From Candidatus Ozemobacteraceae bacterium (lineage in GTDB: Bacteria; Muiribacteriota; Ozemobacteria; Ozemobacterales; Ozemobacteraceae): a DNA stretch of 51,578 nt. Where the stretch lies: contig DAOSOK010000013.1 in NCBI GenBank assembly GCA_035373905.1, forward strand, positions 1 to 51,578, given 5' to 3'. Each line of letters starts with the position of its first letter. Positions within the stretch are counted from its first letter, which is position 1. The notes under the pieces are model-generated. The model was not told the origin of the DNA and made no database searches. It was given only the letters and a program-made list of their open reading frames with translations. This document shows positions 1 through 51,578 of the stretch, in pieces. The translations under genes were made by a program, and so were the position numbers.

Positions 1-20
1 GTATACTCGCATACTCGATG

Positions 21-84
21 CCGTTCGTGCTGAGCTTGTCGAAGCACGAAAGCTCACGCCCTTCGACAGGGTCAGGGCGAACGG
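21..84. repeat. Copy 1 of a roughly 62-bp intergenic imperfect-hairpin element (core TGTCGAAG-N16-CTTCGACA with extended flanks CCGTTCG...CGAACGG). An inverted copy lies at 12924..12985.
   Basis: By-eye alignment of 21..84 against the reverse complement of 12924..12985 gives about 52 of 62 identical bases. Both copies are in non-coding DNA upstream of, or between, genes. Confidence 0.6.
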
Positions 85-167
85 TTGGTTGTCATTCTGC
101 AGGACTCAATACCGGCGCCTTCTCTTCACGAAAGACGACGGCAAGGTCCACAGGATGACTCCGCACA

Positions 168-183
168 CATGATATATATCATG
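168..183. promoter_or_regulatory. Perfect 16-bp AT-rich palindrome CATGATATATATCATG, followed by TTATATATATTT, upstream of the GGT-fusion gene. Candidate operator or -10-containing promoter segment.
   Basis: Seen directly in the sequence. It is sharply AT-rich in an otherwise GC-rich window. An AAGGAG ribosome-binding site follows at 213..218. Confidence 0.35.
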
Positions 184-197
184 TTATATATATTTCC

Positions 198-2648
198 TTG
201 AAAACCTCAATCAAGGAGCTGACGTTGTCTCCTCAAGTCGTATGTCACGATGTTCCCCTGCCCATGGGAAACGCCCCACACAAACATCCGCACATCACGG
301 GGAGGGCGCTCCTCGTCGCCCTCGCTCTGATCCTGGCCCCCGCGGCAAGTTTTTCCGGTCCCGAGAGGGTTCTGGTGGCTTCGGGGAGCTTCGGCGCGGT
401 CGCCACCGCCAACCCGCTGGCGACCCGGGCCGCCCTGAAAATCCTCGAAAGAGGCGGAAATGCCGTCGATGCAGCGGTGGCGGCCGGATTCGTCCTGGGG
501 GTTGTCGATCCATCCGCTTCCGGGCTCGGCGGGGACGGCTTCGCCCTGATTCGCCTTCCGGACGGCACCATCGACTCCTGGGATGGATCCGCCTGTCCCA
601 CGGCCCCGACCAGACGTTTGTCGGCGGGAACCGCCGGTCGCAGAAGAGCGGAACTCGCCTCCTCCGCGATTGGACTGCCCACCCTTCCCGGGTTGTTGCT
701 GACCATTCGCGAGAACTACGGAACCGAACGCCTTCCTCCTCTGCTGGCGCCGGCCATCCATCTGGCACGGGAGGGATTTCCCTGCTCAGCCAACCTGGAA
801 AAAGTCATCGCCCACAATCTTCAGCGGTTGAGGGACTCCTCTGCGGTGGAACTTTTCTACCGTGGAGAGCGCCCGATCCGCGCCGGCGAGATTCTGAAAC
901 AGAAGGCGCTGGGAGACACCCTGTGCGAACTGGCCCGGGAAGGGAAAGCCTGGTTTTACGTCGGGGCCGGTTCCCGCAAGATCCTGGAGGATATGCGCCT
1001 GCGCGGGTCGCGATATTTCGCTGAAGATCTGGCCGGATACCAACCCCGAAAGTCTCCGCCCCTCTCACTCGTCATTGGCCCCTGGCGATTGGCGGGAACA
1101 CCGTTGCCGTCCTCCTCTGTTGCGGTCATGGCGCTGACCGAATCGTGGACCCGTGCCGGACTCGACCCACTCGAACACTCGCGTCTGGACGACGCCCTTC
1201 CCGTGTTGCAGAGCATTCTGCGGCTGACACGGCAACGGTTGTCGTCCTGCGCTTCCAGGCCGGACCTGTTCCTGGCCCTGAACCGCATCGGAGCGAACCG
1301 GCTTGCATCCCCCATTCCGGCGCCTCTCGTGCAGGAAGAGCCGCAGAGCGCCACCCACCTCGTTGTCTGGGACCGCAACGGAATGATCGTTTCGATGACG
1401 ATGTCGCTGAGAACCCCCTTCGGAACGGGAGAATATTCGCCCCTCGGCTTTTTCTACAATTCTGATTCCCCCGCTGATGCCGCGCCCATCTCCCCACATT
1501 CCCCCATCCTGGTCTTGCGAGACGATCTTCCCGTGCTCGCCCTCGGAGGGTCGGGGGGGAACGGGATCGTGTCGATTCTCGCGGCAATCCTGGCTTCCTT
1601 CTTTCACCACCAGAACCTGCCGCGAGCCGTCAACGCCCCACGATTCTCCGCCACCGAGCAGGGCAGCGTCGTCCTGGAATGGTCTCCCCGCCTCGGAGGA
1701 CTCGAGCGTATCCGGGAAAACAGGAAATCCGTGACCGTGGAAATTCCGGGGAGCGACTGGTTCGGATTGGTGTCGGGCATCGCCAGCCAGGGACGCTCCT
1801 TGCTAGCGGTGGGAGATTATCACCGAGATGGCTCTGCAGGAGCGGTCGGCCGCGATCCCGATGCTCCACGCACGTTCGTCATCGCCGCAATGGTCTATCG
1901 CGAGAGGGGCTTGGATTCCGTGGCTCTCGCGCAGCCCGTAGTCTGCCCTCGCCAGACCACCACCGACTGGAGCGGTCCCGGAGAGACGCGCCTGTTTGGA
2001 GCCAACCGAAGGCTCGCCGTCGATTTTCCTCTCCCCGGAGGAGCCCTTCTGGCAACAGCCGTTGTGACCATCCACCCGGATCTTCCGGCACATGCATCGG
2101 GAGCTTGGGACGCCCCGGAACGTTGGTCGAAGCCGCCCCGACTGGCAAGCAGGGAGCAGGAATTTCTGAAAAGAATCCCCACCGGGCTTTCTCCGCGCGC
2201 CCGTGTCGATTGGCTGATGGTCGAAATCGGCCTTCGGATTCCGTATGCGGCTGAAAAGAGCAAGATGAACGGCGAGGATCTGTTGCGGAAAGGGCGGGGA
2301 GATTGCAGTGGAAAGGCCAGGCTTTTCGAGGACATGGTGCGCTCCTTCGGGATTCCTTGCCGGCTCGTTGGAGGGGTGATTCTGAAAGAGGGTATCAACG
2401 AGAAAACCCATATCTGGAACGAGGTCTTTCTCGACGGCAAGTGGGTATCTGTTTGCACTGTGAACCATCTTTGCGGTCGTCTGCCCGCTACCTGGCTGAT
2501 CCTGCGCTACGGAGACGCCGGAACCCTCGAGGATCCCGGAAAGGTTCTGTTTCGCACCAGGGAAAGGCGGCCTGGGAAGTCGCGGAAAGCCTCTGAAGGC
2601 ATCCCTCACGTGACGCCGCGTGACAGGCCGGGTGGCCGATCCGGTTGA
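198..2648 (+). CDS. Secreted gamma-glutamyltranspeptidase (GGT) fused to a C-terminal transglutaminase-like cysteine-protease-fold domain.
   Basis: The N-terminal half has the GGT signature ATANPLATRAALKILERGGNAVDAAVAAGFVLGVVDPSASGLGGDGFAL and the small-subunit region SATHLVVWDRNGMIVSMTMSLRTPFGTGEYSP. The C-terminal part has a TGc-like core, GDCSGKARLFEDMVRSFGIPCRLVGG...THIWNEVFLDGKWV. The signal peptide (MGNAPHKHPHITGRALLVALALILAPAASFSG) begins at the ATG at 264. The start is uncertain among TTG 198, TTG 225 (AAGGAG 6 nt upstream) and ATG 264. Confidence 0.75.
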   Translation: MKTSIKELTLSPQVVCHDVPLPMGNAPHKHPHITGRALLVALALILAPAASFSGPERVLVASGSFGAVATANPLATRAALKILERGGNAVDAAVAAGFVLGVVDPSASGLGGDGFALIRLPDGTIDSWDGSACPTAPTRRLSAGTAGRRRAELASSAIGLPTLPGLLLTIRENYGTERLPPLLAPAIHLAREGFPCSANLEKVIAHNLQRLRDSSAVELFYRGERPIRAGEILKQKALGDTLCELAREGKAWFYVGAGSRKILEDMRLRGSRYFAEDLAGYQPRKSPPLSLVIGPWRLAGTPLPSSSVAVMALTESWTRAGLDPLEHSRLDDALPVLQSILRLTRQRLSSCASRPDLFLALNRIGANRLASPIPAPLVQEEPQSATHLVVWDRNGMIVSMTMSLRTPFGTGEYSPLGFFYNSDSPADAAPISPHSPILVLRDDLPVLALGGSGGNGIVSILAAILASFFHHQNLPRAVNAPRFSATEQGSVVLEWSPRLGGLERIRENRKSVTVEIPGSDWFGLVSGIASQGRSLLAVGDYHRDGSAGAVGRDPDAPRTFVIAAMVYRERGLDSVALAQPVVCPRQTTTDWSGPGETRLFGANRRLAVDFPLPGGALLATAVVTIHPDLPAHASGAWDAPERWSKPPRLASREQEFLKRIPTGLSPRARVDWLMVEIGLRIPYAAEKSKMNGEDLLRKGRGDCSGKARLFEDMVRSFGIPCRLVGGVILKEGINEKTHIWNEVFLDGKWVSVCTVNHLCGRLPATWLILRYGDAGTLEDPGKVLFRTRERRPGKSRKASEGIPHVTPRDRPGGRSG

Positions 2649-2773
2649 CGTGAAATTCGTCCTGTTCTTGCGGCAATCCGGGGACCGGACTCGGCAATCC
2701 GACTTTGCGGGGCGCGGTTTCGAGGGGGCCAGAAGACGGGGTTCGGGGCCCCTAAACGAGTTCATTTTCGGTC

Positions 2774-2802
2774 TTGACAATGAATTTCGCCTGTGGTAAA
2801 TT
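2774..2802 (+). promoter_or_regulatory. Sigma70-type promoter for tRNA-Val: TTGACA, 17 nt, TAAATT.
   Basis: cTTGACAatgaatttcgcctgtggTAAATTc lies 14-40 nt upstream of the tRNA 5' end. Confidence 0.6.
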
Positions 2803-2815
2803 CAACTACGTTCAA

Positions 2816-2890
2816 AGGCTCGTGGCGCAGTTTGGTTAGCGCACCACGTTGACATCGTGGGGGTCGGCGGTTCGAGTCCGCCCGAGCCTA
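2816..2890 (+). tRNA. tRNA-Val (anticodon GAC).
   Basis: Cloverleaf folded by hand. Acceptor arm AGGCTCG/CGAGCCT, D arm GCGC...GCGC, anticodon stem CCACG/CGTGG with loop TTGACAT (anticodon GAC), T arm GGCGG-TTCGAGT-CCGCC, discriminator A. CCA is not encoded. Confidence 0.85.
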
Positions 2891-2896
2891 TTTTTT

Positions 2897-2938
2897 ATGC
2901 CCGAAACCGGTCACCCCGATTTCGGGCATTGATTTTCC
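2897..2938 (+). terminator. Rho-independent-type hairpin after the tRNA (ATGCCCGAAA ... TTTCGGGCAT, then TGATTTTCC).
   Basis: A 10-bp perfect stem with a 13-nt loop, followed by a T-rich run. Confidence 0.5.
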
Positions 2939-2963
2939 CCGAAGGGTTTCATCGACGACACGC

Positions 2964-3848
2964 ATGAAAAACAGGCAACCTCTGCTGAAAAACATCAGGA
3001 TCGTCCTCGTCGAGCCGCAGGGCGCGATGAATGTGGGCTCGGTGTGCCGGGCCATGAAGAATTTCGGTCTGCGCGAGCTCGTTCTCGTGCGCCCCGGCTG
3101 CGAACTCAATCTTGACGCGATCAAGATGGCGCTGACCGCTCGAGACATTCTCGAATCGGCGAAGATCGTGCAGACGATTCCCGAGGCCGTGGCCGGAAGC
3201 CTGCTCGTGCTCGGCACGTCGAACCGCCACGGCGAGTATCACGAGCCGCACATGACGGTCCAGGAAGGCCTCGAGCGGGTCGCCCCGTGTCTGCCCGAAG
3301 GGCCGGTGTCGATCCTCTTCGGCCGCGAGGAATGGGGCCTGACGAAGGACGATTTGAAATTCTGCCAGGGAACGATGCACATCGTGACCGACCCCGAGTT
3401 CACCTCGATGAATCTGGCGCAGGCGGTTCTGCTGATCTCGTATGAGCTCTACCAGAAGTTCGGCGTCAAGCCCCCGAAGCGGATGCCCGACCCGAACAAC
3501 CCGTTCGAGATGCCGCCGACGTTCGAGGAGTTGCAACGGCTGTATGACCACATGTTTTCGGTGCTGAAGATGTGCCATTTCCTGCCGACGAAGAACCCCG
3601 ACGGCCTGTTCCAGTTGGTCAGGGCGTTCATCAACCGTTCGCAGGCGACCCATCGCGAAATCAATATATTGATGGGTATATTTTCGAACGTCGAGGGGTT
3701 CATGCGCATCTACGTCCATGGCCAGAAGCGCCAGAAGGACAAATCCGGCGCCCCCCCTCCCCCGTTGCCCACTTCCGCCCTCAAGCGGATGGCCGCGAAG
3801 CTCGCTTCACCAAAGCCCCCCGAACCTGACGACGGGAAGAACGAGTGA
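2964..3848 (+). CDS. trmJ: SpoU/TrmH-class tRNA 2'-O-methyltransferase, TrmJ-like, with a C-terminal Pro/Lys-rich tail.
   Basis: N-terminus NIRIVLVEPQGAMNVGSVCRAMKNFGLRELVLVRP matches the TrmJ pattern NIRIVLVE..GN.GS.AR.MK..GL..L.LV.P, and there is a SPOUT-like C-terminal half. Confidence 0.7.
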   Translation: MKNRQPLLKNIRIVLVEPQGAMNVGSVCRAMKNFGLRELVLVRPGCELNLDAIKMALTARDILESAKIVQTIPEAVAGSLLVLGTSNRHGEYHEPHMTVQEGLERVAPCLPEGPVSILFGREEWGLTKDDLKFCQGTMHIVTDPEFTSMNLAQAVLLISYELYQKFGVKPPKRMPDPNNPFEMPPTFEELQRLYDHMFSVLKMCHFLPTKNPDGLFQLVRAFINRSQATHREINILMGIFSNVEGFMRIYVHGQKRQKDKSGAPPPPLPTSALKRMAAKLASPKPPEPDDGKNE

Positions 3849-3852
3849 CCTG

Positions 3853-4839
3853 ATGCCGGACCACGCGACCCCGCTCTGCATCGAAGCTCGAGGCCTGTGC
3901 CGAAGCTTCGACGTCAGGCTGAAGGCGGAAGGGCTGAAAGCCAGCATTGAGGCGTTTTTCCGGCCCCGCATCGAGACGATCGACGCGGTGAGCGGACTCG
4001 ACATGCTGATCGAACCGGGCGAGATCGTCGGCTTCCTCGGCCCGAACGGCGCCGGCAAGACGACGACGCTGAAGATGTTCTCCGGGCTGATCCCGCCGAC
4101 CGCTGGGTCCGTGCGGGTGCTGGGGTTCGACCCCTTCCGCCGCGACCATGCCTTTCTGCGGAACATCTCGCTCGTGATGGGCCAGAAGCAGAACCTCTGG
4201 TGGGACCTCCCGCCCGCGGAGACGCTGGCCATTCATCGAGAACTCTACGGCCTCACGGCATCCGAGTTCGAAACCAGGCGCGACGAACTGGTCGAGATGC
4301 TTGGAATCCGCGACTGTCTCGAGATCCAGGCTCGCAAGCTCTCGCTCGGACAACGCATGCGGTGCGAGCTGGCCGTTTCCCTTCTGCATCGGCCCGCAGT
4401 CCTGTTCCTCGACGAGCCGACGATCGGACTCGATATCCTGATGCAAAAGCGCATCCGCACGTTCCTTCTCGAGTATCACGAGCGGTTCCGGCCGACGGTT
4501 CTTCTGACCTCGCACTACATGGAAGACGTCGCCGCCCTCGCCCGCCGCGTCATCGTCATCAACCGCGGCGTCAAGGTGTTCGACGGCTCCCTCGGCGAAC
4601 TCGCGAAGAAAACGCGCGCCGACCGCATCCTCCAGGTCACGTTCGACGCCGTTCCGGAACACTTCTCGCCCGAGCGATACGGCAAACTTCTCTCGCATGA
4701 CGGGTCACGCTTTTCGATCCTCGTTCCGCGAGACCAGTCACCCGCCCTTGCGGCGGAGCTCTACTCCACCGGCCACGTCAACGACCTCACGATCGAGGAG
4801 CCTCCCCTCGAGGAGGCGATCTCGCCCCTTTTCACCTGA
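3853..4839 (+). CDS. ABC transporter ATP-binding protein (ABC-2 / COG4586-like, with a C-terminal extension).
   Basis: Walker A GPNGAGKTTTLKMF, signature LSLGQRMRCELA, Walker B VLFLDEPTIGLD. The longer ORF from 3718 overlaps trmJ, so the ATG at 3853 (MPDHATPLCIEARGL) is preferred. Confidence 0.8.
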   Translation: MPDHATPLCIEARGLCRSFDVRLKAEGLKASIEAFFRPRIETIDAVSGLDMLIEPGEIVGFLGPNGAGKTTTLKMFSGLIPPTAGSVRVLGFDPFRRDHAFLRNISLVMGQKQNLWWDLPPAETLAIHRELYGLTASEFETRRDELVEMLGIRDCLEIQARKLSLGQRMRCELAVSLLHRPAVLFLDEPTIGLDILMQKRIRTFLLEYHERFRPTVLLTSHYMEDVAALARRVIVINRGVKVFDGSLGELAKKTRADRILQVTFDAVPEHFSPERYGKLLSHDGSRFSILVPRDQSPALAAELYSTGHVNDLTIEEPPLEEAISPLFT

Positions 4840-4946
4840 CGTTTATCCCGTATGCATCGCGATCCGCCCGAAATACCGGGATGAAGGAAGGAGAGCGCGA
4901 AAACCGCGATTATCTGATATACTGGAGTATCTTTCGGAGGTAGCGA

Positions 4947-5384
4947 ATGAAGAAGATTCTGACGGTTGTTCTGGGCGTGTTTCTGTGCTCGACGCTTTTC
5001 GGCGCGACGCTCGACGAGGGCGTTGCGGCGCATCAGAGAGGCGATTACCAGACGGCCGCGAAGATCCTTCGCGAACTGGCCGAAGACGGGGACGTGCTGG
5101 CCCAGTTCATCCTCGGGGGCATGTATTCCGACGGAAAAGGGATGGCCCAGGATCACGGCGAGGCATTCTTCTGGCTGACTCTTGCGAGCAGGCGCGCCTC
5201 CACAGCCGATCTTCAGACCTTCATCGGGAAATGCCTCGACATCACGTCTGCCAAACTGACCCAGGACAAGCGGGACGAGATTCAGACCCGATGCACGAAA
5301 TGGGAGGAGGAGTTCGCGAAAAAGCACCCCGCCTGCCCAGCCGACGTCCACCAGCATGAAGACGGGCATCAGCACAACGAATAA
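4947..5384 (+). CDS. Small secreted Sel1-like (TPR-like) repeat protein with a His-rich C-terminus.
   Basis: Signal peptide MKKILTVVLGVFLCSTLFGA. Sel1 motif AQFILGGMYSDGKGMAQDHGEAFFWL. GGAGG ribosome-binding site 7 nt upstream. C-terminus HQHEDGHQHNE. Confidence 0.65.
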   Translation: MKKILTVVLGVFLCSTLFGATLDEGVAAHQRGDYQTAAKILRELAEDGDVLAQFILGGMYSDGKGMAQDHGEAFFWLTLASRRASTADLQTFIGKCLDITSAKLTQDKRDEIQTRCTKWEEEFAKKHPACPADVHQHEDGHQHNE

Positions 5385-5459
5385 TCGATCCGTGCTCGAC
5401 GGATTCGCCACGATCGATTCCGAACGACCGGCAGAAACGATTGGGATGTTGTCCGCAAG

Positions 5460-6284
5460 GTGAACCCCCGAGGCGATTTTTCCCGATGGATTGCCGTCTC
5501 GAGGAAACTGGCGGGGTCGTATCTTCAGATGGCGCTCGCGTATCGCGGCATGATGGTCATATGGGGATTCCAAATGTTGCTGATGCCGAGCGTTCTTCTG
5601 TTGGCCTGGCTTTCCGTCGGGAAATCCGGCGGGTCGATGTATGCGGACAGCGACTATTTTTTGTATTATCTTTCGATGCCGTTCGTCATGAACCTGACGG
5701 AATGCTGGACCGTATATACCTTTCCCGAGCAGGTCCGCGACGGTTCGCTCAGCCGCACCCTGTTGAAGCCGGTGCATCCTCTCTGGCTGCACGTCCTCGA
5801 GAATGTCACCCACAAGGCGATCCAGCTGATGATTCTCCTGGTCCCGCTCTCCGTGCTCGTCTGGGTGTTTCGCGCGCAGCTTCCCCCGCTCGAACTCGGT
5901 GCGGCGAAGATCGCCGGGATAGCGGCAGTTCTCGCACTTGCGGCGGCGCTCCGGTTCATCCAGTCCACAACCCTCGCGATGACGGGATTCTGGATCGAGC
6001 ACGTCGAGACGCTCAATCTCGTCCTGAACCAGGGCGTCTGGGCGCTGCTGGGCGGCATGATCGTCCCGGTCGAGACGTTTCCCGGGCCGATCAGAACGCT
6101 CGCGCACCTGCTTCCCTACCGGTATTCGCTCAGCTTCCCGATCGAGGTCCTTCGCGGCGGGCTGACAACGGTCGAAACGCTGAAAGGCCTGTGCATCGCG
6201 ACTGGCTGGATATTCGCCTTCCTGCTGCTCGGCCGGCATCTCTGGAGGCGGGGGCTGAAGACCTTCACCGCCTATGGAGGCTGA
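5460..6284 (+). CDS. ABC-2 family transporter permease (COG4587/COG3694-type).
   Basis: A polytopic membrane protein of about 6 TM segments lying between the ATPase and a second permease. The start is uncertain. Confidence 0.6.
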   Translation: MNPRGDFSRWIAVSRKLAGSYLQMALAYRGMMVIWGFQMLLMPSVLLLAWLSVGKSGGSMYADSDYFLYYLSMPFVMNLTECWTVYTFPEQVRDGSLSRTLLKPVHPLWLHVLENVTHKAIQLMILLVPLSVLVWVFRAQLPPLELGAAKIAGIAAVLALAAALRFIQSTTLAMTGFWIEHVETLNLVLNQGVWALLGGMIVPVETFPGPIRTLAHLLPYRYSLSFPIEVLRGGLTTVETLKGLCIATGWIFAFLLLGRHLWRRGLKTFTAYGG

Positions 6285-6290
6285 CCCGGC

Positions 6291-7079
6291 ATGCGACGCC
6301 ATACGGGAATCATTCTCCAGTTCTGGAAAGCGCATCTCGTCCAGGCTCTTGAATACCGCACCAGTTTCGCGTTCGGCATCATCGCGAACGGTCTCGACTT
6401 CGTGTTCGGGCTTCTGCAATACTGCCTGTTCTTCACCGTCGCCGACGCAATCGCCGATTGGGACATGCCCCGCATGCTGGCGTTCTACGCCGTGTTCATG
6501 ACGATCTTTTCCCTTCATTTCATCCTGTTGTATCCGAATCTCGACGCGATCGGCCGCTTCGTAAACACCGGGCAACTCGATCTGGTGCTGACGAAGCCGG
6601 TCTCGCCGCAGGCCCTGCTCTCCTTCCGAAGCCTTTCGTTCGAGGAGTTCGGCAGTCTCCTCGCAGCCCTGGGTCTTCTCGCCTGGCTGCTTGCAAGCGG
6701 TCGCATCGCGTTCTCGCCGACCCGCATGCTGATGTTCGTCATCGCGATCGCGTGCAGCCTGAGCCTCATTTACTGCATGTTCCTTTTTTTCATGAGCCTC
6801 GCCATCCGGATTGAAAAGATCCAGAACATGTCGGAACTGCTCTGGAGCGTCTTCAGTCTCTGCCGGTATCCCGCCGATATTTACCCCCGCGCGGCGCGCT
6901 GGGTCTTCTACGTGGTCCTGCCCATCGCCTTCGTGACGACCGTGCCCGCCCGTGCGATTTCGGCCGGTGAGGCTCCCGAGATCCTGCTTCTCGGCTGCGC
7001 CCTGACGGTCACTCTCGTTGCCGCATCCGTCCTCTTCTGGCGTCGTTCTCTCGCCGGCTATACCTCGGCGGGCGGTTGA
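6291..7079 (+). CDS. ABC-2 family transporter permease, a paralogue of the preceding gene.
   Basis: A polytopic membrane protein of similar size, 7 nt after the previous stop. Confidence 0.6.
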   Translation: MRRHTGIILQFWKAHLVQALEYRTSFAFGIIANGLDFVFGLLQYCLFFTVADAIADWDMPRMLAFYAVFMTIFSLHFILLYPNLDAIGRFVNTGQLDLVLTKPVSPQALLSFRSLSFEEFGSLLAALGLLAWLLASGRIAFSPTRMLMFVIAIACSLSLIYCMFLFFMSLAIRIEKIQNMSELLWSVFSLCRYPADIYPRAARWVFYVVLPIAFVTTVPARAISAGEAPEILLLGCALTVTLVAASVLFWRRSLAGYTSAGG

Positions 7080-7141
7080 CCGCGGATTTCCGAAAGAGTA
7101 TGATTTTTTGGGGCATACGGATCTTCTGGGAGATATAATAT

Positions 7142-8440
7142 ATGGCTAAGAATGCTAAGTCGCAGAACCTGTCCATCATGATGACGGACATCCAGGGCTA
7201 CTCGACGACCGCCGCGACCAGTTCCCGCAACGAGATCATCGCCCTGATCAGACGGCACAACCAGTTGATGGTTCCCGTCATCGAGTTTTACGGCGGAACC
7301 ATCATCAAGTCGATCGGAGACGCGTTTCTCTGCACGTTCGTCAGCGCGACCGACGCCGTCATCTGCGCCATCATCATCCAGCTGCTGCTTCGCGAATACA
7401 ACCAGCGCCAGAAAGATGAAAGCCAGAAGCTCAACCTCCGCGTCGTCGTCCATTCCGGCGACGTCTCGATCGAGGGAAACGACATTTTCGGCGACGCCGT
7501 GAACGTGACGGCGCGGATCGAAGGACTCCCCTGCTTCCCGGGCGGTTCGATCGGCATCAGCGAGATCACCTACATGCTGATGGATAAAAATGAGATCGCC
7601 GTCGAGAAGCTCGGCCCGCAAACCCTGAAGGGCATACCGAACCCGGTCACGGTCTACTCCGTACCCCTCGAGAAACAGAAACTCACGACCCTGCCGACCC
7701 ACCTGCTCGAGCTGGTCGAGAAAGTCGTGGCGGGCCGAGCAGAATCGTCGGGCATCGCCGGCTCGACCGCGGAGTGGCAAAAATCGATCGTGAAGTTCCT
7801 CCAGGAAAAAAACTGGGGCGACAACCTCGGCAAGGTCCAGAAGCAAATCGGCCAGAACATCGGCCAAGTCCAGACGAAGCTCGTGCAGACGTTCGGCCAG
7901 AAGACGGTGCTCGAACAGGGAAAAGGCCGCGCGTTCTCCGATGCTTCCCTGGGGGTTCGGGTAAAATGCTTCCTCATCGACCTCGTGATCCTGGCCGTCC
8001 TCACTGCGATTCTCTGGATCGGCTGGTGGCCTTTGCAGCGCATCGTGTATGGTTCTAGATCGATCGACTGGAACGCCTTCTCCAAATTGCGGGGGAACTC
8101 ATCGAGCCTGTACGACTACGATGCCGACACCGGGGAATACAGACGCAAGCAGGGCACCCTCGAATGGATCGTCGATCTCAACGTCCGGGCGCCGATCGCC
8201 CTGTACATTCTATACTTTGCAATATTCTGGCGTATGAAAAGCGCCTCCCCCGGTCAGATCGCCGGCCACTCGGCCGTCATCATGGCCGACGGGCGGCCGC
8301 CGACGCTGGCGGAAGCGCTCAAACGCGCAACGATTTTCGTTTTCACCCTGATCCCCTTCGGGATCGGCGGCCTGGCGATTTTCTTCGGGAACAGGCAGAC
8401 CCTCTGGGACAAGTTCTGCTCTTCACGCGTCGTCGAGTGA
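7142..8440 (+). CDS. Class III adenylate/guanylate cyclase catalytic domain fused to a C-terminal RDD-family membrane domain.
   Basis: Cyclase-homology-domain motifs MMTDIQGYSTT, SIGDAFLCTF, RVVVHSGDV and IFGDAVNVTARIEG. The C-terminus, RVKCFLIDLVILAVLTAILWIGWW...ADGRPPT...RVVE, has 3 TM segments and an RDD pattern. GGGAGA ribosome-binding site upstream. Confidence 0.7.
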   Translation: MAKNAKSQNLSIMMTDIQGYSTTAATSSRNEIIALIRRHNQLMVPVIEFYGGTIIKSIGDAFLCTFVSATDAVICAIIIQLLLREYNQRQKDESQKLNLRVVVHSGDVSIEGNDIFGDAVNVTARIEGLPCFPGGSIGISEITYMLMDKNEIAVEKLGPQTLKGIPNPVTVYSVPLEKQKLTTLPTHLLELVEKVVAGRAESSGIAGSTAEWQKSIVKFLQEKNWGDNLGKVQKQIGQNIGQVQTKLVQTFGQKTVLEQGKGRAFSDASLGVRVKCFLIDLVILAVLTAILWIGWWPLQRIVYGSRSIDWNAFSKLRGNSSSLYDYDADTGEYRRKQGTLEWIVDLNVRAPIALYILYFAIFWRMKSASPGQIAGHSAVIMADGRPPTLAEALKRATIFVFTLIPFGIGGLAIFFGNRQTLWDKFCSSRVVE

Positions 8441-8461
8441 CCCCCGCCGGAGCGGAACCGG

Positions 8462-8947
8462 TCATTTCCCGGCCGTCGTCGAAGCGATCTCGTCTTTCGG
8501 AAGCCGGCCTTCGGCTTCGAGTTTCGCTTTGCGCCTCAGGCGGGCGCCGTCGAGAATCGGCTTCCAGTTCAGGGTGAGGCGGTCTTCCCGAATGATGCCC
8601 CTCACGATATACGACGGCCGCACTTCGATCTCGATTTTATCGTCGTTCCTGCGGAAAATGAACCCTCGCCGCGCCGCGATGGCGCCGAAGAAATTGCAGG
8701 CCTGCTCCGGCGCCGCCTCGAGCCGAAGCTCGGCGTGGCCCCTCAACTCGTCGTCGGCCGGCGTCAACCTGATCCCGAACGGCGGAACGTCGATATACCG
8801 CACCATCTCCCCGTCAAAGAGGTTGATATAATATCGCTCCTGGTACCGGTGGTATCCGAACCAGAGCCCAATCCCCCCGACGATGATCAACAGCAGCAGA
8901 AACAGCCCCTGACCGCGTCTCAAATTCCAACATTTCATCGTTTCCAT
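8462..8947 (-). CDS. Hypothetical membrane-anchored protein (single N-terminal TM segment).
   Basis: An ORF with a hydrophobic N-terminus, LFLLLLIIVGGIGLWFGY, directly downstream of the pullulanase on the same strand. Confidence 0.45.
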   Translation of the reverse strand: METMKCWNLRRGQGLFLLLLIIVGGIGLWFGYHRYQERYYINLFDGEMVRYIDVPPFGIRLTPADDELRGHAELRLEAAPEQACNFFGAIAARRGFIFRRNDDKIEIEVRPSYIVRGIIREDRLTLNWKPILDGARLRRKAKLEAEGRLPKDEIASTTAGK

Positions 8948-9065
8948 AGGAAAACACCGTACTACATCACACCTGCGGATGCAAGCCCGTATCGCCCTTC
9001 TCCGATAAAGCGCCGGCCGGCATCACTCTGATGCCGGCCGGCGTTGATGAACGGTCGCGGAAAGG

Positions 9066-11345
9066 TCAGCGGGCTCTTTTGAGGATGACGGCCTTGCGGG
9101 AGGGGACATTGTAGGTGCCCTTGGCGGTGTAGAGTCCCTTGTCGTTCACCTTCTCGCCGTCGCAGATGACGGTCCAGTCGTCGGCGCCGGGGAGGTTGAA
9201 GGTGATCCAGTCGCCGGGGTCGGTGTTGAACAGCACCAGCAGGTCGGTCTTGCCCTTCAGCAGGTAGCCGAGACCGCGGCTGTTGGCGGGCTGGAGCCAC
9301 TCGATGTTCTGGCTGTTGAGGGCGACGGCGTGCCGGAAATTCTCGTATTTCATGCGCAGGCCGATCAGACCTTTGTAGAACTCGTAGATGTCGGCATTTT
9401 TCTTCTTGTCGCCCCAGTTGATCCAGTTGATCTCGTTGTCCTGGTCGTAGGAGTTGTCGTTGCCCTTCTTGGAGCGCATGAACTCCTGGCCCTGATGGAT
9501 CATCGGGATGCCCTGCGCCGTGAGAAGCGCGACGGCGCCGAGTCGGAAGCGGTCCTTGTCCATTTTCAGCAGGTCGGACAGGACGGCGCCGTCATGGCAC
9601 TCGATGTAGTTCACGCTCTCGGTCGGCTTGGCGGTCCACCAGAAGCAGGTGCCGGCGAGCACGGTCATGACCGAATTGCGGTCGCCGTTGCCGCTGATGA
9701 AGGCGCGGATCTGCTCGCGGAAGTCGTCGTTCCACTTGCCGAGTTTCGTGTTGCGGAAGTCGCTCTTGCCCCACTGATTGCGCTTCCAGTCGGCGGCCCA
9801 GGGCTCTGCGACGATGATCGCCGATTCCGGCAGTTCACTCATGATCGCCGACATCGTCTCCTTGTCGAGAATCGTGCCGAGATCGAATCGGAAGCCGTCG
9901 ACGTGGTACTCTCGCATCCAGTATTTGAGACTGTCGAGAATGTATTTGCGGGTCATCGGGTTGTCGGAGCGGAACTCGTTCCCGCAGCCGGTGCCGTTCC
10001 AGTAGAACCGCTTGTCGTCGCACAGCCGGTAGTAGCCGGGGTTGTCGAGGCCCTTGAACAGGAAGGGAATCCCCTTCTCGTTGCCCTCGGCGGTGTGGTT
10101 GTAGACGACGTCCATGATGACGGCGATGCCGGCCTTGTGAAGACCGTTCACCATCTGTTTGAACTCGCGGATGCCCTCGCCGTTCTTGCCGGTCGCGTAG
10201 GCGCACTCGGGGGCGAAGAAGTGGCTCGTCATGTAGCCCCAGTGGTTCGGGTGGCCGGCGAAGTTGTTGTCGAACTCCTGGCAGGGAAGCAGTTCGACGG
10301 CGTTGACGCCGAGGTCCTGGAGGTGGCCGAGCACCTTGTCGGTGCCGAGCCCCTCGAGCATGCCGAGGTAGGTTCCGCGCTTCTCGCCTTCGACTCCGGA
10401 AGACGAATGAGCGGTCGTGTCCTTCACGTGCATTTCATAGATAACAATATCTTTTGCGGCAGGCGTTTTGAAACCCTGGTCGGTCCAGGTGAATTTGTGC
10501 ATCTGAGGCCCCACGACGATGCTCTTCCCGTCGTGATCCACGTTCGCAAACGCGTAGGGATCGGAAATCAGACGCTTGGGATCGAACAGGTGGCCGTCGG
10601 TCGTCGGCCCCGTGAGGGTGTAAGCGTAGTAACTCCCCGACAGGTCCTTGTCGATCGTATACCGCCAGACGCCGTCGTCGAACTTCTTCATCGGGTACGC
10701 AGTGCCGGTCCTGTCGTCGGCTTTTTTGAACAGAACGACGTTCACCGCCGTCGCCGCCGGGGAATACACCTCGAAACTGGTCTTGCCGTTCACGACCTCG
10801 CTGCCAAGCAGGTCCTGGGGAATGGCCGAGCGTGCCCCCCCCGTCCGGGCCGCCGTTCTCGCGGGTCGCTGAGCGCGTTCCGGGGCGACGTTCGAGCGAA
10901 ACCTGGCGTCTGAGATCAGACCGCGGACTTCATCGAGAGAGGTGCGGTACGCCGGGCTCTCGCTCCGGGCGAGAAAATCGAGACGCTGTTCGAGGAATGC
11001 CAGGCCCTGACGGAAGGCTTTCATTTCGGAGGCGTTCGAAGCGCGACCGCCATACTGGCGAAACAGATCGAGGGTTTCCTTCGCGGACTCGGGGGTGTCG
11101 ACGCCGCGCATCAGACGCTTCAACTGGTCGGCGCTTTCGTTCTCGCGCGCAACGGCGCCGAGGCCGGCCTCACTTTCGGTTCCTTCGGAACGGACCGTGC
11201 TCTGCGCGGTATGCGAGTCGCGCGCAAGCCTGTCGAGGGACTGGATCAGCGAAACTGCGTCATCGCCGTACACCATGGCCGACGAGGCCAGCAGACAGGC
11301 GGTGAAGAACGACATCCAACGGTTCGAGCGTGGTCTGAAAGACAT
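9066..11345 (-). CDS. pulA: Secreted type I pullulanase / alpha-1,6-glucosidase (GH13, CBM48-containing).
   Basis: GH13 regions VIMDVVYNHTAEG, YHVDGFRFDLG and AEPWAADW, plus HWGYMTSHFFAPE. Signal peptide MSFRPRSNRWMSFFTACLLASSAMVYG. GGAGGG ribosome-binding site 9 nt upstream of the ATG at 11345, with a TATAAT further upstream. Confidence 0.8.
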   Translation of the reverse strand: MSFRPRSNRWMSFFTACLLASSAMVYGDDAVSLIQSLDRLARDSHTAQSTVRSEGTESEAGLGAVARENESADQLKRLMRGVDTPESAKETLDLFRQYGGRASNASEMKAFRQGLAFLEQRLDFLARSESPAYRTSLDEVRGLISDARFRSNVAPERAQRPARTAARTGGARSAIPQDLLGSEVVNGKTSFEVYSPAATAVNVVLFKKADDRTGTAYPMKKFDDGVWRYTIDKDLSGSYYAYTLTGPTTDGHLFDPKRLISDPYAFANVDHDGKSIVVGPQMHKFTWTDQGFKTPAAKDIVIYEMHVKDTTAHSSSGVEGEKRGTYLGMLEGLGTDKVLGHLQDLGVNAVELLPCQEFDNNFAGHPNHWGYMTSHFFAPECAYATGKNGEGIREFKQMVNGLHKAGIAVIMDVVYNHTAEGNEKGIPFLFKGLDNPGYYRLCDDKRFYWNGTGCGNEFRSDNPMTRKYILDSLKYWMREYHVDGFRFDLGTILDKETMSAIMSELPESAIIVAEPWAADWKRNQWGKSDFRNTKLGKWNDDFREQIRAFISGNGDRNSVMTVLAGTCFWWTAKPTESVNYIECHDGAVLSDLLKMDKDRFRLGAVALLTAQGIPMIHQGQEFMRSKKGNDNSYDQDNEINWINWGDKKKNADIYEFYKGLIGLRMKYENFRHAVALNSQNIEWLQPANSRGLGYLLKGKTDLLVLFNTDPGDWITFNLPGADDWTVICDGEKVNDKGLYTAKGTYNVPSRKAVILKRAR

Positions 11346-11435
11346 CTTGAGCGCCCCCTCCGAAAAAAATCTCAGATGATTCGTCAATTATACCGACTTT
11401 TCCCCGGGGTCCGGAAGAGGACGCCGGCGAGGGTC

Positions 11436-12800
11436 TCAGCGGGATTCCCCACCGCGATACTTCGCCGGATCGATTCCGAGGCGTTTTAGCCGGTCGTACA
11501 GCGTGCGTCGTGGCAGATCAAGTTCGCGCGCTGCGGCTACGACATTTCCATGGGAATGCCTGAGAGCCTCGACGATCATGGTTCGCTCTGAGTCGTCGAG
11601 GCGGGTGTCGATGGGGCCGCATCCCGGCGCCGGAGCCGGCCTCGTGCCACCCGCAGGGAGAAGCAGGTCATCGGGCGTTATCATCCCGTCCTCGTCGATG
11701 ACGGCGGCGCGTTCGAGCACATTTTTCAATTCCCGGATGTTTCCCGGCCAGTCGAGGCCGCGCAGAAGGGTCAGAGCGTCACGGGAGATGCCGAGTTGTT
11801 TCCTGCCATGGGCCGCGGCAATTTCCGACAGCAGGTGGCCGGCGAGGGCCGGGATGTCGTCGGGGCGTTCCCGAAGCGGCGGCAGATGGATCGGGAAGAC
11901 GTTGATACGGTAGTAGAGATCCGGGCGGAACCGGCCCTGCGCGGCCATTCCCGCGAGATCCTTGTTCGTGGCCGATACGAGACGCACGTCGACTCGAACG
12001 GGCTTGACGCCGCCGACGCGCTCGATTTCCTGCTCCTGGAGGACGCGAAGGAGCTTCGCCTGGATTTCCGGGGGGATTTCAGCAACCTCGTCGAGGAACA
12101 GGGTGCCGCCCGACGCGACCTCGAACTTGCCGAGTTTTCTCGCATCGGCGCCCGTAAATGCCCCTTTTTCATGGCCAAACAGCTCGGATTCGAGGAGGGT
12201 CCCCTGCAGATTGGCGCAGTTTACGGCGACGAAGGGCTTTTCCTTGCGGGAGCTGTTGAGATGGATGGCACGTGCGACGAGCTCTTTTCCCGTGCCGGTC
12301 TCACCGGTAATCAGCACCGTCGTCGAAAGGGCGGCGACGCGGCGGATCAGGTCTTTCACGATGCGCATCGCGGGGTTGGAGGCGATGAAGGTTTCGGTGT
12401 CGGGGCCACGCGGGGCCGAGAGCCCGGCCAGCCGCGACATGCGGGCGGCGTTTTCGGTAAGCGAGAGGATGTTCTGGAGCTTCGCATCCTCGACCGGCTT
12501 GACGAGGAAATCGAACGCGCCTTTCTTCATCGCCTCGACGGCCGTGTCGATCGTGCCGTAGGCCGTCAGGATGACGATGCGGGCATCGGGCCTCATCTCG
12601 AGGCCTCGCTTGAGCAAGGTCAGACCGTCGATGCCGGGCATGCGCAGGTCGAGAAGGGTAAGCCCGAACTCCTCGGCTTCGAATGCCGCCAAGCCCATCA
12701 CGGGATCGGTGCGGTACACCGCCTCGTGCCCGCGGCTCGCAAGCAGTTCGGCGAGGTTTTCCGCCTGCTGCCGGTCATCATCGACGATCAGGATTCGCAT
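11436..12800 (-). CDS. Sigma-54-dependent (NtrC-family) response regulator.
   Basis: REC domain MRILIVDDD...D. AAA+ domain GETGTGKELVARAIH and GAFTGA motif (GHEKGAFTGADARK). C-terminal Fis-type HTH. Confidence 0.85.
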   Translation of the reverse strand: MRILIVDDDRQQAENLAELLASRGHEAVYRTDPVMGLAAFEAEEFGLTLLDLRMPGIDGLTLLKRGLEMRPDARIVILTAYGTIDTAVEAMKKGAFDFLVKPVEDAKLQNILSLTENAARMSRLAGLSAPRGPDTETFIASNPAMRIVKDLIRRVAALSTTVLITGETGTGKELVARAIHLNSSRKEKPFVAVNCANLQGTLLESELFGHEKGAFTGADARKLGKFEVASGGTLFLDEVAEIPPEIQAKLLRVLQEQEIERVGGVKPVRVDVRLVSATNKDLAGMAAQGRFRPDLYYRINVFPIHLPPLRERPDDIPALAGHLLSEIAAAHGRKQLGISRDALTLLRGLDWPGNIRELKNVLERAAVIDEDGMITPDDLLLPAGGTRPAPAPGCGPIDTRLDDSERTMIVEALRHSHGNVVAAARELDLPRRTLYDRLKRLGIDPAKYRGGESR

Positions 12801-12923
12801 GTATCCCAGTGTAGCACACTCGCACAGCACCGATCATCTTCTCGGGCAGGGATTACACATGCATCATTCGCCATCACGGTCTCGTCGCGATGCGTTCTAT
12901 CGAGTTCTGCAGCATTCCTCCCG

Positions 12924-12985
12924 GTCGCCCTGGGATTGTCGAAGGGCGAGAGCCTTTCGTGCTTCGACAGGCTCAGCACGAACGG
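12924..12985. repeat. Copy 2 (inverted) of the roughly 62-bp imperfect-hairpin element, lying between the HK and RR genes.
   Basis: See copy 1. The core is TGTCGAAG-ggcgagagcctttcgtg-CTTCGACA. Confidence 0.6.
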
Positions 12986-13053
12986 AACCATGAAACAGAC
13001 TTCCGTCATGCAGGAATCAATGAAGCCGGCACGCCGTGTTGCCGGCCTTGCTT

Positions 13054-14307
13054 TCACCCGATGGGGAGGGTGACGACGAAGCGGTTGCCGGCGTCGGCGG
13101 GTTCGACCCAGGCGCGGCCGCCCATCATGAGGATGAACTGGCGGACGAGGTAGAGGCCGAGTCCGGAGCCGGGAATGTCGGTGCCGCTGTCGCCGCGGTA
13201 GAACTTTTCGAAAATCTTCTCGCGGTCCGGAGCGGGAATGATGGGGCCGCAGCTTTCGACGGCGATGCGTATCGCGTCGATTTCCTCTATGATATGAATC
13301 CGTATTATACTTTTAGGAATTGCGTATTTCACGGCGTTCACCAGGAGGTTGTCGAGAATGCGCTCGAGGAGATACGGGTCGTGGGAAACGGGCGGCGTCT
13401 CGGGGAGATCGAGTTCGACGGAAAGGTCGCGGGCGGCGGCCAGGGGGCGGATGCGCCCGACGGTCATGGTGACGACGGAGGTGATCTGGCCGAGTTCGAC
13501 GCGGGCGGCGAGGTCTTCCGACTGGAGGCGGGTGAGGTCGAGGGCGTTCTTCGTCATGCGGCCCAGTTCGGCGATCTCGACGGCCATCTCCTCGAACCGC
13601 CTGCGGATATCATCGGGCAGGCGTTCTGCCGAGCGTTCGATGAGGTTCACCTGGCCGGTAAGCCGCGCGAGCGGGGTTCGCAGTTCGTGCGACACGAGCG
13701 CCAGGAAGGTGCTCTTCAGCGTTCCGAGTTCCTCGAGATTCCTGTTCGCGCGCTCGAGCTCCTGGTTCTTGACCTCCATCTCGTTGAAGACGTCGGCGAT
13801 CTTGCGCGCGATGAGGACGAACAGCACGAAGGCGGCGCCGGCGAGCACGAGACCGATCGTCCAGACCATTGCGCGCCAGGATTCGAGCCGGGTGTAGAAC
13901 GAGCGGCGGGTCTGGTAGGCGACGCGCAGTCCCTGATCCGTCGGAACGATCCAGAGGATACCGGGCCCGGGACTCGCGATGCCGGTTTCGATCCCGTATT
14001 CGGTTTCTGACGCATAGGTCGAACGGAGATTGAGAAGCGTTTCGGCGTCGAGGGCGGCCGGCCATTCCCCGGCGATACGCCTCAACTCGAGCGTTGCCGT
14101 CGAAAGCAGGGAGCATGCGTAGGATTTCTGAGCTGCGAGGCCCCCTTCCAGGGGAAGGTTCCGGAGTGCCGACGCGCGCTGTTCATGGAGGCCTACGCGC
14201 ATCCGCTCGAGGATCGAGTCGGACGTCCAGAGGATGATCGCAAGCACGGCAGCCGGCAGAAATCCCATGAACAGCATGAGACCGATCTGCCGCACCTGTC
14301 CGTTCAT
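13054..14307 (-). CDS. Sensor histidine kinase (two N-terminal TM segments, HisKA plus HATPase_c).
   Basis: H-box HELRTPLARLTGQVNLI, N/G boxes LLVNAVKYA and GSGLGLYLVRQFILMMGG. The start follows the MFS stop after 2 nt. Confidence 0.8.
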   Translation of the reverse strand: MNGQVRQIGLMLFMGFLPAAVLAIILWTSDSILERMRVGLHEQRASALRNLPLEGGLAAQKSYACSLLSTATLELRRIAGEWPAALDAETLLNLRSTYASETEYGIETGIASPGPGILWIVPTDQGLRVAYQTRRSFYTRLESWRAMVWTIGLVLAGAAFVLFVLIARKIADVFNEMEVKNQELERANRNLEELGTLKSTFLALVSHELRTPLARLTGQVNLIERSAERLPDDIRRRFEEMAVEIAELGRMTKNALDLTRLQSEDLAARVELGQITSVVTMTVGRIRPLAAARDLSVELDLPETPPVSHDPYLLERILDNLLVNAVKYAIPKSIIRIHIIEEIDAIRIAVESCGPIIPAPDREKIFEKFYRGDSGTDIPGSGLGLYLVRQFILMMGGRAWVEPADAGNRFVVTLPIG

Positions 14308-14309
14308 CG

Positions 14310-15551
14310 TCAGGCTTCAGTCGCCTCGGCGGCCTCCGGAGACGGTTCCTGGTCGAGAGTGGAGAGGCCGTCGATGCGGGCAAACCGCCAGGTCAGGAAG
14401 ACGGTGCCGAGCGCGCAGATCGTGTAGACGGCTGCGATACCGAGATTGTCGGCAAGGGCCCCGGCCGCTGCCATGGCGATCGGGATCAGCGAGAAGCTGA
14501 GGACCTCAACGAAGGCGAAGAAGCGCCCTTTCATCTCCGGATCGACCGTGCGCTGGAACAGGGTGAGGACAGCCACGTTGACCGCCGTGAAACACCCGCC
14601 GAGCAGGAAAAGACCGACAAGATAGAGGGAAAAAAACGGGTTGTACGCGAAGAAGGCGAACAGCAGGCCCGACATCCCCAGAACCCTTACGAGCAGGATG
14701 GATGTCCGCATGCCCGCGAACAGCCGTACGAAGGCAAGACCGGTCACCACGGAGCCGAGCGCGAGAACGCCTTCGCTGAAACCGAGTTCGAACGCGTCGA
14801 GGGCGAAGACGTTTCTGATCGAAAGCGGCAGGAGAACGACGATCGGCACGGCAAACAGGTTCAGGCCGCCGAAACCGATCAGGATGTCACGCAAGACGCG
14901 ATTGTCGCGAACGTAGCGGAAACCGGCGGCGAGCTGGGCAAGCACGCCCTCCTGCCCTGACTGCGCGGCCCTCGGGGCCATTCTCATGACGACGACGCAG
15001 ATCGAGGAGAGAACCAGGCAACCGGCATGCGCGACGAACGCCTCGGCCACCGACCAGCGGGCGATGATCGCGCCCCCGATGGCGGGCCCCGCCAGCTTTG
15101 ATATATCTCTTACTATTGTATGAAGCGCCATCGCCTCCTCGATCTTTTCCGGCGGAACGACGCGCGGAATGACCGTGAGGGTCGTCGGGCTGTGAAAGAC
15201 GCCGGCGGCGGCGAGCGTGCCGCACATGGCCAGCAGGAGCGGTATCGACAAGTGGTCCTGCCAGGCCGTCACGGCAACGGCGCCGACGAGGCAGGCGCGA
15301 AACAGATCGGCGCCGATCAGCAGGAGTTTGGCCGGGAGCCTGTCGGCGAGCGTTCCGGCGAACGGCCCGATCAGCACGGCGGGCAGGAAGCTGACGCTCA
15401 TGATGAAGCCGACCGTCGTTCCCGAGCCGGTTTTGCTGATGACCCACCAGATCATCGCCGTCTGCATGATGCCCTCGCCGATGAAAGAGACGAGTTGGGC
15501 AAGCCACAACAGGCCGAAATTTCGCTGCTTTGTCAGAATCTCGAGAACCAT
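14310..15551 (-). CDS. MFS-type transporter.
   Basis: A hydrophobic protein of about 12 TM segments with MFS-like loops. GAGGA ribosome-binding site upstream of the ATG. Confidence 0.7.
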   Translation of the reverse strand: MVLEILTKQRNFGLLWLAQLVSFIGEGIMQTAMIWWVISKTGSGTTVGFIMSVSFLPAVLIGPFAGTLADRLPAKLLLIGADLFRACLVGAVAVTAWQDHLSIPLLLAMCGTLAAAGVFHSPTTLTVIPRVVPPEKIEEAMALHTIVRDISKLAGPAIGGAIIARWSVAEAFVAHAGCLVLSSICVVVMRMAPRAAQSGQEGVLAQLAAGFRYVRDNRVLRDILIGFGGLNLFAVPIVVLLPLSIRNVFALDAFELGFSEGVLALGSVVTGLAFVRLFAGMRTSILLVRVLGMSGLLFAFFAYNPFFSLYLVGLFLLGGCFTAVNVAVLTLFQRTVDPEMKGRFFAFVEVLSFSLIPIAMAAAGALADNLGIAAVYTICALGTVFLTWRFARIDGLSTLDQEPSPEAAEATEA

Positions 15552-15761
15552 TATTCCTCATTATGTCCGATCATTCCCGCAAACACAACCCCGGGGAGAA
15601 GGATTTCAGGCTTGAGACGAAAAGAGCCGGTTATCCGCAGATGCCGCAGATTGGACAGATGAACGAAGGACGGACCTGGATAGACACAGCAGAAAGAACC
15701 CCCTCAGAACGAGACAGCCCCCCGGAAGCCGGGAGGCTGTCGCCGATGAATTCGTTTTCGG

Positions 15762-16430
15762 TCAGTCGACACTGAGGTGGATGACGGTGCCTCCGTCGTC
15801 CTGGCCTTCGACCTTGATAACTTTCAGGACTCCGGACTTGGCGGTCTTGAACCGCTCCTGCAACATGAGCAGGTCTTTATCGTAGTTCTTGGGATTGACG
15901 CCGAACATGACCAACTCGGTCGAGAAGCGCTGGACCATGCGGCGGACATCCTCGATGTCGCTCGCCGTGAGGTTGCATTTCCGTATGACGCGGGTGACGT
16001 TGGGCGACTGGGCGATTTCTATGATCGAGCGGGCCATCTCCTCGACGAGCCGCACCCCGATATACTTGTCCATCGGTCGAAGCTTCGCATTGTTCCGCGA
16101 CGTGTAGGTTTTCAGCCACCCCTTTTCGTTGATGGTATCGATGATGGTCAGCAGTTCATCGTTTTTTTCGATCTTGGGCGAGGGGTTGGCATTCCACTGG
16201 ATGAGGCTCCGCGCCGACGACAGCTTGAGCTTCTCCTTCGGCTTCGTCACCGGCTCGGTATTCGGAGGAATCCGAAGCGACAGCGTCACCGACTTGTCGG
16301 CGGCGGCCCGTTCCGGCACGGGAATCGTGATGGTGGAATCGGCATTGACGGAATACGAGAACATTCCGGCCAGGATGCCGACCACGCCGAACGGGACGAG
16401 CAGCTTCAAGCCGGGAAAAAAGCCTTTCAT
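15762..16430 (-). CDS. Hypothetical secreted or membrane-anchored protein.
   Basis: N-terminal hydrophobic segment MKGFFPGLKLLVPFGVVGILAGMFS. GGAGG ribosome-binding site 7 nt upstream of the ATG at 16430. No recognisable domain. Confidence 0.45.
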   Translation of the reverse strand: MKGFFPGLKLLVPFGVVGILAGMFSYSVNADSTITIPVPERAAADKSVTLSLRIPPNTEPVTKPKEKLKLSSARSLIQWNANPSPKIEKNDELLTIIDTINEKGWLKTYTSRNNAKLRPMDKYIGVRLVEEMARSIIEIAQSPNVTRVIRKCNLTASDIEDVRRMVQRFSTELVMFGVNPKNYDKDLLMLQERFKTAKSGVLKVIKVEGQDDGGTVIHLSVD

Positions 16431-16496
16431 GGAAAACCTCCGTTGTCCGTCGATAAGGACTGCGCTCACCCTCATCGGCAGGAATCGGGGTTTCCT

Positions 16497-17576
16497 TTAT
16501 ACGGGAAGCTCGAGGAGGTCGTTGGGAGTGGCCGTGAGCCGTTCGGGAACGTCGTCGACCCGGTAGACGTCCTCTATCCGCACGCCGCCCCACCCGGGCA
16601 GGTAGATGCCGGGTTCGACCGTCAGCACCATGCCGGTTTTGATCGTGTCGTTGCACTTCGTTGAAAAGGCCGGCATCTCGTGGATATCGAGGCCGAGCGA
16701 GTGGCCGAGCCCGTGGCCGAAATGATCCCCGTATCCCTTCGATGCAATATGGTCGCGGGCGAGCTTGTCGACGTCGAAGCCGGTCACGCCGGGCCTGATG
16801 CCGGCGATGGCGCGCTTCTGGGCTTCGAGAACGATGCCGTAGACCTCGCGGAATTTTTTATCGGCCTTGCCGACGAAGACGGTGCGGGTCATGTCGGAGT
16901 GGTAGCCGTTCCAGATCGCGCCGAAATCGATCTTCACCATCTCGCCGGCTTTGATCTTCCGGTCGGTCGGGTGGGCGTGCGGACAGGAGGAGCGTTCGCC
17001 GGATGCGATGATCGTCGCGAAGCTGGGGCCTTCCGAGCCTTCCATCCGCATGATGTATTCGAGGCGGGCGGCGATCTCGGTTTCGCGCTTTCCCGGCTTG
17101 ATGAACCGCAGAAGTTTTTTGAAGCTGCGATCCGAGATGGAAAACGCCTTGCGGAGTTCCTTCAGTTCCTCATCTCCCTTGACCTGGCGGACGCCCTCGA
17201 TGATGCCCTTCGTCGTGGTCAGTTTTCCCTTGAACTTGTCCCGGAAGGTTTCGTATGTGGCGAGCGTCAGGGTCGATTCGACGCCGAGGCCGGCGACACG
17301 GGATTTTTCGAGGTATTCGAGCACGGCCTCGCTGGAAGAGGTCTTGAAGACGACGATCTCGGCAGAGCGGCCGACTTCGTTTTCCGACTGTTCCTGATAT
17401 CGGAAATCGGTGAAGAACAGGGATTTTTTGCGTTCGAGGAGGAGAACGCCCGAAGAGCCCGTGAAGCCCGTCAGATACCGGACATTCGACAAATTCGTCA
17501 CCAACATCGCGTCGATCTGGGCGGGGAACGCCTCAACGACGGCCTGCTGCCGTTCGAGACAGGGATTTTTTTTCAT
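16497..17576 (-). CDS. pepP: Xaa-Pro aminopeptidase / prolidase (M24B).
   Basis: HGLGHSLGLDIHE, VLTVEPGIY and GGVRIEDV metal-ligand motifs. Confidence 0.8.
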   Translation of the reverse strand: MKKNPCLERQQAVVEAFPAQIDAMLVTNLSNVRYLTGFTGSSGVLLLERKKSLFFTDFRYQEQSENEVGRSAEIVVFKTSSSEAVLEYLEKSRVAGLGVESTLTLATYETFRDKFKGKLTTTKGIIEGVRQVKGDEELKELRKAFSISDRSFKKLLRFIKPGKRETEIAARLEYIMRMEGSEGPSFATIIASGERSSCPHAHPTDRKIKAGEMVKIDFGAIWNGYHSDMTRTVFVGKADKKFREVYGIVLEAQKRAIAGIRPGVTGFDVDKLARDHIASKGYGDHFGHGLGHSLGLDIHEMPAFSTKCNDTIKTGMVLTVEPGIYLPGWGGVRIEDVYRVDDVPERLTATPNDLLELPV

Positions 17577-17621
17577 CGCTTCTTCTCCTTGAGCAGATCT
17601 TCTCTGACGGGCAGGGCCACC

Positions 17622-18962
17622 CTACCCTTTTCGTTTTCCCGCATGAATCTGGGATGACCTTCCTCCCGTGCGCGCGGAGCGGCACGGGACGGCGTTGAAC
17701 GGGCTGTCGGCAAGCACCTTCGATACGTCGGAGGCTGGGGAAATGACGGTCATGGCCATTTTCTTCCGGTCGAGCAGTTCCACGGCCGCTTTCCTGATGT
17801 CGTCCTGGGTGACGGCGAGGTAGGGGCGGATCGCCTCTTCCGGGGTCTGGGGCTCGATACCGTAGAGGAACCCGGTCGCCAGGCGGTTCATGCGGTTCGT
17901 CGTGCTCTCGAGGGCGATCAGGGTGTTTCCCTTGAGCTGCTGCTTCGCCTCTTCGAGCTCGATCTTCGAGAGGCCCTTCAAGGCGAGCCGCTCGATCTCG
18001 GTGCTGATGAGTTCGAGCACCTTGGGAAGCTGGTCCGGCGAGGTGCCGGCGTAAATGCTGAAGATTCCGGTGTCTCTGAACGAGGTGTGGTAGGAATACA
18101 CCGAGTACGCGAGCCCACGCTTCTCGCGGATTTCCTGGAACAGACGGCTGCTCATCCCTCCGCCGAACGCGGCGTTCATCAGGGTTACCGCGTATCTCGA
18201 CTCGTCGCTGTATGAAACCCCGGGGGTGCCGATCGCCACATGGACCTGCTCGATGTTCTTCCGGAAGACGGTTGCAGCGCTGTCGGGCTTCGGCGCGGTC
18301 TTCCGATGGGCGAGGGAGCCGGGGCGGAGATCGCCGAGGTGCTTCTCGAGCAGGCCGACGAACTCGCCCGTATCGATGTTGCCTGCCGCGCACACGACGA
18401 GGTTGCCGGACACATATTGTTTGCGATATACATCGATCACTTCTTCACGCGGCATCGCTCCGACCGTGGCGCTCGTTCCGAGGATCGGCCGGCCGATCGG
18501 GGCGTCGGGCCAGAGGGTCTGTCCGAGAAGTTCGTGGATGATCTCGTCGGGGGAATCCTCGTACATCTTGATTTCTTCGAGGATGACCCTTCGCTCGCGC
18601 TCGTATTCGTCGGCATCGAAGGCCGAGTTGCGCACCATGTCGGCCAGAACCTCGACCGCGGTGGGAAGTTCGTCGCGTACGACCCGAGCGTAATAGCAGC
18701 AGTAATCCTTCGCCGTGAACGCGTTCAGATACCCGCCGATCCGGTCGAAGGCCCGGGCGATATCCTTCGGGGAGCGTTTCCCGGTTCCCTTGAACATCAT
18801 GTGTTCGATGAAATGGGAGACGCCGAGCAGCCGGGGGTCCTCGTAGAGAACGCCGCTGCGGAAAAACATCCCGATCGATACGCTCTGGACCGTCGAGAAG
18901 GTCTCGGCAACGACCTTCACGCCGTTGTCCAGCCGCGTCTTGAAAAAAGGCGTTCCGCTCAT
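17622..18962 (-). CDS. M16-family (pitrilysin/insulinase-like) zinc peptidase.
   Basis: Inverted zinc motif HFIEHMMFKGT (HxxEH). Its start overlaps the scpB stop (ATGA). Confidence 0.8.
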   Translation of the reverse strand: MSGTPFFKTRLDNGVKVVAETFSTVQSVSIGMFFRSGVLYEDPRLLGVSHFIEHMMFKGTGKRSPKDIARAFDRIGGYLNAFTAKDYCCYYARVVRDELPTAVEVLADMVRNSAFDADEYERERRVILEEIKMYEDSPDEIIHELLGQTLWPDAPIGRPILGTSATVGAMPREEVIDVYRKQYVSGNLVVCAAGNIDTGEFVGLLEKHLGDLRPGSLAHRKTAPKPDSAATVFRKNIEQVHVAIGTPGVSYSDESRYAVTLMNAAFGGGMSSRLFQEIREKRGLAYSVYSYHTSFRDTGIFSIYAGTSPDQLPKVLELISTEIERLALKGLSKIELEEAKQQLKGNTLIALESTTNRMNRLATGFLYGIEPQTPEEAIRPYLAVTQDDIRKAAVELLDRKKMAMTVISPASDVSKVLADSPFNAVPCRSARTGGRSSQIHAGKRKG

Positions 18963-19795
18963 GATTCACTGTTCTCCCGGCCCGGTTTCGTCGGATGTAT
19001 ACCGAGCGTTATACTGTCCGGCGCCGGAGCGGCATCGGCCGGAGCTTCGGCAGGGGCAGCCACGGGAGGCCGTTCCGGCGCGAGACCACCGTCGCCAGGC
19101 CCGGCATCGGCATCGGCGGACGTGGGCGCCTGGTCGTCCGCGAGGGAGCGTTCGCCATCCATCTCGGCGGTGACGTCGCGGCTTTCGGCCGGGGGCAAAT
19201 CGCCCGGCAGATCGGCTTCGGGAAGCGAAAGCTCTTTGAGACTCCTGATGCCGAAGTAGTAGAGAAAGTCCTGCGTCGTCGAGTAAAGGCGGGGCCTGCC
19301 GAGAACCGGTTTTTCCCCCGACACGAAGATCAGCTTCTTCTCGAGAAGGGTGGCGACGACTCCGTCGCAGTTGACGCCGCGAATCGCCTCGATCTCGGCG
19401 CGCGTGATCGGCTGTTTGAATGCGATGACGGCCAGCGTTTCGAGCGCAGGCAGGGAGAGACTGACGAGCTTCTGGCCCTCGAGGCGCTGGATGAACGGGC
19501 TGATGAAGGCCTTCGTGGCGAGCTGAACACCCTGCTCGGTAATGATGACCTGGAGCCCCGACGAGGGGCTCTCGTCGAGGTGCAGCCTGAACTCGTTCAG
19601 AAGCTGCTCGGTCTCGGAGAACGGCAGTTCGAGGATCTCGGCGATGCGCTGGGTGGGAATGGGCGCGTGATGGACGAAGAGAAGTCCCTGCAACGCGGCG
19701 AGCAGGGTATCGCGATCCGGCCGCGGACCGGTCGGCAGGGGAAGCTGCTGCGGCTGGGCGGAGGGGTGCTGTGTCAGTTCATTGTCGGCGTTCAT
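18959..19795 (-). CDS. scpB: Segregation and condensation protein B with a roughly 90-aa acidic/Pro-Ala-rich C-terminal extension.
   Basis: Twin winged-helix pattern ...QRIAEILELP..., ITRAEIEAIRGV and GRPRLYSTTQDFLYYFGI. Tail ADDQAPTSADADAGPGDGGLAPERPPVAAPAEAPADAAPAPD. Confidence 0.8.
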   Translation of the reverse strand: MNADNELTQHPSAQPQQLPLPTGPRPDRDTLLAALQGLLFVHHAPIPTQRIAEILELPFSETEQLLNEFRLHLDESPSSGLQVIITEQGVQLATKAFISPFIQRLEGQKLVSLSLPALETLAVIAFKQPITRAEIEAIRGVNCDGVVATLLEKKLIFVSGEKPVLGRPRLYSTTQDFLYYFGIRSLKELSLPEADLPGDLPPAESRDVTAEMDGERSLADDQAPTSADADAGPGDGGLAPERPPVAAPAEAPADAAPAPDSITLGIHPTKPGRENSES

Positions 19796-19822
19796 GCGTG
19801 TCTTGCAGTCTCGTTTCTGTCT

Positions 19823-20608
19823 TCAGCCGACGGCGGCCTCTTCGACGGAGTCTGCGGCCGATACCGGCCTGATCGTGATGGGCGAGAAGTTGTCGGCCTG
19901 GGCGATGTCGCACTCGCCAAGCTTGAACATCTCGAGGATGGCCATGAAGGAAAGAACGACGTCGTAGCGGTCCTTGCGGCCGCGGACGAGCTCGTTGAAC
20001 GGAATTTCCCGCCGGTGGCGCAGATCGTTGAGGACCCGGCGGATCTCGTCGATTCGCGCCTCGAGGCCGATGCGGTCGACGACGACGCGATGGATCGGCG
20101 GATTCAGGCGCCGGCGGACCAGCCCCTCATACAGCGCGCGCAGATCGAACGCAGAGAGATTGATCTGGAGGATCTGCTCGGGCTGGAGTTCGTAACTGCC
20201 CGCCCGGGTGTAGATGCGCGAGTTTTTCCGCTCCATCTCCCGCAGATCGAGGGCCATGAGTTTGAAACGGCGATACTCGACGAGTTTGTCGACGAGCTCG
20301 CGACGGGCGTCTTCCTCGTAGGGAGCGGCATCGAGGTCCTCGTCGCCGGTCTCGATCTCGCCGGCCTGGGGCTTGTCGCGCGGAAGGAGCATGCGCGATT
20401 TGATCTCGAGCAGGGTCGCCGCCATGACGAGAAAGCCCGAGGCCACTTCCATGTCGAGAATCTCCATCATGTGAAGGTAGTCGAGATATTGGGCCGTAAT
20501 GGTTGAGATCGGAATATCGTAGATGTTGACCTTCTGCTCTTCGATCAGGTGATACAACAGATCGAAGGGGCCCTCGAAGGCCGGGAGACGTACCTGGTAT
20601 GCGCTCAT
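19823..20608 (-). CDS. scpA: Segregation and condensation protein A.
   Basis: The N-terminus YQVRLPAFEGPFDLLYHLIEEQKVNIYDIPISTITAQYLDYL is typical of ScpA. Confidence 0.85.
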   Translation of the reverse strand: MSAYQVRLPAFEGPFDLLYHLIEEQKVNIYDIPISTITAQYLDYLHMMEILDMEVASGFLVMAATLLEIKSRMLLPRDKPQAGEIETGDEDLDAAPYEEDARRELVDKLVEYRRFKLMALDLREMERKNSRIYTRAGSYELQPEQILQINLSAFDLRALYEGLVRRRLNPPIHRVVVDRIGLEARIDEIRRVLNDLRHRREIPFNELVRGRKDRYDVVLSFMAILEMFKLGECDIAQADNFSPITIRPVSAADSVEEAAVG

Positions 20609-20624
20609 CGACGTTCCGTCCCCC

Positions 20625-21608
20625 TCAGGAGATGAAGCCCATCGCCCGGCGGACCTCGTTCATGGTCGCCTCTGCGGTCTCGCGGGCCTTCGCCTCGCCC
20701 GCGGCCAGGACGTCCCGGACCAGGTCCGGCCGGCTCTCGATCCCGGCGCGCTTTTCGCGGATCGTGCCGAGGACGCCCTCGAGACGCTCGAACAGGATGT
20801 TCTTGCAGTCGCGGCATCCGATGCCCGCCGTCCGGCAGCCGTTCGCGATCTCGTCGAGCCTGTCCTTCGTATATATTTTATGATATGCATAAACCGTGCA
20901 CACGTCGGGATTGCCTGGATCGTTCCGGCGGACGCGCTGCGGATCGGTGATCATGACGTGGATCTTCTGCTTGAGGGTTTCGGGCGTCTCGCGGAGCTCG
21001 ATCGAGTTGTTGTACGATTTGCTCATCTTGCGGTTGTCGATGCCCAGCAGGACGGGGATATCAGACAGCACCTCGGCCGGCTCGGGAAAGATGTCGCCGA
21101 ACACGCCGTTGAACCGGCGGACGATCTCGCGGGTGAGCTCGAGATGCGGCAACTGGTCTCGACCCACCGGCACCGCTTCCGCTTTATAGCAGATGATATC
21201 GGCCGTCATCAGGACGGGATACATCAGCTTTCCGAGCGAGGTGCCATCGCGGCTCGCCTCGTCGCGAACCTGGTCTTTGAAGGTGGGGCACCGCTCGAGC
21301 CAACCGAGCGGGGTGTACATGCTGAGGATCGTGTTCAGCTCGGCATGCTGGGGCATGGCCGACTGGCGGAAGATGACGGACTTCTCGGGGTCGATGCCGA
21401 CGCTCATGAAATCGACGACCATATCGGTGATGTATCGGGGCAGTTCGTCGATCTTCAGGCGATCCGTGAACGCATGCCAGACGGCGGCGAAAAAGTAGCA
21501 GTCATACTGGTCCTGGAGTTTCACCCACGTCCGGAGGGTGCCCTCGAGGTGGCCGAGATGCAGGGAACCGGTGGTCCGCATGCCGCTGACAAGTCGTTTC
21601 TTCGCCAT
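20625..21608 (-). CDS. trpS: Tryptophanyl-tRNA synthetase.
   Basis: HIGH-type motif TGSLHLGH and the KMSKS motif (KMSKSYNN). Confidence 0.9.
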   Translation of the reverse strand: MAKKRLVSGMRTTGSLHLGHLEGTLRTWVKLQDQYDCYFFAAVWHAFTDRLKIDELPRYITDMVVDFMSVGIDPEKSVIFRQSAMPQHAELNTILSMYTPLGWLERCPTFKDQVRDEASRDGTSLGKLMYPVLMTADIICYKAEAVPVGRDQLPHLELTREIVRRFNGVFGDIFPEPAEVLSDIPVLLGIDNRKMSKSYNNSIELRETPETLKQKIHVMITDPQRVRRNDPGNPDVCTVYAYHKIYTKDRLDEIANGCRTAGIGCRDCKNILFERLEGVLGTIREKRAGIESRPDLVRDVLAAGEAKARETAEATMNEVRRAMGFIS

Positions 21609-21653
21609 GATACGAGTTCAACTCCGTTGTGTCATATATAATGCTATATAATA

Positions 21654-22835
21654 TTATTCGAGACTTCTGATGGCGTCTTCCGCCGCCTCGCGCGTTTCAG
21701 GGTCGGGATCGAGGATCAGGACGCGGCGCCAGTGGTCGATCGCCTGCGTGCGCTCGTCGAGCTTGTACCAGGCGACGCCGATATTGAATTCGGCCTCGTA
21801 ATACTTCGGGTCGAGCTCGATCGCCTTTTCCCACCATTTCAGGGCGCCGCGCCAGTCTTCGCGTTTCTCCCGGATGTTGCCGAGGGTGAAGAAAAGCGTG
21901 CTGTCCTGGAATCCACGCGCGTAAAGATCGGTGAGAAGCCTGTCGGCCCGATCGTACTGGCGGTCGAAATACCAACACCTGGCAAGGAACAGCAGGTCCT
22001 TGTTGCCGAGACTGCCGCGCTCGGCATACGGTTCGAGCATCTTCTGCGCCAGGCCGTATTGCGAGAGTTCGAAGGCCTGGCGGGCGAGTTCCAGCGCGTC
22101 TTCCTTCTCGAGCCGCGACGTATCGCCTATTCGGGCGATCGCGTCGCCGGCCCCCTCCGTATCGCCAAGGCGGCGCCTGACCATCGCCTGCAGGAGGGAG
22201 ATTCTCGGTTCGCCCGGGAAGGCGACGACCGCCTTCTCGATGAGGCTTCGCGCGGCTTCGAGCCGCTCGGCCTCGATCAGGAATTTCACGAGCTTCACGG
22301 TCCCGTCGATGGGCGGAAGAGACGACGCGCTCTGTTCCATCAGTTTGCCGAGATCCGGGTCGCACAGAACGGCGAGCTCGGAAACTTGTTCGTTTTTCAT
22401 CACAAGACGGGGAGCGGCGACGTCGGCGGCATCGACCGTGAAACACAACGTTCCGCGGCTCTGCGTTCCCGGGCTCATATCGAACGGCCTGGCGAGACAG
22501 TCGGGATTTTCCATGGCGGCGGGGGAATAGGTTCCGCTCATCCTCAGGGTATAGTCCTTGAGCGGATCGACCGCAAACGAACGGGTTCCGGTGTTCACGA
22601 AGGTAAGCTGGATTTCGACCTTGTCCTGCTTCGCCCCGGTACCGAGGCCGCCGGTGAACGGCGTACGCCGAAACTCGTTCACGCAGACGACGATCCCGTC
22701 GGGGCCGATGACGTCTTCACCCTGCAGGAACAGGGCGGCCGCAGCGGCGGCGGGAAAGAGGCCGCACGAGCTCAGGAGTACGAGGGCAGCCGGGACAAAG
22801 GTTCGAAAAGCCGATCGTAACGACATGGCGTTCAT
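21654..22835 (-). CDS. Secreted TPR-repeat protein.
   Basis: Signal peptide MNAMSLRSAFRTFVPAALVLLSSCGLFPAAAAA. Multiple TPR units in the C-terminal half. The ATG at 22835 is preferred over the ORF start at 22976. Confidence 0.6.
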   Translation of the reverse strand: MNAMSLRSAFRTFVPAALVLLSSCGLFPAAAAAALFLQGEDVIGPDGIVVCVNEFRRTPFTGGLGTGAKQDKVEIQLTFVNTGTRSFAVDPLKDYTLRMSGTYSPAAMENPDCLARPFDMSPGTQSRGTLCFTVDAADVAAPRLVMKNEQVSELAVLCDPDLGKLMEQSASSLPPIDGTVKLVKFLIEAERLEAARSLIEKAVVAFPGEPRISLLQAMVRRRLGDTEGAGDAIARIGDTSRLEKEDALELARQAFELSQYGLAQKMLEPYAERGSLGNKDLLFLARCWYFDRQYDRADRLLTDLYARGFQDSTLFFTLGNIREKREDWRGALKWWEKAIELDPKYYEAEFNIGVAWYKLDERTQAIDHWRRVLILDPDPETREAAEDAIRSLE

Positions 22836-22881
22836 GGTAGCACATTCCTGGCCGCCATGAAATAGAGCGAGGAATGAAAAT

Positions 22882-23880
22882 TCAGAGCGCTCCGGCCACC
22901 CGATTCCAGTCCGGCGTATTTGCCTGCGGGAGTTCGAAACCGGGCCTAGCGAGAAGGAGCAGAAAATCGTAATCATTTCTGCCCGTATCGACGGCTTTTA
23001 TTCTCAGGACGGATCTCGGGAACCGCGTGGCGAAGACCTCACGAAGCCGGCCGGCGACGTGTTCGTCGTGCCAGAGTGGCGGAAGATCGTCTCCCGACCA
23101 GGTGACGGCGACATACGCGGCTTTTCCGGCCTTGGAGAGCATCGCCGAAGCATCGCATCCCGTCTTCCAGTCGTAGATCCACCCCTTCCTGGCCCTGTCG
23201 ATTTCGTCCTTTGCGGCCTGCAGATCGGCATTTCCGCGGCACCAGGCGTGAAACATCACGTCGTGATCGCTTTCGAGCCGCTTTCTGCCGCAGAATGTCA
23301 GCGGAATGACGTAGAGGTCTGCCTCGACCTCGTCTCCGAGTTCGTCGATCGGCATGTTCAGGCAGAAGATTTTTTCGGCCGCGCTGACAAGCTGGCTCTC
23401 GCAGCGGCGGATCATCATATCGAGGAGCTCGTCCGGCGGGACCGACGGGGCGACGCCCGACGCCGCCATCGTGATCCAGGCGGCGATGACGTTGTAGATG
23501 CCGGCTTGGAACAACTCGCTCTGCGTCGCCTTTGAAATTTCGAACGCCGCCTCGCGCCAATAGTGCAGGTAATCGAGTTGCTGGGCATCGAACAGCCTGT
23601 GCTGCCACGACAGGAAGGGGTTCGTCTCTTTCCTGAACGGCTTGTCGAGGGTCCGAATGAACTTGCGCCGGTTCGGCTCGGTCAGCTTTTCGAAGCCGTT
23701 CGCGAGGAGGGCGCGAAGGATGACGGCCCGGCTTTCCACGGGATCGTTGACGTACATCCTGATGCCGAGGCGCTTGAACCACAGAAGCGAGTGCGGCCGC
23801 GGTGAGATCGGCAGGAAGATGGATTTCACGGCGTCCGGGGGGAGGGATTCGAGGATCCAGGAGGGCTGGAAACGGATCAC
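22882..23880 (-). CDS. Hypothetical protein; its stop overlaps the HD-GYP gene start (ATGA), so it is probably co-translated.
   Basis: A long ORF with coding-like composition and Cys/His-containing motifs (FCGRKRLESDHDVMFHAWCRGN). No domain recognised. Confidence 0.45.
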   Translation of the reverse strand: MIRFQPSWILESLPPDAVKSIFLPISPRPHSLLWFKRLGIRMYVNDPVESRAVILRALLANGFEKLTEPNRRKFIRTLDKPFRKETNPFLSWQHRLFDAQQLDYLHYWREAAFEISKATQSELFQAGIYNVIAAWITMAASGVAPSVPPDELLDMMIRRCESQLVSAAEKIFCLNMPIDELGDEVEADLYVIPLTFCGRKRLESDHDVMFHAWCRGNADLQAAKDEIDRARKGWIYDWKTGCDASAMLSKAGKAAYVAVTWSGDDLPPLWHDEHVAGRLREVFATRFPRSVLRIKAVDTGRNDYDFLLLLARPGFELPQANTPDWNRVAGAL

Positions 23881-24557
23881 GGCCGCCCCTCCGGCGCCGA
23901 CGAGGCGGCCGAGCAGACGGCTTCGCGGGCACGCACGACGACGGGATCGAAATGAAGCCCCGACTGGATGCCGAGCTCGACCCGGATCTGTTCGGGATTG
24001 AGGGCTTTGCGATACGACCTCGCCACCTTCATCGAGGCGGCGGCGTCGACGACCGCGAGGATTCGCGCCGCAAGAGGGATCTCATCGCCCACAAGGTGGT
24101 CGGGATACCCGCTACCGTCCCATTTTTCATGGTGCCAGCGAATGATGCTCGGAACGTCCTCCGTCACCGGCACGTGGCGGCGCAGAGCAAGTTCGCCGAG
24201 AAGCGGGTGGGTTTTCACGAGAAACCATTCGTCGGCGTTCAGCGCTCGAGGCTGCTTGACGATTTCGCGCGGGATGTTCGCCATGCCGCAATCGTGAAGG
24301 AGACACGCGATATGAAGGGAGGCGATCGTCCGCTCGTCGAGTTTCAAGTGCCTGGCGATCGCCCGAGCCTCGCGCGCCATGTCCGTCGCGTGCGGTTCCG
24401 CGTATCCCTCGACCGAATCGATGATGCCGGATATGCCGGCTAGAAAGGTCAGGTCTGGAATCTGCTGCATCTGCAGGCGCTCCTGCAGATCGAAATACCG
24501 CCACGCAAGCCAGGTGCATGCGACGGCGAGGGCGAGATTGAGGATGTAGATCGCCAT
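23877..24557 (-). CDS. Membrane-anchored HD-GYP domain protein (c-di-GMP phosphodiesterase family).
   Basis: HIACLLHDCGM (HD) and HHEKWDGSGYP (GYP) motifs, with an N-terminal TM segment. Confidence 0.8.
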   Translation of the reverse strand: MAIYILNLALAVACTWLAWRYFDLQERLQMQQIPDLTFLAGISGIIDSVEGYAEPHATDMAREARAIARHLKLDERTIASLHIACLLHDCGMANIPREIVKQPRALNADEWFLVKTHPLLGELALRRHVPVTEDVPSIIRWHHEKWDGSGYPDHLVGDEIPLAARILAVVDAAASMKVARSYRKALNPEQIRVELGIQSGLHFDPVVVRAREAVCSAASSAPEGRP

Positions 24558-24566
24558 TTGAAGAGA

Positions 24567-25304
24567 TCAGAAGCCGAAGTTGGCTCCCAGGGAATACCTG
24601 CTTTCGGTGTTGAGATTGTCCGGAGCAAGATACCCGAAATCGATCGCGAGCGCATCACTCAAGTGATGTCGAAGCCCAATGAGAAAATCGTTGCCGGCGT
24701 AGTCCATGATCAGCTGGGTCTCGGGATCGAGATTGAGATTTGCCCCGAGAACGAAGAACAGCGGGTCAACAGGCGAGAACTTGTCCGGATACCTGCCGAA
24801 ATGGGCGTATTTTTCGGTGCCCTCCATGGCCAGGTTCGCCCCGAGCCCAACCACGACGCGGTTTCCCGGCAAGCCCGTCAGCACCATCACCGAATCTTTC
24901 CAACCGTCGGTCGTGTCGATCACGGCGGCGGCGGCAACGTTTGGGCGGAGTTTATATTTGGCCGCAAACACCGGGTCGAACTGGCTCTTTCCCGAGCCCG
25001 TGACGAACCGCTTCATGACAGCGATTTCGGTGTCGTCGGAAAACGCGAACACGCCTTTGAGCGAGCCGACGCGGTCGACGCCGTCGCCCCCGTTGATATG
25101 CGCCGCCGCCCTCGCCCCGCCCGGTGGCAGGACATCGAGGCCCGGAACGAGCATGGTGCCCGAAAGGCCGCACAGGGTCGCATCGTCGGCCTGCTGCGCC
25201 GCCACGGGCGACGCGGGCATCGCAAATAACGCGGCGGCCAGCGCAAAGCCGGCCGCCTTCGATACGAACGAGCGAATGATGTTCGATGAGCTAATCGCTT
25301 TCAA
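24567..25304 (-). CDS. Outer-membrane beta-barrel protein.
   Basis: Signal peptide, alternating amphipathic strands, and C-terminal ...YSLGANFGF with a terminal Phe. Confidence 0.6.
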   Translation of the reverse strand: MKAISSSNIIRSFVSKAAGFALAAALFAMPASPVAAQQADDATLCGLSGTMLVPGLDVLPPGGARAAAHINGGDGVDRVGSLKGVFAFSDDTEIAVMKRFVTGSGKSQFDPVFAAKYKLRPNVAAAAVIDTTDGWKDSVMVLTGLPGNRVVVGLGANLAMEGTEKYAHFGRYPDKFSPVDPLFFVLGANLNLDPETQLIMDYAGNDFLIGLRHHLSDALAIDFGYLAPDNLNTESRYSLGANFGF

Positions 25305-26541
25305 GCTGGTTCAACCTTTCCCGAACTTTGTCAGCCTCAGCATGATCGGGAAATCGCTTCAGGAACTCAGAGTACTGTTTCTTGGCTTCATCATTGTCTT
25401 TCAGCTGAGTCCGGTACAGATCTCCCTTGCGCATCAAGGCCTCAGCCGATACATCGGCATCCGGGTATCGTTCCGTGAGCCTGTCGTAATAATCGATCGC
25501 CTTACGGGCCCCCTCGTCGTTCTTGCGATATCTCACGGTGCCATCGACAACGCGTGTCTTGTAGTCGGTGAGGTTCTCCTCGTAGATGCGGCCGAGCTTG
25601 AAGAGGCTCTGATCAGCGTTCGGAGCGTCCGGAAACTTCTGCATCATTTCTTCGAGGGTGGCGGCGGCGTTCTTGTAATCCTTCTGCTTTTCGTCCATCA
25701 TGCTCGCCATCAGCCTGTAGGCATCGCGAGCCAGATCGGAGTTCGGGGAATCTGCGATGACCTTCCGATAGGCCTCGATCGCTTTCGCGTAGTCTCCCTG
25801 TTTTGCATGCATGGCGGCGAGGTCCATGTTGGCCTGAGCGCTCTGGGCTTCCGACTGTGCGGCTTCGGCGATGTTTTCCTGCGCCTCGATCGCCGCGACG
25901 CTCTGGCCGGTGCCAGGAGCGAGGGCCTTCATCCGCTTCTGGGCCTCCCGGAAAAAGGAGCTGTACGGGTGTTTTTCGACGAGTTCGCGGTACATTCGCG
26001 CCGCATCCTCGAATTTTCCGGTGCGCTCGTAGGAGAAAGCGAGGTGGTAGACGACTTTGTCGATCGACATGAAGTTCGGGTATTCGGATAAAACGCGCGC
26101 ATACGCATCGATGGCCTTCGGATAATCATTCAGGCGCTCCTCGTAGACCCTGCCGAGATCGTACAGAATCCGGGGCGAGTCCGGCCCCTTCACACCGCCG
26201 GCCTTGACGCCCTCCGACATGTTCGTCGCGGCGTCGAGGAAATGACCGAGCGCCTGCGACATCTCATTCTCGGCCTGGCGCATCCGGATCGTTCCGATTT
26301 CGACACGGGCGGCGGCCGCGAGTTCGGGGTTTGAAAAAAGGTTCTGGAGGGCACCGATCGCACCGTCGAAATTGGACTGGGCAAGAAGTTGCTGCGCCTG
26401 CTGGTATTCTCCGGTCATCTGGATTGCGGCGTTCTGGCCGGCGGCCGGGGCTCCCCCCCCTGCGCTCCAGAGCGAGCAGGCTGAGATCAGCACGGCGACG
26501 ACCGCGTCGCGACGGATTCGAACGGGAAAGGAGAGAATCAT
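25291..26541 (-). CDS. TPR-repeat lipoprotein (BamD/YfiO-like or Tol-Pal YbgF/CpoB-like).
   Basis: Signal peptide with Cys (LISAC). Repeated TPR-like helices carrying Y...A...Y motifs throughout. Confidence 0.55.
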   Translation of the reverse strand: MILSFPVRIRRDAVVAVLISACSLWSAGGGAPAAGQNAAIQMTGEYQQAQQLLAQSNFDGAIGALQNLFSNPELAAAARVEIGTIRMRQAENEMSQALGHFLDAATNMSEGVKAGGVKGPDSPRILYDLGRVYEERLNDYPKAIDAYARVLSEYPNFMSIDKVVYHLAFSYERTGKFEDAARMYRELVEKHPYSSFFREAQKRMKALAPGTGQSVAAIEAQENIAEAAQSEAQSAQANMDLAAMHAKQGDYAKAIEAYRKVIADSPNSDLARDAYRLMASMMDEKQKDYKNAAATLEEMMQKFPDAPNADQSLFKLGRIYEENLTDYKTRVVDGTVRYRKNDEGARKAIDYYDRLTERYPDADVSAEALMRKGDLYRTQLKDNDEAKKQYSEFLKRFPDHAEADKVRERLNQLESD

Positions 26542-26710
26542 GGGCGACCTCCGTTATTCAGGCGTTCCAAGTGCATCAGACAATCGACGAATTCGAGTGT
26601 TCCGCAGGCGATTATACGTGTGATCCCGCGAGATTGACAAGGGTTCCCGGCTCTGTTAGGTTTTTCAGACGGGCTCATATTCACCGAATTTCTTTCTGAA
26701 AGGGCTCATC

Positions 26711-27583
26711 GTGCCAGGAACAAATGCCGATATACCGAACGGCGGAGTTACTCATCGGGTTGAAACTCCCGGCTTGATCTTCGATCTGCTACCGATCGAA
26801 AAGGTCGCACCCAACCCGAAGCAGCCCCGCAAGATCTTTGACCGCACCACCCTTGAAGAGCTTGCCCAGTCGATCCGTGCGAACGGCGTTCTCCAGCCGA
26901 TTCTCGTCAGACGCTGGGGCGACGGGTATCAGATCATCTCCGGCGAGCGGCGGTATCAGGCCTGCAAGATCGCCGGCCTGACGCAGATTCCCGCCGTCCT
27001 CCGCGACATGAACGAACAGCAGACCCTCCTTGCTGGCCTGATCGAAAACATCCAGCGGGAAGACCTGAATCCCGTAGAAGAGGCGGCGACGCTCCGGCAG
27101 ATTATCCTGGAGTTCGGGTTGACGCACGACGAACTGGCCCGGCGGCTCGGAAGAAGCCGTTCCGCCCTCACGAACCGCCTGCGGCTGCTCTCGCTCCCGG
27201 GTCACGTCCAGCAACTCATCGCGAGCGGAAAGATCTCCGCCGGCCACGCCAAGATGCTGGCAGGGCTCCGCGATCACAGCGAGGTCCAGGCCTGGGTCGA
27301 CCGGATTCTTACCAAGAGCCTCTCGGTATACGAAACGGAAAAGGAACTGGCCGATGCGAAGCCGTCCGGAAACGGGCACCCGGGAAACAGGTCTCGAGCT
27401 TCGGCACCCCGGAAGCAGGCCGGCGATATCCATGTCCGCCAGGTCGAATCACGCATCCAGGAACTGCTCGGCGCCAAGGTACACATCCGGCAGGGCCGCG
27501 CCAAAAGCCGGATCGAGATAGAATTCTATAGCAATGAAGATTTGGAACGAGTCGTAGACATGCTGCTGACCCTTCGCCAGTAA
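26711..27583 (+). CDS. parB: ParB/Spo0J-family partition protein, full length with ParB-box, HTH and C-terminal dimerisation regions; there is no adjacent canonical ParA.
   Basis: LQPILVRR...YQIISGERRYQACKIAGLTQIPAVLRDMNEQQTLLAGLIENIQREDLNPVEEA. Candidate TTGACA-N17-TAGGTT about 60 nt upstream. Confidence 0.85.
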   Translation: MPGTNADIPNGGVTHRVETPGLIFDLLPIEKVAPNPKQPRKIFDRTTLEELAQSIRANGVLQPILVRRWGDGYQIISGERRYQACKIAGLTQIPAVLRDMNEQQTLLAGLIENIQREDLNPVEEAATLRQIILEFGLTHDELARRLGRSRSALTNRLRLLSLPGHVQQLIASGKISAGHAKMLAGLRDHSEVQAWVDRILTKSLSVYETEKELADAKPSGNGHPGNRSRASAPRKQAGDIHVRQVESRIQELLGAKVHIRQGRAKSRIEIEFYSNEDLERVVDMLLTLRQ

Positions 27584-27641
27584 CGGCGAGGAGAGGGCGG
27601 CGAAACCCTGAACTTCGACCGTAAGAAGGGAAACGAGTTCG

Positions 27642-28529
27642 GTGTATATAAAATTCTGGGGTGTCAGAGGATCCGTTCCCGTTCCCGGGAAAGATACGAT
27701 CCGCTATGGCGGAAACACGACCTGTATTGAGATTCGCACGAATGAAGGCCAGCTGATCATCGTCGATGCCGGGACGGGCATCCGTCTTCTCGGTCTCGAG
27801 CTTCTCAAGGGTGATTTCGGCAAGGGGAAGGGCGTCGCGCACATTCTCTTCACCCACTCCCACTGGGATCACATCCAAGGTTTTCCCTTCTTTCCGCCCG
27901 CGTATATCGGCTCGCGCGACGCGTCCGGCGCCCGCGTCGACGGCTCATGCAACACGCTTCATCTGTACGGCGCATCGGACGTCGACGATCGCCTCGAAGC
28001 GACGCTGCGCGGCCAGATGGAACACTTCTACTTCCCGGTCGATCTCAACACCCTGAGCGCCAAACTCACCTTCAATCCCATGCAGGGAAAGCCGATCGAT
28101 ATCGGCGCGGCGCAGATTTCATCCCGCCGTCTCATTCACCCGAACGGCGTGCTCGGGTATCGCATCCAGGACGGCGACAGCAGCGTCGTCGTGGCGACGG
28201 ACTGCGAACATCCGTCGGACGGCTCGATCGATGCGAATCTTCTCGAACTTGCCACCGGAGCCGACCTCCTGATTTACGACGCACAATATACCCCCGAGGA
28301 ATACAACCCCGCGGCCCACGGAAGCCGCGGCCCGAGCAAAATCGGCTGGGGTCATTCGACGATGGTCGAAGGCGCGAAGCTCGCAAAGACCGCCGGCGTG
28401 AAGCACTTGGTTCTCACTCATCACGATCCCCTTCACAACGATGTCGCGATCGATGCGATCGAGAAGCGTGCCAAATCCGAGTTTCCGTCTTCCCAGGCGG
28501 CGTTTGAGGGGCTCGTCATTCAGATCTGA
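27642..28529 (+). CDS. MBL-fold metallo-hydrolase (PhnP/YycJ/RNase-Z-like).
   Basis: HxHxDH motif ILFTHSHWDHIQGF; downstream ATDCEH and LTHHD metal ligands. Confidence 0.75.
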   Translation: MYIKFWGVRGSVPVPGKDTIRYGGNTTCIEIRTNEGQLIIVDAGTGIRLLGLELLKGDFGKGKGVAHILFTHSHWDHIQGFPFFPPAYIGSRDASGARVDGSCNTLHLYGASDVDDRLEATLRGQMEHFYFPVDLNTLSAKLTFNPMQGKPIDIGAAQISSRRLIHPNGVLGYRIQDGDSSVVVATDCEHPSDGSIDANLLELATGADLLIYDAQYTPEEYNPAAHGSRGPSKIGWGHSTMVEGAKLAKTAGVKHLVLTHHDPLHNDVAIDAIEKRAKSEFPSSQAAFEGLVIQI

Positions 28530-28586
28530 TTCTTCCCGGTACCCCCTGTTTCACGACGAACCGGGGTGTGCTACTATTGGGGCGAC

Positions 28587-31500
28587 ATGGGCAGCACCCC
28601 GTTCCTCACACCCGTTTTCCTTTTCGGCTCGATTCGCGGCGGTTCAGGCAAATCGAGCATCGTCGCCCATCTCTCGGTTTACCTCCAGTCGAAAAGCCGA
28701 CGAGTCGCGGTCATCGACGCCAATGCCCCGTTTCCGAACCTTTTCCGCAGCGTTCTCCCCCGTTCCGTCTCACTCGAATGCTACACTGACCTGACGGACC
28801 TGGTGGTCGAGGGGTCGTCGCGGTTCAGACGCACATTCGTTTTCACCGCCACGGACAAGATTTCGTATTTTCCCGCGTTCAAGCTGAAAGACCCGGTGCG
28901 CCTGCTGTCGGATGCTTCCCTCCGCGACTTTTTCCTCCAGCTCCGATCGCACTTCGACGTCGTGCTGATCAACCTGCCGCCCGGCTGCGACAATTTCGTC
29001 GTCGCCGAGACATTCCTGCAGAGACGCGGGAACGATGCGGGGGCACCGGCCGCCGTCCTGGTCACGACGACCGACGTGCGAAGCCTGGCGTTGCTGGACT
29101 CGATGCTCAGGTCCCGGCCGGCGTTGTTTCATTTCGCGCGCGAACGGCTCATGTTCGTCTACAACATGCTTCCGCGCGGCATCGAAGATACGACGATCGA
29201 ACGGGCGCGCCTCAACTGGAACGAGACCCGGCGGTTGTTCCGGCTTCCGATCTCTCTCGGCATATCGATGATCGACGAGTTCGAGGCGCAGGCGAAAGCC
29301 GCCTTGCCCCTCGTCACCCAGGAATCCTCGCTCATCCGGCAGACGATGGCGACCCTGTCAAGAACGCTGTCGGACGTCGCGGAGGGCCAATGGCAAGGAG
29401 ATCCCCCCAAAGGGGAGGCCGACGAGTTCGCCCCCTGTCTCGACAGCTTTCTCCTCGAGCGGCTGAACCGGCACATCGAGCCCCTGCAGAACATTCTCGC
29501 CCGCCGTCTCTGCACGCACGGAGCTATTATATCATCTTTTATAGAATCAAGCGCATCCGCCTACCGCTTTCGTCTTCGCCTTTCCGGCATCGGCCGCCGA
29601 AGCCTCCCGCCGATCCTCGACCTCCACTTCCCGGCCTTCAAGACCGAGCGCGGCGGAAGAATCCCTCCACGATTCACCCTCGATCCCGAATTCGCGCCGC
29701 CGCCGGAGTCCGCTCTCGAGCAGGAGGAACGGCCGTCCATTTCCGCGAAACCGCTGTATCATTTCGACGACCGGTTCGCTTCGAGATGCCGGTTCGATAT
29801 CTTTTCAGAAACTTCTTTTTCCTGGCTCGACGCCATGTCGGACAGGAACCCTGAATGGCGGGGCTACATCGCGCCCTCGGATCTTCCATCCCTTACCCGG
29901 CTTCTCGGGTTTCAGAAGAATCTGCGGAAGCAGGATGCGTTTCTCTTCCAGCGCATCGAGTTCGCTCCGGAGATCAGGCCCTCGCTGATCTCGACGGAGT
30001 TCAACCTCTGCACGTCGTTTTCCTGCCGCGCAGCTTTTCCATGGCTGTTTGACGACCGTCTCCGCGCCGCTCCGGCGAGCGTCGGCCACGTCGCGCTCGA
30101 CATCCCCTCGCGCGAGGCTCTCTCCGTCCCCGCCGGGCCGGATGCGTATCTCGAACTTCCGGGGTTCGTTCGAACGAACCTGGCGCTCATCGCCAGCATC
30201 GTCCCGAAGTCCGAAGACGAGGACCGCGTCACCCGCCAGATACGCGCCGGTATTCACCCGCGCCGAGAGCTGGCCCCCTCCGCCCCCCCGCAACCGCGCT
30301 CGTATCCGCCCGAAACGCGGGCATGTGCGACTCCGGAGCTCACCCCGTTCGAAGCCCGGCGGTCCTCCTTCGCTCTCAGACTTGGCGTTCTGCTGGCCGA
30401 CTTCTCGGCCCTCCCTCACGACACCTCCTTCCTGACCGACGAGATCTGCGCCGGGTTCGAGAAATTCCAGACCGACGCGGCTTTCCAGATACGCCTTCGC
30501 CGCCGGAAACGCCTTGCCTTTCCGTCGACGTCTCCGCTGCCGGGCGAACTCGCCCTCGGATCGATCCCGACTCCGTCCCGCAACCTCCCGATCGCTCCCG
30601 GCCTCGGCCTTTCCCTGCCCCAAACCTTCGGAATAGATTCCGACTCGATCCACGCGCGCGATTCGGCACCTCTCCCGGAATTCATCGGCCGCCTCTTTTT
30701 CGAACCATCGCTCCAACGCGCCGTTCCAATCCCCCCCCCTCCATTCCGCCTGCCACGCCGCTTCGGCATGGCCCCCTTCCTGATCGAACTGACTCTGCCG
30801 CGGATCGCCTGGGGAGACCTTCCCTACCGGGTCGCGGTTCAGGAGACCTCTTCCCGCCCCTCTCCGGCTTCGCTGGATTTCGCCGCCGGCCTCGAAATAT
30901 ACGATTATCTATTCAAACAAGGCATTTCCGGCATATCCCTGCTGAAGAGGCCTCCCAGCATTTCCGTGTTTTTCAAGCCGATGACCTGGTCGTTCAGGAA
31001 CCTCGAGTATGCTCCCGTCACGCGCCGCCCGTTCGACACCCGGAGCGTTTTCCCGGCTGCCTGGAGCCCGGGGAAAATCGCGCAGTATGCCGGTTTCCAG
31101 AGGCTCCAGTCCGGCTCATTCGCCGTCATCGACGTCGACTGCACCGACCACGTGAAACTGCTCAGGCTGCCTTTCCTCCAGCTTCTGGCGCCTTCCGCCC
31201 CCACGAACGCCGCATCATGGGTGTACGGAACCGTCGATGTCGCCCCCGTCCGCGATCCGGCCGTTCCTTCGGAATGCGAGTTCTGGAACCTCTACGAGCC
31301 GGACAACCAGTTTCCCCTTCCGGATTTCGGAAAGCGCCCGGGTCTCGTCTCGTCGGGGCCCATCGTCAGCACCGCAATGCCGCCCCTCTCCACCCCAAAC
31401 CCAGGGCTATGCATATTCGCGTTCGACATCCGCGAGTTCGCCCCTCCCGGGTATCAGCCTCCGGAAACCGCCATCAGCATTCTTTCGGAACCCTACACGA

Positions 31501-32195
31501 TCCTCACGACCCTCCCCTCCTGCCTCGAACCGGTTTCCCCGCGTCGACCACTCTCCATCGGCGAGCGCTGGCTCCTCGTCCGGGCGGCGGCGTGGAACGA
31601 TTCCGCAACGCGCATCCGGCTTCTCGAGCACATGCCGGCCCGATTGAAGTCCCCCACGCTCGACATCATCAAGCCGTATTCGCGGCCGGCTCTCCCTCTG
31701 CCGCCGGTCAGCCCCGAGCCGACCTGCGCCCAGCCTCCCATGCCCCCCAGAACGGATTTTCGGAAGCCATACAGGCACCCCGACCCCGCGATTCTTTTCA
31801 CGCCTGCTTCGCCGGGCCCGCTCCTCAAGAAAGTGTTCCCGCTCGAACTCCTGGCACGACGTTCGAAACTCCCCTACTCGATGGTATCCGGAATCGACAT
31901 GCTGTATGCCTGTCTCATGGATCGCGCCCGAAGATCCCTGTATGGGCCGATCGAGCACAGGCAAACAAAAATCGTCCAACCGCCCCGATTCTGGCGCGAC
32001 ACGCTCGCCGTCTCCAATCCGCCGAAGAAGGCTTCCGCCCACGATATTGACGTGTTCTTCTCCTGCCCCGACCGCATTCATGAGAAAATCGTCCGAAGGC
32101 AGGCGATCCTCGGCTCCCGCGTCACGGGGCTGCTGGAAGCCATCAAACTAACCCAGGCTTCGGTGGATCGCCTCTCTTCCAGCACCCCGTCATGA
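28587..32195 (+). CDS. Giant protein: an N-terminal MinD/ParA-superfamily deviant Walker-A ATPase of about 230 aa, fused to a Pro/Ser/Leu/Phe/Arg-rich region of about 950 aa with no recognisable domains.
   Basis: Deviant Walker A FGSIRGGSGKSSIVAHLSVYL...VAVIDAN. Walker B-like FDVVLINLPPGCDNF. A MinD-like VLVTTTDVRSLALLDSML segment. GC3 of about 80% in this frame over the whole length. The ORF is open from GTG 28566; the ATG at 28587 is preferred. Confidence 0.7.
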   Translation: MGSTPFLTPVFLFGSIRGGSGKSSIVAHLSVYLQSKSRRVAVIDANAPFPNLFRSVLPRSVSLECYTDLTDLVVEGSSRFRRTFVFTATDKISYFPAFKLKDPVRLLSDASLRDFFLQLRSHFDVVLINLPPGCDNFVVAETFLQRRGNDAGAPAAVLVTTTDVRSLALLDSMLRSRPALFHFARERLMFVYNMLPRGIEDTTIERARLNWNETRRLFRLPISLGISMIDEFEAQAKAALPLVTQESSLIRQTMATLSRTLSDVAEGQWQGDPPKGEADEFAPCLDSFLLERLNRHIEPLQNILARRLCTHGAIISSFIESSASAYRFRLRLSGIGRRSLPPILDLHFPAFKTERGGRIPPRFTLDPEFAPPPESALEQEERPSISAKPLYHFDDRFASRCRFDIFSETSFSWLDAMSDRNPEWRGYIAPSDLPSLTRLLGFQKNLRKQDAFLFQRIEFAPEIRPSLISTEFNLCTSFSCRAAFPWLFDDRLRAAPASVGHVALDIPSREALSVPAGPDAYLELPGFVRTNLALIASIVPKSEDEDRVTRQIRAGIHPRRELAPSAPPQPRSYPPETRACATPELTPFEARRSSFALRLGVLLADFSALPHDTSFLTDEICAGFEKFQTDAAFQIRLRRRKRLAFPSTSPLPGELALGSIPTPSRNLPIAPGLGLSLPQTFGIDSDSIHARDSAPLPEFIGRLFFEPSLQRAVPIPPPPFRLPRRFGMAPFLIELTLPRIAWGDLPYRVAVQETSSRPSPASLDFAAGLEIYDYLFKQGISGISLLKRPPSISVFFKPMTWSFRNLEYAPVTRRPFDTRSVFPAAWSPGKIAQYAGFQRLQSGSFAVIDVDCTDHVKLLRLPFLQLLAPSAPTNAASWVYGTVDVAPVRDPAVPSECEFWNLYEPDNQFPLPDFGKRPGLVSSGPIVSTAMPPLSTPNPGLCIFAFDIREFAPPGYQPPETAISILSEPYTILTTLPSCLEPVSPRRPLSIGERWLLVRAAAWNDSATRIRLLEHMPARLKSPTLDIIKPYSRPALPLPPVSPEPTCAQPPMPPRTDFRKPYRHPDPAILFTPASPGPLLKKVFPLELLARRSKLPYSMVSGIDMLYACLMDRARRSLYGPIEHRQTKIVQPPRFWRDTLAVSNPPKKASAHDIDVFFSCPDRIHEKIVRRQAILGSRVTGLLEAIKLTQASVDRLSSSTPS

Positions 32196-35100
32196 GCCTG
32201 TCGCATCTCGGGAAATTTTCCGAACCCGTTTTCGACGCGGCTCTCCCGGCAAAGCCGACGATTTTCCCGGTCGCCCGCCGGGTCGTCAGCCACGCCGCAC
32301 GGTCGCTGTTCGCCGGAAAACTGCTGTTCCCCGTCGCCATTCCCGGGAAGGAAGGACAGCACTGTTTCGCCTCGGATCCCCGACGCCTTTTCCGCATGCC
32401 GCGCGTGAAACATTCCTCCGTTTCCGTTCTTCCGGCCGTCGTCTCGAGAACGAACCACACGTTCGCCCCGCCGCCTCACGCTCAGATCCAGCCCCGACAG
32501 CGACTCGACTTCTCTCCATGCAAACTTCCGCCTCGCCCCGAGCTGCGGCCCCGCGCCCCCGCCTCAATCGGCGCACCGGTCCTCTCTCTCGCGGAAGCGT
32601 GCGCGCAGCCGTCCATCCGCCTCTCCCGGCCTCCCGTGAAGAACCTCAGGGAGCCGCTGTATTTCCAGAAATGCCTCATCTCCCGCTTCGAGATTTCCCG
32701 TCTTCGCCGGATGGCGCAGGCATCCGACTGGCAGTCCGTCTCGAAACCGCCTGCGGATCTCGTTCCTGCGTCGCCCCTGCCGGAACCATGGAATTGGTTC
32801 GCTCTTTCGGCGCGGGGCCGGGCCGACCGTTCATCAGTCATGACACGCCCCCTGCAGGCCGGTCCTCTCGATCCTCCCCGGCCCCGGCTTCTCTACCCGA
32901 CCGCAACGCGAAGGCCGTCCCTCATGCCCCCCCTCTGGAAATTCCTTGCGCACGGCCGGCACGCCGTTTCCGCCTGGCGGCCTGTCTGCCGTCTGCCGAC
33001 CGGGCCTCTCTCCATCCTGTCGTTGCAGAGGCGGCTTCCTTTCGCGGAGCTCCTTCCCGAAGGTCCTCCCCCGGCACCGATAGACAGGGATGTATATCTA
33101 TCTATATATATTTCGGACGCTCTTTCCATCCGGCCCCATTCTTTCATCGCGGAATTTTCTCACGGCCGAAGCCGGGTTCGGCCGGCGGCCCACTCCGGCA
33201 TCGCTCCGGTTTTTCATCCCGACGCTCGCCTCGCCGCCCCGACCGCCCACTCGGGAACCGTGACGGAGATCATCACGAATATCGCCCGCGCACGTCTTGC
33301 CGACATCCGGGGTGTTCCGCCGGCCCGACTGGCCAGGAAATGGCCTCACGCCGTCTTCCGACCGCTTCGGCAACTTTTGTTCCGCAAGCCGTTTGCGAAG
33401 CGCTTCGATTTCCCCCCCCCTGAACCACCCGGATTCAACGTCATCGCGCCCAGATCATTCGCTTCTCTCCGCCCCGTCAGCGGAGATCTCCGCGCGGCAA
33501 TGAAGAATGAACCAGACGCCGCCAGAGCGAAGCCCGCCGAGCGGCGCTCCCGCAGTTCGTTCAGCCATTCTCCGATGGAGCGTTTCCTGGCGAAGACCGG
33601 ACTTCATCTTCCCGACGCCCGCGTGTCCGATCTCCGCATCTCCGCCATTCAGCCGGCTCCCGTGATGTGCCCCGGCGGCGCGACCCGCAAGGGCGTCAGA
33701 CAAGCGCTCGGCATGCCCGAACGCCGTGCCGTCGCCGAAAAGGCCCTGTTCACTCCGAGAGAAAAGCAGCGCACGACGTTCAGGACATCGGCCGTTCCCG
33801 CGCAACCCAACGTTCACGCTTCAGAACTTCGCGTTCCCGTTCCCGCCATGCAGGTGCTGTGCCTGACCGCCGCTCCTCGCGGCCCCAGGCCTCTTGCGCT
33901 TCCCAGACGCCTCCCGCCCGCCGGCGAGCCTGAACGCATGCTCAGACTCATCGCCTCGCTTCCCCGCAGAGCCCATTCGACAAGGCATTACCTGCTGACG
34001 CTCGAATCGAACCTCATGCCCTGGAAGCAACGTTCACAGCCCCGACGCACCCGGGTCGCCCTGCCCAGAGAGCTCCTGGTTCCTCGCTCGCCCTCCTTCG
34101 CCAGGGAAGTCATGCTCCCCCAGGATTTCCAAGCGGTTTCACCCGCCTCGAAACGCGCCTTTCTCACCACGGGCATCAGCACGGCCTTTCTCTCTCTCCG
34201 CGAAGCCGCCCTGCCGGCTTCCCTCCGCATCGCGCACGACCGGCCCCGCCTTTCACCGACGCCATCGCCACCCCCGACGTCCGTTGCAGGGGCCCGGTTT
34301 CTCGACGCCCCCGAATGGATTCGCCCCGCCCGCCAGCCCAGAATGAAAATCCGTTACTGGCCCACATTCTATGAACTCTCGCCCACGACGCCGGCCGTCG
34401 GCATGCGGCTTTCGGAACTCGGCCGCGCCGCCCTGCCGCCGGCCCCGGCGTCACGAGCGATCGCATCCCTCGCCGGCGTCTTCGGCATCAGACGGCGCGA
34501 TCGCCCCCGCGGCCCGTACAGCATGCGACAGCCGAAACGCTGGCTTTTGAAGACGAACGCGGCCGCGATCGGCGTTCCCGACGTCTGCCTCCACGAAATG
34601 GCTCTTCCAACGACCTCCCCGTCGAGACTCGACTCGGGCGAGCGTCACCCGCCCGCCTTCATGGGCCCGGCGTTCCGCGCCCCCTGGACGTCGGTCGTCA
34701 TCAGACCGGAGGAGCTCCGTCAGTTCGTTGCGGAACCCGCGGCCCCCCCGCCCCCCGAGCGGCTCCCGCACTGCAGGGCCACGACACGGCCGGCCACCGA
34801 GCCCGCCCTCTCGTTCCAGGAGGCGCCGATGCCCCGCGTCATTACGACCGCGAGACTTTCCCCTCTGTCTCCTCCCGGAGAGACGTTCGTCATCAGCTTC
34901 GGCCCCCAATCCTTCAGACCGGTCGGCCCCGCCGTATCCGGCGCTCGATGCGAACCGCCCGGTGAAGTCCGGCTCGACTCCCTGCGAATCATCGAACCGT
35001 TCGTCGAACTCCGGCCGGATCTTTTCGCCGACGAGTTCGGGGAACCGGCGGCAGGCGGCGGCTTCTTCATCCGCGACCTTCTCTGCGATCTCATCGTCGT

Positions 35101-36235
35101 CCGCGGCGATCACTATGCACGCTGGCGAAGCCTTTTTTTCCCGTACAAGCCCGACGTTCGAGGCCTCGGCGACGTATCCGACGCTCCGCTCGAGCCGACG
35201 CCCGAATCCTTCATGCAAACCCTGCTCGACGGAATGGGACCGCTCGAACTCGCTCCCGGCATTCTCGCCATGCGGCGGGAGCATGAGGAGCCTCCGACGG
35301 TAAGAGACGAAAAAGTACCTTTCCCGTTTGCTCCGGGACATCTCCGCGCCGAACCCTTCAGCAGACTTCCCGTCCTCTTGTCAGACGTCTTCGGATTCGA
35401 CATCCTCGAGGCTCCGGCCGCGCCGGCCGAGGAATGGGATTTTTCGACATCGATGTATGTGCCGTTCATCCCGGCTCCCCTGCCGAACATCCTACCGCGT
35501 GAGGACGGCCTCGCAGCCGCCTCGTCTCCGTTCCCTCAATCTTTTTCGGAGCCGGTTCCGTCCGTTTCCTGGCCCCGCCGGCATCCCGCGGTATCCGAAG
35601 CATTCCCGTCGCTCGAACAGCCCGGCAATCATGCGATCATCATCGCCGGTCGATGGAACCGCAAACTTCCCGTCGACGGCGGGTTCCGTGTGCGCCACTC
35701 GATATCATCCCCAACGCTGTTTTCCGGCGTTCACCGGCTGGAACTGCCTGCTCTTCCCCCAGAGGCTTTCCAGGCCTTGCACATCGTCGATCTCGCACCG
35801 GCCACAATCGTCTGTCACACGTTGCTGAATCCCGTTGCATCGCCTGCGGCGCGACTGGCGACTCCAGCGTCTTCCGGTCCAAGCATTCCGTCGGACACGG
35901 TTTCGGCATCTCGCACGGCCGTCCTTCCGTTCGCGCGGCCGTTGCTCCATTTGCCTGCCGGGCGGTACAGGCAGCACGAGGTTTCGGGAGTTGGCGCAGG
36001 CAGACGGATTTCCTTCCGGAAACAGGAGTTCGGCTTCGCCCTTTCCCCCATCGGCGTCTTTCCTTCGCTGGCCCTGCCGATGCTCGAACGAAAGGAGCGG
36101 CGGTGTTCCTCGAAGTTCAAAATCTCCATTCCCGGAAAGGCAGCCGTTCATCCGGCCGCGATTCCCGACTGGGTGGAGCTGTCGTCCGCACGACCGGCGT
36201 GCAGACCTCCGGCCGGCCTACAAACACCTACATGA
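32192..36235 (+). CDS. Second giant (1347-aa) Pro/Ala/Arg/Ser/Leu/Phe-rich protein with no recognisable domain; its start overlaps the stop of the preceding gene (ATGA).
   Basis: A 4-kb uninterrupted frame with coding-type third-position GC bias. Its composition matches the tail of the preceding protein. The antisense ORFs across it are Arg/Gly-rich GC-shadow ORFs. Confidence 0.65.
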   Translation: MSLSHLGKFSEPVFDAALPAKPTIFPVARRVVSHAARSLFAGKLLFPVAIPGKEGQHCFASDPRRLFRMPRVKHSSVSVLPAVVSRTNHTFAPPPHAQIQPRQRLDFSPCKLPPRPELRPRAPASIGAPVLSLAEACAQPSIRLSRPPVKNLREPLYFQKCLISRFEISRLRRMAQASDWQSVSKPPADLVPASPLPEPWNWFALSARGRADRSSVMTRPLQAGPLDPPRPRLLYPTATRRPSLMPPLWKFLAHGRHAVSAWRPVCRLPTGPLSILSLQRRLPFAELLPEGPPPAPIDRDVYLSIYISDALSIRPHSFIAEFSHGRSRVRPAAHSGIAPVFHPDARLAAPTAHSGTVTEIITNIARARLADIRGVPPARLARKWPHAVFRPLRQLLFRKPFAKRFDFPPPEPPGFNVIAPRSFASLRPVSGDLRAAMKNEPDAARAKPAERRSRSSFSHSPMERFLAKTGLHLPDARVSDLRISAIQPAPVMCPGGATRKGVRQALGMPERRAVAEKALFTPREKQRTTFRTSAVPAQPNVHASELRVPVPAMQVLCLTAAPRGPRPLALPRRLPPAGEPERMLRLIASLPRRAHSTRHYLLTLESNLMPWKQRSQPRRTRVALPRELLVPRSPSFAREVMLPQDFQAVSPASKRAFLTTGISTAFLSLREAALPASLRIAHDRPRLSPTPSPPPTSVAGARFLDAPEWIRPARQPRMKIRYWPTFYELSPTTPAVGMRLSELGRAALPPAPASRAIASLAGVFGIRRRDRPRGPYSMRQPKRWLLKTNAAAIGVPDVCLHEMALPTTSPSRLDSGERHPPAFMGPAFRAPWTSVVIRPEELRQFVAEPAAPPPPERLPHCRATTRPATEPALSFQEAPMPRVITTARLSPLSPPGETFVISFGPQSFRPVGPAVSGARCEPPGEVRLDSLRIIEPFVELRPDLFADEFGEPAAGGGFFIRDLLCDLIVVRGDHYARWRSLFFPYKPDVRGLGDVSDAPLEPTPESFMQTLLDGMGPLELAPGILAMRREHEEPPTVRDEKVPFPFAPGHLRAEPFSRLPVLLSDVFGFDILEAPAAPAEEWDFSTSMYVPFIPAPLPNILPREDGLAAASSPFPQSFSEPVPSVSWPRRHPAVSEAFPSLEQPGNHAIIIAGRWNRKLPVDGGFRVRHSISSPTLFSGVHRLELPALPPEAFQALHIVDLAPATIVCHTLLNPVASPAARLATPASSGPSIPSDTVSASRTAVLPFARPLLHLPAGRYRQHEVSGVGAGRRISFRKQEFGFALSPIGVFPSLALPMLERKERRCSSKFKISIPGKAAVHPAAIPDWVELSSARPACRPPAGLQTPT

Positions 36236-36298
36236 TGCGTTGACTTGCCCTCGGTCATGAAGTTAGAATGCCCGTAAGTTCCGCCTGAGAGGAAGAAC

Positions 36299-37081
36299 AT
36301 GAATTTTATCTCCATGTATGACAAAGGCATGGTCCGACCAAACAACGAGGACTACACAGAGAGTTTCCAGTGGAACTGGTGCAGTTGCACGGGCGTCCAG
36401 GAGTCGTTCACGGCTCTCATCGTGGCAGACGGCATGGGCGGCGCCGCCGCCGGCGAGTATGCATCCTCGCTCGCCGTGAAAACCATCAAAGAGAAGCTCC
36501 AGGCCAGTCTCCTGTCGGACAACGTCGAGGCCGTCCTCGCGGGGGACCTTCGGGAAGCGCTGGCCGGCTACTGCAAAGAGGCGAACGCGGCGATCTATTC
36601 CAAGGCCCAGGCGAACCCTGAGATGGAGGGCATGGGAACGACAATCGTCATAGCTATTATATGTCGTGATATGCTCACGCTGTGCCACGTGGGTGACAGC
36701 CGCTGCTACATGCACCGGGAAAACCGCCTGAAGCGTCTCACCCGAGATCATTCTCTCGTTCAGGAGTTGATCGACGCAGGCAAGATCGCTCCCGACCAGG
36801 CGGAAAAGCATCCGAACAAAAACGTGATCACACGGGCGCTCGGCGTAGCCGCAACGGTCGAGCCGGAGTGTTCACGGCTTCCGATTTTCACGGGGGACGT
36901 CCTGGTCCTCGGGAGCGACGGTCTGTGCGGCTTCGTGGACGAACACACGATCAAGGACATGGTCGAGAAGCAGGCTTCCCAGCCCAACGCGAATCTCAAG
37001 CAACTCGCCCAGAACCTTATCGAGTGCGCCAACATGAACGGAGGCGCCGACAATATTTCCGTCTGCCTCTATCGCCACTGA
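36299..37081 (+). CDS. PP2C-family Ser/Thr protein phosphatase (Stp1/PrpC-like, cytoplasmic).
   Basis: RPNNEDY, ALIVADGMGGAAAGEYAS, TLCHVGDSRCY, LVLGSDGL and GGADNISV motifs. GAGAGGAAG ribosome-binding site upstream. Confidence 0.85.
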   Translation: MNFISMYDKGMVRPNNEDYTESFQWNWCSCTGVQESFTALIVADGMGGAAAGEYASSLAVKTIKEKLQASLLSDNVEAVLAGDLREALAGYCKEANAAIYSKAQANPEMEGMGTTIVIAIICRDMLTLCHVGDSRCYMHRENRLKRLTRDHSLVQELIDAGKIAPDQAEKHPNKNVITRALGVAATVEPECSRLPIFTGDVLVLGSDGLCGFVDEHTIKDMVEKQASQPNANLKQLAQNLIECANMNGGADNISVCLYRH

Positions 37082-37103
37082 CGCCTGACGGGTAGCCCCG
37101 ACC

Positions 37104-38879
37104 ATGACCGATCCGCGGGATACCCGACACACATCCGGTCCCGATCGAAGCGTCGAGGATATGGACGCGCTCGCCCGCGAAATCGACGAACTCGCGAGAC
37201 AGCGCGAGCGGATCTTCCAGGCGCTGAAGCCGACCTCCGCACCAGCCGCCGCAGGCCTTGCCGAGCGCGCCGATCGGCTCGAGGCCGAAAACCGGCAGCT
37301 GAAGGAGCGGATCACCGCACTCGCCGAGTCGAGTTCCGGCCCCCTGGCCGACAAACTTCGAAGAACCGAGGAACTTCTCGAGGAGCGCACGCACGAACTC
37401 CAGCAGATGCGCCTGCAGAGTGCGTCCGAAGCTGCCCTTCTCGAGGAGATGAAGAAGCAGAATGCCGAGATCGAGCGGCTCAAAGCCCGGCTGTCCGAAG
37501 CCGACAAGGAGAAGCCCGATATTGCGGCACTCCAGGACGAACTCCGGAGGCTGAAGCTCAACCTCGCCGACGCGGTTCTCGAGCAGAAGCAGGCCGGCGC
37601 CACGAGCCAGGAGCTCCTGAAGCAGATTTTCGAGCTCAAGCAGGAGGTGTTCCAGCACCAGTCGCAGGTCAGGGACCTCACTGCACGACTCGATCTGAGC
37701 AAGCGGAACGAACAGGCCCTTTCCGAGCAGGAAAAAAAGCAGCAACTCGAACTCGCCGCCCTCCGCGCCGCGGTCGAGGAGTCGGCCCGGCAGATAGACA
37801 GACTGCAAGAGCAGACCCAAAGTCTCTCCGCCGAACGCGAGAAGGCCCTGGAGGAACTCGAGAAGGCACGCGCCGCCGCCGCCGAGTTCCAGACGGCGTT
37901 CACGAACCTCAAGGCGGAATACGAAGCCGAGAAGATCCAGCGGCAGGCGGCCGAAACCCGCGAGCATGAGATCGTGACGTCGTTCGACGCGATCAATCAG
38001 GAACGCCTGCTCCTCAAGGAAAAAGTCTCGCGGCTTCTCGTCGGCGTCAAGGCGTATATCACCCCGCCGTCGCGGCCCGCATCGTCGACGCCCGAGGACG
38101 GGGCCCTCGAGCCCAAGGAGATGCGGCCCTACATCCCCTTCTGCTTCCCCGACCGTCTCCCTGCGCAACTGCGCCCCCACTGGAAACGGACAAAGCGCCT
38201 TCCGCTCGTCACGCCGCCGGGAAGCCTGGTCACCGTTCGTATGGACGAGTTCAACAGACCGATTCGCAAACCGTTGCTGCAGACATACCGGTTCCGCGAG
38301 CTGGTGTGCCCGCCGACCTCGGCCCTGCCGACCGAGCCATATCTGCATTCCTTCCCCAGAGATTTTTCCATCGTCGCATCTCCTCTCGAATTTTCGTTCG
38401 CGGCGGCCCGATCGTCACATCCGTTCCCGGGGCCGTCGCGGCTCGAGGGCGTCGAACGCCGTTTCCCGCCCAGATCGCCGATCATCGAGTTCTCCGAAAA
38501 AATGGTTGTTCCGCCGATCGAGACGAAGGTTTTCACCACGTCGGTCGCCATGTTTTTCGACTACCTCGCAAGCGACATCATCACCGCGTTCCGGAACAGC
38601 ATGTACCGCCTCGGATACCGGTATCCGGCAGGTTCTTCCCCTCGGGAACTCATGTTCGGCCCCGAAACGAAAACGATCTCATCGGGAAGGGTTGCCTTAC
38701 ACACCACTTCTCATCTACAATTCGCGTTGCGTTACCCGGTACGCACGGAACTGCCCCCGCGATTCCCGCAGGACCGGCTCAAATATCTGCTGCGAACGAT
38801 CGGAGACTCGCTCTCTTCCATGATGGCCCGGCTTGACGACAACGAACCCGACGACGACTCGGAACCCAAACGAACGTAA
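37104..38879 (+). CDS. Coiled-coil protein (about 310 aa of heptad-rich helix) with a Pro/Phe/Arg-rich C-terminal half.
   Basis: Long runs with the character E..L...L..E...L between residues about 20 and 330. The C-terminal composition matches the giant proteins. It starts 22 nt after the PP2C stop. Confidence 0.65.
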   Translation: MTDPRDTRHTSGPDRSVEDMDALAREIDELARQRERIFQALKPTSAPAAAGLAERADRLEAENRQLKERITALAESSSGPLADKLRRTEELLEERTHELQQMRLQSASEAALLEEMKKQNAEIERLKARLSEADKEKPDIAALQDELRRLKLNLADAVLEQKQAGATSQELLKQIFELKQEVFQHQSQVRDLTARLDLSKRNEQALSEQEKKQQLELAALRAAVEESARQIDRLQEQTQSLSAEREKALEELEKARAAAAEFQTAFTNLKAEYEAEKIQRQAAETREHEIVTSFDAINQERLLLKEKVSRLLVGVKAYITPPSRPASSTPEDGALEPKEMRPYIPFCFPDRLPAQLRPHWKRTKRLPLVTPPGSLVTVRMDEFNRPIRKPLLQTYRFRELVCPPTSALPTEPYLHSFPRDFSIVASPLEFSFAAARSSHPFPGPSRLEGVERRFPPRSPIIEFSEKMVVPPIETKVFTTSVAMFFDYLASDIITAFRNSMYRLGYRYPAGSSPRELMFGPETKTISSGRVALHTTSHLQFALRYPVRTELPPRFPQDRLKYLLRTIGDSLSSMMARLDDNEPDDDSEPKRT

Positions 38880-38933
38880 ATCACCGCTTCCCGGTATTCA
38901 TTCCATTCAGAGACGCATGACGCAGGAGGACCC

Positions 38934-41072
38934 ATGAAACGCACGTATCTGCAGGACGAGGCGAACACCCACTACAACCTCGGTATCGCCTATTACACGA
39001 AGGGACAGTATGAACTGGCCATCTCGGAGTGGATCCAGTCGCTGATCAAGAATCCGCAGAACGGCGAGGCGCGCTTCAAGCTCGGCGTCGCCTACTACCA
39101 GCTCAACCGCATCGACGAAGCCCTGAAGGAATGGGAGATGGCGGTGCAGCTCGACCCGCGCAACTTCGAGGTGCTGCACAACCTCGGCATCGCCTACTAC
39201 AACAAGGGCGACGACTCGAAGGCGATCGAGAATTGGGAACTCTGCCTCGAAATCAAGCCGCAGGATCCCGAGATCCATTTCAAGCTCGGTATCGCCTACT
39301 ACAACCTCGGCAAGGAAGACCGCGCCATCACGCTCTGGGAAAAGGGCACCAACCTCAACCCCGAGGATTCCGACATCTTCTTCCGGCTCGGCGTCGCCTA
39401 TTACAACAAGGGCCTCGACGACAAGGCCGTGCTCTCGTTCTCGAAGGCGATCGAGCTGAACCCCAAGAACTCCGAGGCGCACAACAATCTCGCCATCGTC
39501 TACTACCGCCTCGAGATGTACCCCCAGGCCATCGACGAGTGGAAGAAGGCGCTCGCGCTCAGCCCGCGCCAGCCCGAGATCTACAACAATCTCGGCAACG
39601 CCTACAGCAAGCTCAATCAACACCGGGAGGCGATCGAGATCTGGCAGAAGATCCTCGAGATCACGCCGCAGAACGCCGAGGTGCTGTTCAAGCTCGGCTC
39701 GGCCTACGGCAAGCTCGACGATCTCGACAAGGCCATTGAATACTGGAGTCAATGTATCTCCGTCAACCCGAACGACATCGAGGCGCAGTTCAACCTCGGC
39801 GTCGCGTTTTACAATAACGGCAACTTTAAAAAGGCCATCACCTACTGGAACACCGTCCGCGAGAAGCGCAGCGAGGACGCCGACATCTGCGAGAAGATCG
39901 GCAACGCCTACTGCGGCCTCGAGGACTTCGCCGAGGCGGCAAAGTTCTGGAACCGCGCCGTGTCCTACATGCCCGACGACGCGCAACTGCACCACAAGCT
40001 CGGCATCGCCTATTCCAAGCTGAACAAGACCCAGGAGGCGATCTTCCAGTGGCAGAAGTCGGTCGAGCTCGACCCGAACCACTTCGAAGCGCACCACAAT
40101 CTCGGCATCGCCTTCTACAACCTGCAGCGGTTCGACGAGGCCCAGAAAGAGTGGGAAAAGGCCCGCGAGCTGAGCGGCAACGACCCCGACATCTACTTCA
40201 AGCTCGGCCACGCCTACCGCCAGAAACGCCGCCTCGACGAGGCGATCGCCTCCTGGAAGAAGGCGATCGAGCTCGATCCGAGCAACTCGAACGCCCACTT
40301 CGTGCTCGGCAACGTGTATGACGAGAAGGGGCTGATCGACGACGCCATCCTCTCGTGGCGGCGCGTCGTCGAGCTGTCGCCGAACGACATCGACGCGCAC
40401 AACAACCTCGGCATCGCCTACTTCCAGAAGAACCTGTTCGACAAAGCCATCGCCGAGTGGGAGGACGCGATCCGCATCACCCCCGAGAACGGAGAGCTGT
40501 ACAACAAGCTCGGCATCGCCTACATCAAGATGGACCTGTTCGACAAGGCCGTCGAGTGCTGGGAAAAGGCCCTCAAATACAAGCCCGAGGACGCCGACAT
40601 CCTCTCGAACCTCGCGACCGCCTACCACAACCGCGAGATGTACGACAAGGCGATCGACATCTGGAAGCGCGTCATCAAGTACAACCCGCAGGACGCCGAG
40701 GCCCGCAACAAGCTGGGCATCGCCTACTACAACAAGGGCATGTACGACCAGGCGATCGAGCTGTGGAAGAAGGCGATCGAGCTCAACCCGAAGGACGCCG
40801 CCGCCTACTACAACATCGGCACCGAGGAGTTCGAGAAGGGTCGTATAGCGGAAGCTATAACAGCCTTCCGCAAGGTGCTCGAGATCGACCCGAAGTTCAA
40901 CCAGGTGCATTACAACCTGGCGATCATCTACGCGCGCAAGCGCCAGTTCGGCGACGCCGTCGAGTCGGCCCGCCGCTACCTGCAGATCAGCCCGACGGGC
41001 GTCGAGGCCGACAACCTGAAAACCCTGATCGACCAGTGCGAGCACGAACTGGAGCAGAACGCCGAGGTCTGA
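38934..41072 (+). CDS. TPR protein with about 20 very regular tandem 34-aa repeats.
   Basis: Reiterated consensus A..NLGIAYYNKG..D.AIE.W.KA.EL.P...E across 712 aa. Confidence 0.85.
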   Translation: MKRTYLQDEANTHYNLGIAYYTKGQYELAISEWIQSLIKNPQNGEARFKLGVAYYQLNRIDEALKEWEMAVQLDPRNFEVLHNLGIAYYNKGDDSKAIENWELCLEIKPQDPEIHFKLGIAYYNLGKEDRAITLWEKGTNLNPEDSDIFFRLGVAYYNKGLDDKAVLSFSKAIELNPKNSEAHNNLAIVYYRLEMYPQAIDEWKKALALSPRQPEIYNNLGNAYSKLNQHREAIEIWQKILEITPQNAEVLFKLGSAYGKLDDLDKAIEYWSQCISVNPNDIEAQFNLGVAFYNNGNFKKAITYWNTVREKRSEDADICEKIGNAYCGLEDFAEAAKFWNRAVSYMPDDAQLHHKLGIAYSKLNKTQEAIFQWQKSVELDPNHFEAHHNLGIAFYNLQRFDEAQKEWEKARELSGNDPDIYFKLGHAYRQKRRLDEAIASWKKAIELDPSNSNAHFVLGNVYDEKGLIDDAILSWRRVVELSPNDIDAHNNLGIAYFQKNLFDKAIAEWEDAIRITPENGELYNKLGIAYIKMDLFDKAVECWEKALKYKPEDADILSNLATAYHNREMYDKAIDIWKRVIKYNPQDAEARNKLGIAYYNKGMYDQAIELWKKAIELNPKDAAAYYNIGTEEFEKGRIAEAITAFRKVLEIDPKFNQVHYNLAIIYARKRQFGDAVESARRYLQISPTGVEADNLKTLIDQCEHELEQNAEV

Positions 41073-41115
41073 CCACGGCAGGTCCGGCGGTTTTCACTCC
41101 TGCTGAAATCATGAA

Positions 41116-41138
41116 GGGGCGGGTTTCAAACCCGCCCC
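41116..41138. repeat. Perfect GC-rich palindrome GGGGCGGGTTT-C-AAACCCGCCCC between convergent genes; a candidate bidirectional terminator or REP-like element.
   Basis: Seen directly. A near-identical copy is at 51165..51187. Confidence 0.6.
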
Positions 41139-41176
41139 TCCGTATGTTCGCGTGACAGACACGGAACATTCACGGC

Positions 41177-43012
41177 TTACCAATCGTGCCGTATGATGCC
41201 ACCGCCGTCGGCGTTCACGTCGAGAATCGCGTTGGCGCCTTCCTGCCAGCGGAATGAACCGTCCGCCATCTTCATCAGGAACTTGTATTCGAACACGGCG
41301 CCGATCGGGAGCTCCAGACTCGTCATCCACGTGAGGTCACCCGTTTTCGTAAGGCGGGGCAGTCTCTCGGCCTTCGAATTCCAGTCGCCGAGCTGGGGAA
41401 GACCGCCAATGAGATGGATGGCGGCTCTGTCAGGAAGCTCCTCGTCGAGTTTCAGTTCGAACGAAATCTTCTTCCGCCCCCGAGCGAACGGATCCAACCG
41501 GGACCGCAGGAGCATCTCGTGCTCGCGAGTCCAGCGTCCCGGGATGTCGGCATCGATGACGAACAGGGCGCAGCGCAAACCGCCGAGCTTCACGCGGAGC
41601 GTTCCGTCAGTTATATTTGCCGATATACATCCAAGAAGGTCGTTCACAGCCGCTGGTTTCCGGGCAGGCGCCGGGAGAGGGACGTTCAGGTCCCGGGAGG
41701 CGGTCGCAAAGTTGAAAACCACAATTGCCTGTTGATCGGGTGTCAACCGCCCGAAGGCATACATGTCACGATCCATTGCGAGATGAATCTGCATACCGCG
41801 GGTCAGGGCCGGATGGCTCTTTCTGACTGCGATCAGTTTTTTCGTTTCGCCAAGAATGGGATTGCCGGCTTCGAACCGCATCGATCTCCTCGTCGAACAC
41901 CAGGGTTCGATCGCACCGTCCAGCCCGATTTCGTCGCCGTAACAGAGGGTCGGGATGCCGCGCGCCGTGAGGAGCAGGCTGAGTGCGAGCAGGTAGCGGT
42001 CGCGATTGCCGCCGCAACTCGTGATGAACCGATCGAGGTCGTGGTTGTCGAGGAACGTCGCGAGCAGGCCGGCGTCGGGATACACCCGATCCATGGCGAA
42101 TCTCACGCCGAGCTGGCGGGCGTCGCCTCCGCGGGAGATCACGTCGCGCAGGGTGTAATAGAGCGGATAATCGAACAGCGTGCCGAACGATCCCGCGTTC
42201 CAGGCGTCGGATAGCGTCGCGGGGTTCCCGTCCATCAGTTCGCCGAGCGTCAGAAATCCCTCGCCGTATCGTTCACGAAGACCGGAATTGAACGTCTTCC
42301 AGAACGAGATCGGCACATGTTTCACCGCATCGAGTCGGAAGCCTGCCGGTCTGATCTGCTCCACCCAGTATTTTGCCACCGAGGAGAAAAACCGTTGAAC
42401 GACGGGCTTTTCGCTCGCGAAATCGGGCAGGCCGAACAGGCGGTATGACTCGAGCTGGTTCCGGTCGTTCCAGTCCGTGATGTTGCCGTTCGCATGGAAC
42501 CAGTCCGGATGCAACGCTGCGATGGGAGCGTCGTAGCCGGCATGATTCACGACCATGTCAAGCAGCAGGGCGAGGCCCCTGCGATCCATGTCGTCGCGCA
42601 GCTCCCGAAGCTTGCGCATCGTGCCGAATCTCGGGTCGACCCTGAAGAAATCCCAGATCCAGTATCCGTGATACGCCTGCTGCCCGTAGAACGGCATGGG
42701 CCGGTTCCGGGCGACGGGACTCAGCCAGACGCCGGTGACGCCGAGATCGGTCAGCCAGTCGAGTCGCGCTCGCAGGCCGTCGATATCGCCGCCGTGAAAC
42801 CCGCGCGGGTCCCGCGGATTGACGTCGAAATCGTCGCACGGGCAGCCGTTCTCGAAGCGGTCGAGCAGGACGAAATACAACACCTGGTCGCGCCAGGAGT
42901 CGATCGTCCGGGATTGGCCGCAACGGCCGGCCGGCACGGCGGCGAGAAGCAGAACCACGCAAGTGACGAAGGCCCGGAACGCCGTTCCGAACGGTTTCGT
43001 ATATTTCAACAT
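41177..43012 (-). CDS. Secreted GH13 alpha-amylase-family enzyme with a C-terminal starch-binding (CBM20-like) domain.
   Basis: GH13 regions LDMVVNHAGYD, GFRLDAVKHV and FLDNHDLDRF. C-terminal LPQLGDWNSKAERLPRLTKTGDLTWMTSLELPIGAVFEYKF. Signal peptide MLKYTKPFGTAFRAFVTCVVLLLAAVPA. GGAGGA ribosome-binding site 6 nt upstream of the ATG at 43012. Confidence 0.8.
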   Translation of the reverse strand: MLKYTKPFGTAFRAFVTCVVLLLAAVPAGRCGQSRTIDSWRDQVLYFVLLDRFENGCPCDDFDVNPRDPRGFHGGDIDGLRARLDWLTDLGVTGVWLSPVARNRPMPFYGQQAYHGYWIWDFFRVDPRFGTMRKLRELRDDMDRRGLALLLDMVVNHAGYDAPIAALHPDWFHANGNITDWNDRNQLESYRLFGLPDFASEKPVVQRFFSSVAKYWVEQIRPAGFRLDAVKHVPISFWKTFNSGLRERYGEGFLTLGELMDGNPATLSDAWNAGSFGTLFDYPLYYTLRDVISRGGDARQLGVRFAMDRVYPDAGLLATFLDNHDLDRFITSCGGNRDRYLLALSLLLTARGIPTLCYGDEIGLDGAIEPWCSTRRSMRFEAGNPILGETKKLIAVRKSHPALTRGMQIHLAMDRDMYAFGRLTPDQQAIVVFNFATASRDLNVPLPAPARKPAAVNDLLGCISANITDGTLRVKLGGLRCALFVIDADIPGRWTREHEMLLRSRLDPFARGRKKISFELKLDEELPDRAAIHLIGGLPQLGDWNSKAERLPRLTKTGDLTWMTSLELPIGAVFEYKFLMKMADGSFRWQEGANAILDVNADGGGIIRHDW

Positions 43013-43161
43013 ATTGTTCCTCCGTCGCCGGTCACGAAAAGGCGTTTCACAGGTGCCGGCTTCCATGGTAGGATACCCTCGAGGGTCGGATGTTCCACCA
43101 TCTTACGAGGTCGCGGTGATTTCTTCAACGATGACGAGAACGGATACCGGGAGGCAGGCTG

Positions 43162-46089
43162 ATGCCCCCCGCTGAAGGCCCGATCCTGTCTCGCCGTCTG
43201 CTCCGGTGGCTTTTCAACCTGGTCCGGCCGGCGGCCCTGCTGATCGTCTTCGCCCTCTTCCCGATCGCCGTCATCCAGTCCGCGATGCATCTCGTGGACC
43301 ATATTGAGTGCGAGAAGATCCGCCAGGAAAAACGTTCGCAACACGATACTATATTGAATAAAATAAAAGCTGCGGACGACGACGCGCTCATGATCGCGCG
43401 CGCGATCAAACGCGTGTTCGACCGCCAGAACGAAACCGCCTCCCGCGCCGCCCAGGCCCGACTCGCCCTGCGCCTCAGACGCCTGTATGCGCAGTCGTTC
43501 GACCTGTATGTCTTCGACGATGCCAACCGTCTCAGATCCGATCTCAGCGTCGGCAGGCGGCCCCGCCGGGCGGTGGAGATGTGCTTCGTCACGCTCCAGG
43601 AGCTCTCCGCCGGCCTCCCCACCTCCAGAGAGAAGATCAGGCTTCTCTCCTCGGTCCTGAACGTTCCTTCCGAAACGGATCAGCTGACCATCCACCATGC
43701 CCTCCGGGCGATCGGCAACCGGCAGCAGGACGGTTTTTTCCAGTGGGGAACAACAAGCCCCGGCCTCCCGGGCAAGCTCAAAGGGTACATCCTGCTTCTC
43801 CACCCGGGAAAATTCAGGCCGAACCGTGCCATCCAGAACGCGATCAGGATTGCCAATCGCCGGTTCAGATCCTCTCAGTTCGGGCTCGTCGACACGCTGA
43901 AGAAGGAGACAACCCTGTTTCCGCCCGAACTGATGCGCGTCCAGGGCCTCGAATGGGTGCTCATGTCGTCGGCCTCGAAATACGACCAGACGTTTCAGAC
44001 GGATGCCCATTTCGGAACGTTCATCCCGCGCTCGATTCCCGGCTACCTGGTCGCCTACTCGAAACAACCGGCCTTCTTCAGCAGATCTCTCGCGCTGACG
44101 GTCCACGCGTTCTGCCTATTCTGGCTCCTCATCGTTCTCTGGCATGTTCCCGCGGCCGGGACGAGCCTCGGCGGCAGAATCCCCACCAAGCTGATGGGCC
44201 TGTTCCTCTTCGCGATCGGCACCCCCTCGTTCGTCCTTCTGCTCGGCGGATATTACGCTCTGAAAGACCACGAGAACGTTCTCATGCAGAACCTCGAGTC
44301 GCGGGTGAAAAACAAGCTCCGCGTCTTCGACGACACCCTTCCGCTCGACGTCGCCCGCCGCGAGCTAGTGCTGAAAGACATTCTCGAGAAAATCCGCGCA
44401 ACCCCCGACCTCGAAATACGCAAACAGATCTTCAGCACGGTAGGGAATCTCTCCGCGATCGACATGGCATTCATCATCAACAAGTCCGGCGCATCCGTCG
44501 CCACGGCGAAATCAATGACGGACGGCGACAAATACCAGAAACAGAGAAACTTCACGGTCCTCCTCGCCCGCGAGTTGCTGAACAGAATCAACAAGTCGCT
44601 CACCATCGATGCAGGCGCGCTCGCCGTCGACGCGGCCGAAGGGTTCCTCAGTGGAATCGTAGGCACCTTCAATCTCGACCAACTGAGCCAGAATCTCGGC
44701 CGGTTCATCATCCTCTCTCTCGGAACCGACAGTTCCTACGTCTTTTACGACGCCGTTTTCGCAAAGGACGGCTCGGCGGAGTATCTCGTCTTCATCGTGA
44801 TGCATCGCGGCAAATTCCACAACGCCTATCTCAAGACGAAAATCCCGGAATTGATGAAGCAGCCCGACATGGAGCTGACCGTCAGCGGCATCGGGGAAAA
44901 AATTTTCCTCGGCTCGGCGGTTTTTCATGCCGCGAACGACCGAGTTCGCCTTCATGATATGGCGAAAGCCGTCATCCAGTCGCGCAACCCGATCCGGACG
45001 ATCACCCCTGACGGCGGCTTCGGAAGGCTCTGGTATGCGAACATGGGCTCGAACCTGAGTAACTTCGCCCTCGTCGCAACGACGTCACTCAAGCCCGTCA
45101 AGGAACGAGTCCGCCTCCTCTGGCTGGTTCTTATATTACTCGCTATACTCGTTTTCGTCTCCGCCCTCTTGATCGGACGGCTGCTCACCGAACATTTCCT
45201 CGAGCCCATCGCGGCGCTCGGGGAGGGCATGCGCGCGATCGAAGTGCGCCGGTTCGAGCACAAGGTCCCGATTCTTTCCACCGACGAGTTCGGCCAGTTA
45301 TCGGGGCTGATGAACCACGTGCTCGACGGCATGAAGGATCTGCAGGTCGCGCGGATCGTGCAGGAAAGCCTTTTTCCGGCCGACCCCCTCGATGCCGGCG
45401 GATTCCGCATCTGGGGACGGAGCATCGCGATGGCCGACATCGGCGGCGACTACTTCGACTATTTCATGTGCCGCGACGGGCGGCTCCGGGGTCTGGTCGG
45501 CGACGTGTCGGGCCACGGCGTGTCGGCCGCCCTCATCATGGGCATGGCGAAGTGCGCGCTGACGATGGACGAGAATGCCGGCCGGCCCCTCGTCGAGACC
45601 GTTACCTCGTTCAACAGGTTCCTGCTGGCAAACATCAAGAAGAAAAAAATGATGACGATGTTCCTGTATTCGCTCAATTCCGCGGACAACACCCTCGAAT
45701 TCGTCAATGCCGGCCACAATTTTCCCTTCCACTGGAAGGCGAAGACGGGAACGATCGCCCAGATCGGTTCCGAGTCCTTCCCGTTGGGGGTCAGGGCCAA
45801 GGCCCTCTACAAGTGCGAGACCGTCACGCTGGAACCGGGCGATTCGATCCTGTTCTACACCGATGGCCTGGTGGAAGCCCCGTGCGGGGACAACGGTGAA
45901 ATCATCGGATACGAACGCGCGACCGAGTGGTTCGCCTCGCTTGCCCACAACGATCCCACCGAGACGATCGGACGCCTTTTCGAACGCTTCGAGGCGCACA
46001 CACGCGGCCAACCCGCCACCGACGACATCTCGATGATCTGCCTCAAGCGCCTCGACCTCACCGATCTGAAAAACAAGGATTTGCCATGA
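43162..46089 (+). CDS. Membrane multi-sensor protein with HAMP and a C-terminal SpoIIE/RsbU-type PP2C phosphatase domain.
   Basis: At least 3 TM segments delimiting two extracytoplasmic regions. HAMP-like segment after LWLVLILLAILVFVSALLIGRLL. PP2C/SpoIIE motifs ADIGGDYFDYF, GDVSGHGVSAALIMGM, FVNAGHNFPF and FYTDGLVEA. Confidence 0.75.
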   Translation: MPPAEGPILSRRLLRWLFNLVRPAALLIVFALFPIAVIQSAMHLVDHIECEKIRQEKRSQHDTILNKIKAADDDALMIARAIKRVFDRQNETASRAAQARLALRLRRLYAQSFDLYVFDDANRLRSDLSVGRRPRRAVEMCFVTLQELSAGLPTSREKIRLLSSVLNVPSETDQLTIHHALRAIGNRQQDGFFQWGTTSPGLPGKLKGYILLLHPGKFRPNRAIQNAIRIANRRFRSSQFGLVDTLKKETTLFPPELMRVQGLEWVLMSSASKYDQTFQTDAHFGTFIPRSIPGYLVAYSKQPAFFSRSLALTVHAFCLFWLLIVLWHVPAAGTSLGGRIPTKLMGLFLFAIGTPSFVLLLGGYYALKDHENVLMQNLESRVKNKLRVFDDTLPLDVARRELVLKDILEKIRATPDLEIRKQIFSTVGNLSAIDMAFIINKSGASVATAKSMTDGDKYQKQRNFTVLLARELLNRINKSLTIDAGALAVDAAEGFLSGIVGTFNLDQLSQNLGRFIILSLGTDSSYVFYDAVFAKDGSAEYLVFIVMHRGKFHNAYLKTKIPELMKQPDMELTVSGIGEKIFLGSAVFHAANDRVRLHDMAKAVIQSRNPIRTITPDGGFGRLWYANMGSNLSNFALVATTSLKPVKERVRLLWLVLILLAILVFVSALLIGRLLTEHFLEPIAALGEGMRAIEVRRFEHKVPILSTDEFGQLSGLMNHVLDGMKDLQVARIVQESLFPADPLDAGGFRIWGRSIAMADIGGDYFDYFMCRDGRLRGLVGDVSGHGVSAALIMGMAKCALTMDENAGRPLVETVTSFNRFLLANIKKKKMMTMFLYSLNSADNTLEFVNAGHNFPFHWKAKTGTIAQIGSESFPLGVRAKALYKCETVTLEPGDSILFYTDGLVEAPCGDNGEIIGYERATEWFASLAHNDPTETIGRLFERFEAHTRGQPATDDISMICLKRLDLTDLKNKDLP

Positions 46090-47108
46090 AAGACATAGGG
46101 TACTACGCGCTCATTCTCATTGTCCCGCTTGGCGCCATTCTCCTGGTCCTCATTGCCGTTCTTTCGAGCCATCCTGGCGCGAGTATTTCGTTCAAGGTGG
46201 AAGCTTCCAAATTTTTGAACACCTTCATCAAGGGCGGCGATCCCTTTGTGCTCATGGAACACGGGAACCTGGCCGGTCTCGAGAAACTCCTGAAACGCCA
46301 TCCGGAAATGTCCCGGGAACGCGAGTCCGCCAGGGGATGCACTCCCTTGCATCTGGCTCCTGACGTCGATTTTGCCAGACTCCTCCTCGACCATGGTGCT
46401 GAGATTGATGCCGTCTTGAAATTCGACGAAATTACCCCGCTTCATGAAGCGATTTCTCATGGCCGCACCAAGGTGGCGCTCTTCCTGATCGATAGAGGAG
46501 CCAGTATTTCCAAGTTCGACAGTTTCAATCGTTCGCCGCTGCACGCAGCAGCTTTGTACGGAAATGTTGAGGTAACGGATGCCCTGTTGAAAAAGGGGGC
46601 CAACCCGAACGTCTGCGGTTCGAAAACGAACGATCTTACCCCGCCCCTCGAGGCATGTGCGCAGGGCACGTTGAATGTGGTCAGGTATTACTATGAGCAT
46701 GGGATTCCATTCGATCTGACCGATGCGCTGTTTGTCAGCCTGTATTCCCCCCATTTCACCTCATCCGGAACAGATATTTTACGTACTATCGATGTAGAGC
46801 GATTTCTGCTCGACACGGGAAAGGTCGATGTGAACGCTCAGACACATCGACCGTACAAAAACGGGGAAACCCTTCTCCATGCTGCTGCCCGTTCTTACAA
46901 CCTGGAATTTTTCCGAATTCTGCTCGAGCGCGGAGCTGATCCCGACAAGCCTGACGCCGACGGGAAGCGAGTCATCGACCGCATCAATAGCGATGAGTAT
47001 GATTATTTCGGACATCGCCAGGAAGAGCGTGAGCTGATCGTGAAAATCCTGAATGAATTCAAGAGAGATAAGCCTTCCGTCCCATCTGCTCCAAAGAAAG
47101 ACAATTGA
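46086..47108 (+). CDS. Ankyrin-repeat protein with an N-terminal TM anchor; its start overlaps the upstream stop (ATGA).
   Basis: TM segment YYALILIVPLGAILLVLIAVL. ANK repeats GCTPLHLA..., ITPLHEAISHGRTKVALFLIDRGA, RSPLHAAALYGNVEVTDALLKKGANPN and ETLLHAAARSYNLEFFRILLERGADPD. Confidence 0.8.
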   Translation: MKDIGYYALILIVPLGAILLVLIAVLSSHPGASISFKVEASKFLNTFIKGGDPFVLMEHGNLAGLEKLLKRHPEMSRERESARGCTPLHLAPDVDFARLLLDHGAEIDAVLKFDEITPLHEAISHGRTKVALFLIDRGASISKFDSFNRSPLHAAALYGNVEVTDALLKKGANPNVCGSKTNDLTPPLEACAQGTLNVVRYYYEHGIPFDLTDALFVSLYSPHFTSSGTDILRTIDVERFLLDTGKVDVNAQTHRPYKNGETLLHAAARSYNLEFFRILLERGADPDKPDADGKRVIDRINSDEYDYFGHRQEERELIVKILNEFKRDKPSVPSAPKKDN

Positions 47109-47161
47109 CATCCTGGTCAGGATATCCATAGACATCTGGACCCCGATAGGTTTTCCTGGAT

Positions 47162-47410
47162 TTGTATTTTCGGAATGCGGACCAACTCCGGCAACTCGCC
47201 CGTCAAGGCTCTCCGGCCATCATGTCGGCCCTGGCCAGCCCCCTGGCCGATGTCGGAAATGCGACCGAGGATGTTCCAGTCTTGTTAGAGTCTCTCGCCG
47301 CAAGCCAGGCTCCTGTCCCCATGAACGAACAGACCACCGCAAAGGTCGAGGCCGCCTTGCGGCTTCTCACGGGCTTCGCTCTCGCAACCGGCACTCCCGC
47401 AGAAGTGTGA
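47162..47410 (+). CDS. Small hypothetical ORF (82 aa) in a 400-bp intergenic gap.
   Basis: The ORF alone; no motif and no obvious ribosome-binding site. Confidence 0.2.
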   Translation: MYFRNADQLRQLARQGSPAIMSALASPLADVGNATEDVPVLLESLAASQAPVPMNEQTTAKVEAALRLLTGFALATGTPAEV

Positions 47411-47509
47411 CGGCGCCAAAGCCGAATGCCTGTTGCCGAAGACGGGAAACATTGGTAGGATGTGACGCCTGATGTCAGGCCAGTAATCAGAAACGAGCCC
47501 GCCTCAACC

Positions 47510-48681
<1,172 letters not shown>

Positions 48682-48685
<4 letters not shown>

Positions 48686-49110
48686 AGAAGCCGCACCGCC
48701 CCTTTTTCGAGGTCGGCGCCGCCGTCGTCGTTCACGGGTCGCGCGTCCTGCTGGCGAAACGCACCGGCGGCGATCTCGACGGGCTCTGGGAGTTCCCCGG
48801 CGGCAAGCTCGAGAACGGCGAATCGGCCGCCCAGGCGGTCGAGCGCGAGCTCGTCGAAGAGCTCAATCTCGAAGTTTCCGCGCACGAGCGCCTTCTGGTG
48901 CTCGAACACGCCTATCCCGACAAGGACATCCGGCTTCATTTCGTCCGGTGCGAGCTTGTCGACACGGGAAACGGCCCCACCCCGCCCGTTCCCGCCGATC
49001 ACGCGGCCTGGTTCTCGCCCTTCGCGTTTCCGCTGGCCGACTTCTGCCCCGCCGACCGGCTGGCGGCCGGCGCCATCCCCTGGCAAGCCCTGATATCACG
49101 AGAGGAGTGA
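48682..49110 (+). CDS. NUDIX hydrolase (MutT/NudG-like).
   Basis: Nudix box GGKLENGESAAQAVERELVEELNLEV. Confidence 0.8.
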
Positions 49111-49113
49111 CGT

Positions 49114-50184
49114 ATGTCGGTTTCCCCCCGCCTGCTGGTCATCAACCCCGGCTCGACCACGACCAAGATCGCCCTGTTCGACGGCGAGAACGTTCGCGAG
49201 CTCCACGAGCTCGAGCACGACCGCGCCGAACTCGCGAAGTTCCCGACGACCCTTTCCCAGCTCGAATACCGACGCGATGCCCTGCACAAGGCGCTTGCGT
49301 TCTGGAACACACCCGTTTCGTCGCTCTCGGCCGTCATCAGCCGGGGATCGCCCCTGAAACCCCTCGTGAGCGGCGTGTACGCCATCAGCGACGCGATGCT
49401 GGACGACATCAGGGGCGGCAAGCTCCAGGACCACGCCTCGCACCTGGGCCCCCTGCTGGCGCACGAGATCGCCGAGGAAGCGAAGATCCCGGCATTCATC
49501 GCCGATCCCGTCTCGGTCGACGAGTTCGACGAGATCGCGAAAATCAGCGGATGGCCGGAGCTGCCCCGCGGCACCCTTTCCCACGCGCTCAACATCAAGG
49601 CGATGCTCCGCGAGACCGCCGAGGAGCGCGGCGTCGCACCGGAAACGCTGAACGCCGTCGTGGCGCACCTGGGCGGAGGCTTCTCGATCGCCGCCGTCCG
49701 AAAGGGAAGGATCATCGACGTCAACAACGCCAACGACGGCGGCCCCTTCTCGCCCGAGCGGGTCGGCACCCTGCCGCTGGTCGGCCTTCTCAAGATGTGC
49801 TTCAGCGGGAAATACACCTACGACCAGCTCCGGAAGATGTTCATCGGCAAGGGCGGCCTCATGGCGCACCTCGGCACAGCCGACGTTCGGGAAGTCATCA
49901 AGCGGATCGACGCCGGTGACGAGAAGGCGAAGCTCGTGCTCGAAGCCATGTGCTACCACATTTCGAAGGAGATCGGCGCCATGGCCGCGGCCCTCTGCGG
50001 CAAGGTCGACGCGATCATCATGACCGGCGGCGTCTCTTACAACGCACGGGTCGTCGAGTGGATCCGCGAGCGGGTCGGTTTCATCGCGCCGCTCGTCGTG
50101 AAGCCCGGCCAGAACGAGATGAAGGCCCTCGCCTCCCATGCCGTGCGCGCCCTCAGGGATCCTTCGATCGTCAGGCAGTATTGA
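49114..50184 (+). CDS. buk: Butyrate (short-chain acyl) kinase.
   Basis: N-terminus LLVINPGSTTTKIALFD and the C-terminal ASKHA-fold regions typical of Buk. About 356 aa. Confidence 0.8.
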   Translation: MSVSPRLLVINPGSTTTKIALFDGENVRELHELEHDRAELAKFPTTLSQLEYRRDALHKALAFWNTPVSSLSAVISRGSPLKPLVSGVYAISDAMLDDIRGGKLQDHASHLGPLLAHEIAEEAKIPAFIADPVSVDEFDEIAKISGWPELPRGTLSHALNIKAMLRETAEERGVAPETLNAVVAHLGGGFSIAAVRKGRIIDVNNANDGGPFSPERVGTLPLVGLLKMCFSGKYTYDQLRKMFIGKGGLMAHLGTADVREVIKRIDAGDEKAKLVLEAMCYHISKEIGAMAAALCGKVDAIIMTGGVSYNARVVEWIRERVGFIAPLVVKPGQNEMKALASHAVRALRDPSIVRQY

Positions 50185-50198
50185 GGAAAGCGTTCCCG

Positions 50199-50264
50199 GA
50201 CGGAGCGCGTCTCTCTTTGTATTTGTAATAATTTTATACTTCTTCACATAGGAAAGGTGCGATC
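50199..50264 (+). promoter_or_regulatory. AT-rich candidate promoter and ribosome-binding region for ptb (TTTGTATTTGTAATAATTTTATACTTC ... AGGAAAGG).
   Basis: An AT-rich island between buk and ptb containing TTGTAA/TATACT-like hexamers, with a purine-rich ribosome-binding site 7 nt before the ATG. Confidence 0.3.
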
Positions 50265-51146
50265 ATGCGATTCTGCGATCTCGATTCGAAATTGAAAGCC
50301 GGCCGTGTCCCGCTCGCGATCTGCATGCCGGAGGACGTCGACGCGATTCTCGCCGCGAAGGAAGCTTCCGAGCTCGGGTATGTCGACTGCATCTTCGTCG
50401 GCAATCCCGCCGTCATCGATCCGTTGCTGACCCGGGAGGCTCCCGGCTTCAAGCCACGCATCGTCGAAGCCCTCACGCCCGAAGCCGCCGCCGCGAAAAC
50501 GGTCGAACTCGTCCGGACAGGCCATGCGAAGGCGCTGATGAAGGGGACGATTTCGACCCCCATCCTTCTCAAGGCCGTCCTGAACTCCGAAACCGGCATC
50601 AAGATGAGCTCCGTTCTCTCGCACGTGCTGGTGTTCGAATGGAACGGCTCGTTCCGGTTCCTCACCGACGGCGGGATGCTCCCCCACCCGACCCTCGCCG
50701 AGAAGCAGGAAATCCTGATGAACGCCGTCCACATCGCGAAGCGGCTCGGCACGGCCGAGCCGAAAGTCGCCGTTCTTTCGGCCGCCGAGACGGTGAACGT
50801 CAAGATGCCCAGTTCGGTCGATGCCGCCGTGCTGGCCAAGATGGGCGAGCGGAAGCAGTTCAAGGGCTGCACCGTCGACGGTCCCCTCGCCCTCGACAAC
50901 GCCATCTCCCTCGAATCGGCGCATCACAAGGGCCTTTACAACGACATCGTCGGCCAGGCCGACATTCTCCTCGCCCCCGATATCGACACCGGCAACATCC
51001 TGGGCAAGTCGATGATGTATTTCGCCGGCATGCAGACCGGCGGACTGATCGTCGGCGCGACGGTTCCCGTCATCCTCCTCTCCCGCTCCGACACCAAGGA
51101 AATCCGCATCAACTCGATCAAGCTCGCCCTCGCCGCCGGCTCATAA
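50265..51146 (+). CDS. ptb: Phosphate butyryltransferase / phosphotransacylase.
   Basis: PTA_PTB-family length and conserved regions (KALMKGTISTP, SAAETVN, DGPLALDNAIS, DIDTGNILGK). Confidence 0.75.
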   Translation: MRFCDLDSKLKAGRVPLAICMPEDVDAILAAKEASELGYVDCIFVGNPAVIDPLLTREAPGFKPRIVEALTPEAAAAKTVELVRTGHAKALMKGTISTPILLKAVLNSETGIKMSSVLSHVLVFEWNGSFRFLTDGGMLPHPTLAEKQEILMNAVHIAKRLGTAEPKVAVLSAAETVNVKMPSSVDAAVLAKMGERKQFKGCTVDGPLALDNAISLESAHHKGLYNDIVGQADILLAPDIDTGNILGKSMMYFAGMQTGGLIVGATVPVILLSRSDTKEIRINSIKLALAAGS

Positions 51147-51164
51147 GACACTATATCTTCTGTA

Positions 51165-51187
51165 GGGGCGGGTTTGAAACCCGCCCC
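51165..51187. repeat. Second copy of the perfect palindrome GGGGCGGGTTT-G-AAACCCGCCCC, again between convergent gene ends.
   Basis: Seen directly. It differs from the copy at 41116..41138 only at the central base. Confidence 0.6.
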
Positions 51188-51291
51188 CGTGTCATACCAT
51201 ATTCTATTGTTTCAACTACATACAATACACCGAGGCACAGAGGATGTTTTCTCTGTGCCTCGGTGCTTCTGCGATTCGTTGTTTTCGTGAT

Positions 51292-51576
51292 TCAGCTTTC
51301 GTTCGTGTTCCGGCGTCTGCGTGTGAACGCAGCAACCGAACGCAGCAGCGTTCTCATCGGCGTGAGGAGCGGAAACCCGGGTGATACTCGTGCCATCCTG
51401 GGGCCGAGGCGGCGGTACCCGGCAATCGCGACTCGGCCGATGCCGCTGGTCCGGAGGGTTTCCTCGCGAAAGCGGCGGAGTTCGTTCGTCTCGGGAGCGT
51501 CGGCGCCGAACAGGCGCGTCGCGACGAAGCAGGGTTCGGTCTTCTCTTCTTCCGTCGTTTTCGAACTGGTCGGCAT
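51292..51576 (-). CDS. Possible 3' part of a minus-strand hypothetical gene that continues beyond the window end.
   Basis: The ORF alone, convergent with ptb; no motif. Confidence 0.2.
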   Translation of the reverse strand: MPTSSKTTEEEKTEPCFVATRLFGADAPETNELRRFREETLRTSGIGRVAIAGYRRLGPRMARVSPGFPLLTPMRTLLRSVAAFTRRRRNTNES

Positions 51577-51578
51577 GT

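Follow-up and report, generated by a model that had tools for sequence, protein, structure and literature searches.

A predicted exported GGT-like/transglutaminase-fold fusion protein of Riflebacteria whose hydrolase half is probably a pseudoenzyme in one genome

What can be the role of a predicted exported protein that joins a gamma-glutamyltransferase (GGT)-like hydrolase to a transglutaminase-like (TGc) domain, if the residue expected to drive both autoprocessing and catalysis of the hydrolase has been replaced? Such a gene lies near the start of a 51,578-nucleotide stretch of DNA from a Candidatus Ozemobacteraceae bacterium (the whole of this stretch is called the window below). Here we suggest that its product is probably an exported fusion whose hydrolase half is a pseudoenzyme, with the TGc module carried on an inert GGT scaffold.

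The open reading frame is intact on the forward strand from 198 to 2648 (816 aa if counted from TTG198, the most upstream start), and its product from ATG264 is an exact match to HOT28100.1 (P0001; Candidatus Ozemobacteraceae bacterium, “MAG TPA: gamma-glutamyltransferase”). A Pfam scan, one of the checks proposed in an earlier note on this DNA, gave significant matches for both halves: G_glu_transpept (PF01019; 226 bits, gathering score 27, E 1e-66) and Transglut_core (PF01841; 60.4 bits against 23, E 2.4e-16, residues 670-752 in the 816-residue numbering). The protein is thus a PF01019 member, and PDB GGT chains match both its large- and its small-subunit region, with large-subunit sequence matches of 1e-29 to 1e-40. 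AlphaFold2 (AF2) models the full length as one compact protein (pLDDT 91, pTM 0.92), and the GGT + TGc architecture is common to ten orthologues from independent Riflebacteria assemblies. The Pfam matches, orthologues and model bear out the note's description of a single-chain fusion of GGT superfamily and TGc fold with an N-terminal signal peptide. A frameshift artefact joining two genes is ruled out by the ten orthologues and the continuous, confident model.

The coordinates of the features are collected in Table 1. The C-terminal module is modelled with a pLDDT of 91.8, its beta-rich domain comprising strands 4-71 of the C-terminal construct (pLDDT about 93), and the tail is predicted to be disordered (pLDDT < 50 for 777-794) and shows no conservation in alignment A1. 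The N-terminus is modelled as an isolated helix (residues 13-24), and a comparable hydrophobic N-terminus is found in most full-length orthologues in A1; the predicted destination is the periplasm or the outside. The length of the protein is 794, 807 or 816 aa with ATG264, TTG225 or TTG198 as the start, respectively. TTG198 is merely the first in-frame start codon past a stop, and ATG264 is the start in the public annotation, with no AAGGAG-like motif ahead of it on direct reading. TTG225 is likely the true start and at least as good a candidate as ATG264, because a well-spaced AAGGAG precedes it. Residues are numbered from ATG264 unless stated otherwise.

Table 1. Features of the fusion gene and its upstream region, in window coordinates.
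Feature	Position	Strand	Basis
Sigma-70-like promoter match, ATGACT-16-TATCAT	155..182	+	Consensus scan; consensus match only
Perfect 16-nt palindrome CATGATATATATCATG, overlapping the sigma-70-like promoter match	168-183		Direct reading
Shine-Dalgarno AAGGAG (213-218), 6-nt spacer, TTG225	213..227	+	Direct sequence reading
Coding sequence, GGT-like/TGc fusion	264..2648	+	ORF listing and identity to HOT28100.1
Signal peptide: basic n-region, h-region LLVALALILAP, c-region A-A-S then F	264..350	+	Read from sequence
Large-subunit equivalent, residues 35-362	366..1349	+	PF01019 and PDB large-chain alignments
Codon GCC, Ala363, in place of the Ntn nucleophile/autoprocessing Thr (E. coli T391)	1350..1352	+	Chain and homologue alignments
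Small-subunit equivalent, residues 363-530, with active-site-specific decay	1350..1853	+	Leave-one-out conservation
Site of 15-residue in-frame deletion, between ...FFYNS and DSPADA...	1458..1466	+	A1 columns 530-544; A3 site table
Beta-rich domain between GGT and TGc core, residues 533-605	1860..2078	+	AF2 and hhalign
Helical region and TGc (papain-like) core, residues 606-770	2079..2573	+	PF01841, AF2, Foldseek
TGc core residues Cys681, His716 and Cys731	2304-2306, 2409-2411, 2454-2456		
Basic low-complexity C-terminal tail, residues 771-794	2574..2645	+	AF2 and A1
Stop codon TGA	2646-2648		

The small-subunit junction of the window protein reads Q-S-A-T-H-L-V-V-W-D. When it was aligned by HMMER with mature small chains, including B. 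subtilis 3a75_B, B. licheniformis 4ott_B and 5xlu_B and CapD 3g9k_S, chain residue 2 always fell on T386 and hence residue 1, the nucleophile Thr, on A385 (816 numbering; A363 in the 794 numbering). For the intact orthologue P0002 the matched chains extend to E. coli 2dbu_B, H. pylori 2nqo_B and human 4gg2_B, and the first T of its T-T-H pairs with chain residue 1. Thr occupies the nucleophile column in 71 of 72 aligned sequences, with Ala in the window protein only, and T-T-H is present in all 59 next-best homologues scanned. Ntn hydrolases use Thr, Ser or Cys as the nucleophile, and the window protein has Ala363 there. The small-chain alignments and the 71 Thr-bearing homologues therefore confirm that, as the earlier note had supposed, Ala stands at the autoprocessing and catalytic position; the comparison it had proposed with E. 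coli and B. subtilis GGT and CapD gives the same column, the E. coli chain being matched via P0002. Judged from these alignments, the loss is private to this one protein, and other members of the fusion family keep T-T-H.

Laboratory mutants offer a guide to the consequences. The best two full-length PDB matches are the engineered precursor mimics 4y23 (B. licheniformis T399A) and 2e0w (E. coli T391A) (PMC8062742), which rank at the top because Ala aligns with Ala; together with H. pylori T380A they carry the same Thr-to-Ala change in the same column as the window protein. Autoprocessing and activity are abolished in E. coli T391A, H. pylori T380A and Geobacillus T353A, and 2E0W and 4Y23 are unprocessed precursors (PMC8062742). 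Ser362 and Thr364 flank Ala363 and may offer a register-shifted nucleophile. E. coli T391A likewise keeps T392, yet stays unprocessed.

The engineered mimics are otherwise intact, whereas the natural change in the window protein comes with active-site decay and a loop deletion. The small-subunit substitutions of the window protein are T363A, L380M, T381S, G383R, H385P, Y402S, G407A, K412H and N438I; besides the Thr-to-Ala change, nine more family-invariant small-subunit positions are altered. Among near-invariant small-subunit columns, 10 of 41 (A1) or 10 of 32 (A4) are altered solely in this protein, compared with 0-3 in every relative under leave-one-out conservation. The large subunit has changes in 2 of 34 (or 4 of 44) near-invariant columns, inside the range of its relatives, and the TGc module deviates in none of 18 conserved columns; the concentration of changes in the small subunit is significant (Fisher p = 1.7e-5). 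A 45-nt (15-residue) deletion takes out the loop in which the counterparts of E. coli Q430 and D433 would lie, and the model has a local pLDDT dip beside it, at residues 401-410.

The equivalents of the E. coli oxyanion-hole glycines G483 and G484 are present, and the Ser at the T409 equivalent, unique within the family, would not by itself be disabling, because 13 of 24 other GGT homologues likewise have Ser there. The fold appears to be kept in the small subunit, since overall identity there is not lowered; identity to the orthologues is normal in every domain. Because the nucleophile Thr has become Ala, further small-subunit residues have changed and the substrate loop is gone, the GGT half of the window copy is most likely unprocessed and inactive. 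The earlier note had raised this for the nucleophile; the nine further changes, the 15-residue deletion and the mutagenesis of homologues, from which we infer missing processing and activity, strengthen it.

A protein with these changes could also be the product of a decaying pseudogene, a relocated copy without its former operon partner, in which neither half functions any longer, its frame still open through time and high GC. A homologous Secretin_N protein of ~260 aa lies 3' of the gene in six of eight related loci, and none was found in the 51.6-kb window; the window gene sits between a contig-end repeat and tRNA-Val, a site typical for rearrangement. The lost nucleophile, nine other changed conserved residues and one deletion would also fit, as would a neighbor-joining branch slightly longer than that of the sister P0002. 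Against this, there is no frameshift or stop across 2.4 kb, the large subunit and TGc module show the low deviation counts given above, per-domain identity to orthologues is normal, and a good Shine-Dalgarno sequence and a promoter-like site are retained. The changes are concentrated in the catalytic centre, as expected of a pseudoenzyme, whereas neutral decay would spread across the gene. We consider a pseudogene unlikely. An intact reading frame in a gene of 63% GC is, taken alone, weak evidence of selection.

Our preferred reading is that of a pseudoenzyme half within a maintained protein. In the Riflebacteria-restricted family, a divergent GGT-superfamily Ntn-hydrolase is followed by a beta-rich domain and an RloB-like TGc module. 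Its orthologues would autoprocess at X|T-T-H into a large subunit and a small subunit that carries the TGc module, and would act on an amide other than a classical free gamma-glutamyl compound. In the window genome the hydrolase half would have become a pseudoenzyme through the Thr-to-Ala change, the other active-site changes and the loss of the substrate loop; the protein is therefore predicted to stay one uncleaved chain of ~85 kDa devoid of Ntn-hydrolase activity. Purifying selection would still act on the GGT scaffold and the TGc module, so any remaining role, whether binding or Cys-dependent chemistry, would fall to the TGc module, whose continued function we infer.

How far is the family itself from known enzymes? 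With bacterial GGTs (E. coli 2dbu, B. subtilis 3a75, B. licheniformis 4ott; MEROPS T03) it shares the Ntn fold, domain order and signal peptide; the window protein differs by its Ala nucleophile and by a C-terminal extension of ~260 residues. In E. coli GGT, R114, N411 and D433 hold the gamma-glutamyl moiety. All 47 intact Riflebacteria members have Ser for R114, Gly for N411 and Asn or His for D433; in the window protein R114 is Ser, N411 is Arg, the Q430/D433 region is deleted, S462 is kept and S463 is Pro. The window protein scores 180 bits against the equivalog model TIGR00066 and its intact relatives 175-227 bits, roughly half the cut-off of 357.85. The family does retain the T-T-H junction, the assisting Thr and the first oxyanion Gly. 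Since the recognition residues are missing and the TIGR00066 scores fall below the cut-off, the family is, by its sequence signatures, not a classical GGT. Of the “full GGT” in the earlier note, then, the PF01019 domain over both subunits stands and equivalence to a GGT does not, with the recognition residues replaced and the cut-off missed; on the same grounds it is unproven that, as the note had it, the two halves both work on gamma-glutamyl bonds. Actinobacterial GGT homologues of the 4-alkyl-L-proline pathway use the PF01019 Ntn Thr for non-glutathione reactions, and, as far as the description in PMC5519988 allows the likening, they keep the nucleophile, unlike the window protein.

In the C-terminal half, the TGc motifs that the note had pointed out are present (GDC681SGKARLF and TH716IWNEV), and the expected Cys-His-Asp triad reads instead Cys-His-Cys. 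The third position is Cys731 (W-V-S-V-C) in 11 of 11 fusion proteins, an assignment made by profile alignment to relatives with Asp there. A zinc-site reading of Cys-His-Cys was rejected on the geometry inferred for a papain-like site, where the His imidazole would have one Cys on each of its two faces. Foldseek matched the module to C. hutchinsonii 3isr (2.6e-11), TgpA 6g49 (4.9e-05), TglA 9crn and LapG 4fgq (down to about 1e-3); these share the fold and have the canonical Cys and His, at 11-17% identity, whereas their canonical Asp is replaced by the invariant Cys in the fusion proteins. A PDB sequence search with the C-terminal profile returned chance-level matches only (RGS7 DEP region; TgpA, E 0.27).

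Across 1.84 billion representatives, a profile search detected the complete C-terminal module in no proteins but those of the fusion family; after them ranked TGc + 7TM_transglut proteins, its nearest non-fusion relatives. By hhalign the module aligns with RloB-type proteins at a probability of 99.95% (E 2.5e-38; 225 columns, 12-236 against 50-288), and on this profile evidence the entire module is a homologue of the periplasmic domain found in the RloB-type proteins that Pfam labels “inactive transglutaminase”, its beta-rich domain (residues 533-605) corresponding to their N-terminal part. RloB-type proteins (PF14400 + PF01841 + PF14402; P. aeruginosa RloB, PMC11957051) share the beta domain, helices and TGc core and the motifs G-(D/S)-C-x-G-K-(A/S)-R-L, R-L-V-G-G, T-H-x-W-x-E and W-x-P-(F/V)-(C/D)-P-x-N. 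They differ in their 7TM domain (PF14402), which has no match in the fusion protein, where the chain ends past the TGc core and the module is joined to a GGT-like hydrolase instead. In this subfamily Cys often stands at the third triad position, as it does in 68 of 141 relatives having a residue in that column. Because Cys replaces the triad Asp and the closest relatives are labelled inactive, the TGc half may also be non-catalytic.

The same homology allows a bolder reading, which we regard as doubtful: the fusion may act as a “Rosetta stone”, joining a GGT-type amidase to the module that RloB-type proteins present outside the membrane beside RimK-like ATP-grasp ligases, with the window copy as a separation-of-function variant (hydrolase dead, TGc intact). 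If so, RloB-type modules would recognise or process glutamyl- or peptide-modified envelope molecules, and Riflebacteria would possess an undescribed extracytoplasmic amide-remodelling system of a GGT-like/TGc protein and a conserved Secretin_N partner. Neither ATP-grasp (RloC) genes, in which the loci read differ from the relative P0125, nor retropepsin (RloA) genes turned up in these loci. Loci with GGT-like/TGc and Secretin_N genes often adjoin cyclase or cNMP-binding genes.

In the spirit of the earlier note, one may instead picture a functional two-enzyme machine that works on poly-gamma-glutamate or on gamma-glutamylated polymers of the envelope, its GGT half acting like CapD or a PGA hydrolase and its TGc half making or breaking gamma-glutamyl-lysine bonds. 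CapD of Bacillus anthracis (3g9k) is a GGT-family poly-gamma-D-glutamate transpeptidase/depolymerase, and RimK is an alpha-L-glutamate ligase. Both superfamilies include enzymes for gamma-glutamyl bonds, CapD, with its polymeric non-glutathione substrate, is detectably homologous in both subunits (3g9k_L 4.7e-22, 3g9k_S 5.8e-08), and RloB-type proteins adjoin or fuse to RimK-like ATP-grasp ligases (PMC11957051). However, the window copy has an Ala nucleophile and a degraded active site, the family is without the R114, N411 and D433 equivalents, and the TGc triad is without its Asp. A CapD-type enzyme would be closest to CapD and linked to cap/pgs genes; the CapD matches are weaker than those of classical GGTs, CapD has no TGc module, and in the first 12.6 kb of the window and eight related loci we saw no poly-gamma-glutamate synthesis genes (cap/pgs, including capB/pgsB-type) and no ATP-grasp genes, the conserved neighbour being a small Secretin_N protein. 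We therefore find such a machine highly improbable, and the poly-gamma-glutamate remodelling role once put forward for this gene is not supported.

Almost no credence is left for an assembly or consensus artefact or a minor allele, in which the real protein would have Thr and be an ordinary active member: Thr to Ala takes one base change (ACC to GCC) and the data are metagenome assemblies at about 10x coverage, but an ENA metaSPAdes contig and a Logan contig carry the same DNA, the NCBI protein agrees, and nine other private conserved-site substitutions and the 45-nt in-frame deletion lie in the same active-site region. A sequencing error is ruled out by these linked changes and identical assemblies, because a one-base error cannot yield nine substitutions and a 45-nt deletion. 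ENA ERZ761562 NODE_120 (10x coverage) and Logan SRR4236788 agree with the window at every compared base; these contigs add no DNA ahead of the gene, which lies at the very start of the one long contig that carries the protein, while the Logan sequence starts 25 nt later. Exact-match scans of metagenome contigs found no match to the upstream region and none to the region of the nucleophile codon when its first base was left open (N) so as to take in a Thr allele, and a contig scan with the family alignment and generic GGT motifs (GGNAVDAA, SNSGLGGDG) found 80 unrelated GGT loci and none from Riflebacteria. The gene copies in separate assemblies may come from one shared microbial population. An intact stand-alone relative, P0036, from an Ozemobacteraceae MAG may be a paralogue belonging to the window's own genome, although its accession block is HOY, as against HOT for the window protein.

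If our prediction is right, the window protein is a natural GGT-superfamily pseudoenzyme in which the catalytic centre has been dismantled and the fold and TGc partner preserved, and it would provide a ready-made separation-of-function allele for probing the role of the TGc module. The family, restricted to the uncultured phylum Riflebacteria, is annotated everywhere as “gamma-glutamyltransferase”; since it is without the gamma-glutamyl recognition residues, glutathione or gamma-glutamyl metabolism deduced in Riflebacteria from this annotation is probably wrong. The RloB-type homology of the C-terminal module is suggestive of a link to a poorly understood envelope-stress system of Pseudomonas.

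The gene at 198..2648 (+) is a single open reading frame without interruption in which, as the earlier note had proposed, a gamma-glutamyltranspeptidase (GGT)-like half and a transglutaminase-like (TGc) domain share one chain. Pfam assigns it PF01019 (G_glu_transpept, 226 bits) and PF01841 (Transglut_core, 60 bits), and ten orthologues (P0002-P0011; 35-53% identity; hosts, where named, Riflebacteria) align end to end with both domains in the same order. With a 72-sequence alignment as input, AlphaFold2 predicts the full-length chain at mean pLDDT 91 and pTM 0.92, and the C-terminal 241 residues modelled alone reach a pLDDT of 91.8. Ten orthologues of the same architecture, together with confident models of the whole chain and the C-terminal module, exclude a frameshift artefact. 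A full-text literature search found no description of this GGT-like/TGc architecture. Translation from ATG264 gives 794 residues matching HOT28100.1 exactly (public title ‘MAG TPA: gamma-glutamyltransferase [Candidatus Ozemobacteraceae bacterium]’), and residues are numbered here from that codon; adding 22 gives the 816-residue numbering used earlier. This match places the source of the window among uncultured Riflebacteria. TTG225 appears to be a better-supported start than either TTG198, which lies furthest upstream, or ATG264, because AAGGAG (213-218) precedes it at 6-nt spacing; the hydrophobic signal sequence LLVALALILAPAAS|F is identical whichever of the three is used. Upstream of the gene, a perfect 16-nt palindrome (CATGATATATATCATG, 168-183) overlaps a -10-like hexamer and could be an operator.

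We find that the window protein has lost the GGT nucleophile. In phmmer comparison with PDB chains, restricted to mature chains spanning the junction, small-chain residue 2 of the B. subtilis and B. licheniformis enzymes and of CapD aligns with Thr364, which puts the Ntn nucleophile (residue 1) on Ala363. The intact orthologue P0002, whose matched chains extend to the E. coli, H. pylori and human enzymes, places the first Thr of its T-T-H junction motif on small-chain residue 1. The two PDB entries that best match the window protein over its full length, 4y23 and 2e0w, are the engineered GGT precursor mimics T399A and T391A (PMC8062742), aligned Ala on Ala. T-T-H is present in 59/59 next homologues, and all other 71 members of the 72-sequence alignment have Thr at the nucleophile column. 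The GGT small chains, CapD and these 71 members confirm the earlier placement of Ala at this position, and the loss of the Thr is private to the window protein, not a trait of the fusion family. The Ala363 codon (GCC, nt 1350-1352) is one base from ACC.

The change is not isolated. We took columns invariant (or near-invariant) in all other members and counted the deviations of each member in turn. Among the 11 aligned fusion proteins, that of the window deviates at 10/41 small-subunit columns invariant in the other ten, each of which shows 0-3 such deviations; its large subunit yields 4/44, where the others range from 0 to 5, and its TGc region 0/18 (Fisher's exact p = 1.7e-5). In a 48-member Riflebacteria alignment it is changed at 10/32 near-invariant small-subunit columns and 2/34 large-subunit columns, while 43 of the other 47 have no small-subunit change and the maximum is 3. 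Private to the window protein within the small subunit are T363A, at the nucleophile, L380M, T381S (T409 in E. coli), G383R (N411 in E. coli), H385P, Y402S, G407A, K412H and N438I, together with an in-frame deletion of 15 residues that takes out the loop bearing the Q430/D433 equivalents; here, at residues 401-410, lies the sole internal confidence dip of the small-subunit AlphaFold2 model. T381S by itself is not diagnostic, since 13/24 other GGT homologues have Ser at the T409-equivalent column. A consensus error behind Ala363 is ruled out by the linked changes and by the base-for-base identity of the window DNA, the ENA contig (10x coverage) and the Logan contig. The small subunit as a whole shows a normal level of identity to the orthologues; the fold has therefore been kept with the catalytic-site constraints gone, the pattern expected for a pseudoenzyme.

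GGTs whose nucleophile Thr was replaced by Ala (T391A in E. coli, T380A in H. pylori, T353A in Geobacillus) showed neither autoprocessing nor activity, and the structures of T391A and T399A show a precursor that is uncleaved, its cleft filled by the P-segment (PMC8062742). A nucleophile shifted by one residue to Thr364 is unlikely by analogy, because E. coli T391A retains the adjacent Thr392 and is not rescued by it. We infer instead that the GGT half of the window protein would be an uncleaved, inactive scaffold, in support of the earlier suggestion of a non-processing or inactive half and extending it through the private active-site changes beyond T363A.

The intact relatives also differ from known GGTs. 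Across all 47 intact Riflebacteria members the junction still reads T-T-H, and both the assisting Thr and the first oxyanion Gly remain; in all 47, R114 is replaced by Ser, N411 by Gly and D433 by Asn or His. In E. coli GGT these three residues bind the alpha-carboxylate and alpha-amino groups of the gamma-glutamyl moiety. TIGR00066 scores are 175-227 bits against a cut-off of 357.85. By these features the Riflebacteria family is not a classical GGT; with the gamma-glutamyl-holding residues replaced and the scores below cut-off, the intact enzymes probably act on something other than glutathione or a free gamma-glutamyl compound. CapD matches the window protein more weakly than classical GGTs do, and the poly-gamma-glutamate pathway proposed earlier draws support neither from the residues nor from neighbour genes in the first 12.6 kb of the window and eight related loci.

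The C-terminal module is modelled as a beta-rich domain, then helices, then a papain-like core. Its best Foldseek match in the PDB is the C. hutchinsonii putative cysteine protease 3isr (2.6e-11), with TgpA (6g49), TglA (9crn) and LapG among the further top matches. Cys681 (G-D-C-S-G-K-A-R-L) and His716 (T-H-I-W-N-E-V) fill the canonical positions and are conserved in 10/11 and 11/11 fusion proteins, and all 11 have Cys731 as the third member of the triad, so the Cys-His-Asp triad assumed earlier was wrong in this detail. The exception is P0009 (L012 8001-10334), in which the TGc nucleophile is replaced (G-D-R-N-D-N) and the GGT Thr and T-T-H are intact, the mirror image of the degeneration in the window protein. 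In a profile search of 1.84 billion representative proteins the complete module was found only in the fusion family (11 matches <1e-30). The next matches were TGc cores of ~525-aa membrane proteins (Transglut_i_TM/Transglut_core plus 7TM_transglut), some fused to a RimK-like ATP-grasp domain; beside one of this type, P0125, an ATP-grasp gene adjoins. These belong to the RloB type of ‘inactive transglutaminase’, the subject of a recent genetic study in P. aeruginosa (PMC11957051). The likeness to this type spans the entire periplasmic domain, beyond the TGc core (hhalign against 13 TGc + 7TM proteins: probability 99.95%, E 2.5e-38, 225 columns). Classed by their residues at the Cys, His and third positions, the 142 nearest relatives include 60 C-H-D, 36 C-H-C, 19 S-H-C and 8 A-H-C forms. 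The third position in the RloB-type modules P0124-P0262 is Asp in 73 and Cys in 68, and the nucleophile Cys is lost (to Ser or Ala) in ~30/68 with Cys against ~7/73 with Asp. On these counts, Cys-for-Asp is a recurrent subfamily trait, often together with nucleophile loss.

In 6/8 related loci a Secretin_N gene lies directly 3' of the GGT-like gene (fusions P0002, P0003, P0006, P0009 and P0011, and the stand-alone P0036). The partners are homologous, predicted secreted proteins of ~255-282 aa with one Secretin_N domain and 24-37% pairwise identity. Beyond them, in loci with longer flanks, usually lies a conserved ~465-517-aa protein encoded on the other strand. The upstream side often carries HAMP-adenylate/guanylate cyclase pairs (two ~960-aa genes whose stop and start codons overlap), a gene for a cNMP-binding protein, or a cyclase gene accompanied by T2SSE ATPases. 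These cyclases, and the Guanylate_cyc/RDD protein in the window, suggest that such genomes are rich in genes for cNMP signalling.

Coordinates of features in the window and of gene pairs in related loci
Feature	Position	Strand	Remark
Short repeat, ~65 nt	window 21-84; inverted copy 12921-12985		arms 97% and 81% complementary
Strong promoter-like site, TTGACA-17-TAAATT	window 2774-2802		precedes tRNA-Val(GAC)
tRNA-Val(GAC)	window 2816-2890	+	168 nt downstream of fusion gene; T-run after
Guanylate_cyc + RDD domain protein, 432 aa	window 7142-8440	+	
102-nt (34-aa) repeat array, at least 16-19 units	window 38950-40830		within coding region
GGT-like (+/- TGc)/Secretin_N pair	L003 8001-11227		
GGT-like (+/- TGc)/Secretin_N pair	L005 8001-11102		
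GGT-like (+/- TGc)/Secretin_N pair	L006 6001-8394		
GGT-like (+/- TGc)/Secretin_N pair	L010 3236-6579		
GGT-like (+/- TGc)/Secretin_N pair	L011 8001-11738		
GGT-like (+/- TGc)/Secretin_N pair	L012 8001-11145		

No homologue of the Secretin_N partner was found in the 51.6-kb window, where the fusion gene sits at the start of a long assembled contig. With the short repeat on one side and the tRNA gene, accompanied by a SpoU methylase gene, on the other, it is thus wedged at a typical rearrangement site, and these flanks and the missing partner indicate that the window copy has also lost the usual operon context. The repeat probably explains why the long contig begins there; it reads through as ...PFVLSLSKHE..PFD..., resembling a dispersed intergenic repeat. 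Elsewhere in the window, the 34-aa periodicity of the repeat array is that of TPR repeats, and a related match in inverted orientation (21756-21845) points to a further TPR gene on the opposite strand.

In a neighbour-joining tree of the GGT domain, P0002 is the sister of the window protein, and fusion forms are intermixed with stand-alone (~530 aa) forms, an interleaving that suggests repeated loss of the TGc module during the history of the GGT-like family. The window protein is most likely a lineage-specific pseudoenzyme variant within an uncharacterised, Riflebacteria-restricted family of GGT-like/RloB-like fusions.

Follow-up and report, generated by a model that had tools for sequence, protein, structure and literature searches.

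A cluster of seven genes in a MAG assigned to Candidatus Ozemobacteraceae (Riflebacteria) has the look of a new machine for organising the cell, confined to one uncultured phylum. By analogy with PomXYZ, its products may constitute a nucleoid-bound scaffold with an organising or positioning role, a reading to which we assign a probability of about 40%; the function is one that we infer, in the case of positioning purely so.

The genes lie on the + strand of a 51,578-nt stretch of DNA (the window): parB (26711-27583), MBL (27642-28529), g1 (28587-32195), g2 (32192-36235), PP2C (36299-37081), CC (37104-38879) and TPR (38934-41072; its product is TPR712). All seven open reading frames, their coordinates and their order are as a prior sequence-only reading of this DNA had described them, and so are the intergenic gaps (58, 36 or 57, -4, 63, 22 and 54 bp, the second depending on where g1 starts). 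A GTG at 28566 had been offered as an alternative g1 start; the start is almost certainly the ATG at 28587, because every homolog begins with MG. The terminator scan finds no terminator-like site on the + strand between the cluster genes, where gaps do not exceed 63 bp. Also as described, the cluster ends at a perfect, GC-rich palindrome with two 11-nt arms (41116-41138), located where the TPR712 and alpha-amylase genes converge; its folding energy is -27.6 kcal/mol (z = -4.3). A U tract is lacking, and the intrinsic-terminator scan does not detect the site. The palindrome is probably a bidirectional terminator hairpin.

Neighbourhood conservation, by which the sequence-only reading had proposed to be judged, is strong: the arrangement parB-MBL-g1-g2-PP2C-(CC)-TPR is found in ~30 Riflebacteria loci, its order is conserved at 27-71% GC, and this constancy of gene set and order bears out the proposed single operon-like unit. 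No similar cluster was found outside Riflebacteria. The description of the cluster as led by ParB holds for all other loci with enough upstream DNA, in which parB stands beside MBL-g1, and fails for L010, in which parB is absent from the cluster and MBL-g1-g2-PP2C-CC-TPR is kept. Locus L034 has an inverted TPR gene and no PP2C, and CC is missing in the low-GC gut lineages L007, L031 and L032. All seven proteins lack transmembrane segments and N-terminal hydrophobic stretches; the operon is most likely Riflebacteria-specific, vertically inherited and cytoplasmic. A divergent block on the - strand (22882-26541), annotated by Pfam in L001, encodes a TPR/YfiO-like protein (25291-26541), an HD_5 phosphohydrolase (23877-24557) and two proteins of 245 and 332 aa with no assigned identity. 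It stays beside parB in most lineages, even without the adjoining scpAB and trpS (L007, L011), and may be linked to the cluster.

The two giant proteins are products of real genes, having homologs of the same length and dN/dS of 0.19 (g1) and 0.31 (g2) relative to an ortholog that is 83% and 70% identical, respectively; dN/dS is below 1 along all cluster genes. The g2 reading frame begins within the last 4 nt of g1. In all loci the two genes either overlap or are separated by no more than 13 nt, and their translation is coupled. The ~930-aa tail of g1 (29401-32195, + strand) is of low complexity and evolves fast (alignment A1 and its conservation profile; dN/dS 0.13-0.38). It contains islands of conservation, RxRxR at ~334-338, PLYxFDDRF at ~396-404 and a C-terminal helix motif of ~25 aa, and the total length of g1 is nearly always ~1190-1215 aa among ~45 full-length family representatives. 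The g2 protein (homologs P0014-P0019) is an orphan polycation of 1347 aa and net charge +73. Its length across lineages is 1300-1600 aa and its net charge in six lineages is +69 to +95, independent of GC; conserved sequence comprises the N-terminal ~60 aa and short scattered islands. The giants belong to no known family, such as the surface adhesins that had been considered as a possible alternative; g2 has no match in Pfam, NCBIfam, PDB or PADLOC. AF2 gives pLDDT below 50 for g1 past residue 334 and a mean of 28 for g2, with no residue above 50, and, from equally shallow alignments, folds the g1 head and not the g1 tail or g2. Disorder of these regions is predicted rather than proven, because the AF2 alignments are shallow (7-11 sequences) and the g1 tail falls on the 'compact' side of a charge-hydropathy plot.

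The Pro-richness to which attention had been drawn is a GC artefact and not a trait of these proteins (14-20% Pro at 60-70% GC, ~6% at 35-40% GC). What is conserved in the giants is length, g2 net charge, short islands and purifying selection. Likewise, the similarity that had been seen between g1, g2 and CC extends to a shared composition and not to homology, of which hhalign finds none between them. In CC, a coiled coil of ~310 aa precedes a tail that carries the invariant motif LEPKEFxPYIPFCFPDRLP (alignment A3); the protein has weak SMC and coiled-coil database matches and no Pfam family. A docking motif common to g1, g2 and CC was searched for and not found.

The MinD/ParA-like N-terminus of g1 (28587-29400, + strand) is a genuine P-loop fold of the MinD/ParA/BY-kinase type and not a chance match, but the catalytic motifs that define ParA/MinD fail. 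Residues 10-270 are modelled by AF2 at pLDDT 80-93, and Foldseek matches the head to ParA, MinD, FlhG, HypB, BcsQ, MipZ and McdA in the PDB at E-values of 1e-8 to 1e-5. The Walker A sequence, S-I-R-G-G-S-G-K-S, has an intact GK[ST]. Residue-by-residue alignment of the head motifs to MinD (1g3q), together with family alignments A1 and A7, shows that the signature Lys is never present in the g1 family, being replaced by Arg or His, and that an invariant Asn occupies the position of the Walker B Asp. With these two residues missing, the g1 head could be a pseudo-ATPase or have a quite different role; its dN/dS is 0.03-0.06. Only residues ~19-60 match CbiA/MinD/ParA models, under gathering scores. 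Judged by sequence, the g1 heads form an isolated clade of ~60 clusters: at E < 1e-10 the family comprises 61 cluster representatives, sharply separated from generic ParA/MinD, and all of its named members are Riflebacteria.

ParB is of the chromosomal type (ParB/Spo0J; 184.6 bits with TIGR00180), with a GERR CTP-binding motif, HTH and C-terminal dimerisation domain (Pfam ParB_N 109.6, HTH_ParB 111.3 and ParB_C 27.6 bits). That it is canonical and stands without parA proves correct well beyond the window: there is no canonical parA/minD within ~10 kb of parB in ~25 species (615 kb of Riflebacteria loci covered), and at least 20 species carry parB two genes ahead of g1. The cluster might on these grounds be a variant ParABS segregation system in which g1 replaces Soj as the ParA partner of ParB, the g1 tail and g2 serving as nucleoid tether. 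The presence of scpA and scpB in the divergent neighbourhood argues for it, as does the NCBI annotation of one g1 homolog as MipZ, a ParB-binding ATPase; the variable N-terminal ~25 aa of ParB have no LG(R/K)GLxAL ParA-activating peptide (ortholog alignment A6), which fits an altered partner. We nevertheless consider this rather unlikely: the gene order is parB-MBL-g1 and not parA-parB, L010 has the remaining genes without parB, g1 has neither signature Lys nor Walker B Asp and scores 17.2 against MipZ Pfam (cut-off 20.7), and its PDB profile matches (BY-kinase CapB 2e-6, MinD 1.5e-5, ParA 2e-2) place it about equally near BY-kinases and MinD, and nearer both than Soj-type ParA. There is no parS consensus in the window.

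MBL is always immediately upstream of g1, even in L010, and among the enzymes of the cluster it is the most strongly conserved (58-98% identical across lineages; dN/dS 0.027), with an intact HxHxDH motif (HSHWDH; Lactamase_B_2, 69 bits). Among solved structures RNase Z comes closest to it, and these features, with the polycationic character of g2, are what would be expected of an RNA- or nucleotide-processing body comparable with RNase E bodies, MBL being its catalytic core, as an RNase Z/J-like enzyme or a cyclic-nucleotide phosphodiesterase, and g2, the g1 tail and CC its RNA-binding scaffold. Such a body is distinctly improbable: the match to RNase Z in the PDB is confined to the C-terminal half (E 1e-9), the score with the RNase Z equivalog model, 72.9 bits, is far short of its cut-off of 293, an RNA-binding domain is detected in none of the proteins, and the P-loop switch and the linkage to ParB are left unexplained. 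MBL resembles RNase Z and cyclic-nucleotide phosphodiesterases and is an equivalog of neither.

PP2C is a PstP/Stp1-type Ser/Thr phosphatase (248 bits with the Stp1/IreP model NF033484, whose cut-off is 230; PstP and Stp1 in the PDB at E 1e-34), without a transmembrane segment and predicted to be soluble. Its presence in an operon that has no Hanks-type kinase, the BY-kinases CapB and BceF as best PDB profile matches of g1, and the lack of the signature Lys that g1 shares with BY-kinases could together signify a phospho-signalling module, with the g1 head as P-loop kinase of the giant tails and PP2C as its antagonist. This is very unlikely, in that g1 conserves neither Walker A' DxDxR nor the Walker B Asp, there is no C-terminal Tyr cluster, and MinD matches nearly as well; moreover, BY-kinases are countered by PTP or PHP phosphatases and are not known to be countered by PP2C. 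It is highly improbable that the genes have no joint function and are neighbours by inherited synteny, g1 and g2 being ORFans of this lineage that evolve fast and have unrelated roles. Three observations would fit such a view: the wider region (scpAB, trpS, TPR, HD) is likewise syntenic in most lineages, conservation of order therefore being partly a whole-genome property, evolutionary rates differ ~80-fold between genes of the cluster, and TPR712 has a distinct codon bias. Against it, the core order persists despite replaced flanks (L007, L010, L011) over the whole range of GC, the g1-g2 junction is tight everywhere, and the gaps are short and free of terminator-like sites.

The near-invariance of TPR712, absent from the sequence-only reading, is the most striking feature of the cluster. 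This acidic protein (net charge -23) has 20-21 TPR repeats, of which 18-20 are scored (Pfam TPR_2 gives 20 stretches). Its identity across the phylum is 82-95%, compared with 72-74% for TrpRS, and spans 82-100% when all lineages are taken; 523 of 714 alignment columns (73%) are invariant in genomes of 27-70% GC, and dN/dS is 0.004 (dS 0.158). Its codon bias is the strongest in the window (ENC 30.2, GC3 0.92), and TPR712 may be transcribed from a separate promoter and expressed at another level than the rest.

The scaffold that we favor, analogous and not homologous to PomXYZ and McdAB, would be a large nucleoid structure built by the operon under nucleotide and phosphorylation control. The g1 head would bind nucleotide and act as a dimerisation switch that hydrolyses slowly or not at all, and not as a fast ParA-type motor. 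Polycationic g2 would bind nucleic acid non-specifically; joined by the g1 tail and CC, it would make up a multivalent assembly, perhaps of a condensate-like kind. The hub would be the abundant acidic TPR superhelix, on which the short islands in the g1, g2 and CC tails would dock (a conjecture, since the search for a motif common to them found none). PP2C would reverse Ser/Thr phosphorylation that tunes the assembly, ParB, with neither adjacent ParA nor recognisable activating peptide, may tie it to the origin region, and MBL would contribute a putative phosphodiesterase activity. Losses of parB, PP2C and CC and inversion of TPR in some loci, the lack of a parS consensus in the window, the losses of motifs in g1 and its best PDB profile match to a BY-kinase, the 'compact' placement of the g1 tail and the possible separate promoter of TPR712 count against this scaffold.

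Among known systems, BY-kinases (CapB, Wzc, BceF) share with g1 the fold and a P-loop without signature Lys; g1 differs from them in the motifs already named, and the cluster lacks both a transmembrane activator and neighbouring polysaccharide genes. BcsQ of cellulose secretion is also of MinD fold (Foldseek E ~1e-6, with weak Pfam and TIGR matches below cut-offs). The E. coli BcsQ sequence has Arg at the signature position. BcsQ differs in being ~250 aa long and in having also lost the P-loop Lys, and the cluster has no cellulose synthase genes. ParABS (Soj/Spo0J) and MipZ-ParB resemble the cluster in that a CTP-motif ParB is encoded two genes ahead of a protein with the ParA/MinD fold, with scpA and scpB close; in the cluster, however, no parA lies upstream of parB, activating peptide and (in the window) parS consensus are lacking, and g1 does not pass the deviant Walker A test and scores under the MipZ and ParA model cut-offs. 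The McdAB system of carboxysome positioning likewise combines a ParA-fold ATPase without signature Lys with an adjacent orphan, largely disordered adaptor; McdA dispenses with that Walker A Lys and works as a nucleotide-sandwich dimer (PMC6582323). On the other hand, McdA retains the Walker B Asp and hydrolyses ATP, with helix 8 providing a replacement Lys, both McdA and McdB are small, and the cluster has no microcompartment genes. PomXYZ, which positions the division site in Myxococcus xanthus (PMC10307791, PMC11725790), consists of a ParA/MinD ATPase, a coiled-coil scaffold and an alpha-solenoid-repeat/IDR protein that forms a condensate (PMC10307791). It is a megadalton nucleoid-associated assembly, of the kind proposed for the Riflebacteria cluster. 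The cluster shows no detected sequence homology to PomXYZ, has its ATPase fused to a ~930-aa tail and devoid of signature Lys and Walker B Asp, and adds MBL, PP2C, ParB and a polycation of 1300-1600 aa that has no PomXYZ counterpart. The analogy drawn by the sequence-only reading holds at the level of ingredients (PMC10307791): both have an ATPase, a coiled coil, an alpha-solenoid (HEAT in PomXYZ, TPR in the cluster) and a disordered protein with long regions of biased composition.

Stated at its safest, the seven-gene cluster at 26711-41072 is a cytoplasmic, vertically inherited operon confined to the phylum Riflebacteria. Its plus-strand genes encode, in order, ParB, a metallo-hydrolase (MBL), a 1209-residue protein with an N-terminal P-loop head and a ~930-residue low-complexity tail (g1), a 1347-residue polycationic protein (g2), a PP2C phosphatase, a coiled-coil protein (CC) and a TPR-repeat protein (TPR712). 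The sequence-only reading of this DNA had described such a ParB-led operon, and that observation is confirmed for the cluster as a whole: the positions of the seven ORFs and the gaps between them are correct, ParB is canonical (ParB_N, HTH_ParB and ParB_C in Pfam and NCBIfam), the last product has 712 residues and about 20 TPR repeats by the same models, and the terminal palindrome at 41116-41138 is perfect (predicted fold -27.6 kcal/mol, z = -4.3). The functional interpretation offered with it, a positioning module, is supported in part. The favoured account of function, which is held at a probability of about 0.4 and argued by analogy, is that the cluster would specify a slow-switch scaffold on the nucleoid.

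The genes on either side of the palindrome converge on it, and it is not followed by a U tract. The cluster contains neither tRNA genes nor Rfam elements, and counts from a promoter and terminator scan are not above those in shuffled sequence. On comparative evidence g1 and g2 are real genes, because they have homologs of matching length and dN/dS below 1 (0.19 for g1 and 0.31 for g2, against an ortholog with 83% and 70% identity, respectively, and below 0.5 in every 150-codon window of the same comparison). The g1 start is likely to be the ATG at 28587, since the corresponding methionine begins all homologs. The named sources of g1 homologs are Candidatus Ozemobacteraceae or Riflebacteria, and an identical copy of ParB is found on contig JAKPPM010000117.1 of assembly GCA_029547365.1. 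No transmembrane segments are found in the cluster proteins. A literature search did not find a description of this cluster.

Synteny has been followed in eight independent loci through a protein index and, by pattern scan, in 25 species-representative genomes, and tabulated by tblastn. The order parB-MBL-g1-g2-PP2C-CC-TPR712 is kept wherever the contig is long enough, with exceptions in five loci (L007, L010, L031, L032 and L034), among genomes of 27-71% GC; at loci on long enough contigs the locus is fixed and universal in the phylum. Conservation of the neighbourhood in related genomes, proposed earlier as a check, thus holds across this GC range and also where the flanks have changed: the upstream genes are radical-SAM and kinase genes in L007, in place of scpAB, and rpoC with the L13/S9 ribosomal protein genes in L011, and the core order is intact in both. 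The exceptions are informative. L010 (27% GC; 1-17483) keeps MBL-g1-g2-PP2C-CC-TPR and has no parB between its YfiO-like TPR gene and MBL; CC is absent from the low-GC gut lineages L007, L031 and L032; L034 has no PP2C and an inverted TPR gene. The split of the L007 TPR gene (16883-19016) into calls of 243 and 480 residues is only apparent, arising from a scaffold N-run, and the g2 ORF of L005 (13579-17481) is intact at 1300 residues, of which the public gene call covers the last 470. At all loci g1 and g2 either overlap, by 4 nt or 1 nt, or lie 8-13 nt apart, which suggests translational coupling of the two.

Candidatus Avigastranaerophilus is a Melainabacteria genus name. Yet in two MAGs so labelled (L034 and L036) a parB-MBL-g1-g2 cluster of Riflebacteria type stands among the same neighbours. 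Spread of the cluster to another phylum is rejected, and the labels point to a problem of taxonomic naming or binning, because the adjoining genes are themselves of Riflebacteria type.

Divergent minus-strand genes at 22882-26541 encode a YfiO-like TPR protein, a 245-residue protein, an HD_5 phosphohydrolase and a 332-residue protein. In most lineages they adjoin parB, also where scpAB and trpS are not found there, and so may be functionally linked with the cluster. Elsewhere in the window there are two unusual fusions, of gamma-glutamyltranspeptidase with a transglutaminase core (198-2648; 816 residues) and of an adenylate/guanylate cyclase with an RDD membrane domain (7142-8440; 432 residues). 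Two minus-strand genes belong to the alpha-amylase family (9066-11387 and 41177-43066); one has CBM48, and the other, directly downstream of the cluster, has CBM20 in its orthologs and is syntenic in several lineages. An ankyrin-repeat ORF at 45927-47108 overlaps the end of the preceding gene for a 975-residue SpoIIE-type phosphatase; its GC of 0.53 and GC3 of 0.57 (ENC 55) compare with about 0.60 and 0.8 in neighbours, and it may have been acquired horizontally.

For a TPR protein, TPR712 (38934-41072) is unusually well conserved. Orthologs from all deep lineages of a phylum that ranges over 27-71% GC (the window together with L003, L005, L009, L010, L015 and L022-L033) are 82-95% identical to the window protein, compared with 72-74% for TrpRS, 57-63% for ParB and 58-76% for MBL in the same loci. 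Five lineages in which GC3 of the gene runs from ~0.3 to 0.95 share 523 of 714 columns without change; comparison with the closest relative gives a dN/dS of 0.004 and a dS one third that of the neighbours. Codon bias, too, is stronger in this gene than anywhere else in the window (ENC 30.2, the lowest value). Near-invariance, low dS and codon bias together suggest a very abundant protein constrained over its whole surface, such as a hub or self-assembling element. (Orthologs had to be traced by synteny, since a homolog search is swamped by generic TPR proteins of at most 38% identity, misses the query and so carries no information on distribution.) TPR712 is acidic, with a net charge of -23; g1 and g2 are basic.

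The sequence-only reading had also emphasised a shared Pro-rich composition of giant proteins devoid of recognisable folds. Proline-richness is not conserved: proline accounts for 14-20% of residues where genome GC is high and about 6% where it is low, and because the proportion follows GC it is compositional drift. As to folds, g2 and CC match no family in Pfam and NCBIfam (weak coiled-coil noise aside) and g2 has no match in the PDB. What is retained in g2 is charge, +69 to +95 net in six of six lineages examined, with Arg giving way to Lys as GC drops, together with its N-terminal ~60 residues and scattered islands that include ARWRSLFFPY; between deep lineages g2 is not detectable by BLAST. 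An AlphaFold2 model of g2 residues 1-1200 has a mean pLDDT of 28, with no residue above 50 and short helices only at the conserved islands, which is suggestive of a protein without a fold and is not proof of it, because the alignment is shallow. Past residue ~450 g1 is barely alignable, its length nonetheless fixed, with islands at RxRxR, PLYxFDDRF and a C-terminal helix motif; its tail falls on the compact side of the charge-hydropathy plot. CC has the conserved island PYIPFCFPDRLP. Paralogy of the g1, g2 and CC tails is rejected, hhalign having found no homology among them, as is a shared docking motif [FYW][PDE][DE][RK][FLIM], which occurs in g1 and CC and is absent from g2 and from low-GC lineages.

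GC skew is strongly negative over g1-g2 (28000-36000), down to -0.24. The skew maximum at ~26 kb is rejected as the mark of a replication origin or terminus: on both sides the skew goes with the coding strand, its sign tracks gene orientation over the whole window, and its source is the C-rich Pro, Ser, Leu and Arg codons of the coding strand.

The N-terminus of g1 had been put forward as a ParA/MinD-class ATPase. The fold is real, in the sense that residues 10-270 are modelled by AlphaFold2 at pLDDT 80-93 (from an alignment of 11 sequences) and that a Foldseek search of the PDB with this model returns ParA, MinD, FlhG, HypB, BcsQ, MipZ and McdA at E of 1e-8 to 1e-5 and TM (target) of 0.55-0.68, with no single subfamily favoured; the head thus has the three-dimensional fold of the SIMIBI MinD/ParA class. 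The catalytic residues are another matter. The P-loop GK[ST] is intact (G21, K22 and S/T23 are invariant in family alignments), but the signature lysine of KGGxxGK[ST] is missing, being Arg in most lineages, His in L010 and L011 (the two most divergent in the head alignments) and never Lys. Walker B departs from hhhhD, with an invariant Asn (VLIN-LPPG) in place of the Asp of MinD (ILIDCPAG) and CapB. In switch I/Walker A' the first Asp (D51, ORF numbering) is invariant and the second varies among N, S and D by lineage. Scores against curated models all lie below cut-off (CbiA 25.1 against 25.4, ParA 18.5 against 27.1, MipZ 17.2 against 20.7, minD_bact 23.5 against 212.9), and the sub-cut-off Pfam and NCBIfam matches to CbiA, MinD, ParA, BcsQ and MipZ cover the P-loop only. 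Searched exhaustively with an HMM, 1.84 billion cluster representatives yield 61 family proteins at E < 1e-10, the complete ones nearly all 1186-1218 residues long, after which there is a sharp fall to generic P-loop matches at E ~1e-6 or worse. Fold match, motif losses and the gap after the 61 family members place the modelled g1 head as a true member of the fold, in an isolated clade that fails the ParA/MinD catalytic definition. A switch function is plausible, by analogy, because the McdA sandwich dimer forms without the Walker A lysine (PMC6582323).

ParB itself is of the standard kind, above the Pfam and TIGR cut-offs, with its CTP-binding GERRxRA box, HTH and dimerisation domain; the GERR box is invariant in Riflebacteria orthologs and the other two elements are kept. 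The absence of soj/parA beside it, claimed earlier, is borne out in 615 kb around parB from ~25 species: within ~10 kb either side no Soj/MinD-like gene other than g1 is found, nor is one found elsewhere in the window, so these loci lack the adjacent cognate parA of a ParABS system. The usual ParB N-terminal peptide that activates ParA is LG[RK]GLxAL. It is not found in the ParB of seven orthologs, in which the N-terminal ~25 residues are variable. The parS consensus TGTTTCACGTGAAACA, with up to 3 mismatches, has no match in the 51.6-kb window, where a divergent parS is still possible.

A segregation system in which the cluster replaces ParA is an unlikely alternative. A bolder version, more doubtful again, has the Riflebacteria ParA motor of chromosome and cell organisation replaced by a phylum-specific machine. 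An abundant, nearly invariant 20-TPR superhelix would act as lattice or hub and draw in two disordered proteins of megadalton scale, one a MinD-fold, non-hydrolysing nucleotide switch with a 930-residue tail and the other a polycation of charge +70 to +95; the resulting phospho-regulated condensate or cytoskeleton would coat the nucleoid and be tied to ParB. The L010 cluster, as noted, lacks parB.

An RNA or nucleotide body centred on MBL is improbable. MBL matches Lactamase_B_2 with its HSHWDH motif intact, but it is not a full-length RNase Z equivalog (72.9 against 292.95 for TIGR02651), and its alignment with RNase Z in the PDB is limited to the C-terminal ~100 residues. Signalling by a P-loop kinase paired with PP2C is a poor prospect. 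The phosphatase is an equivalog of the Stp1/PstP type (NF033484, 248 bits against a cut-off of 230; E 1e-34 to PstP and Stp1 in the PDB), and the best PDB match to the g1 head profile is the BY-kinase CapB (E 2e-6), ahead of archaeal MinD (1.5e-5), MipZ (2e-3) and ParA (2e-2). Set against CapB, however, g1 has D-x-N/D with no Arg in place of the Walker A' DxDxR, as well as Asn at Walker B, and the C-terminal Tyr cluster is absent; the motifs of BY-kinases are thus not conserved. (PADLOC defence models identify no system, returning weak generic PP2C and coiled-coil matches only.) Synteny alone, with joint function absent, deserves equally little credence; the core order persists beside changed flanks.

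The slow-switch scaffold remains the favoured account of a cluster that combines a nucleotide switch and a phosphatase with a coiled coil, an alpha-solenoid hub and long low-complexity or polycationic proteins. Riflebacteria are known for many orphan, phylum-defining gene families, and the cluster gives several of them a context (PMC10849945). It offers a natural test case of disordered polycations and repeat hubs organising bacterial cytoplasm. As long as no member of the phylum is in culture, its practical use is limited.

ParA/MinD ATPases are a general bacterial means of placing chromosomes, division sites and organelles, and the studied examples known to us are small and have the signature lysine, with the exception of McdA, which has no Walker A lysine. 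PomXYZ-type positioning, as first suggested, fits the parts list of nucleoid-associated ParA/MinD organisers and is weakened by the catalytic departures of g1; Pfam and NCBIfam scans name no Pom family for the cluster proteins, and PomXYZ has been compared by architecture alone. The parts list agrees with those of PomXYZ (PMC10307791) and McdAB, a likeness of architecture with no homology detected. The cluster would differ from such organisers in having its switch fused to its own giant scaffold, in the loss of canonical catalytic residues from that switch, and in the coupling of the switch to an MBL hydrolase, a phosphatase and a hub whose rate of evolution is below that of a tRNA synthetase.

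Follow-up and report, generated by a model that had tools for sequence, protein, structure and literature searches.

A giant MinD/ParA-like protein encoded beside parB in Riflebacteria: a probable ATP-binding switch with a long, length-conserved extension

Bacteria generally rely on ParA/MinD ATPases to position chromosomes, plasmids, division sites and organelles. Nearly all of these ATPases are small and stand alone, and an ATP hydrolysis cycle drives the patterning. The window analysed here, 51,578 nucleotides from a Candidatus Ozemobacteraceae bacterium, encodes a protein that opens with such a domain and runs on to 1202 residues, which raises two questions: is the domain still a working ATPase, and what is the rest of the protein? 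A literature search found no description of this giant MinD/ParA-like family, and Riflebacteria are known for an exceptional load of unknown, lineage-defining genes (PMC10849945).

Reading frame, family and gene order

The 1202 codons and their stop (32193-32195) form an uninterrupted reading frame (Table 1). The ORF call opens earlier, at GTG 28566; since the homologues all open with 'MGST/MG..', the ATG at 28587 is the likely start, and residues are numbered from it. An ORF of about 1200 aa is retained in homologues as distant as about 17-20% overall identity, every block of 100 codons has a dN/dS below 1 (0.01-0.09 in the ATPase part, 0.10-0.43 in the tail), and there are zero indels relative to an orthologue of 83% identity. 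The ORF is far beyond chance and is one real gene for a single protein. The strongly negative GC skew and the long alternative-frame ORFs of the same region might suggest an assembly chimera or a chance ORF within stop-poor, C-rich DNA. However, more than 40 independent assemblies, one of them a complete chromosome, carry the ORF at full length, its length is conserved, and dN/dS stays below 1 with normal dS in all blocks; the artefact is already refuted, with next to no probability left to it. The alternative-frame ORFs (30323..32050 on the + strand, 29805..30716 on the - strand) were rejected as genes because the strand is stop-poor and C-rich and dS in the main frame is normal. Short family matches were rejected as split genes; they are fragments, because either their length is about 1200 less the start position or a contig edge cuts them off. 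The fusion to an ATPase-type domain, which the original prediction called extremely atypical for the MinD/ParA family, is thus real and indeed highly atypical, and to its question of whether relatives keep or split the fusion the answer is that the extension of about 940 residues is conserved and a split form is never seen.

An exhaustive search places the protein in a family of about 57 clusters, the complete members of which are about 1200 aa long; motif and Pfam counts for the family are taken from 41 full-length members. NCBI annotation names one homologue (P0006) MipZ. The gene is a signature of the uncultured phylum Riflebacteria (Rifleibacteriota) and occurs throughout the phylum.

Synteny was taken from orthologue loci; a contig record for the exact 1202-aa protein was not found. 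The gene order is constant (parB, MBL-fold, giant gene, second giant, PP2C, coiled-coil, TPR), with parB two genes upstream at every locus that has enough upstream sequence and the MBL-fold gene the most conserved of the cluster. ScpA and ScpB are encoded near the cluster. Two 'Ca. Avigastranaerophilus' MAGs also carry it, where mis-binning is possible. The start of the second giant gene overlaps the stop of the ATPase gene (ATGA), the spacing is operon-like, and there are no convincing terminators; a scan for terminators and promoters gave nothing above shuffled expectation. No second [KR]GGxGK[ST] gene is present in the window or at any orthologue locus examined, and neither minC nor minE is among the genes called at any orthologue locus.

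Table 1. Features of the giant gene and of its neighbours, in window coordinates
Feature	Residues or size	Position	Strand	Basis
parB/noc-family gene		26711..27583	+	Pfam ParB_N, HTH_ParB, ParB_C; NCBIfam; synteny
MBL-fold hydrolase gene, between parB and giant gene	295 aa	27642..28529	+	synteny
Giant MinD/ParA-like gene	1202 aa	28587..32195	+	ORF; start from homologues; dN/dS below 1 throughout
MinD/ParA-fold P-loop domain	6-265	28602..29381	+	
Deviant Walker A, GSIRGGSGKSS	14-24	28626..28658	+	HMM alignment to MinD structures; family block; regex match 28635
Walker A'/switch I, VAVIDAN	40-46	28704..28724	+	alignments to 1hyq, 1g3q; family block
Walker B-like strand, FDVVLINLPPG	123-133	28953..28985	+	1g3q alignment; family block
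VLVTTTDVRSLALLDS segment, Asp171 invariant	156-171	29052..29099	+	family block
Conserved middle region	266-475	29382..30011	+	conservation profile
Variable length-constrained tail	476-1177	30012..32117	+	identity/length statistics; AF2; Pfam/PDB null
Cationic amphipathic helix RVTGLLEAIKLTQASVDRLS	1178-1197	32118..32177	+	conserved block; AF2; hydrophobic moment
Second giant gene, without known domain	1347 aa	32192..36235	+	ORF; domain search
PP2C phosphatase gene		36299-37081	+	co-directional; synteny
Coiled-coil protein gene	591 aa	37104-38879	+	co-directional; synteny
TPR protein gene	712 aa	38934-41072	+	co-directional; synteny

The predicted nucleotide site of the P-loop domain

The first ~265 residues have the three-dimensional MinD/ParA fold. 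PF01656 (CbiA) scores 25.1 for this protein against a gathering score of 25.4, and 36 of the 41 members match at E<=0.01 (best 4.5e-9). The three motif strings of the original prediction are all present (GSIRGGSGKSS, FDVVLINLPPGCDN at 123-136 and VLVTTTDVRSLALLDS), as is the Arg it had placed at the signature Lys: HMM alignments to 1hyq, 4v03 and 1g3q set Arg17 against the MinD signature Lys, and the protein lacks KGGxxGK[ST]. It has GK[ST], as G21-K22-S23, with Lys22 and Ser23 canonical. Across the family most members have R at the signature position (others K, S, H, L, Q or A), the P-loop Lys is kept in all N-complete members, and GKA replaces GK[ST] in about one third, with loss of the Mg-binding Ser/Thr.

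The catalytic carboxylates are altered as well. Asp44 of VAVIDAN is invariant, and Asn46 occupies the position of the Walker A' catalytic Asp, which corresponds to D40 of Soj/MinD and where close relatives have Asn or Ser and the majority of distant homologues Asp; the role of this Asp and the ATP-trap mutants have been described (PMC8684754). What was predicted to be the Walker B region is present as a strand without its hhhhD acidic residue: LIDCPAG of 1g3q aligns with LINLPPG, its Asp falls opposite Asn129 (28971-28973), and the Asn is invariant in 41/41 members. The B-box acidic residue is required for Mg2+ and hydrolysis (PMC9178275). The original prediction named the absence of residues essential at the ATP site as its refutation, and this has come about in part, the Walker B and Walker A' Asp being lost and the fold and P-loop Lys kept. 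Given the Asn at both positions and GKA in the family, a normally active ATPase is doubtful. Probably the domain is a switch that binds ATP but hydrolyses little of it, having lost fast ATP hydrolysis.

If the loss went further, the P-loop domain would bind no nucleotide and would be no more than a constitutive module, structural or dimerising, in a large lineage-specific scaffold. The lost acidic residues, the Mg-binding Ser/Thr missing from about a third of members and the variable signature position are consistent with this pseudo-ATPase. We consider it unlikely, because Gly21-Lys22, Asp44, Asp171 and Asn193 (29163-29165, beyond the VLVTTTDVRSLALLDS segment) are invariant or nearly so among members sharing about 30% identity over the N-terminal part, and the dN/dS of the domain, 0.01-0.09, completes a pattern typical of a maintained ligand site. 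Asn193, which is itself invariant, is the putative counterpart of the Asn that contacts the adenine base in MinD-type proteins. In at least some lineages Ala in place of the Mg-binding Ser/Thr together with the variable signature position may mean a nucleotide-free pseudo-enzyme.

BcsQ, the ParA/MinD homologue of cellulose secretion, keeps its Walker B Asp and is without the P-loop Lys, the reverse of what we see here; the BcsQ families score below their cut-offs (PF06564 18 vs 21.3; TIGR03371 22.2 vs 157.85), and bcs genes are absent from the cluster and from the orthologue loci. Its 'RGGVGTT' is nonetheless a precedent for Arg at the signature position, as McdA (S) is for another substitution (PMC9178275). 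McdA, a ParA that positions carboxysomes and has no classical signature Lys, shows that the ATP sandwich dimer survives the replacement or relocation of this Lys (PMC8684754). McdA is small, a fast ATPase and intact in its acidic residues; the present protein is large, has lost acidic residues and is probably not a fast ATPase. MinD, the bacterial and archaeal septum-site-determining ATPase to which FleN/FlhG are related, is a protein of ~260 aa with an amphipathic helix right after the core, whereas about 900 residues intervene here and signature Lys, Walker B Asp and catalytic Asp have become Arg, Asn and Asn. On the minD_bact equivalog model the protein reaches 23.5, the cut-off being 212.9, and no minC or minE lies nearby. 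MipZ, a ParB-interacting P-loop positioning ATPase, is a further likeness; its Pfam match here is weak (PF09140 below threshold), and MipZ is not the closest structural similarity.

The neighbouring parB raises the alternative of a functional ParA, an active, ParB-stimulated, nucleoid-binding ATPase of a ParABS system, working by a diffusion ratchet with the tail as an accessory. The gene adjoins parB in all genomes, no other deviant-Walker-A gene is nearby, the fold is that of ParA/MinD, and the net-basic tail could bind DNA. Against this, Asn stands at the Walker B position in every member and at the Walker A' position here, and GKA occurs in a third of the family; parB-x-parA is the reverse of the order seen with chromosomal ParA/Soj and is interrupted by the MBL-fold gene; the protein is four times larger than those ATPases; and NCBIfam ParA_partition reaches 18.6 bits against a cut-off of 180. 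The N-terminus of the ParB is variable and has no obvious 'LG(K/R)GL'-type Lys/Arg ParA-stimulating motif (in comparison with a Spo0J sequence). We therefore think a functional ParA improbable; a functional tie to ParB is suggested by the gene order, which is the evidence for it. Far less probable still is an autokinase of BY-kinase type whose partner would be the PP2C phosphatase of the cluster. The best matches outside the family do include proteins of 700-800 aa with a C-terminal P-loop domain, the PDB matches include BceF and CapB, and the PP2C gene lies in the cluster, but the C-terminal tyrosine cluster and membrane activator domain of Wzc/CapB are absent and the closest fold is not theirs.

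The extension and its C-terminal helix

The extension had been described as a low-complexity tail of roughly 950 residues. Its length stands, at about 940 residues, and it is not uniform: residues 266-475 are conserved family-wide and only residues 476-1177 are highly variable. The middle region is predicted to contain a helix (287-307) and a hairpin (315-332, 'YRFRLRL', R327/R329/R331), for which AF2 gives a pLDDT of 60-72, against below 50 in the remainder of the region. Its short motifs are FDDRF (393-397), SDLPSLTRLLG (431-441, with P434/L436/L440-G441 conserved) and STEF (469-472). Pfam and PDB searches gave no match to it, and by hhalign it has no shared origin with the tail (probability below 1%).

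The variable tail is Pro-enriched (13.4%), to a degree that tracks genomic GC, and net basic, with a normal share of hydrophobic residues (about 31% FILVWYM). Its Shannon entropy per 60 residues, 3.6-3.9 bits, equals that of the ATPase domain (3.6-4.0), and profile-profile comparison of its halves (hhalign) detects no internal repeats (probability below 1%), which disposes of the claim that it is of low complexity. In a charge-hydropathy plot, all members tested fall on the ordered side. The tail measures 721 +/- 19 aa (SD) despite a median pairwise identity of 13%, and gaps are few: two, each of a single residue, in 727 residues at 50% identity and five at 34% identity, which amounts to 0.3-0.7 gap openings per 100 residues over this range of identity. 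The neighbouring giant protein serves as an internal control: in five genomes where the present protein has 1200-1202 aa, its own length spans 1312-1615 aa; the two share no origin by hhalign (tail vs second giant protein, probability below 1%). A Kyte-Doolittle scan found no TM segment in the tail. In the 41 full-length members Pfam detected P-loop families only, with no match in the tail, and NCBIfam gave the same result. When the full-length alignment was used for a profile search of the PDB, nothing significant was returned past the P-loop; a match to mL38 (E 0.07) was taken as noise.

These results bear on the original prediction, in which an active MinD/ParA ATPase tethers a disordered low-complexity scaffold of ~950 residues. 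AF2 assigns residues 331-1174 a pLDDT of 30-40 and no secondary structure, no domain is detectable, substitution is fast, the conserved short motifs resemble linear motifs, and composition drifts with GC, all as expected of disorder. However, the tail shows none of the low complexity or repeats, hydrophobic depletion and indel-rich evolution of a low-complexity disordered region, having instead the entropy of a folded domain, a hydrophobic content of about 31%, an ordered charge-hydropathy profile, few gaps and a length SD of 19 aa; the missing catalytic carboxylates, moreover, argue against the active ATPase. We judge that combination unlikely, although disorder as such, which has the low AF2 pLDDT in its favour, may still apply to the tail. 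Conserved as tightly as it is, the length of the tail suggests a spacer or a compact fast-evolving fold, not a loose low-complexity linker. This reading is indirect, as AF2 leaves 70% of the protein without structure: with 9 and then 41 sequences it gave no confident model past residue ~332 except for the C-terminal helix. Degradosome-type scaffolds, by comparison, are expected to vary in length. RNase E resembles this protein in having an enzyme-like N-domain, then hundreds of fast-evolving residues with short conserved motifs, an amphipathic helix among them (PMC4435900); the protein family is unrelated, and the tail here is length-invariant and indel-poor.

The C-terminal helix has the family consensus [KR]DL[LM]xLARQ..KF.E[IV], an AF2 pLDDT of about 63, a net positive charge and a helical hydrophobic moment in the top 1% within each protein. 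Its mean hydrophobicity is low, and it lies ~900 residues from the P-loop core, near the protein end. The helix, which is cationic, could be MTS-like and bind the membrane as that of MinD does or, equally, could dock to another protein.

A proposed role and its meaning

Taken as a whole, the observations are best explained in our view, with a probability of about one half, by a slow or non-hydrolysing MinD/ParA switch fused to a scaffold and acting with ParB. The N-domain would dimerise in a nucleotide-dependent way and act as a switch, as MinD/ParA proteins do; in its ATP sandwich dimer Arg17 would reach across in the manner of the signature Lys. With hydrolysis very slow or absent, the domain would behave as an 'ATP-trap' that occurs in nature. 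By dimerising, it would govern how a large structure is assembled or where it is placed; this structure would consist of the protein's own extension and of the giant, coiled-coil and TPR proteins encoded alongside. Together with ParB, it would help to organise the chromosome and the cell cycle, held by the C-terminal helix either to the membrane, as MinD is, or to a partner. For the giant protein itself, we infer this function from its sequence and setting.

A more specific proposal, which we regard as speculative and unlikely, is that Riflebacteria replaced the canonical ParA/MinD by a hydrolysis-dead, ATP-latched MinD derivative that forms a tether or ruler of fixed length between the partition complex and the envelope or division site. 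A length-invariant spacer of ~900 residues would have been inserted between the dimerising core and the membrane- or partner-binding helix, ParB and the second giant protein would take part, and the A/D-type ATPase fold would be put to static, non-ratchet use.

Returning to the slow or non-hydrolysing switch, a member of this class that is conserved phylum-wide, four times larger than usual, encoded beside parB and equipped with amides for catalytic carboxylates suggests a latch or scaffold and not a cycling motor. The tail, for its part, offers a clean example from nature of a sequence that has diverged to ~13% identity while keeping its length and its freedom from indels, an example relevant to the constraints on 'dark' protein regions. 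For the uncultured Riflebacteria, the giant gene offers a concrete entry point into their cell biology.

Gene model and conservation of the fusion

The open frame runs on the forward strand from GTG 28566 to 32195 in the ORF listing of the window and, because all homologues begin with MG(S/R/K), we place the true start at ATG 28587, as in the original prediction, giving a product of 1202 residues. The three sequence strings by which that prediction had recognised a MinD/ParA-type ATPase were all located (residues 14-24, 123-136 and 156-171). Its further proposal, that the ATPase is fused to a long tail, is borne out by the homologues, since the complete ones are full-length. A word-indexed search returned 13 (the complete ones about 1190-1209 aa, with identities from 83% down to about 21%), and with residues 1-493 as the profile query an exhaustive search reached 57 clusters of E<1e-10, the clusters being formed at 50% identity. 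Complete family members span 1156-1267 aa, barring two outliers (P0042, 1389 aa, and P0038, 1863 aa). In shorter matches, length and start position add up to about 1200, or the sequence stops at a contig end; we therefore rejected split genes and regard them as fragments, so that the fusion is conserved rather than split in relatives.

Comparison with orthologues of 83% and 61% identity gives a dN/dS of 0.01-0.11 for the N-terminal ATPase part and of 0.10-0.43 for each tail block, with normal dS across the gene and zero indels relative to the more similar orthologue. Since the fused ORF is kept in homologues, with low dN/dS and normal dS, an assembly chimera or chance ORF is excluded, and we put the probability of any artefact close to nil. 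The coding strand is C-rich in this region (GC skew -0.1 to -0.25), and both giant genes are strongly negative (-0.2 to -0.25, window 30000..36000) because Pro, Ser, Leu and Arg codons are C-rich. The C-rich coding strand also explains their long stop-free alternative frames, and the two alternative-frame ORFs in the table are probably spurious rather than genes.

Among the GTDB species representatives, 21 loci carry the family gene. The named hosts are Riflebacteria, Ozemobacteraceae or Ozemobacter, one complete chromosome among them, with the exception of two MAGs (loci L023 and L026) labelled Candidatus Avigastranaerophilus (Melainabacteria). Their copies are as divergent as those of distant Riflebacteria, and L023, the sole one of the two with upstream sequence, keeps the full TPR, parB, MBL and giant-gene order; the labels could reflect mis-binning, mislabelling or horizontal transfer.

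The N-terminal MinD/ParA-fold domain

Sequence models match the domain weakly, Pfam CbiA at 25.1 bits (cut-off 25.4), and the protein passes none of the curated MinD, ParA, MipZ or BcsQ models: the Pfam ParA/NUBPL, BcsQ and MipZ models score lower than CbiA, and NCBIfam minD_bact gives 23.5 against a cut-off of 212.9. The top PDB profile matches are MinD (2.7e-5), Mrp/NBP35, BY-kinase domains and MipZ. AlphaFold2 is confident over residues 6-265 (pLDDT 80-90), and Foldseek matches this model to HypB-type Mrp, Cfd1, MinD, BcsQ, Soj and ParA with E of 1e-8 to 1e-6 (TM 0.70 against MinD). On the basis of these matches, the modelled domain unambiguously has a MinD/ParA-clade fold. In the exhaustive profile search, BY-kinase-like proteins of 700-800 aa appear beyond the family only from E about 4e-8, together with unrelated small MinD/ParA proteins, and we consider it highly improbable that the protein is itself BY-kinase-like. 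The automated NCBI name of one homologue (P0006), MipZ, is unsupported.

The Walker A motif reads GSIR17GGSG21K22S23, in which the P-loop Lys is present in all N-complete members; roughly one member in three has Ala instead of the Mg-binding Ser/Thr that comes next. Asp171 and Asn193 are invariant across the family; the latter would correspond to the Asn that contacts the base in MinD-type proteins. In the alignments Arg17 takes the place of MinD's signature Lys, as had been predicted, and among 38 N-complete members this position is mostly Arg (Lys in 2, the rest Ser, His, Leu, Gln or Ala). There is precedent both for Arg here (RGGVGTT in BcsQ; PMC9178275) and for a dispensable signature Lys (McdA; PMC8684754, also PMC9178275). 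In Walker A' (VAVID44AN46), Asp44 is invariant. Position 46 is equivalent to the catalytic Asp, which when mutated to Ala yields the classical "ATP-trap" forms (PMC8684754); the window protein has Asn there, its near relatives have Asn or Ser, and the majority of distant members have Asp. In Walker B, the strand (VVLIN129LPPG) carries Asn in 41/41 members in place of the acidic residue required for Mg2+ coordination and hydrolysis (PMC9178275).

Several features that define canonical ParA/MinD are thus missing from the window protein, namely the signature Lys and the two aspartates of Walker A' (catalytic) and Walker B. The original prediction was to fall if residues essential for ATP binding or hydrolysis were absent, and on that score it is partly refuted: both aspartates are gone, although the P-loop Lys is kept. 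We infer a maintained nucleotide pocket (dN/dS 0.01-0.09) and consider a nucleotide-free pseudo-enzyme unlikely; the hydrolytic machinery appears degraded, most strongly in the clade of the window protein, and a genuine cycling ParA seems to us equally improbable.

The extension and its C-terminal helix

By conservation among 41 full-length sequences, the extension of about 940 residues falls into three parts. The middle region (residues 266-475) is conserved and family-specific, with residues 287-307 modelled as a helix and 315-332 (YRFRLRL) as a hairpin, both at moderate pLDDT, and with short invariant motifs (FDDRF; P434/L436/L440-G441; STEF or FFIPxEF). The tail (residues 476-1177) is highly variable, with a median pairwise identity of 13% versus 32% for the N-part. 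It had been described as low-complexity, a description that fails, as its entropy (3.6-3.9 bits) equals that of the folded domain. No repeats, TM segment or PDB relative were found in it, and none of the 41 members has a Pfam domain there. Proline reaches 13-16% in high-GC members only; in low-GC members it makes up 4-6% and K, N, I and F are abundant, so that tail composition drifts with genomic GC. Every tail checked is net basic (+13 to +77).

The most unusual property of the tail is its length conservation, 721 +/- 19 aa in a whole protein of 1195 +/- 20 aa. At 50% identity there are two gaps of one residue each in 727 positions, and at 34% identity five. In five genomes where both were compared, the MinD/ParA-like protein is 1200-1202 aa long and the giant encoded next to it anywhere between 1312 and 1615 aa. 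A charge-hydropathy plot places all the tails on its ordered side, and AlphaFold2 with the 41-sequence alignment gives residues 331-1174 a pLDDT of 30-40 and no secondary structure. Taken together, the sequence evidence speaks against a freely expanding or contracting linker, and we regard an ATPase tethered to a disordered scaffold, as originally proposed, as unlikely. P0038 and P0042, far over the norm of about 1200 aa, are exceptions to the length constraint; in P0038 the block LKDMLW.FRN..FQP occurs twice, and part of the tail appears to have been duplicated internally.

After the tail, the 41 sequences share a conserved block of consensus [KR]DL[LM]xLARQ..KF.E[IV], predicted by AlphaFold2 as a helix (pLDDT about 63). 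It is amphipathic, with a positive net charge and a helical hydrophobic moment that is the highest or near-highest of the whole protein in most members (median rank 0.75%), and could be MinD-MTS-like or equally a docking helix.

Genomic neighbourhood and possible role

Features of the neighbourhood in the window
Feature	Position	Strand	Remarks
ScpB, SMC partner	18959..19795	-	
ScpA, SMC partner	19823..20608	-	
TPR/BamD-like gene	25291..26541	-	divergent, upstream neighbour of parB
ParB/Noc-family gene	26711..27583	+	
MBL-fold hydrolase gene	27642..28529	+	295 aa; between parB and giant gene
Alternative-frame ORF	29805..30716	-	303 aa
Alternative-frame ORF	30323..32050	+	575 aa
Second giant ORF	32192..36235	+	1347 aa; ATG overlaps stop of giant MinD/ParA-like gene (ATGA)
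Stp1-like PP2C Ser/Thr phosphatase	36299..37081	+	conserved downstream in relatives
Coiled-coil protein	37104..38879	+	591 aa (~590 across loci); weak matches to SMC coiled-coil segments; conserved downstream
All-TPR protein	38934..41072	+	712 aa; conserved downstream in relatives

Gene order is identical wherever a locus extends far enough to show it (divergent TPR/BamD-like gene, parB, MBL-fold gene, giant MinD/ParA-like gene, second giant, PP2C, coiled-coil, TPR), and in the window the cluster genes are separated by gaps of 22-63 nt with no convincing terminator between them. ParB carries GERRxxA and ENxQRE motifs and passes the generic ParB model, its best NCBIfam score being to Noc, under that model's cut-off; its N-terminus varies among Riflebacteria and has no obvious basic ParA-stimulating motif. 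Directly upstream of parB there is no parA, the TPR/BamD-like gene standing there instead, and no other [KR]GGxGK[ST] gene occurs in the 51-kb window or any fetched locus. The MBL-fold gene, in the same place in every locus, is the most conserved of the cluster (58-98% identity), and its product is weakly similar to RNase Z and cyclic-nucleotide phosphodiesterases. The second giant protein has no Pfam or NCBIfam match and is unrelated to the MinD/ParA-like tail; its orthologues in related loci (1312-1615 aa) conserve the termini MSL..PVFD and IPDW.EL. Some 6 kb upstream of parB, and encoded on the other strand, are ScpA and ScpB; related loci share this arrangement, which makes the surroundings rich in genes for chromosome organisation.

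We found no description of this family in the searchable literature; Riflebacteria have many unknown, lineage-defining genes (PMC10849945). Nearest in working are the MinD/ParA-type switches, with BcsQ a likeness as a degenerate, scaffold-like member. We suggest, at a probability of about 0.5 for the explanation as a whole, that the N-domain would serve as a latch that dimerises in dependence on ATP and hydrolyses it very slowly or not at all, controlling or nucleating a large lineage-specific assembly. The components of this assembly would be the protein's own extension together with the giant, coiled-coil and TPR proteins encoded alongside it. Within this explanation the claims of identity are near-certain and those of function weak. 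Anchored to the membrane or a partner by the C-terminal helix, the assembly would act with ParB in chromosome and division organisation.

What the first reader, a model, noticed from the sequence alone, without database searches (positions are those of the whole stretch)
29500..36235. A roughly 7-kb stretch with strong C/T (pyrimidine) bias on the coding strand leaves several + frames open for hundreds of codons
Across the two giant genes the + strand is visibly C- and T-rich (for example ctccttcctg and cctcccgatcgctcccggcctcggcctttccctgcccc). Stop codons are therefore rare in all + frames. Long alternative-frame + ORFs overlap the annotated frame: 30323..32050 (575 aa), 32518..33423 (301 aa) and 34728..35303 (191 aa). 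All are Pro/Arg/Ser-rich.

Third-position GC (about 80%, checked on two samples) supports frame 0 for gene 1 and the 32192 frame for gene 2. The open alternative frames mean that gene calling is ambiguous here. A frameshifting event would also produce long alternative C-termini rather than quick termination.
Basis: seen in the sequence. Interest (0 to 1): 0.5.

Follow-up and report, generated by a model that had tools for sequence, protein, structure and literature searches.

The report
Pyrimidine-rich giant gene pair, spurious ORFs
The C/T-rich stretch is real, but it reflects the proline/arginine/serine/leucine-rich make-up of two genuine, conserved giant genes of a GC-rich Riflebacteria genome; the long extra reading frames are non-conserved by-products, not hidden genes.

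Summary
Observation confirmed. Bases 29500-36235 are 58.7% C+T, with GC skew about -0.23. All three quoted + strand ORFs exist at the stated coordinates.

Cause. The stretch is the tail of gene 1 (28587..32195; N-terminal ParA/MinD-type ATPase plus about 900 further residues) and all of gene 2 (32192..36235, 1347 aa, ATGA overlap). At four-fold degenerate sites both genes look like every other gene in the window. The excess pyrimidine sits at codon positions 1 and 2, so it comes from amino-acid composition (Pro 13-14%, Arg 9-11%, few Lys/Asn/Asp/Glu).

The annotated frames are the coding frames:
- substitutions peak at their third codon position in every 600-nt bin;
- dN/dS is 0.19-0.31;
- the gene pair and its neighbours are conserved across Riflebacteria with 33-73% GC.

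The alternative ORFs are not genes. They are interrupted even in the closest relative, have non-coding GC patterns, cause no drop in dS, and vanish in low-GC orthologs. Their length also owes much to a window-wide avoidance of T|A and T|G at codon junctions.

The gene-calling problem is real in some orthologs, but the competitor is the antisense strand, not the + frames.

The compositional phenomenon is ordinary. The gene pair is an uncharacterised, phylum-restricted, divergent ParA-like system next to parB.

The parts
28587..32195 (+). Gene 1 (1202 aa from ATG 28587; ORF opens at GTG 28566, 1209 aa). A ParA/MinD-type ATPase domain is followed by a lineage-specific region of about 900 aa rich in Pro/Arg/Ser/Leu.
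   Evidence: Orthologs of 1184-1212 aa share 21-83% identity. Met8 of the GTG-start ORF is invariant, and NCBI calls the 1202-aa form. dN/dS is .19-.21. Substitutions peak at codon position 3.
28587..29400 (+). ATPase domain (aa 1-270). Walker A is S-I-R-G-G-S-G-K-S at 28629-28655, with Arg17 in place of the signature Lys. Asn129 (28971-28973) replaces the Walker B Asp.
   Evidence: AF2 pLDDT is 60-84. Top Foldseek hits are ParA 3ea0 (E 1e-9), MinD, FlhG, MipZ, Soj and McdA. The residue-by-residue alignment to P. furiosus MinD is. Arg and Asn are invariant in 11 orthologs. Pfam CbiA scores 25.1 bits against a cut-off of 25.4.
29454..30026 (+). Conserved middle region of gene 1 (aa 290-480; motifs YRIRLRL and FDDRF).
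   Evidence: Invariant columns are listed. This is the only part of the tail that HMMER still detects in distant orthologs.
30027..32192 (+). Fast-evolving tail of gene 1, pyrimidine-rich at the DNA level. Its length is tightly conserved, and it ends in a conserved predicted helix.
   Evidence: Pro is 13.4%. AF2 pLDDT is below 50. The distance from FDDRF to the C-terminus is 808 +/- 6 aa in 14 orthologs, although identity falls to 25% or less.
32192..36235 (+). Gene 2 (1347 aa). It has no known domain and is Pro 14.4%, Arg 11%, Ala 11.8%. Conserved short islands include aa 1-68.
   Evidence: Orthologs of 1290-1615 aa lie directly downstream of gene 1 in every full locus. dN/dS is .29-.31. There are no Pfam, NCBIfam, PADLOC or PDB hits. 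AF2 pLDDT is below 50 throughout.
32192..32195 (+). ATGA overlap of the gene 1 stop and the gene 2 start. There is no Shine-Dalgarno sequence upstream, so translational coupling is likely.
   Evidence: Sequence. The same 4-nt overlap is present in L001-L004, L006 and L009.
30323..32050 (+). Alternative-frame ORF (575 aa) inside gene 1: spurious.
   Evidence: The same frame is interrupted in L001 at gene-1 codons 652 and 991. L002 has 18 stops and L003 has 26. GC1/2/3 is .76/.62/.52. dS is not reduced. No pipeline ever called it.
32518..33423 (+). Alternative-frame ORF (301 aa) inside gene 2: spurious.
   Evidence: The frame has stops at gene-2 codons 108, 306, 307 and 317 in L002, and at 196, 206 and 307 in L003. 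A context-aware null explains how open this frame is, P .09-.27.
34728..35303 (+). Alternative-frame ORF (191 aa, TTG start) inside gene 2: spurious.
   Evidence: The stop count in this frame equals expectation, 14 observed against 14.6-17. L002 has stops at codons 968 and 1006.
29805..30716 (-). Antisense shadow ORF (303 aa). It has the best codon-usage score in the region but is not conserved.
   Evidence: Scores are. The boundaries of antisense open runs shift between orthologs, and L002 has none in this frame of gene 1. The substitution pattern fits the sense frame.
34451..35341 (-). Antisense shadow ORF (296 aa) inside gene 2.
26711..28529 (+). Upstream conserved neighbours: parB (26711..27583) and a metallo-beta-lactamase-fold gene (27642..28529).
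   Evidence: Pfam hits are. The synteny holds in all orthologous loci.
36299..41072 (+). Downstream conserved neighbours: PP2C phosphatase (36299..37081), a 591-aa coiled-coil protein (37104..38879) and a 712-aa TPR protein (38934..41072).

Best explanation
The pyrimidine-rich stretch is the DNA image of two genuine giant protein genes of a GC-rich Riflebacteria (Candidatus Ozemobacteraceae) genome.

Why the strand is pyrimidine-rich. In this window every gene has C-rich silent sites on its coding strand. In ordinary genes, purine-rich first and second codon positions cancel this out. In the tail of gene 1 and in gene 2, residue identity is only weakly constrained. The proteins have drifted to Pro, Arg, Ser, Leu, Ala and Phe (codons CCN, CGN, TCN, CTN, GCN, TTY) and away from Lys, Asn, Asp, Glu and Gln. 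All three codon positions are therefore pyrimidine-rich.

Why the alternative frames stay open. Three things combine: low A content, high GC3, and a window-wide avoidance of T-ending codons before A- or G-starting codons. Together they remove most TAA/TAG/TGA triplets from the frame that starts at codon position 3. Long Arg/Pro-rich ORFs appear there by accident.

What the alternative and antisense ORFs are. They are not genes and there is no programmed frameshift. The purine-rich antisense strand resembles normal coding sequence, which is why some pipelines mis-call orthologs.

Function (inferred, not shown). Gene 1 is a divergent ParA/MinD-type nucleotide switch. Gene 2 is its translationally coupled partner. 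Together they form a phylum-specific positioning or scaffold system tied to chromosome segregation, because of the conserved neighbours: parB, scpAB, PP2C, a coiled-coil protein and a TPR protein.

The confidence given (0.85) applies to the compositional and by-product explanation. The functional inference stands at about 0.4.
For: Composition.
- At four-fold degenerate sites the giants have C+T .586 and skew -.17; the other genes have .597 and -.21.
- At positions 1+2 the giants have C+T .582 and skew -.20; the others have .470 and +.03.

Dependence on genome GC. Across orthologs from 33% to 73% GC:
- Pro rises from 5% to 19% and Arg from 4% to 13%, while Lys falls from 13% to 1%;
- C+T rises from .47 to .62;
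- stops in the open alternative frame fall from about 110 to about 1 per 1000 codons;
- lengths and synteny stay fixed.

Reading frame.
- A frame-agnostic nucleotide alignment shows substitution rates ordered pos3 > pos1 > pos2 of the annotated frames in all 13 bins, against two relatives.
- dN/dS is .19-.21 for gene 1 and .29-.31 for gene 2.
- Full-length orthologs exist.

Alternative ORFs.
- They are not conserved.
- Their GC pattern is non-coding.
- Their codon-usage log-odds are strongly negative.
- dS is .50-.63 in the giants against .34-.53 in neighbours, so it is not depressed.
- They were never called by any pipeline.

Junction bias.
- The other 30 genes have 116 stops in that frame against 293 expected, a ratio of .40.
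- Observed/expected is .15 for T|AA.14 for T|AG and .59 for T|GA.
- With this bias built into the null, gene 2 is explained (P .09-.27) and gene 1 is marginal (P about .01).

Published background. A deficit of out-of-frame stops in many genomes, more so GC-rich ones, and spurious long ORFs in GC-rich genomes, are both published (PMC5909447, PMC2516542).

Function. ParA/MinD fold, ATGA overlap and conserved synteny.
Against: - Gene 1 is still somewhat more open in the alternative frame than the context-aware null predicts: 5 stops against 13.6, P about .01.
- The closest relative, L001, also has only 5 stops, though at different positions.
- 'Weakly constrained' does not fit well with dN/dS of .2-.3 along the whole length, or with the conserved tail length of gene 1 (808 +/- 6 aa).
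- Whether the tails are disordered is unsettled. AF2 gives pLDDT below 50 with shallow alignments. Mean hydropathy, however, is that of folded proteins.
- No expression or proteomic data were available.
- The functional assignment rests only on fold and gene neighbourhood.
Confidence: 0.85

Rival explanations
1. Dual coding: one or more of the long alternative + frame ORFs (for example 30323..32050) is a real overlapping gene.
For: In gene 1 the alternative frame is open for 665 codons. Synonymous and codon-order shuffles never reach this (0 of 500). It remains marginal under a context-aware null (P about .01).
Against: - The frame is interrupted in the closest ortholog (83% aa identity) at codons 652 and 991. 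More distant orthologs have 18-26 stops, and low-GC orthologs have 60-110 per 1000 codons.
- dS is not reduced.
- GC1 > GC2 > GC3 in the alternative ORF.
- Codon-usage log-odds are -35 to -83 per 450 nt.
- The stop deficit is shared by all genes in the window.
Confidence: 0.03
2. The region is mis-annotated: the true genes lie on the antisense strand, or the stretch is non-coding or pseudogenic.
For: A codon-usage model trained on the other 30 genes prefers an antisense frame in 17 of 23 sub-windows. Two pipelines called antisense ORFs in orthologs. GC3 periodicity is weak in gene 2.
Against: - Antisense frames carry 12-42 stops per gene, and their open runs move between orthologs.
- The ordering of substitution rates, pos3 > pos1 > pos2 of the sense frame, holds in every bin.
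- Uninterrupted ORFs of 1200 and 1300-1600 codons are kept in 14 or more species from 33% to 73% GC.
- dN/dS is well below 1.
Confidence: 0.02
3. Programmed -1 ribosomal frameshifting uses the open frame to make alternative long C-termini.
For: A -1 slip anywhere in gene-1 codons 494-1160 would be read for up to 665 codons.
Against: There is only one X_XXY_YYZ heptamer per gene (CCCAAAC at codon 942 of gene 1; TTTTTTC at codon 980 of gene 2). Neither is conserved in L001-L003. The downstream alternative frame is not conserved either.
Confidence: 0.02
4. The skew is a local strand-specific mutational footprint (transcription- or replication-associated) rather than a consequence of protein composition.
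For: Silent sites of all genes in the window are C-rich on the coding strand (C .45-.51 against G .30-.34). A strand-linked bias therefore exists and may be what the weakly constrained protein sequence has drifted toward.
Against: The giants are not more skewed than other genes at four-fold sites.586 against .597, with a per-gene range of .40-.69. The whole excess sits at positions 1+2.
Confidence: 0.06

Closest known systems
Spurious long 'shadow' ORFs, and the deficit of out-of-frame stop codons, in GC-rich prokaryotic genes (Veloso et al. 2005 as cited in PMC2516542; Abrahams & Hurst 2018, PMC5909447)
   Same: There are long open alternative and antisense frames inside real genes. Their frequency rises with GC: in the 73%-GC ortholog L006 the whole 1201-codon antisense frame of gene 1 is open. 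Out-of-frame stops are fewer than codon- or synonymous-shuffle nulls predict. Gene finders are misled.
   Different: The effect is amplified here by extreme amino-acid composition and by gene length, giving a 6.7-kb block that stands out from neighbouring genes (z about 3).
ParA/MinD family of deviant Walker A ATPases (Soj, MinD, MipZ, FlhG, ParF)
   Same: The N-terminal 270 aa share the fold and the GxGK[ST] P-loop. The switch-I Asp is conserved. The gene sits two genes downstream of parB.
   Different: The signature Lys is an invariant Arg. The Walker B Asp is an invariant Asn. The domain is fused to a family-specific region of about 930 aa with fixed length. The Pfam score is just below the gathering threshold.
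Type 1 McdA/McdB carboxysome-positioning system (PMC7182216)
   Same: A ParA-type ATPase lacks the signature Lys. The partner gene lies immediately downstream, has no detectable homologs outside the clade, and has low-complexity, possibly disordered character.
   Different: McdA has Ser, not Arg, at that position and is about 220-250 aa. McdB is about 150 aa with a coiled coil. Here both proteins exceed 1200 aa. No microcompartment genes are nearby. No sequence relationship between the partners was found.
MipZ (ParB-dependent division-plane positioning ATPase of Caulobacter), the name NCBI gives to ortholog P0012
   Same: It is a ParA/MinD-fold ATPase functionally linked to ParB. MipZ structures are among the Foldseek hits.
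   Different: The sequence match to MipZ is insignificant (Pfam E .0033, below cut-off; PDB E .4-.6). MipZ keeps the signature Lys and has no giant extension.

Membership tests
ParA/MinD (deviant Walker A) ATPases | P-loop GxxGxGK[ST] | tested here: met
   S-I-R-G-G-S-G-K-S aligns to S-G-K-G-G-T-G-K-T of P. furiosus MinD. G-x-G-K-[ST] is invariant in 11 orthologs.
ParA/MinD (deviant Walker A) ATPases | Signature lysine at the start of the Walker A box (KGGxxGK[ST]) | tested here: not met
   Arg17 (Arg24 in GTG numbering) occupies this position in all 11 orthologs.
ParA/MinD (deviant Walker A) ATPases | Walker B aspartate at the end of the hydrophobic strand (hhhhD) | tested here: not met
   F-D-V-V-L-I-N-L-P-P-G aligns to F-D-F-I-L-I-D-C-P-A-G. 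The Asn is invariant.
ParA/MinD (deviant Walker A) ATPases | Switch I / Walker A' aspartate (DxD) | tested here: met
   The first Asp (D44; D51 in GTG numbering) is invariant. The second is Asn in the window and close relatives, and Asp in distant orthologs.
ParA/MinD (deviant Walker A) ATPases | SIMIBI-class ParA/MinD fold | tested here: met
   In the AF2 model, residues 10-270 have pLDDT 60-84. Foldseek finds 3ea0 ParA at E 1.2e-9 with target TM .66, then MinD, FlhG, Soj, MipZ and McdA.
ParA/MinD (deviant Walker A) ATPases | Score above the curated family threshold | tested here: not met
   Pfam CbiA scores 25.1 bits against a cut-off of 25.4. NCBIfam MinD scores 23.5 against 212.9.
ParA/MinD (deviant Walker A) ATPases | ATP-dependent dimerisation, surface (DNA or membrane) binding, and partner-stimulated hydrolysis | not testable with these tools
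   This needs biochemistry or multimer modelling.
Overlapping (dual-coding) gene | Alternative-frame ORF conserved in orthologs | tested here: not met
   Stops lie inside the homologous interval in L001, L002 and L003. Low-GC orthologs have 60-110 stops per 1000 codons.
Overlapping (dual-coding) gene | Reduced synonymous divergence in the main frame over the overlap | tested here: not met
   dS is .42-.82 in sliding windows of gene 1 and .39-.88 in gene 2 against L001. Neighbouring genes have .16-.53.
Overlapping (dual-coding) gene | Coding-like codon usage or GC3 pattern in the alternative frame | tested here: not met
   The alternative ORF has GC1 .76 > GC2 .62 > GC3 .52. Log-odds are strongly negative.
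Overlapping (dual-coding) gene | Evidence of translation | not testable with these tools
   No Ribo-seq or proteomics was available. None of the ORFs appears as a called protein among about 15 billion sequences.
Programmed -1 frameshift site | Conserved slippery heptamer X_XXY_YYZ in phase | tested here: not met
   There is one heptamer per gene, and none is shared with L001-L003.
Intrinsically disordered proteins | No confidently predicted fold or secondary structure | tested here: inconclusive
   pLDDT is below 50 for gene-1 residues 319-1180 and for all 1200 modelled residues of gene 2. The alignments held only 13 and 7 sequences. No Pro-free stretch exceeds 39 aa.
Intrinsically disordered proteins | Low mean hydropathy and high net charge (Uversky plot); free length variation | tested here: not met
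   Mean hydropathy is .475-.484, on the folded side and equal to the folded neighbours. The tail length of gene 1 has an sd of only 6 aa across the phylum.
McdAB-like two-gene positioning system | ParA-type ATPase followed directly by a clade-specific partner gene | tested here: met
   There is a 4-nt overlap, and the gene order is kept in all full loci.
McdAB-like two-gene positioning system | Partner binds a cargo and stimulates the ATPase | not testable with these tools
   No cargo genes were identified. Neighbours are parB, an MBL-fold gene, PP2C, a coiled-coil protein and a TPR protein.

The most novel reading that the evidence does not exclude
Riflebacteria carry a phylum-specific segregation or positioning module next to parB, with two parts. 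The first is a ParA/MinD-type switch with non-canonical catalytic residues (Arg for the signature Lys, Asn for the Walker B Asp), fused to an extension of about 800 residues. The length of this extension is held to within 1% while its sequence and composition are almost free to change. The second is a translationally coupled partner of about 1300 residues that carries only short conserved motifs. Such a pair could act as a length-defined spacer or scaffold, or as a condensate, organising the origin region or the division site.
Probability: 0.25. Interest if true: 0.6.

Novelty: new variant of a known kind. Interest (0 to 1): 0.27.

Why it matters
As stated, the finding (pyrimidine skew plus open alternative frames) is a textbook compositional artefact. 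Its main practical value is as a warning. Codon-usage-based gene finders prefer the wrong strand here, and they have dropped or mangled gene 2 in several public Riflebacteria annotations.

Two side results are of modest wider interest:
- It is a clean natural example of orthologous proteins whose composition swings from Lys-rich to Pro/Arg-rich as genome GC changes, while protein length and gene order stay fixed.
- It is an uncharacterised, phylum-restricted ParA-like gene pair beside parB with altered catalytic residues. This pair may be the chromosome-segregation or division-positioning system of a phylum that has never been cultured.

Tried and rejected
- **Domain searches.** Pfam, NCBIfam, PADLOC and PDB sequence searches of gene 2, of six low-GC orthologs, and of a 7-sequence profile found nothing.
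- **Paralogy.** BLASTP of the gene-1 tail against gene 2, and each against itself, showed no paralogy and no internal repeats. Tandem Repeats Finder returned only four trivial 15-25-nt hits.
- **Profile search with the gene-2 alignment.** It added only one partial identical sequence.
- **Exhaustive HMMER search of the gene-1 tail against 1.84 billion representatives.** It gave 9 hits, all orthologs.
- **AF2 of both proteins.** Only the ATPase domain was modelled. This cannot separate disorder from a shallow alignment.
- **Rfam scan of the window.** It found only a tRNA at 2816-2890.
- **Promoter and terminator scan.** Nothing was significant inside the genes.
- **A wrong inference of mine, now corrected.** I first concluded that JGI had not called gene 2 in this contig. 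The exact 1347-aa protein is in NCBI, JGI, ENA and Logan. It was hidden behind a partial cluster representative.
- **First null models.** The plain codon-order and synonymous shuffles overstated the significance of the open frame, because they ignore codon-junction bias. A context-aware null replaced them.
- **Charge-hydropathy plot.** It did not support the simple 'disordered' label.

Full report
**1.

- Bases 29500-36235 are A .157, C .389, G .255, T .198, so C+T is .587. The rest of the window has C+T .503-.507.
- GC skew is -0.20 to -0.25 in every 1-kb bin between 30 and 35 kb. In the flanks it is about 0 to -0.13.
- Coding-strand C+T of the two long genes is .580 and .585. The 30 other genes I could delimit in the window average .506 (sd .024), so z is about 3.
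- The quoted 38-mer is at 30584-30621.
- The three quoted ORFs are exactly where stated and are Arg/Pro/Ala/Ser-rich.
- Only one of the two alternative + frames is unusually open. This is the frame that starts at the third position of the real codons. It has 5 stops in gene 1 (longest run 665 codons) and 7 in gene 2 (longest run 409). The other + frame has 16 and 14 stops, close to expectation.

**2. What is there**

- ORF 28566..32195 and ORF 32192..36235 overlap by ATGA, with no Shine-Dalgarno sequence before the second start.
- Gene 1 most likely starts at ATG 28587. That Met is invariant, orthologs are 1200-1202 aa, and NCBI calls the 1202-aa form.
- Both proteins have full-length orthologs. 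Gene 1 shares 83, 75 and 61% identity with its closest relatives, falling to about 21%. Gene 2 shares 70, 59 and 46%, falling to about 13%.
- All orthologs come from Candidatus Ozemobacteraceae or Riflebacteria metagenome bins.
- Nine loci fetched by exact protein look-up share the same gene order: TPR gene (opposite strand) | parB - MBL-fold hydrolase - gene 1 - gene 2 - PP2C phosphatase - about 590-aa coiled-coil protein - 712-aa TPR protein. The scpA/scpB genes lie further upstream.
- A scan of 185,579 species genomes found the gene in 16 species. All are Riflebacteria by label or by the identity of the neighbouring genes. Two are labelled Avigastranaerophilus, a Melainabacteria genus, but carry the same neighbours at Riflebacteria-like identity.
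- The gene-1 tail has only 9 representative clusters among 1.84 billion proteins, all orthologs.

**3. Which frame is coding**

- GC3 periodicity favours the annotated frames: GC1/2/3 is .62/.50/.76 in gene 1 and .68/.56/.72 in gene 2. It is weak in gene 2.
- A codon-usage model trained on the other 30 genes picks the annotated frame in only 6 of 23 sub-windows and an antisense frame in 17. The purine-rich antisense strand looks like ordinary coding sequence.
- The + strand alternative frames always score strongly negative.
- The decisive evidence is evolutionary. In a nucleotide alignment made without reference to any frame, substitutions against L001 and L002 peak at the annotated third position and are fewest at the second. 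This holds in all 13 bins of 600 nt.
- dN/dS against three relatives is .19-.21 for gene 1 and .29-.31 for gene 2. Neighbouring genes have .004-.20.
- There is therefore a single dominant frame throughout.

**4. Why the strand is pyrimidine-rich**

- At four-fold degenerate sites the two genes (C .448, G .320, T .138, A .093; C+T .586) are indistinguishable from the other genes (C+T .597; per-gene range .40-.69).
- At positions 1+2 they differ sharply. C+T is .582 with skew -.20, against .470 and +.03 in the other genes (per-position values).
- The excess is therefore amino-acid composition. Pro is 13-14%, Arg 9-11%, Ser 8-9%, Leu 10-11%, Ala 9-12% and Phe 5-6%. Lys, Asn, Gln, Tyr, Asp and Glu are depleted.
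- This composition is not fixed. Across orthologs from 33% to 73% GC:
  - Pro goes from 5-6% to 19%;
  - Arg goes from 3-4% to 13%;
  - Lys goes from 13% to below 1%;
  - C+T goes from .47 to .62.
- I infer that residue identity over most of these proteins is weakly constrained. Positions 1+2 have therefore drifted toward the same C-rich, A-poor composition seen at silent sites.

**5. Why the alternative frame is open, and whether it means anything**

- Codon-order and synonymous shuffles predict about 28 stops per gene in that frame. Observed counts are 5 and 7 (0 of 500 shuffles).
- The same deficit affects every gene in the window. The other 30 genes have 116 observed against 293 expected, a ratio of .40.
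- The cause is that T-ending codons avoid a following A or G. Observed/expected is .15 for T|AA.14 for T|AG and .59 for T|GA.
- With this junction bias built into the null, gene 2 is fully explained (P .09-.27). Gene 1 is marginal: 5 stops against 13.6, P about .01.
- Negative excesses of out-of-frame stops under such nulls, more so in GC-rich genomes, are published (PMC5909447). So is the abundance of spurious long ORFs in GC-rich genomes (PMC2516542).
- The ORFs are not conserved:
  - Inside the 575-aa ORF, the closest relative L001 has stops at gene-1 codons 652 and 991. L002 has 18 stops in that frame and L003 has 26.
  - The 301-aa and 191-aa ORFs are likewise interrupted.
  - Low-GC orthologs carry 60-110 stops per 1000 codons.
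- dS is not depressed.
- The alternative ORF has GC1 > GC2 > GC3.
- There is no conserved slippery heptamer.
- Antisense open runs shift between orthologs. In the 73%-GC ortholog the whole antisense frame of gene 1 is open, which shows that the effect scales with GC.
- None of the six alternative or antisense ORFs of this window was ever called as a protein in a collection of about 15 billion sequences. Both annotated proteins are present there.
- Gene-calling failures do occur in orthologs. JGI omitted gene 2 in L005, although ENA/NCBI called it on the identical sequence L004. Logan called an antisense gene in L007. NCBI kept only a 470-aa piece in L008, although a 1301-codon stop-free run (a 1300-aa ORF) is present.

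**6. What the proteins are**

- Gene-1 residues 1-270 form a ParA/MinD-type P-loop domain. AF2 pLDDT is 60-84.
- Foldseek hits are Chlorobium ParA 3ea0 (E 1e-9, target TM .66), then MinD, HypB, FlhG, MipZ, Soj and McdA.
- The residue-level alignment to P. furiosus MinD shows three things:
  - Walker A is S-I-R-G-G-S-G-K-S, with Arg in place of the signature Lys.
  - Switch I is D-A-N, where MinD has D-G-D.
  - Walker B is L-I-N, where MinD has L-I-D.
- The Arg and the Walker-B Asn are invariant in 11 orthologs.
- Pfam CbiA is just below its gathering score, 25.1 against 25.4.
- A conserved middle region (aa 290-480; motifs YRIRLRL and FDDRF) follows the ATPase domain. After that comes a tail whose sequence decays to 25% identity or less.
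- The length of that tail is strikingly constant. From FDDRF to the C-terminus it is 808 +/- 6 aa (793-817) in 14 orthologs from 33% to 73% GC. The residual BLAST matches are collinear.
- The tail ends in a conserved predicted helix.
- Gene 2 has no detectable domain in any library, in this window or in low-GC orthologs. It has no internal repeats and no similarity to the gene-1 tail.
- About a dozen short conserved islands persist across the phylum. The strongest is the N-terminal 68 residues (PVFD ... V-x-R-R-x-V-S-x-A-x-R-S-L-F-A-G-K ... C-F).
- AF2 gives pLDDT below 50 throughout gene 2. The few short helices it predicts coincide with these islands.
- Whether the tails are truly disordered is open.
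  - For disorder: AF2 results; Pro spaced so that no Pro-free stretch exceeds 39 aa; rapid divergence; composition that follows GC.
  - Against disorder: mean hydropathy equal to folded neighbours; purifying selection along the whole length; near-invariant length of the gene-1 tail; ordinary-looking composition in low-GC orthologs.

**7. Likely function (inference)**

- The window contains no canonical parA/soj, and the flanks of the orthologous loci contain none either.
- The only ParA-type gene near parB is gene 1, two genes downstream. Its stop codon overlaps the start of gene 2.
- By analogy with two-gene ParA/MinD systems, I consider the following most likely (about 40%). Gene 1 is a nucleotide-dependent switch, possibly slow or non-hydrolysing given Arg-for-Lys and Asn-for-Asp. 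Gene 2 is its partner or adaptor. The pair belongs to a chromosome-segregation or division-positioning module with ParB, the PP2C phosphatase, the coiled-coil protein and the TPR protein.
- The closest analogy is type 1 McdAB. There the ATPase also lacks the signature Lys, and the partner is a clade-specific, disordered protein encoded immediately downstream (PMC7182216).
- None of this was tested here.

**8. Verdict**

- Its cause is ordinary and already described in kind: amino-acid composition of two long, weakly constrained proteins in a GC-rich genome, plus a window-wide codon-junction bias.
- The alternative ORFs are artefacts.
- The genes underneath are an uncharacterised, phylum-restricted variant of a ParA-type system. 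They are of moderate interest in their own right.

Noticed in passing
window 38934..41072 (+) and antisense ORF 38907..41045 (-): The 712-aa TPR protein is the most conserved gene of the cluster. It is 100% aa-identical to the L001 ortholog despite dS .16 (dN/dS .004). It stays 82-86% identical in 34-41% GC relatives, where ParB is only about 60% identical. GC3 is .92. Its complete antisense frame is open, giving a mirror 712-aa ORF that is certainly spurious.
   Followed up: partly
all genes of the window: T-ending codons strongly avoid a following A or G. Observed/expected is .15 for T|AA.14 for T|AG and .59 for T|GA. This gives a 60% deficit of stops in the frame that starts at codon position 3, across 30 unrelated genes.
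   Followed up: partly
window 1..51578; strand switch near 26600: Silent (four-fold) sites are C-rich on the coding strand of every gene (C .51 against G .34). Genes diverge from about 26.6 kb, next to parB, and cumulative GC skew peaks at about 25 kb. If this divergence point is near the origin, the leading strand would be C-rich, the reverse of the usual rule. No dnaA or DnaA boxes were looked for.
   Followed up: no
gene 1 tail, window 29763..32192, and orthologs: The distance from the FDDRF motif to the C-terminus is 808 +/- 6 aa in 14 orthologs, although tail identity falls to 25% or less and composition changes completely with GC. No explanation was found for such strict length conservation.
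   Followed up: partly
L005 13627-17790; L007 13682-14416; L008 13579-16069: Public annotations of orthologs mishandle gene 2. JGI calls three tiny antisense ORFs instead. Logan calls a 244-aa antisense gene. NCBI annotates only the last 470 aa of a 1300-aa ORF.
   Followed up: yes
L023, L025 (JAZRWI010000056.1, JAZUDR010000310.1): Two MAGs labelled Candidatus Avigastranaerophilus (Melainabacteria in NCBI taxonomy) carry the Riflebacteria-type cluster. Their ParB (59%), MBL (58%) and TPR (82%) identities match those of rumen Riflebacteria bins. The label is probably a taxonomic mis-assignment.
   Followed up: partly
low-GC orthologous loci L021, L022: The coiled-coil gene of about 590 aa, which lies between PP2C and the TPR gene in the window (37104..38879), gave no tblastn match in the low-GC loci L021 and L022 (GC .34-.35). 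There PP2C is followed directly by the TPR gene.
   Followed up: no
window 36240..36269 (+): The best sigma-70-like promoter match on the + strand (TTGACT-18-TAGAAT) lies in the 63-nt gap between gene 2 and the PP2C gene. The downstream genes may therefore have their own promoter.
   Followed up: no
window 2816..2890 (+); 43162..46089 (+); 7142..8440 (+): Other content of the window: one tRNA; a HAMP-SpoIIE phosphatase of 975 aa; an adenylate/guanylate cyclase fused to an RDD domain; a sigma-54 activator with a histidine kinase; amylase/pullulanase genes; and acetate kinase/phosphotransacetylase-like genes.
   Followed up: no
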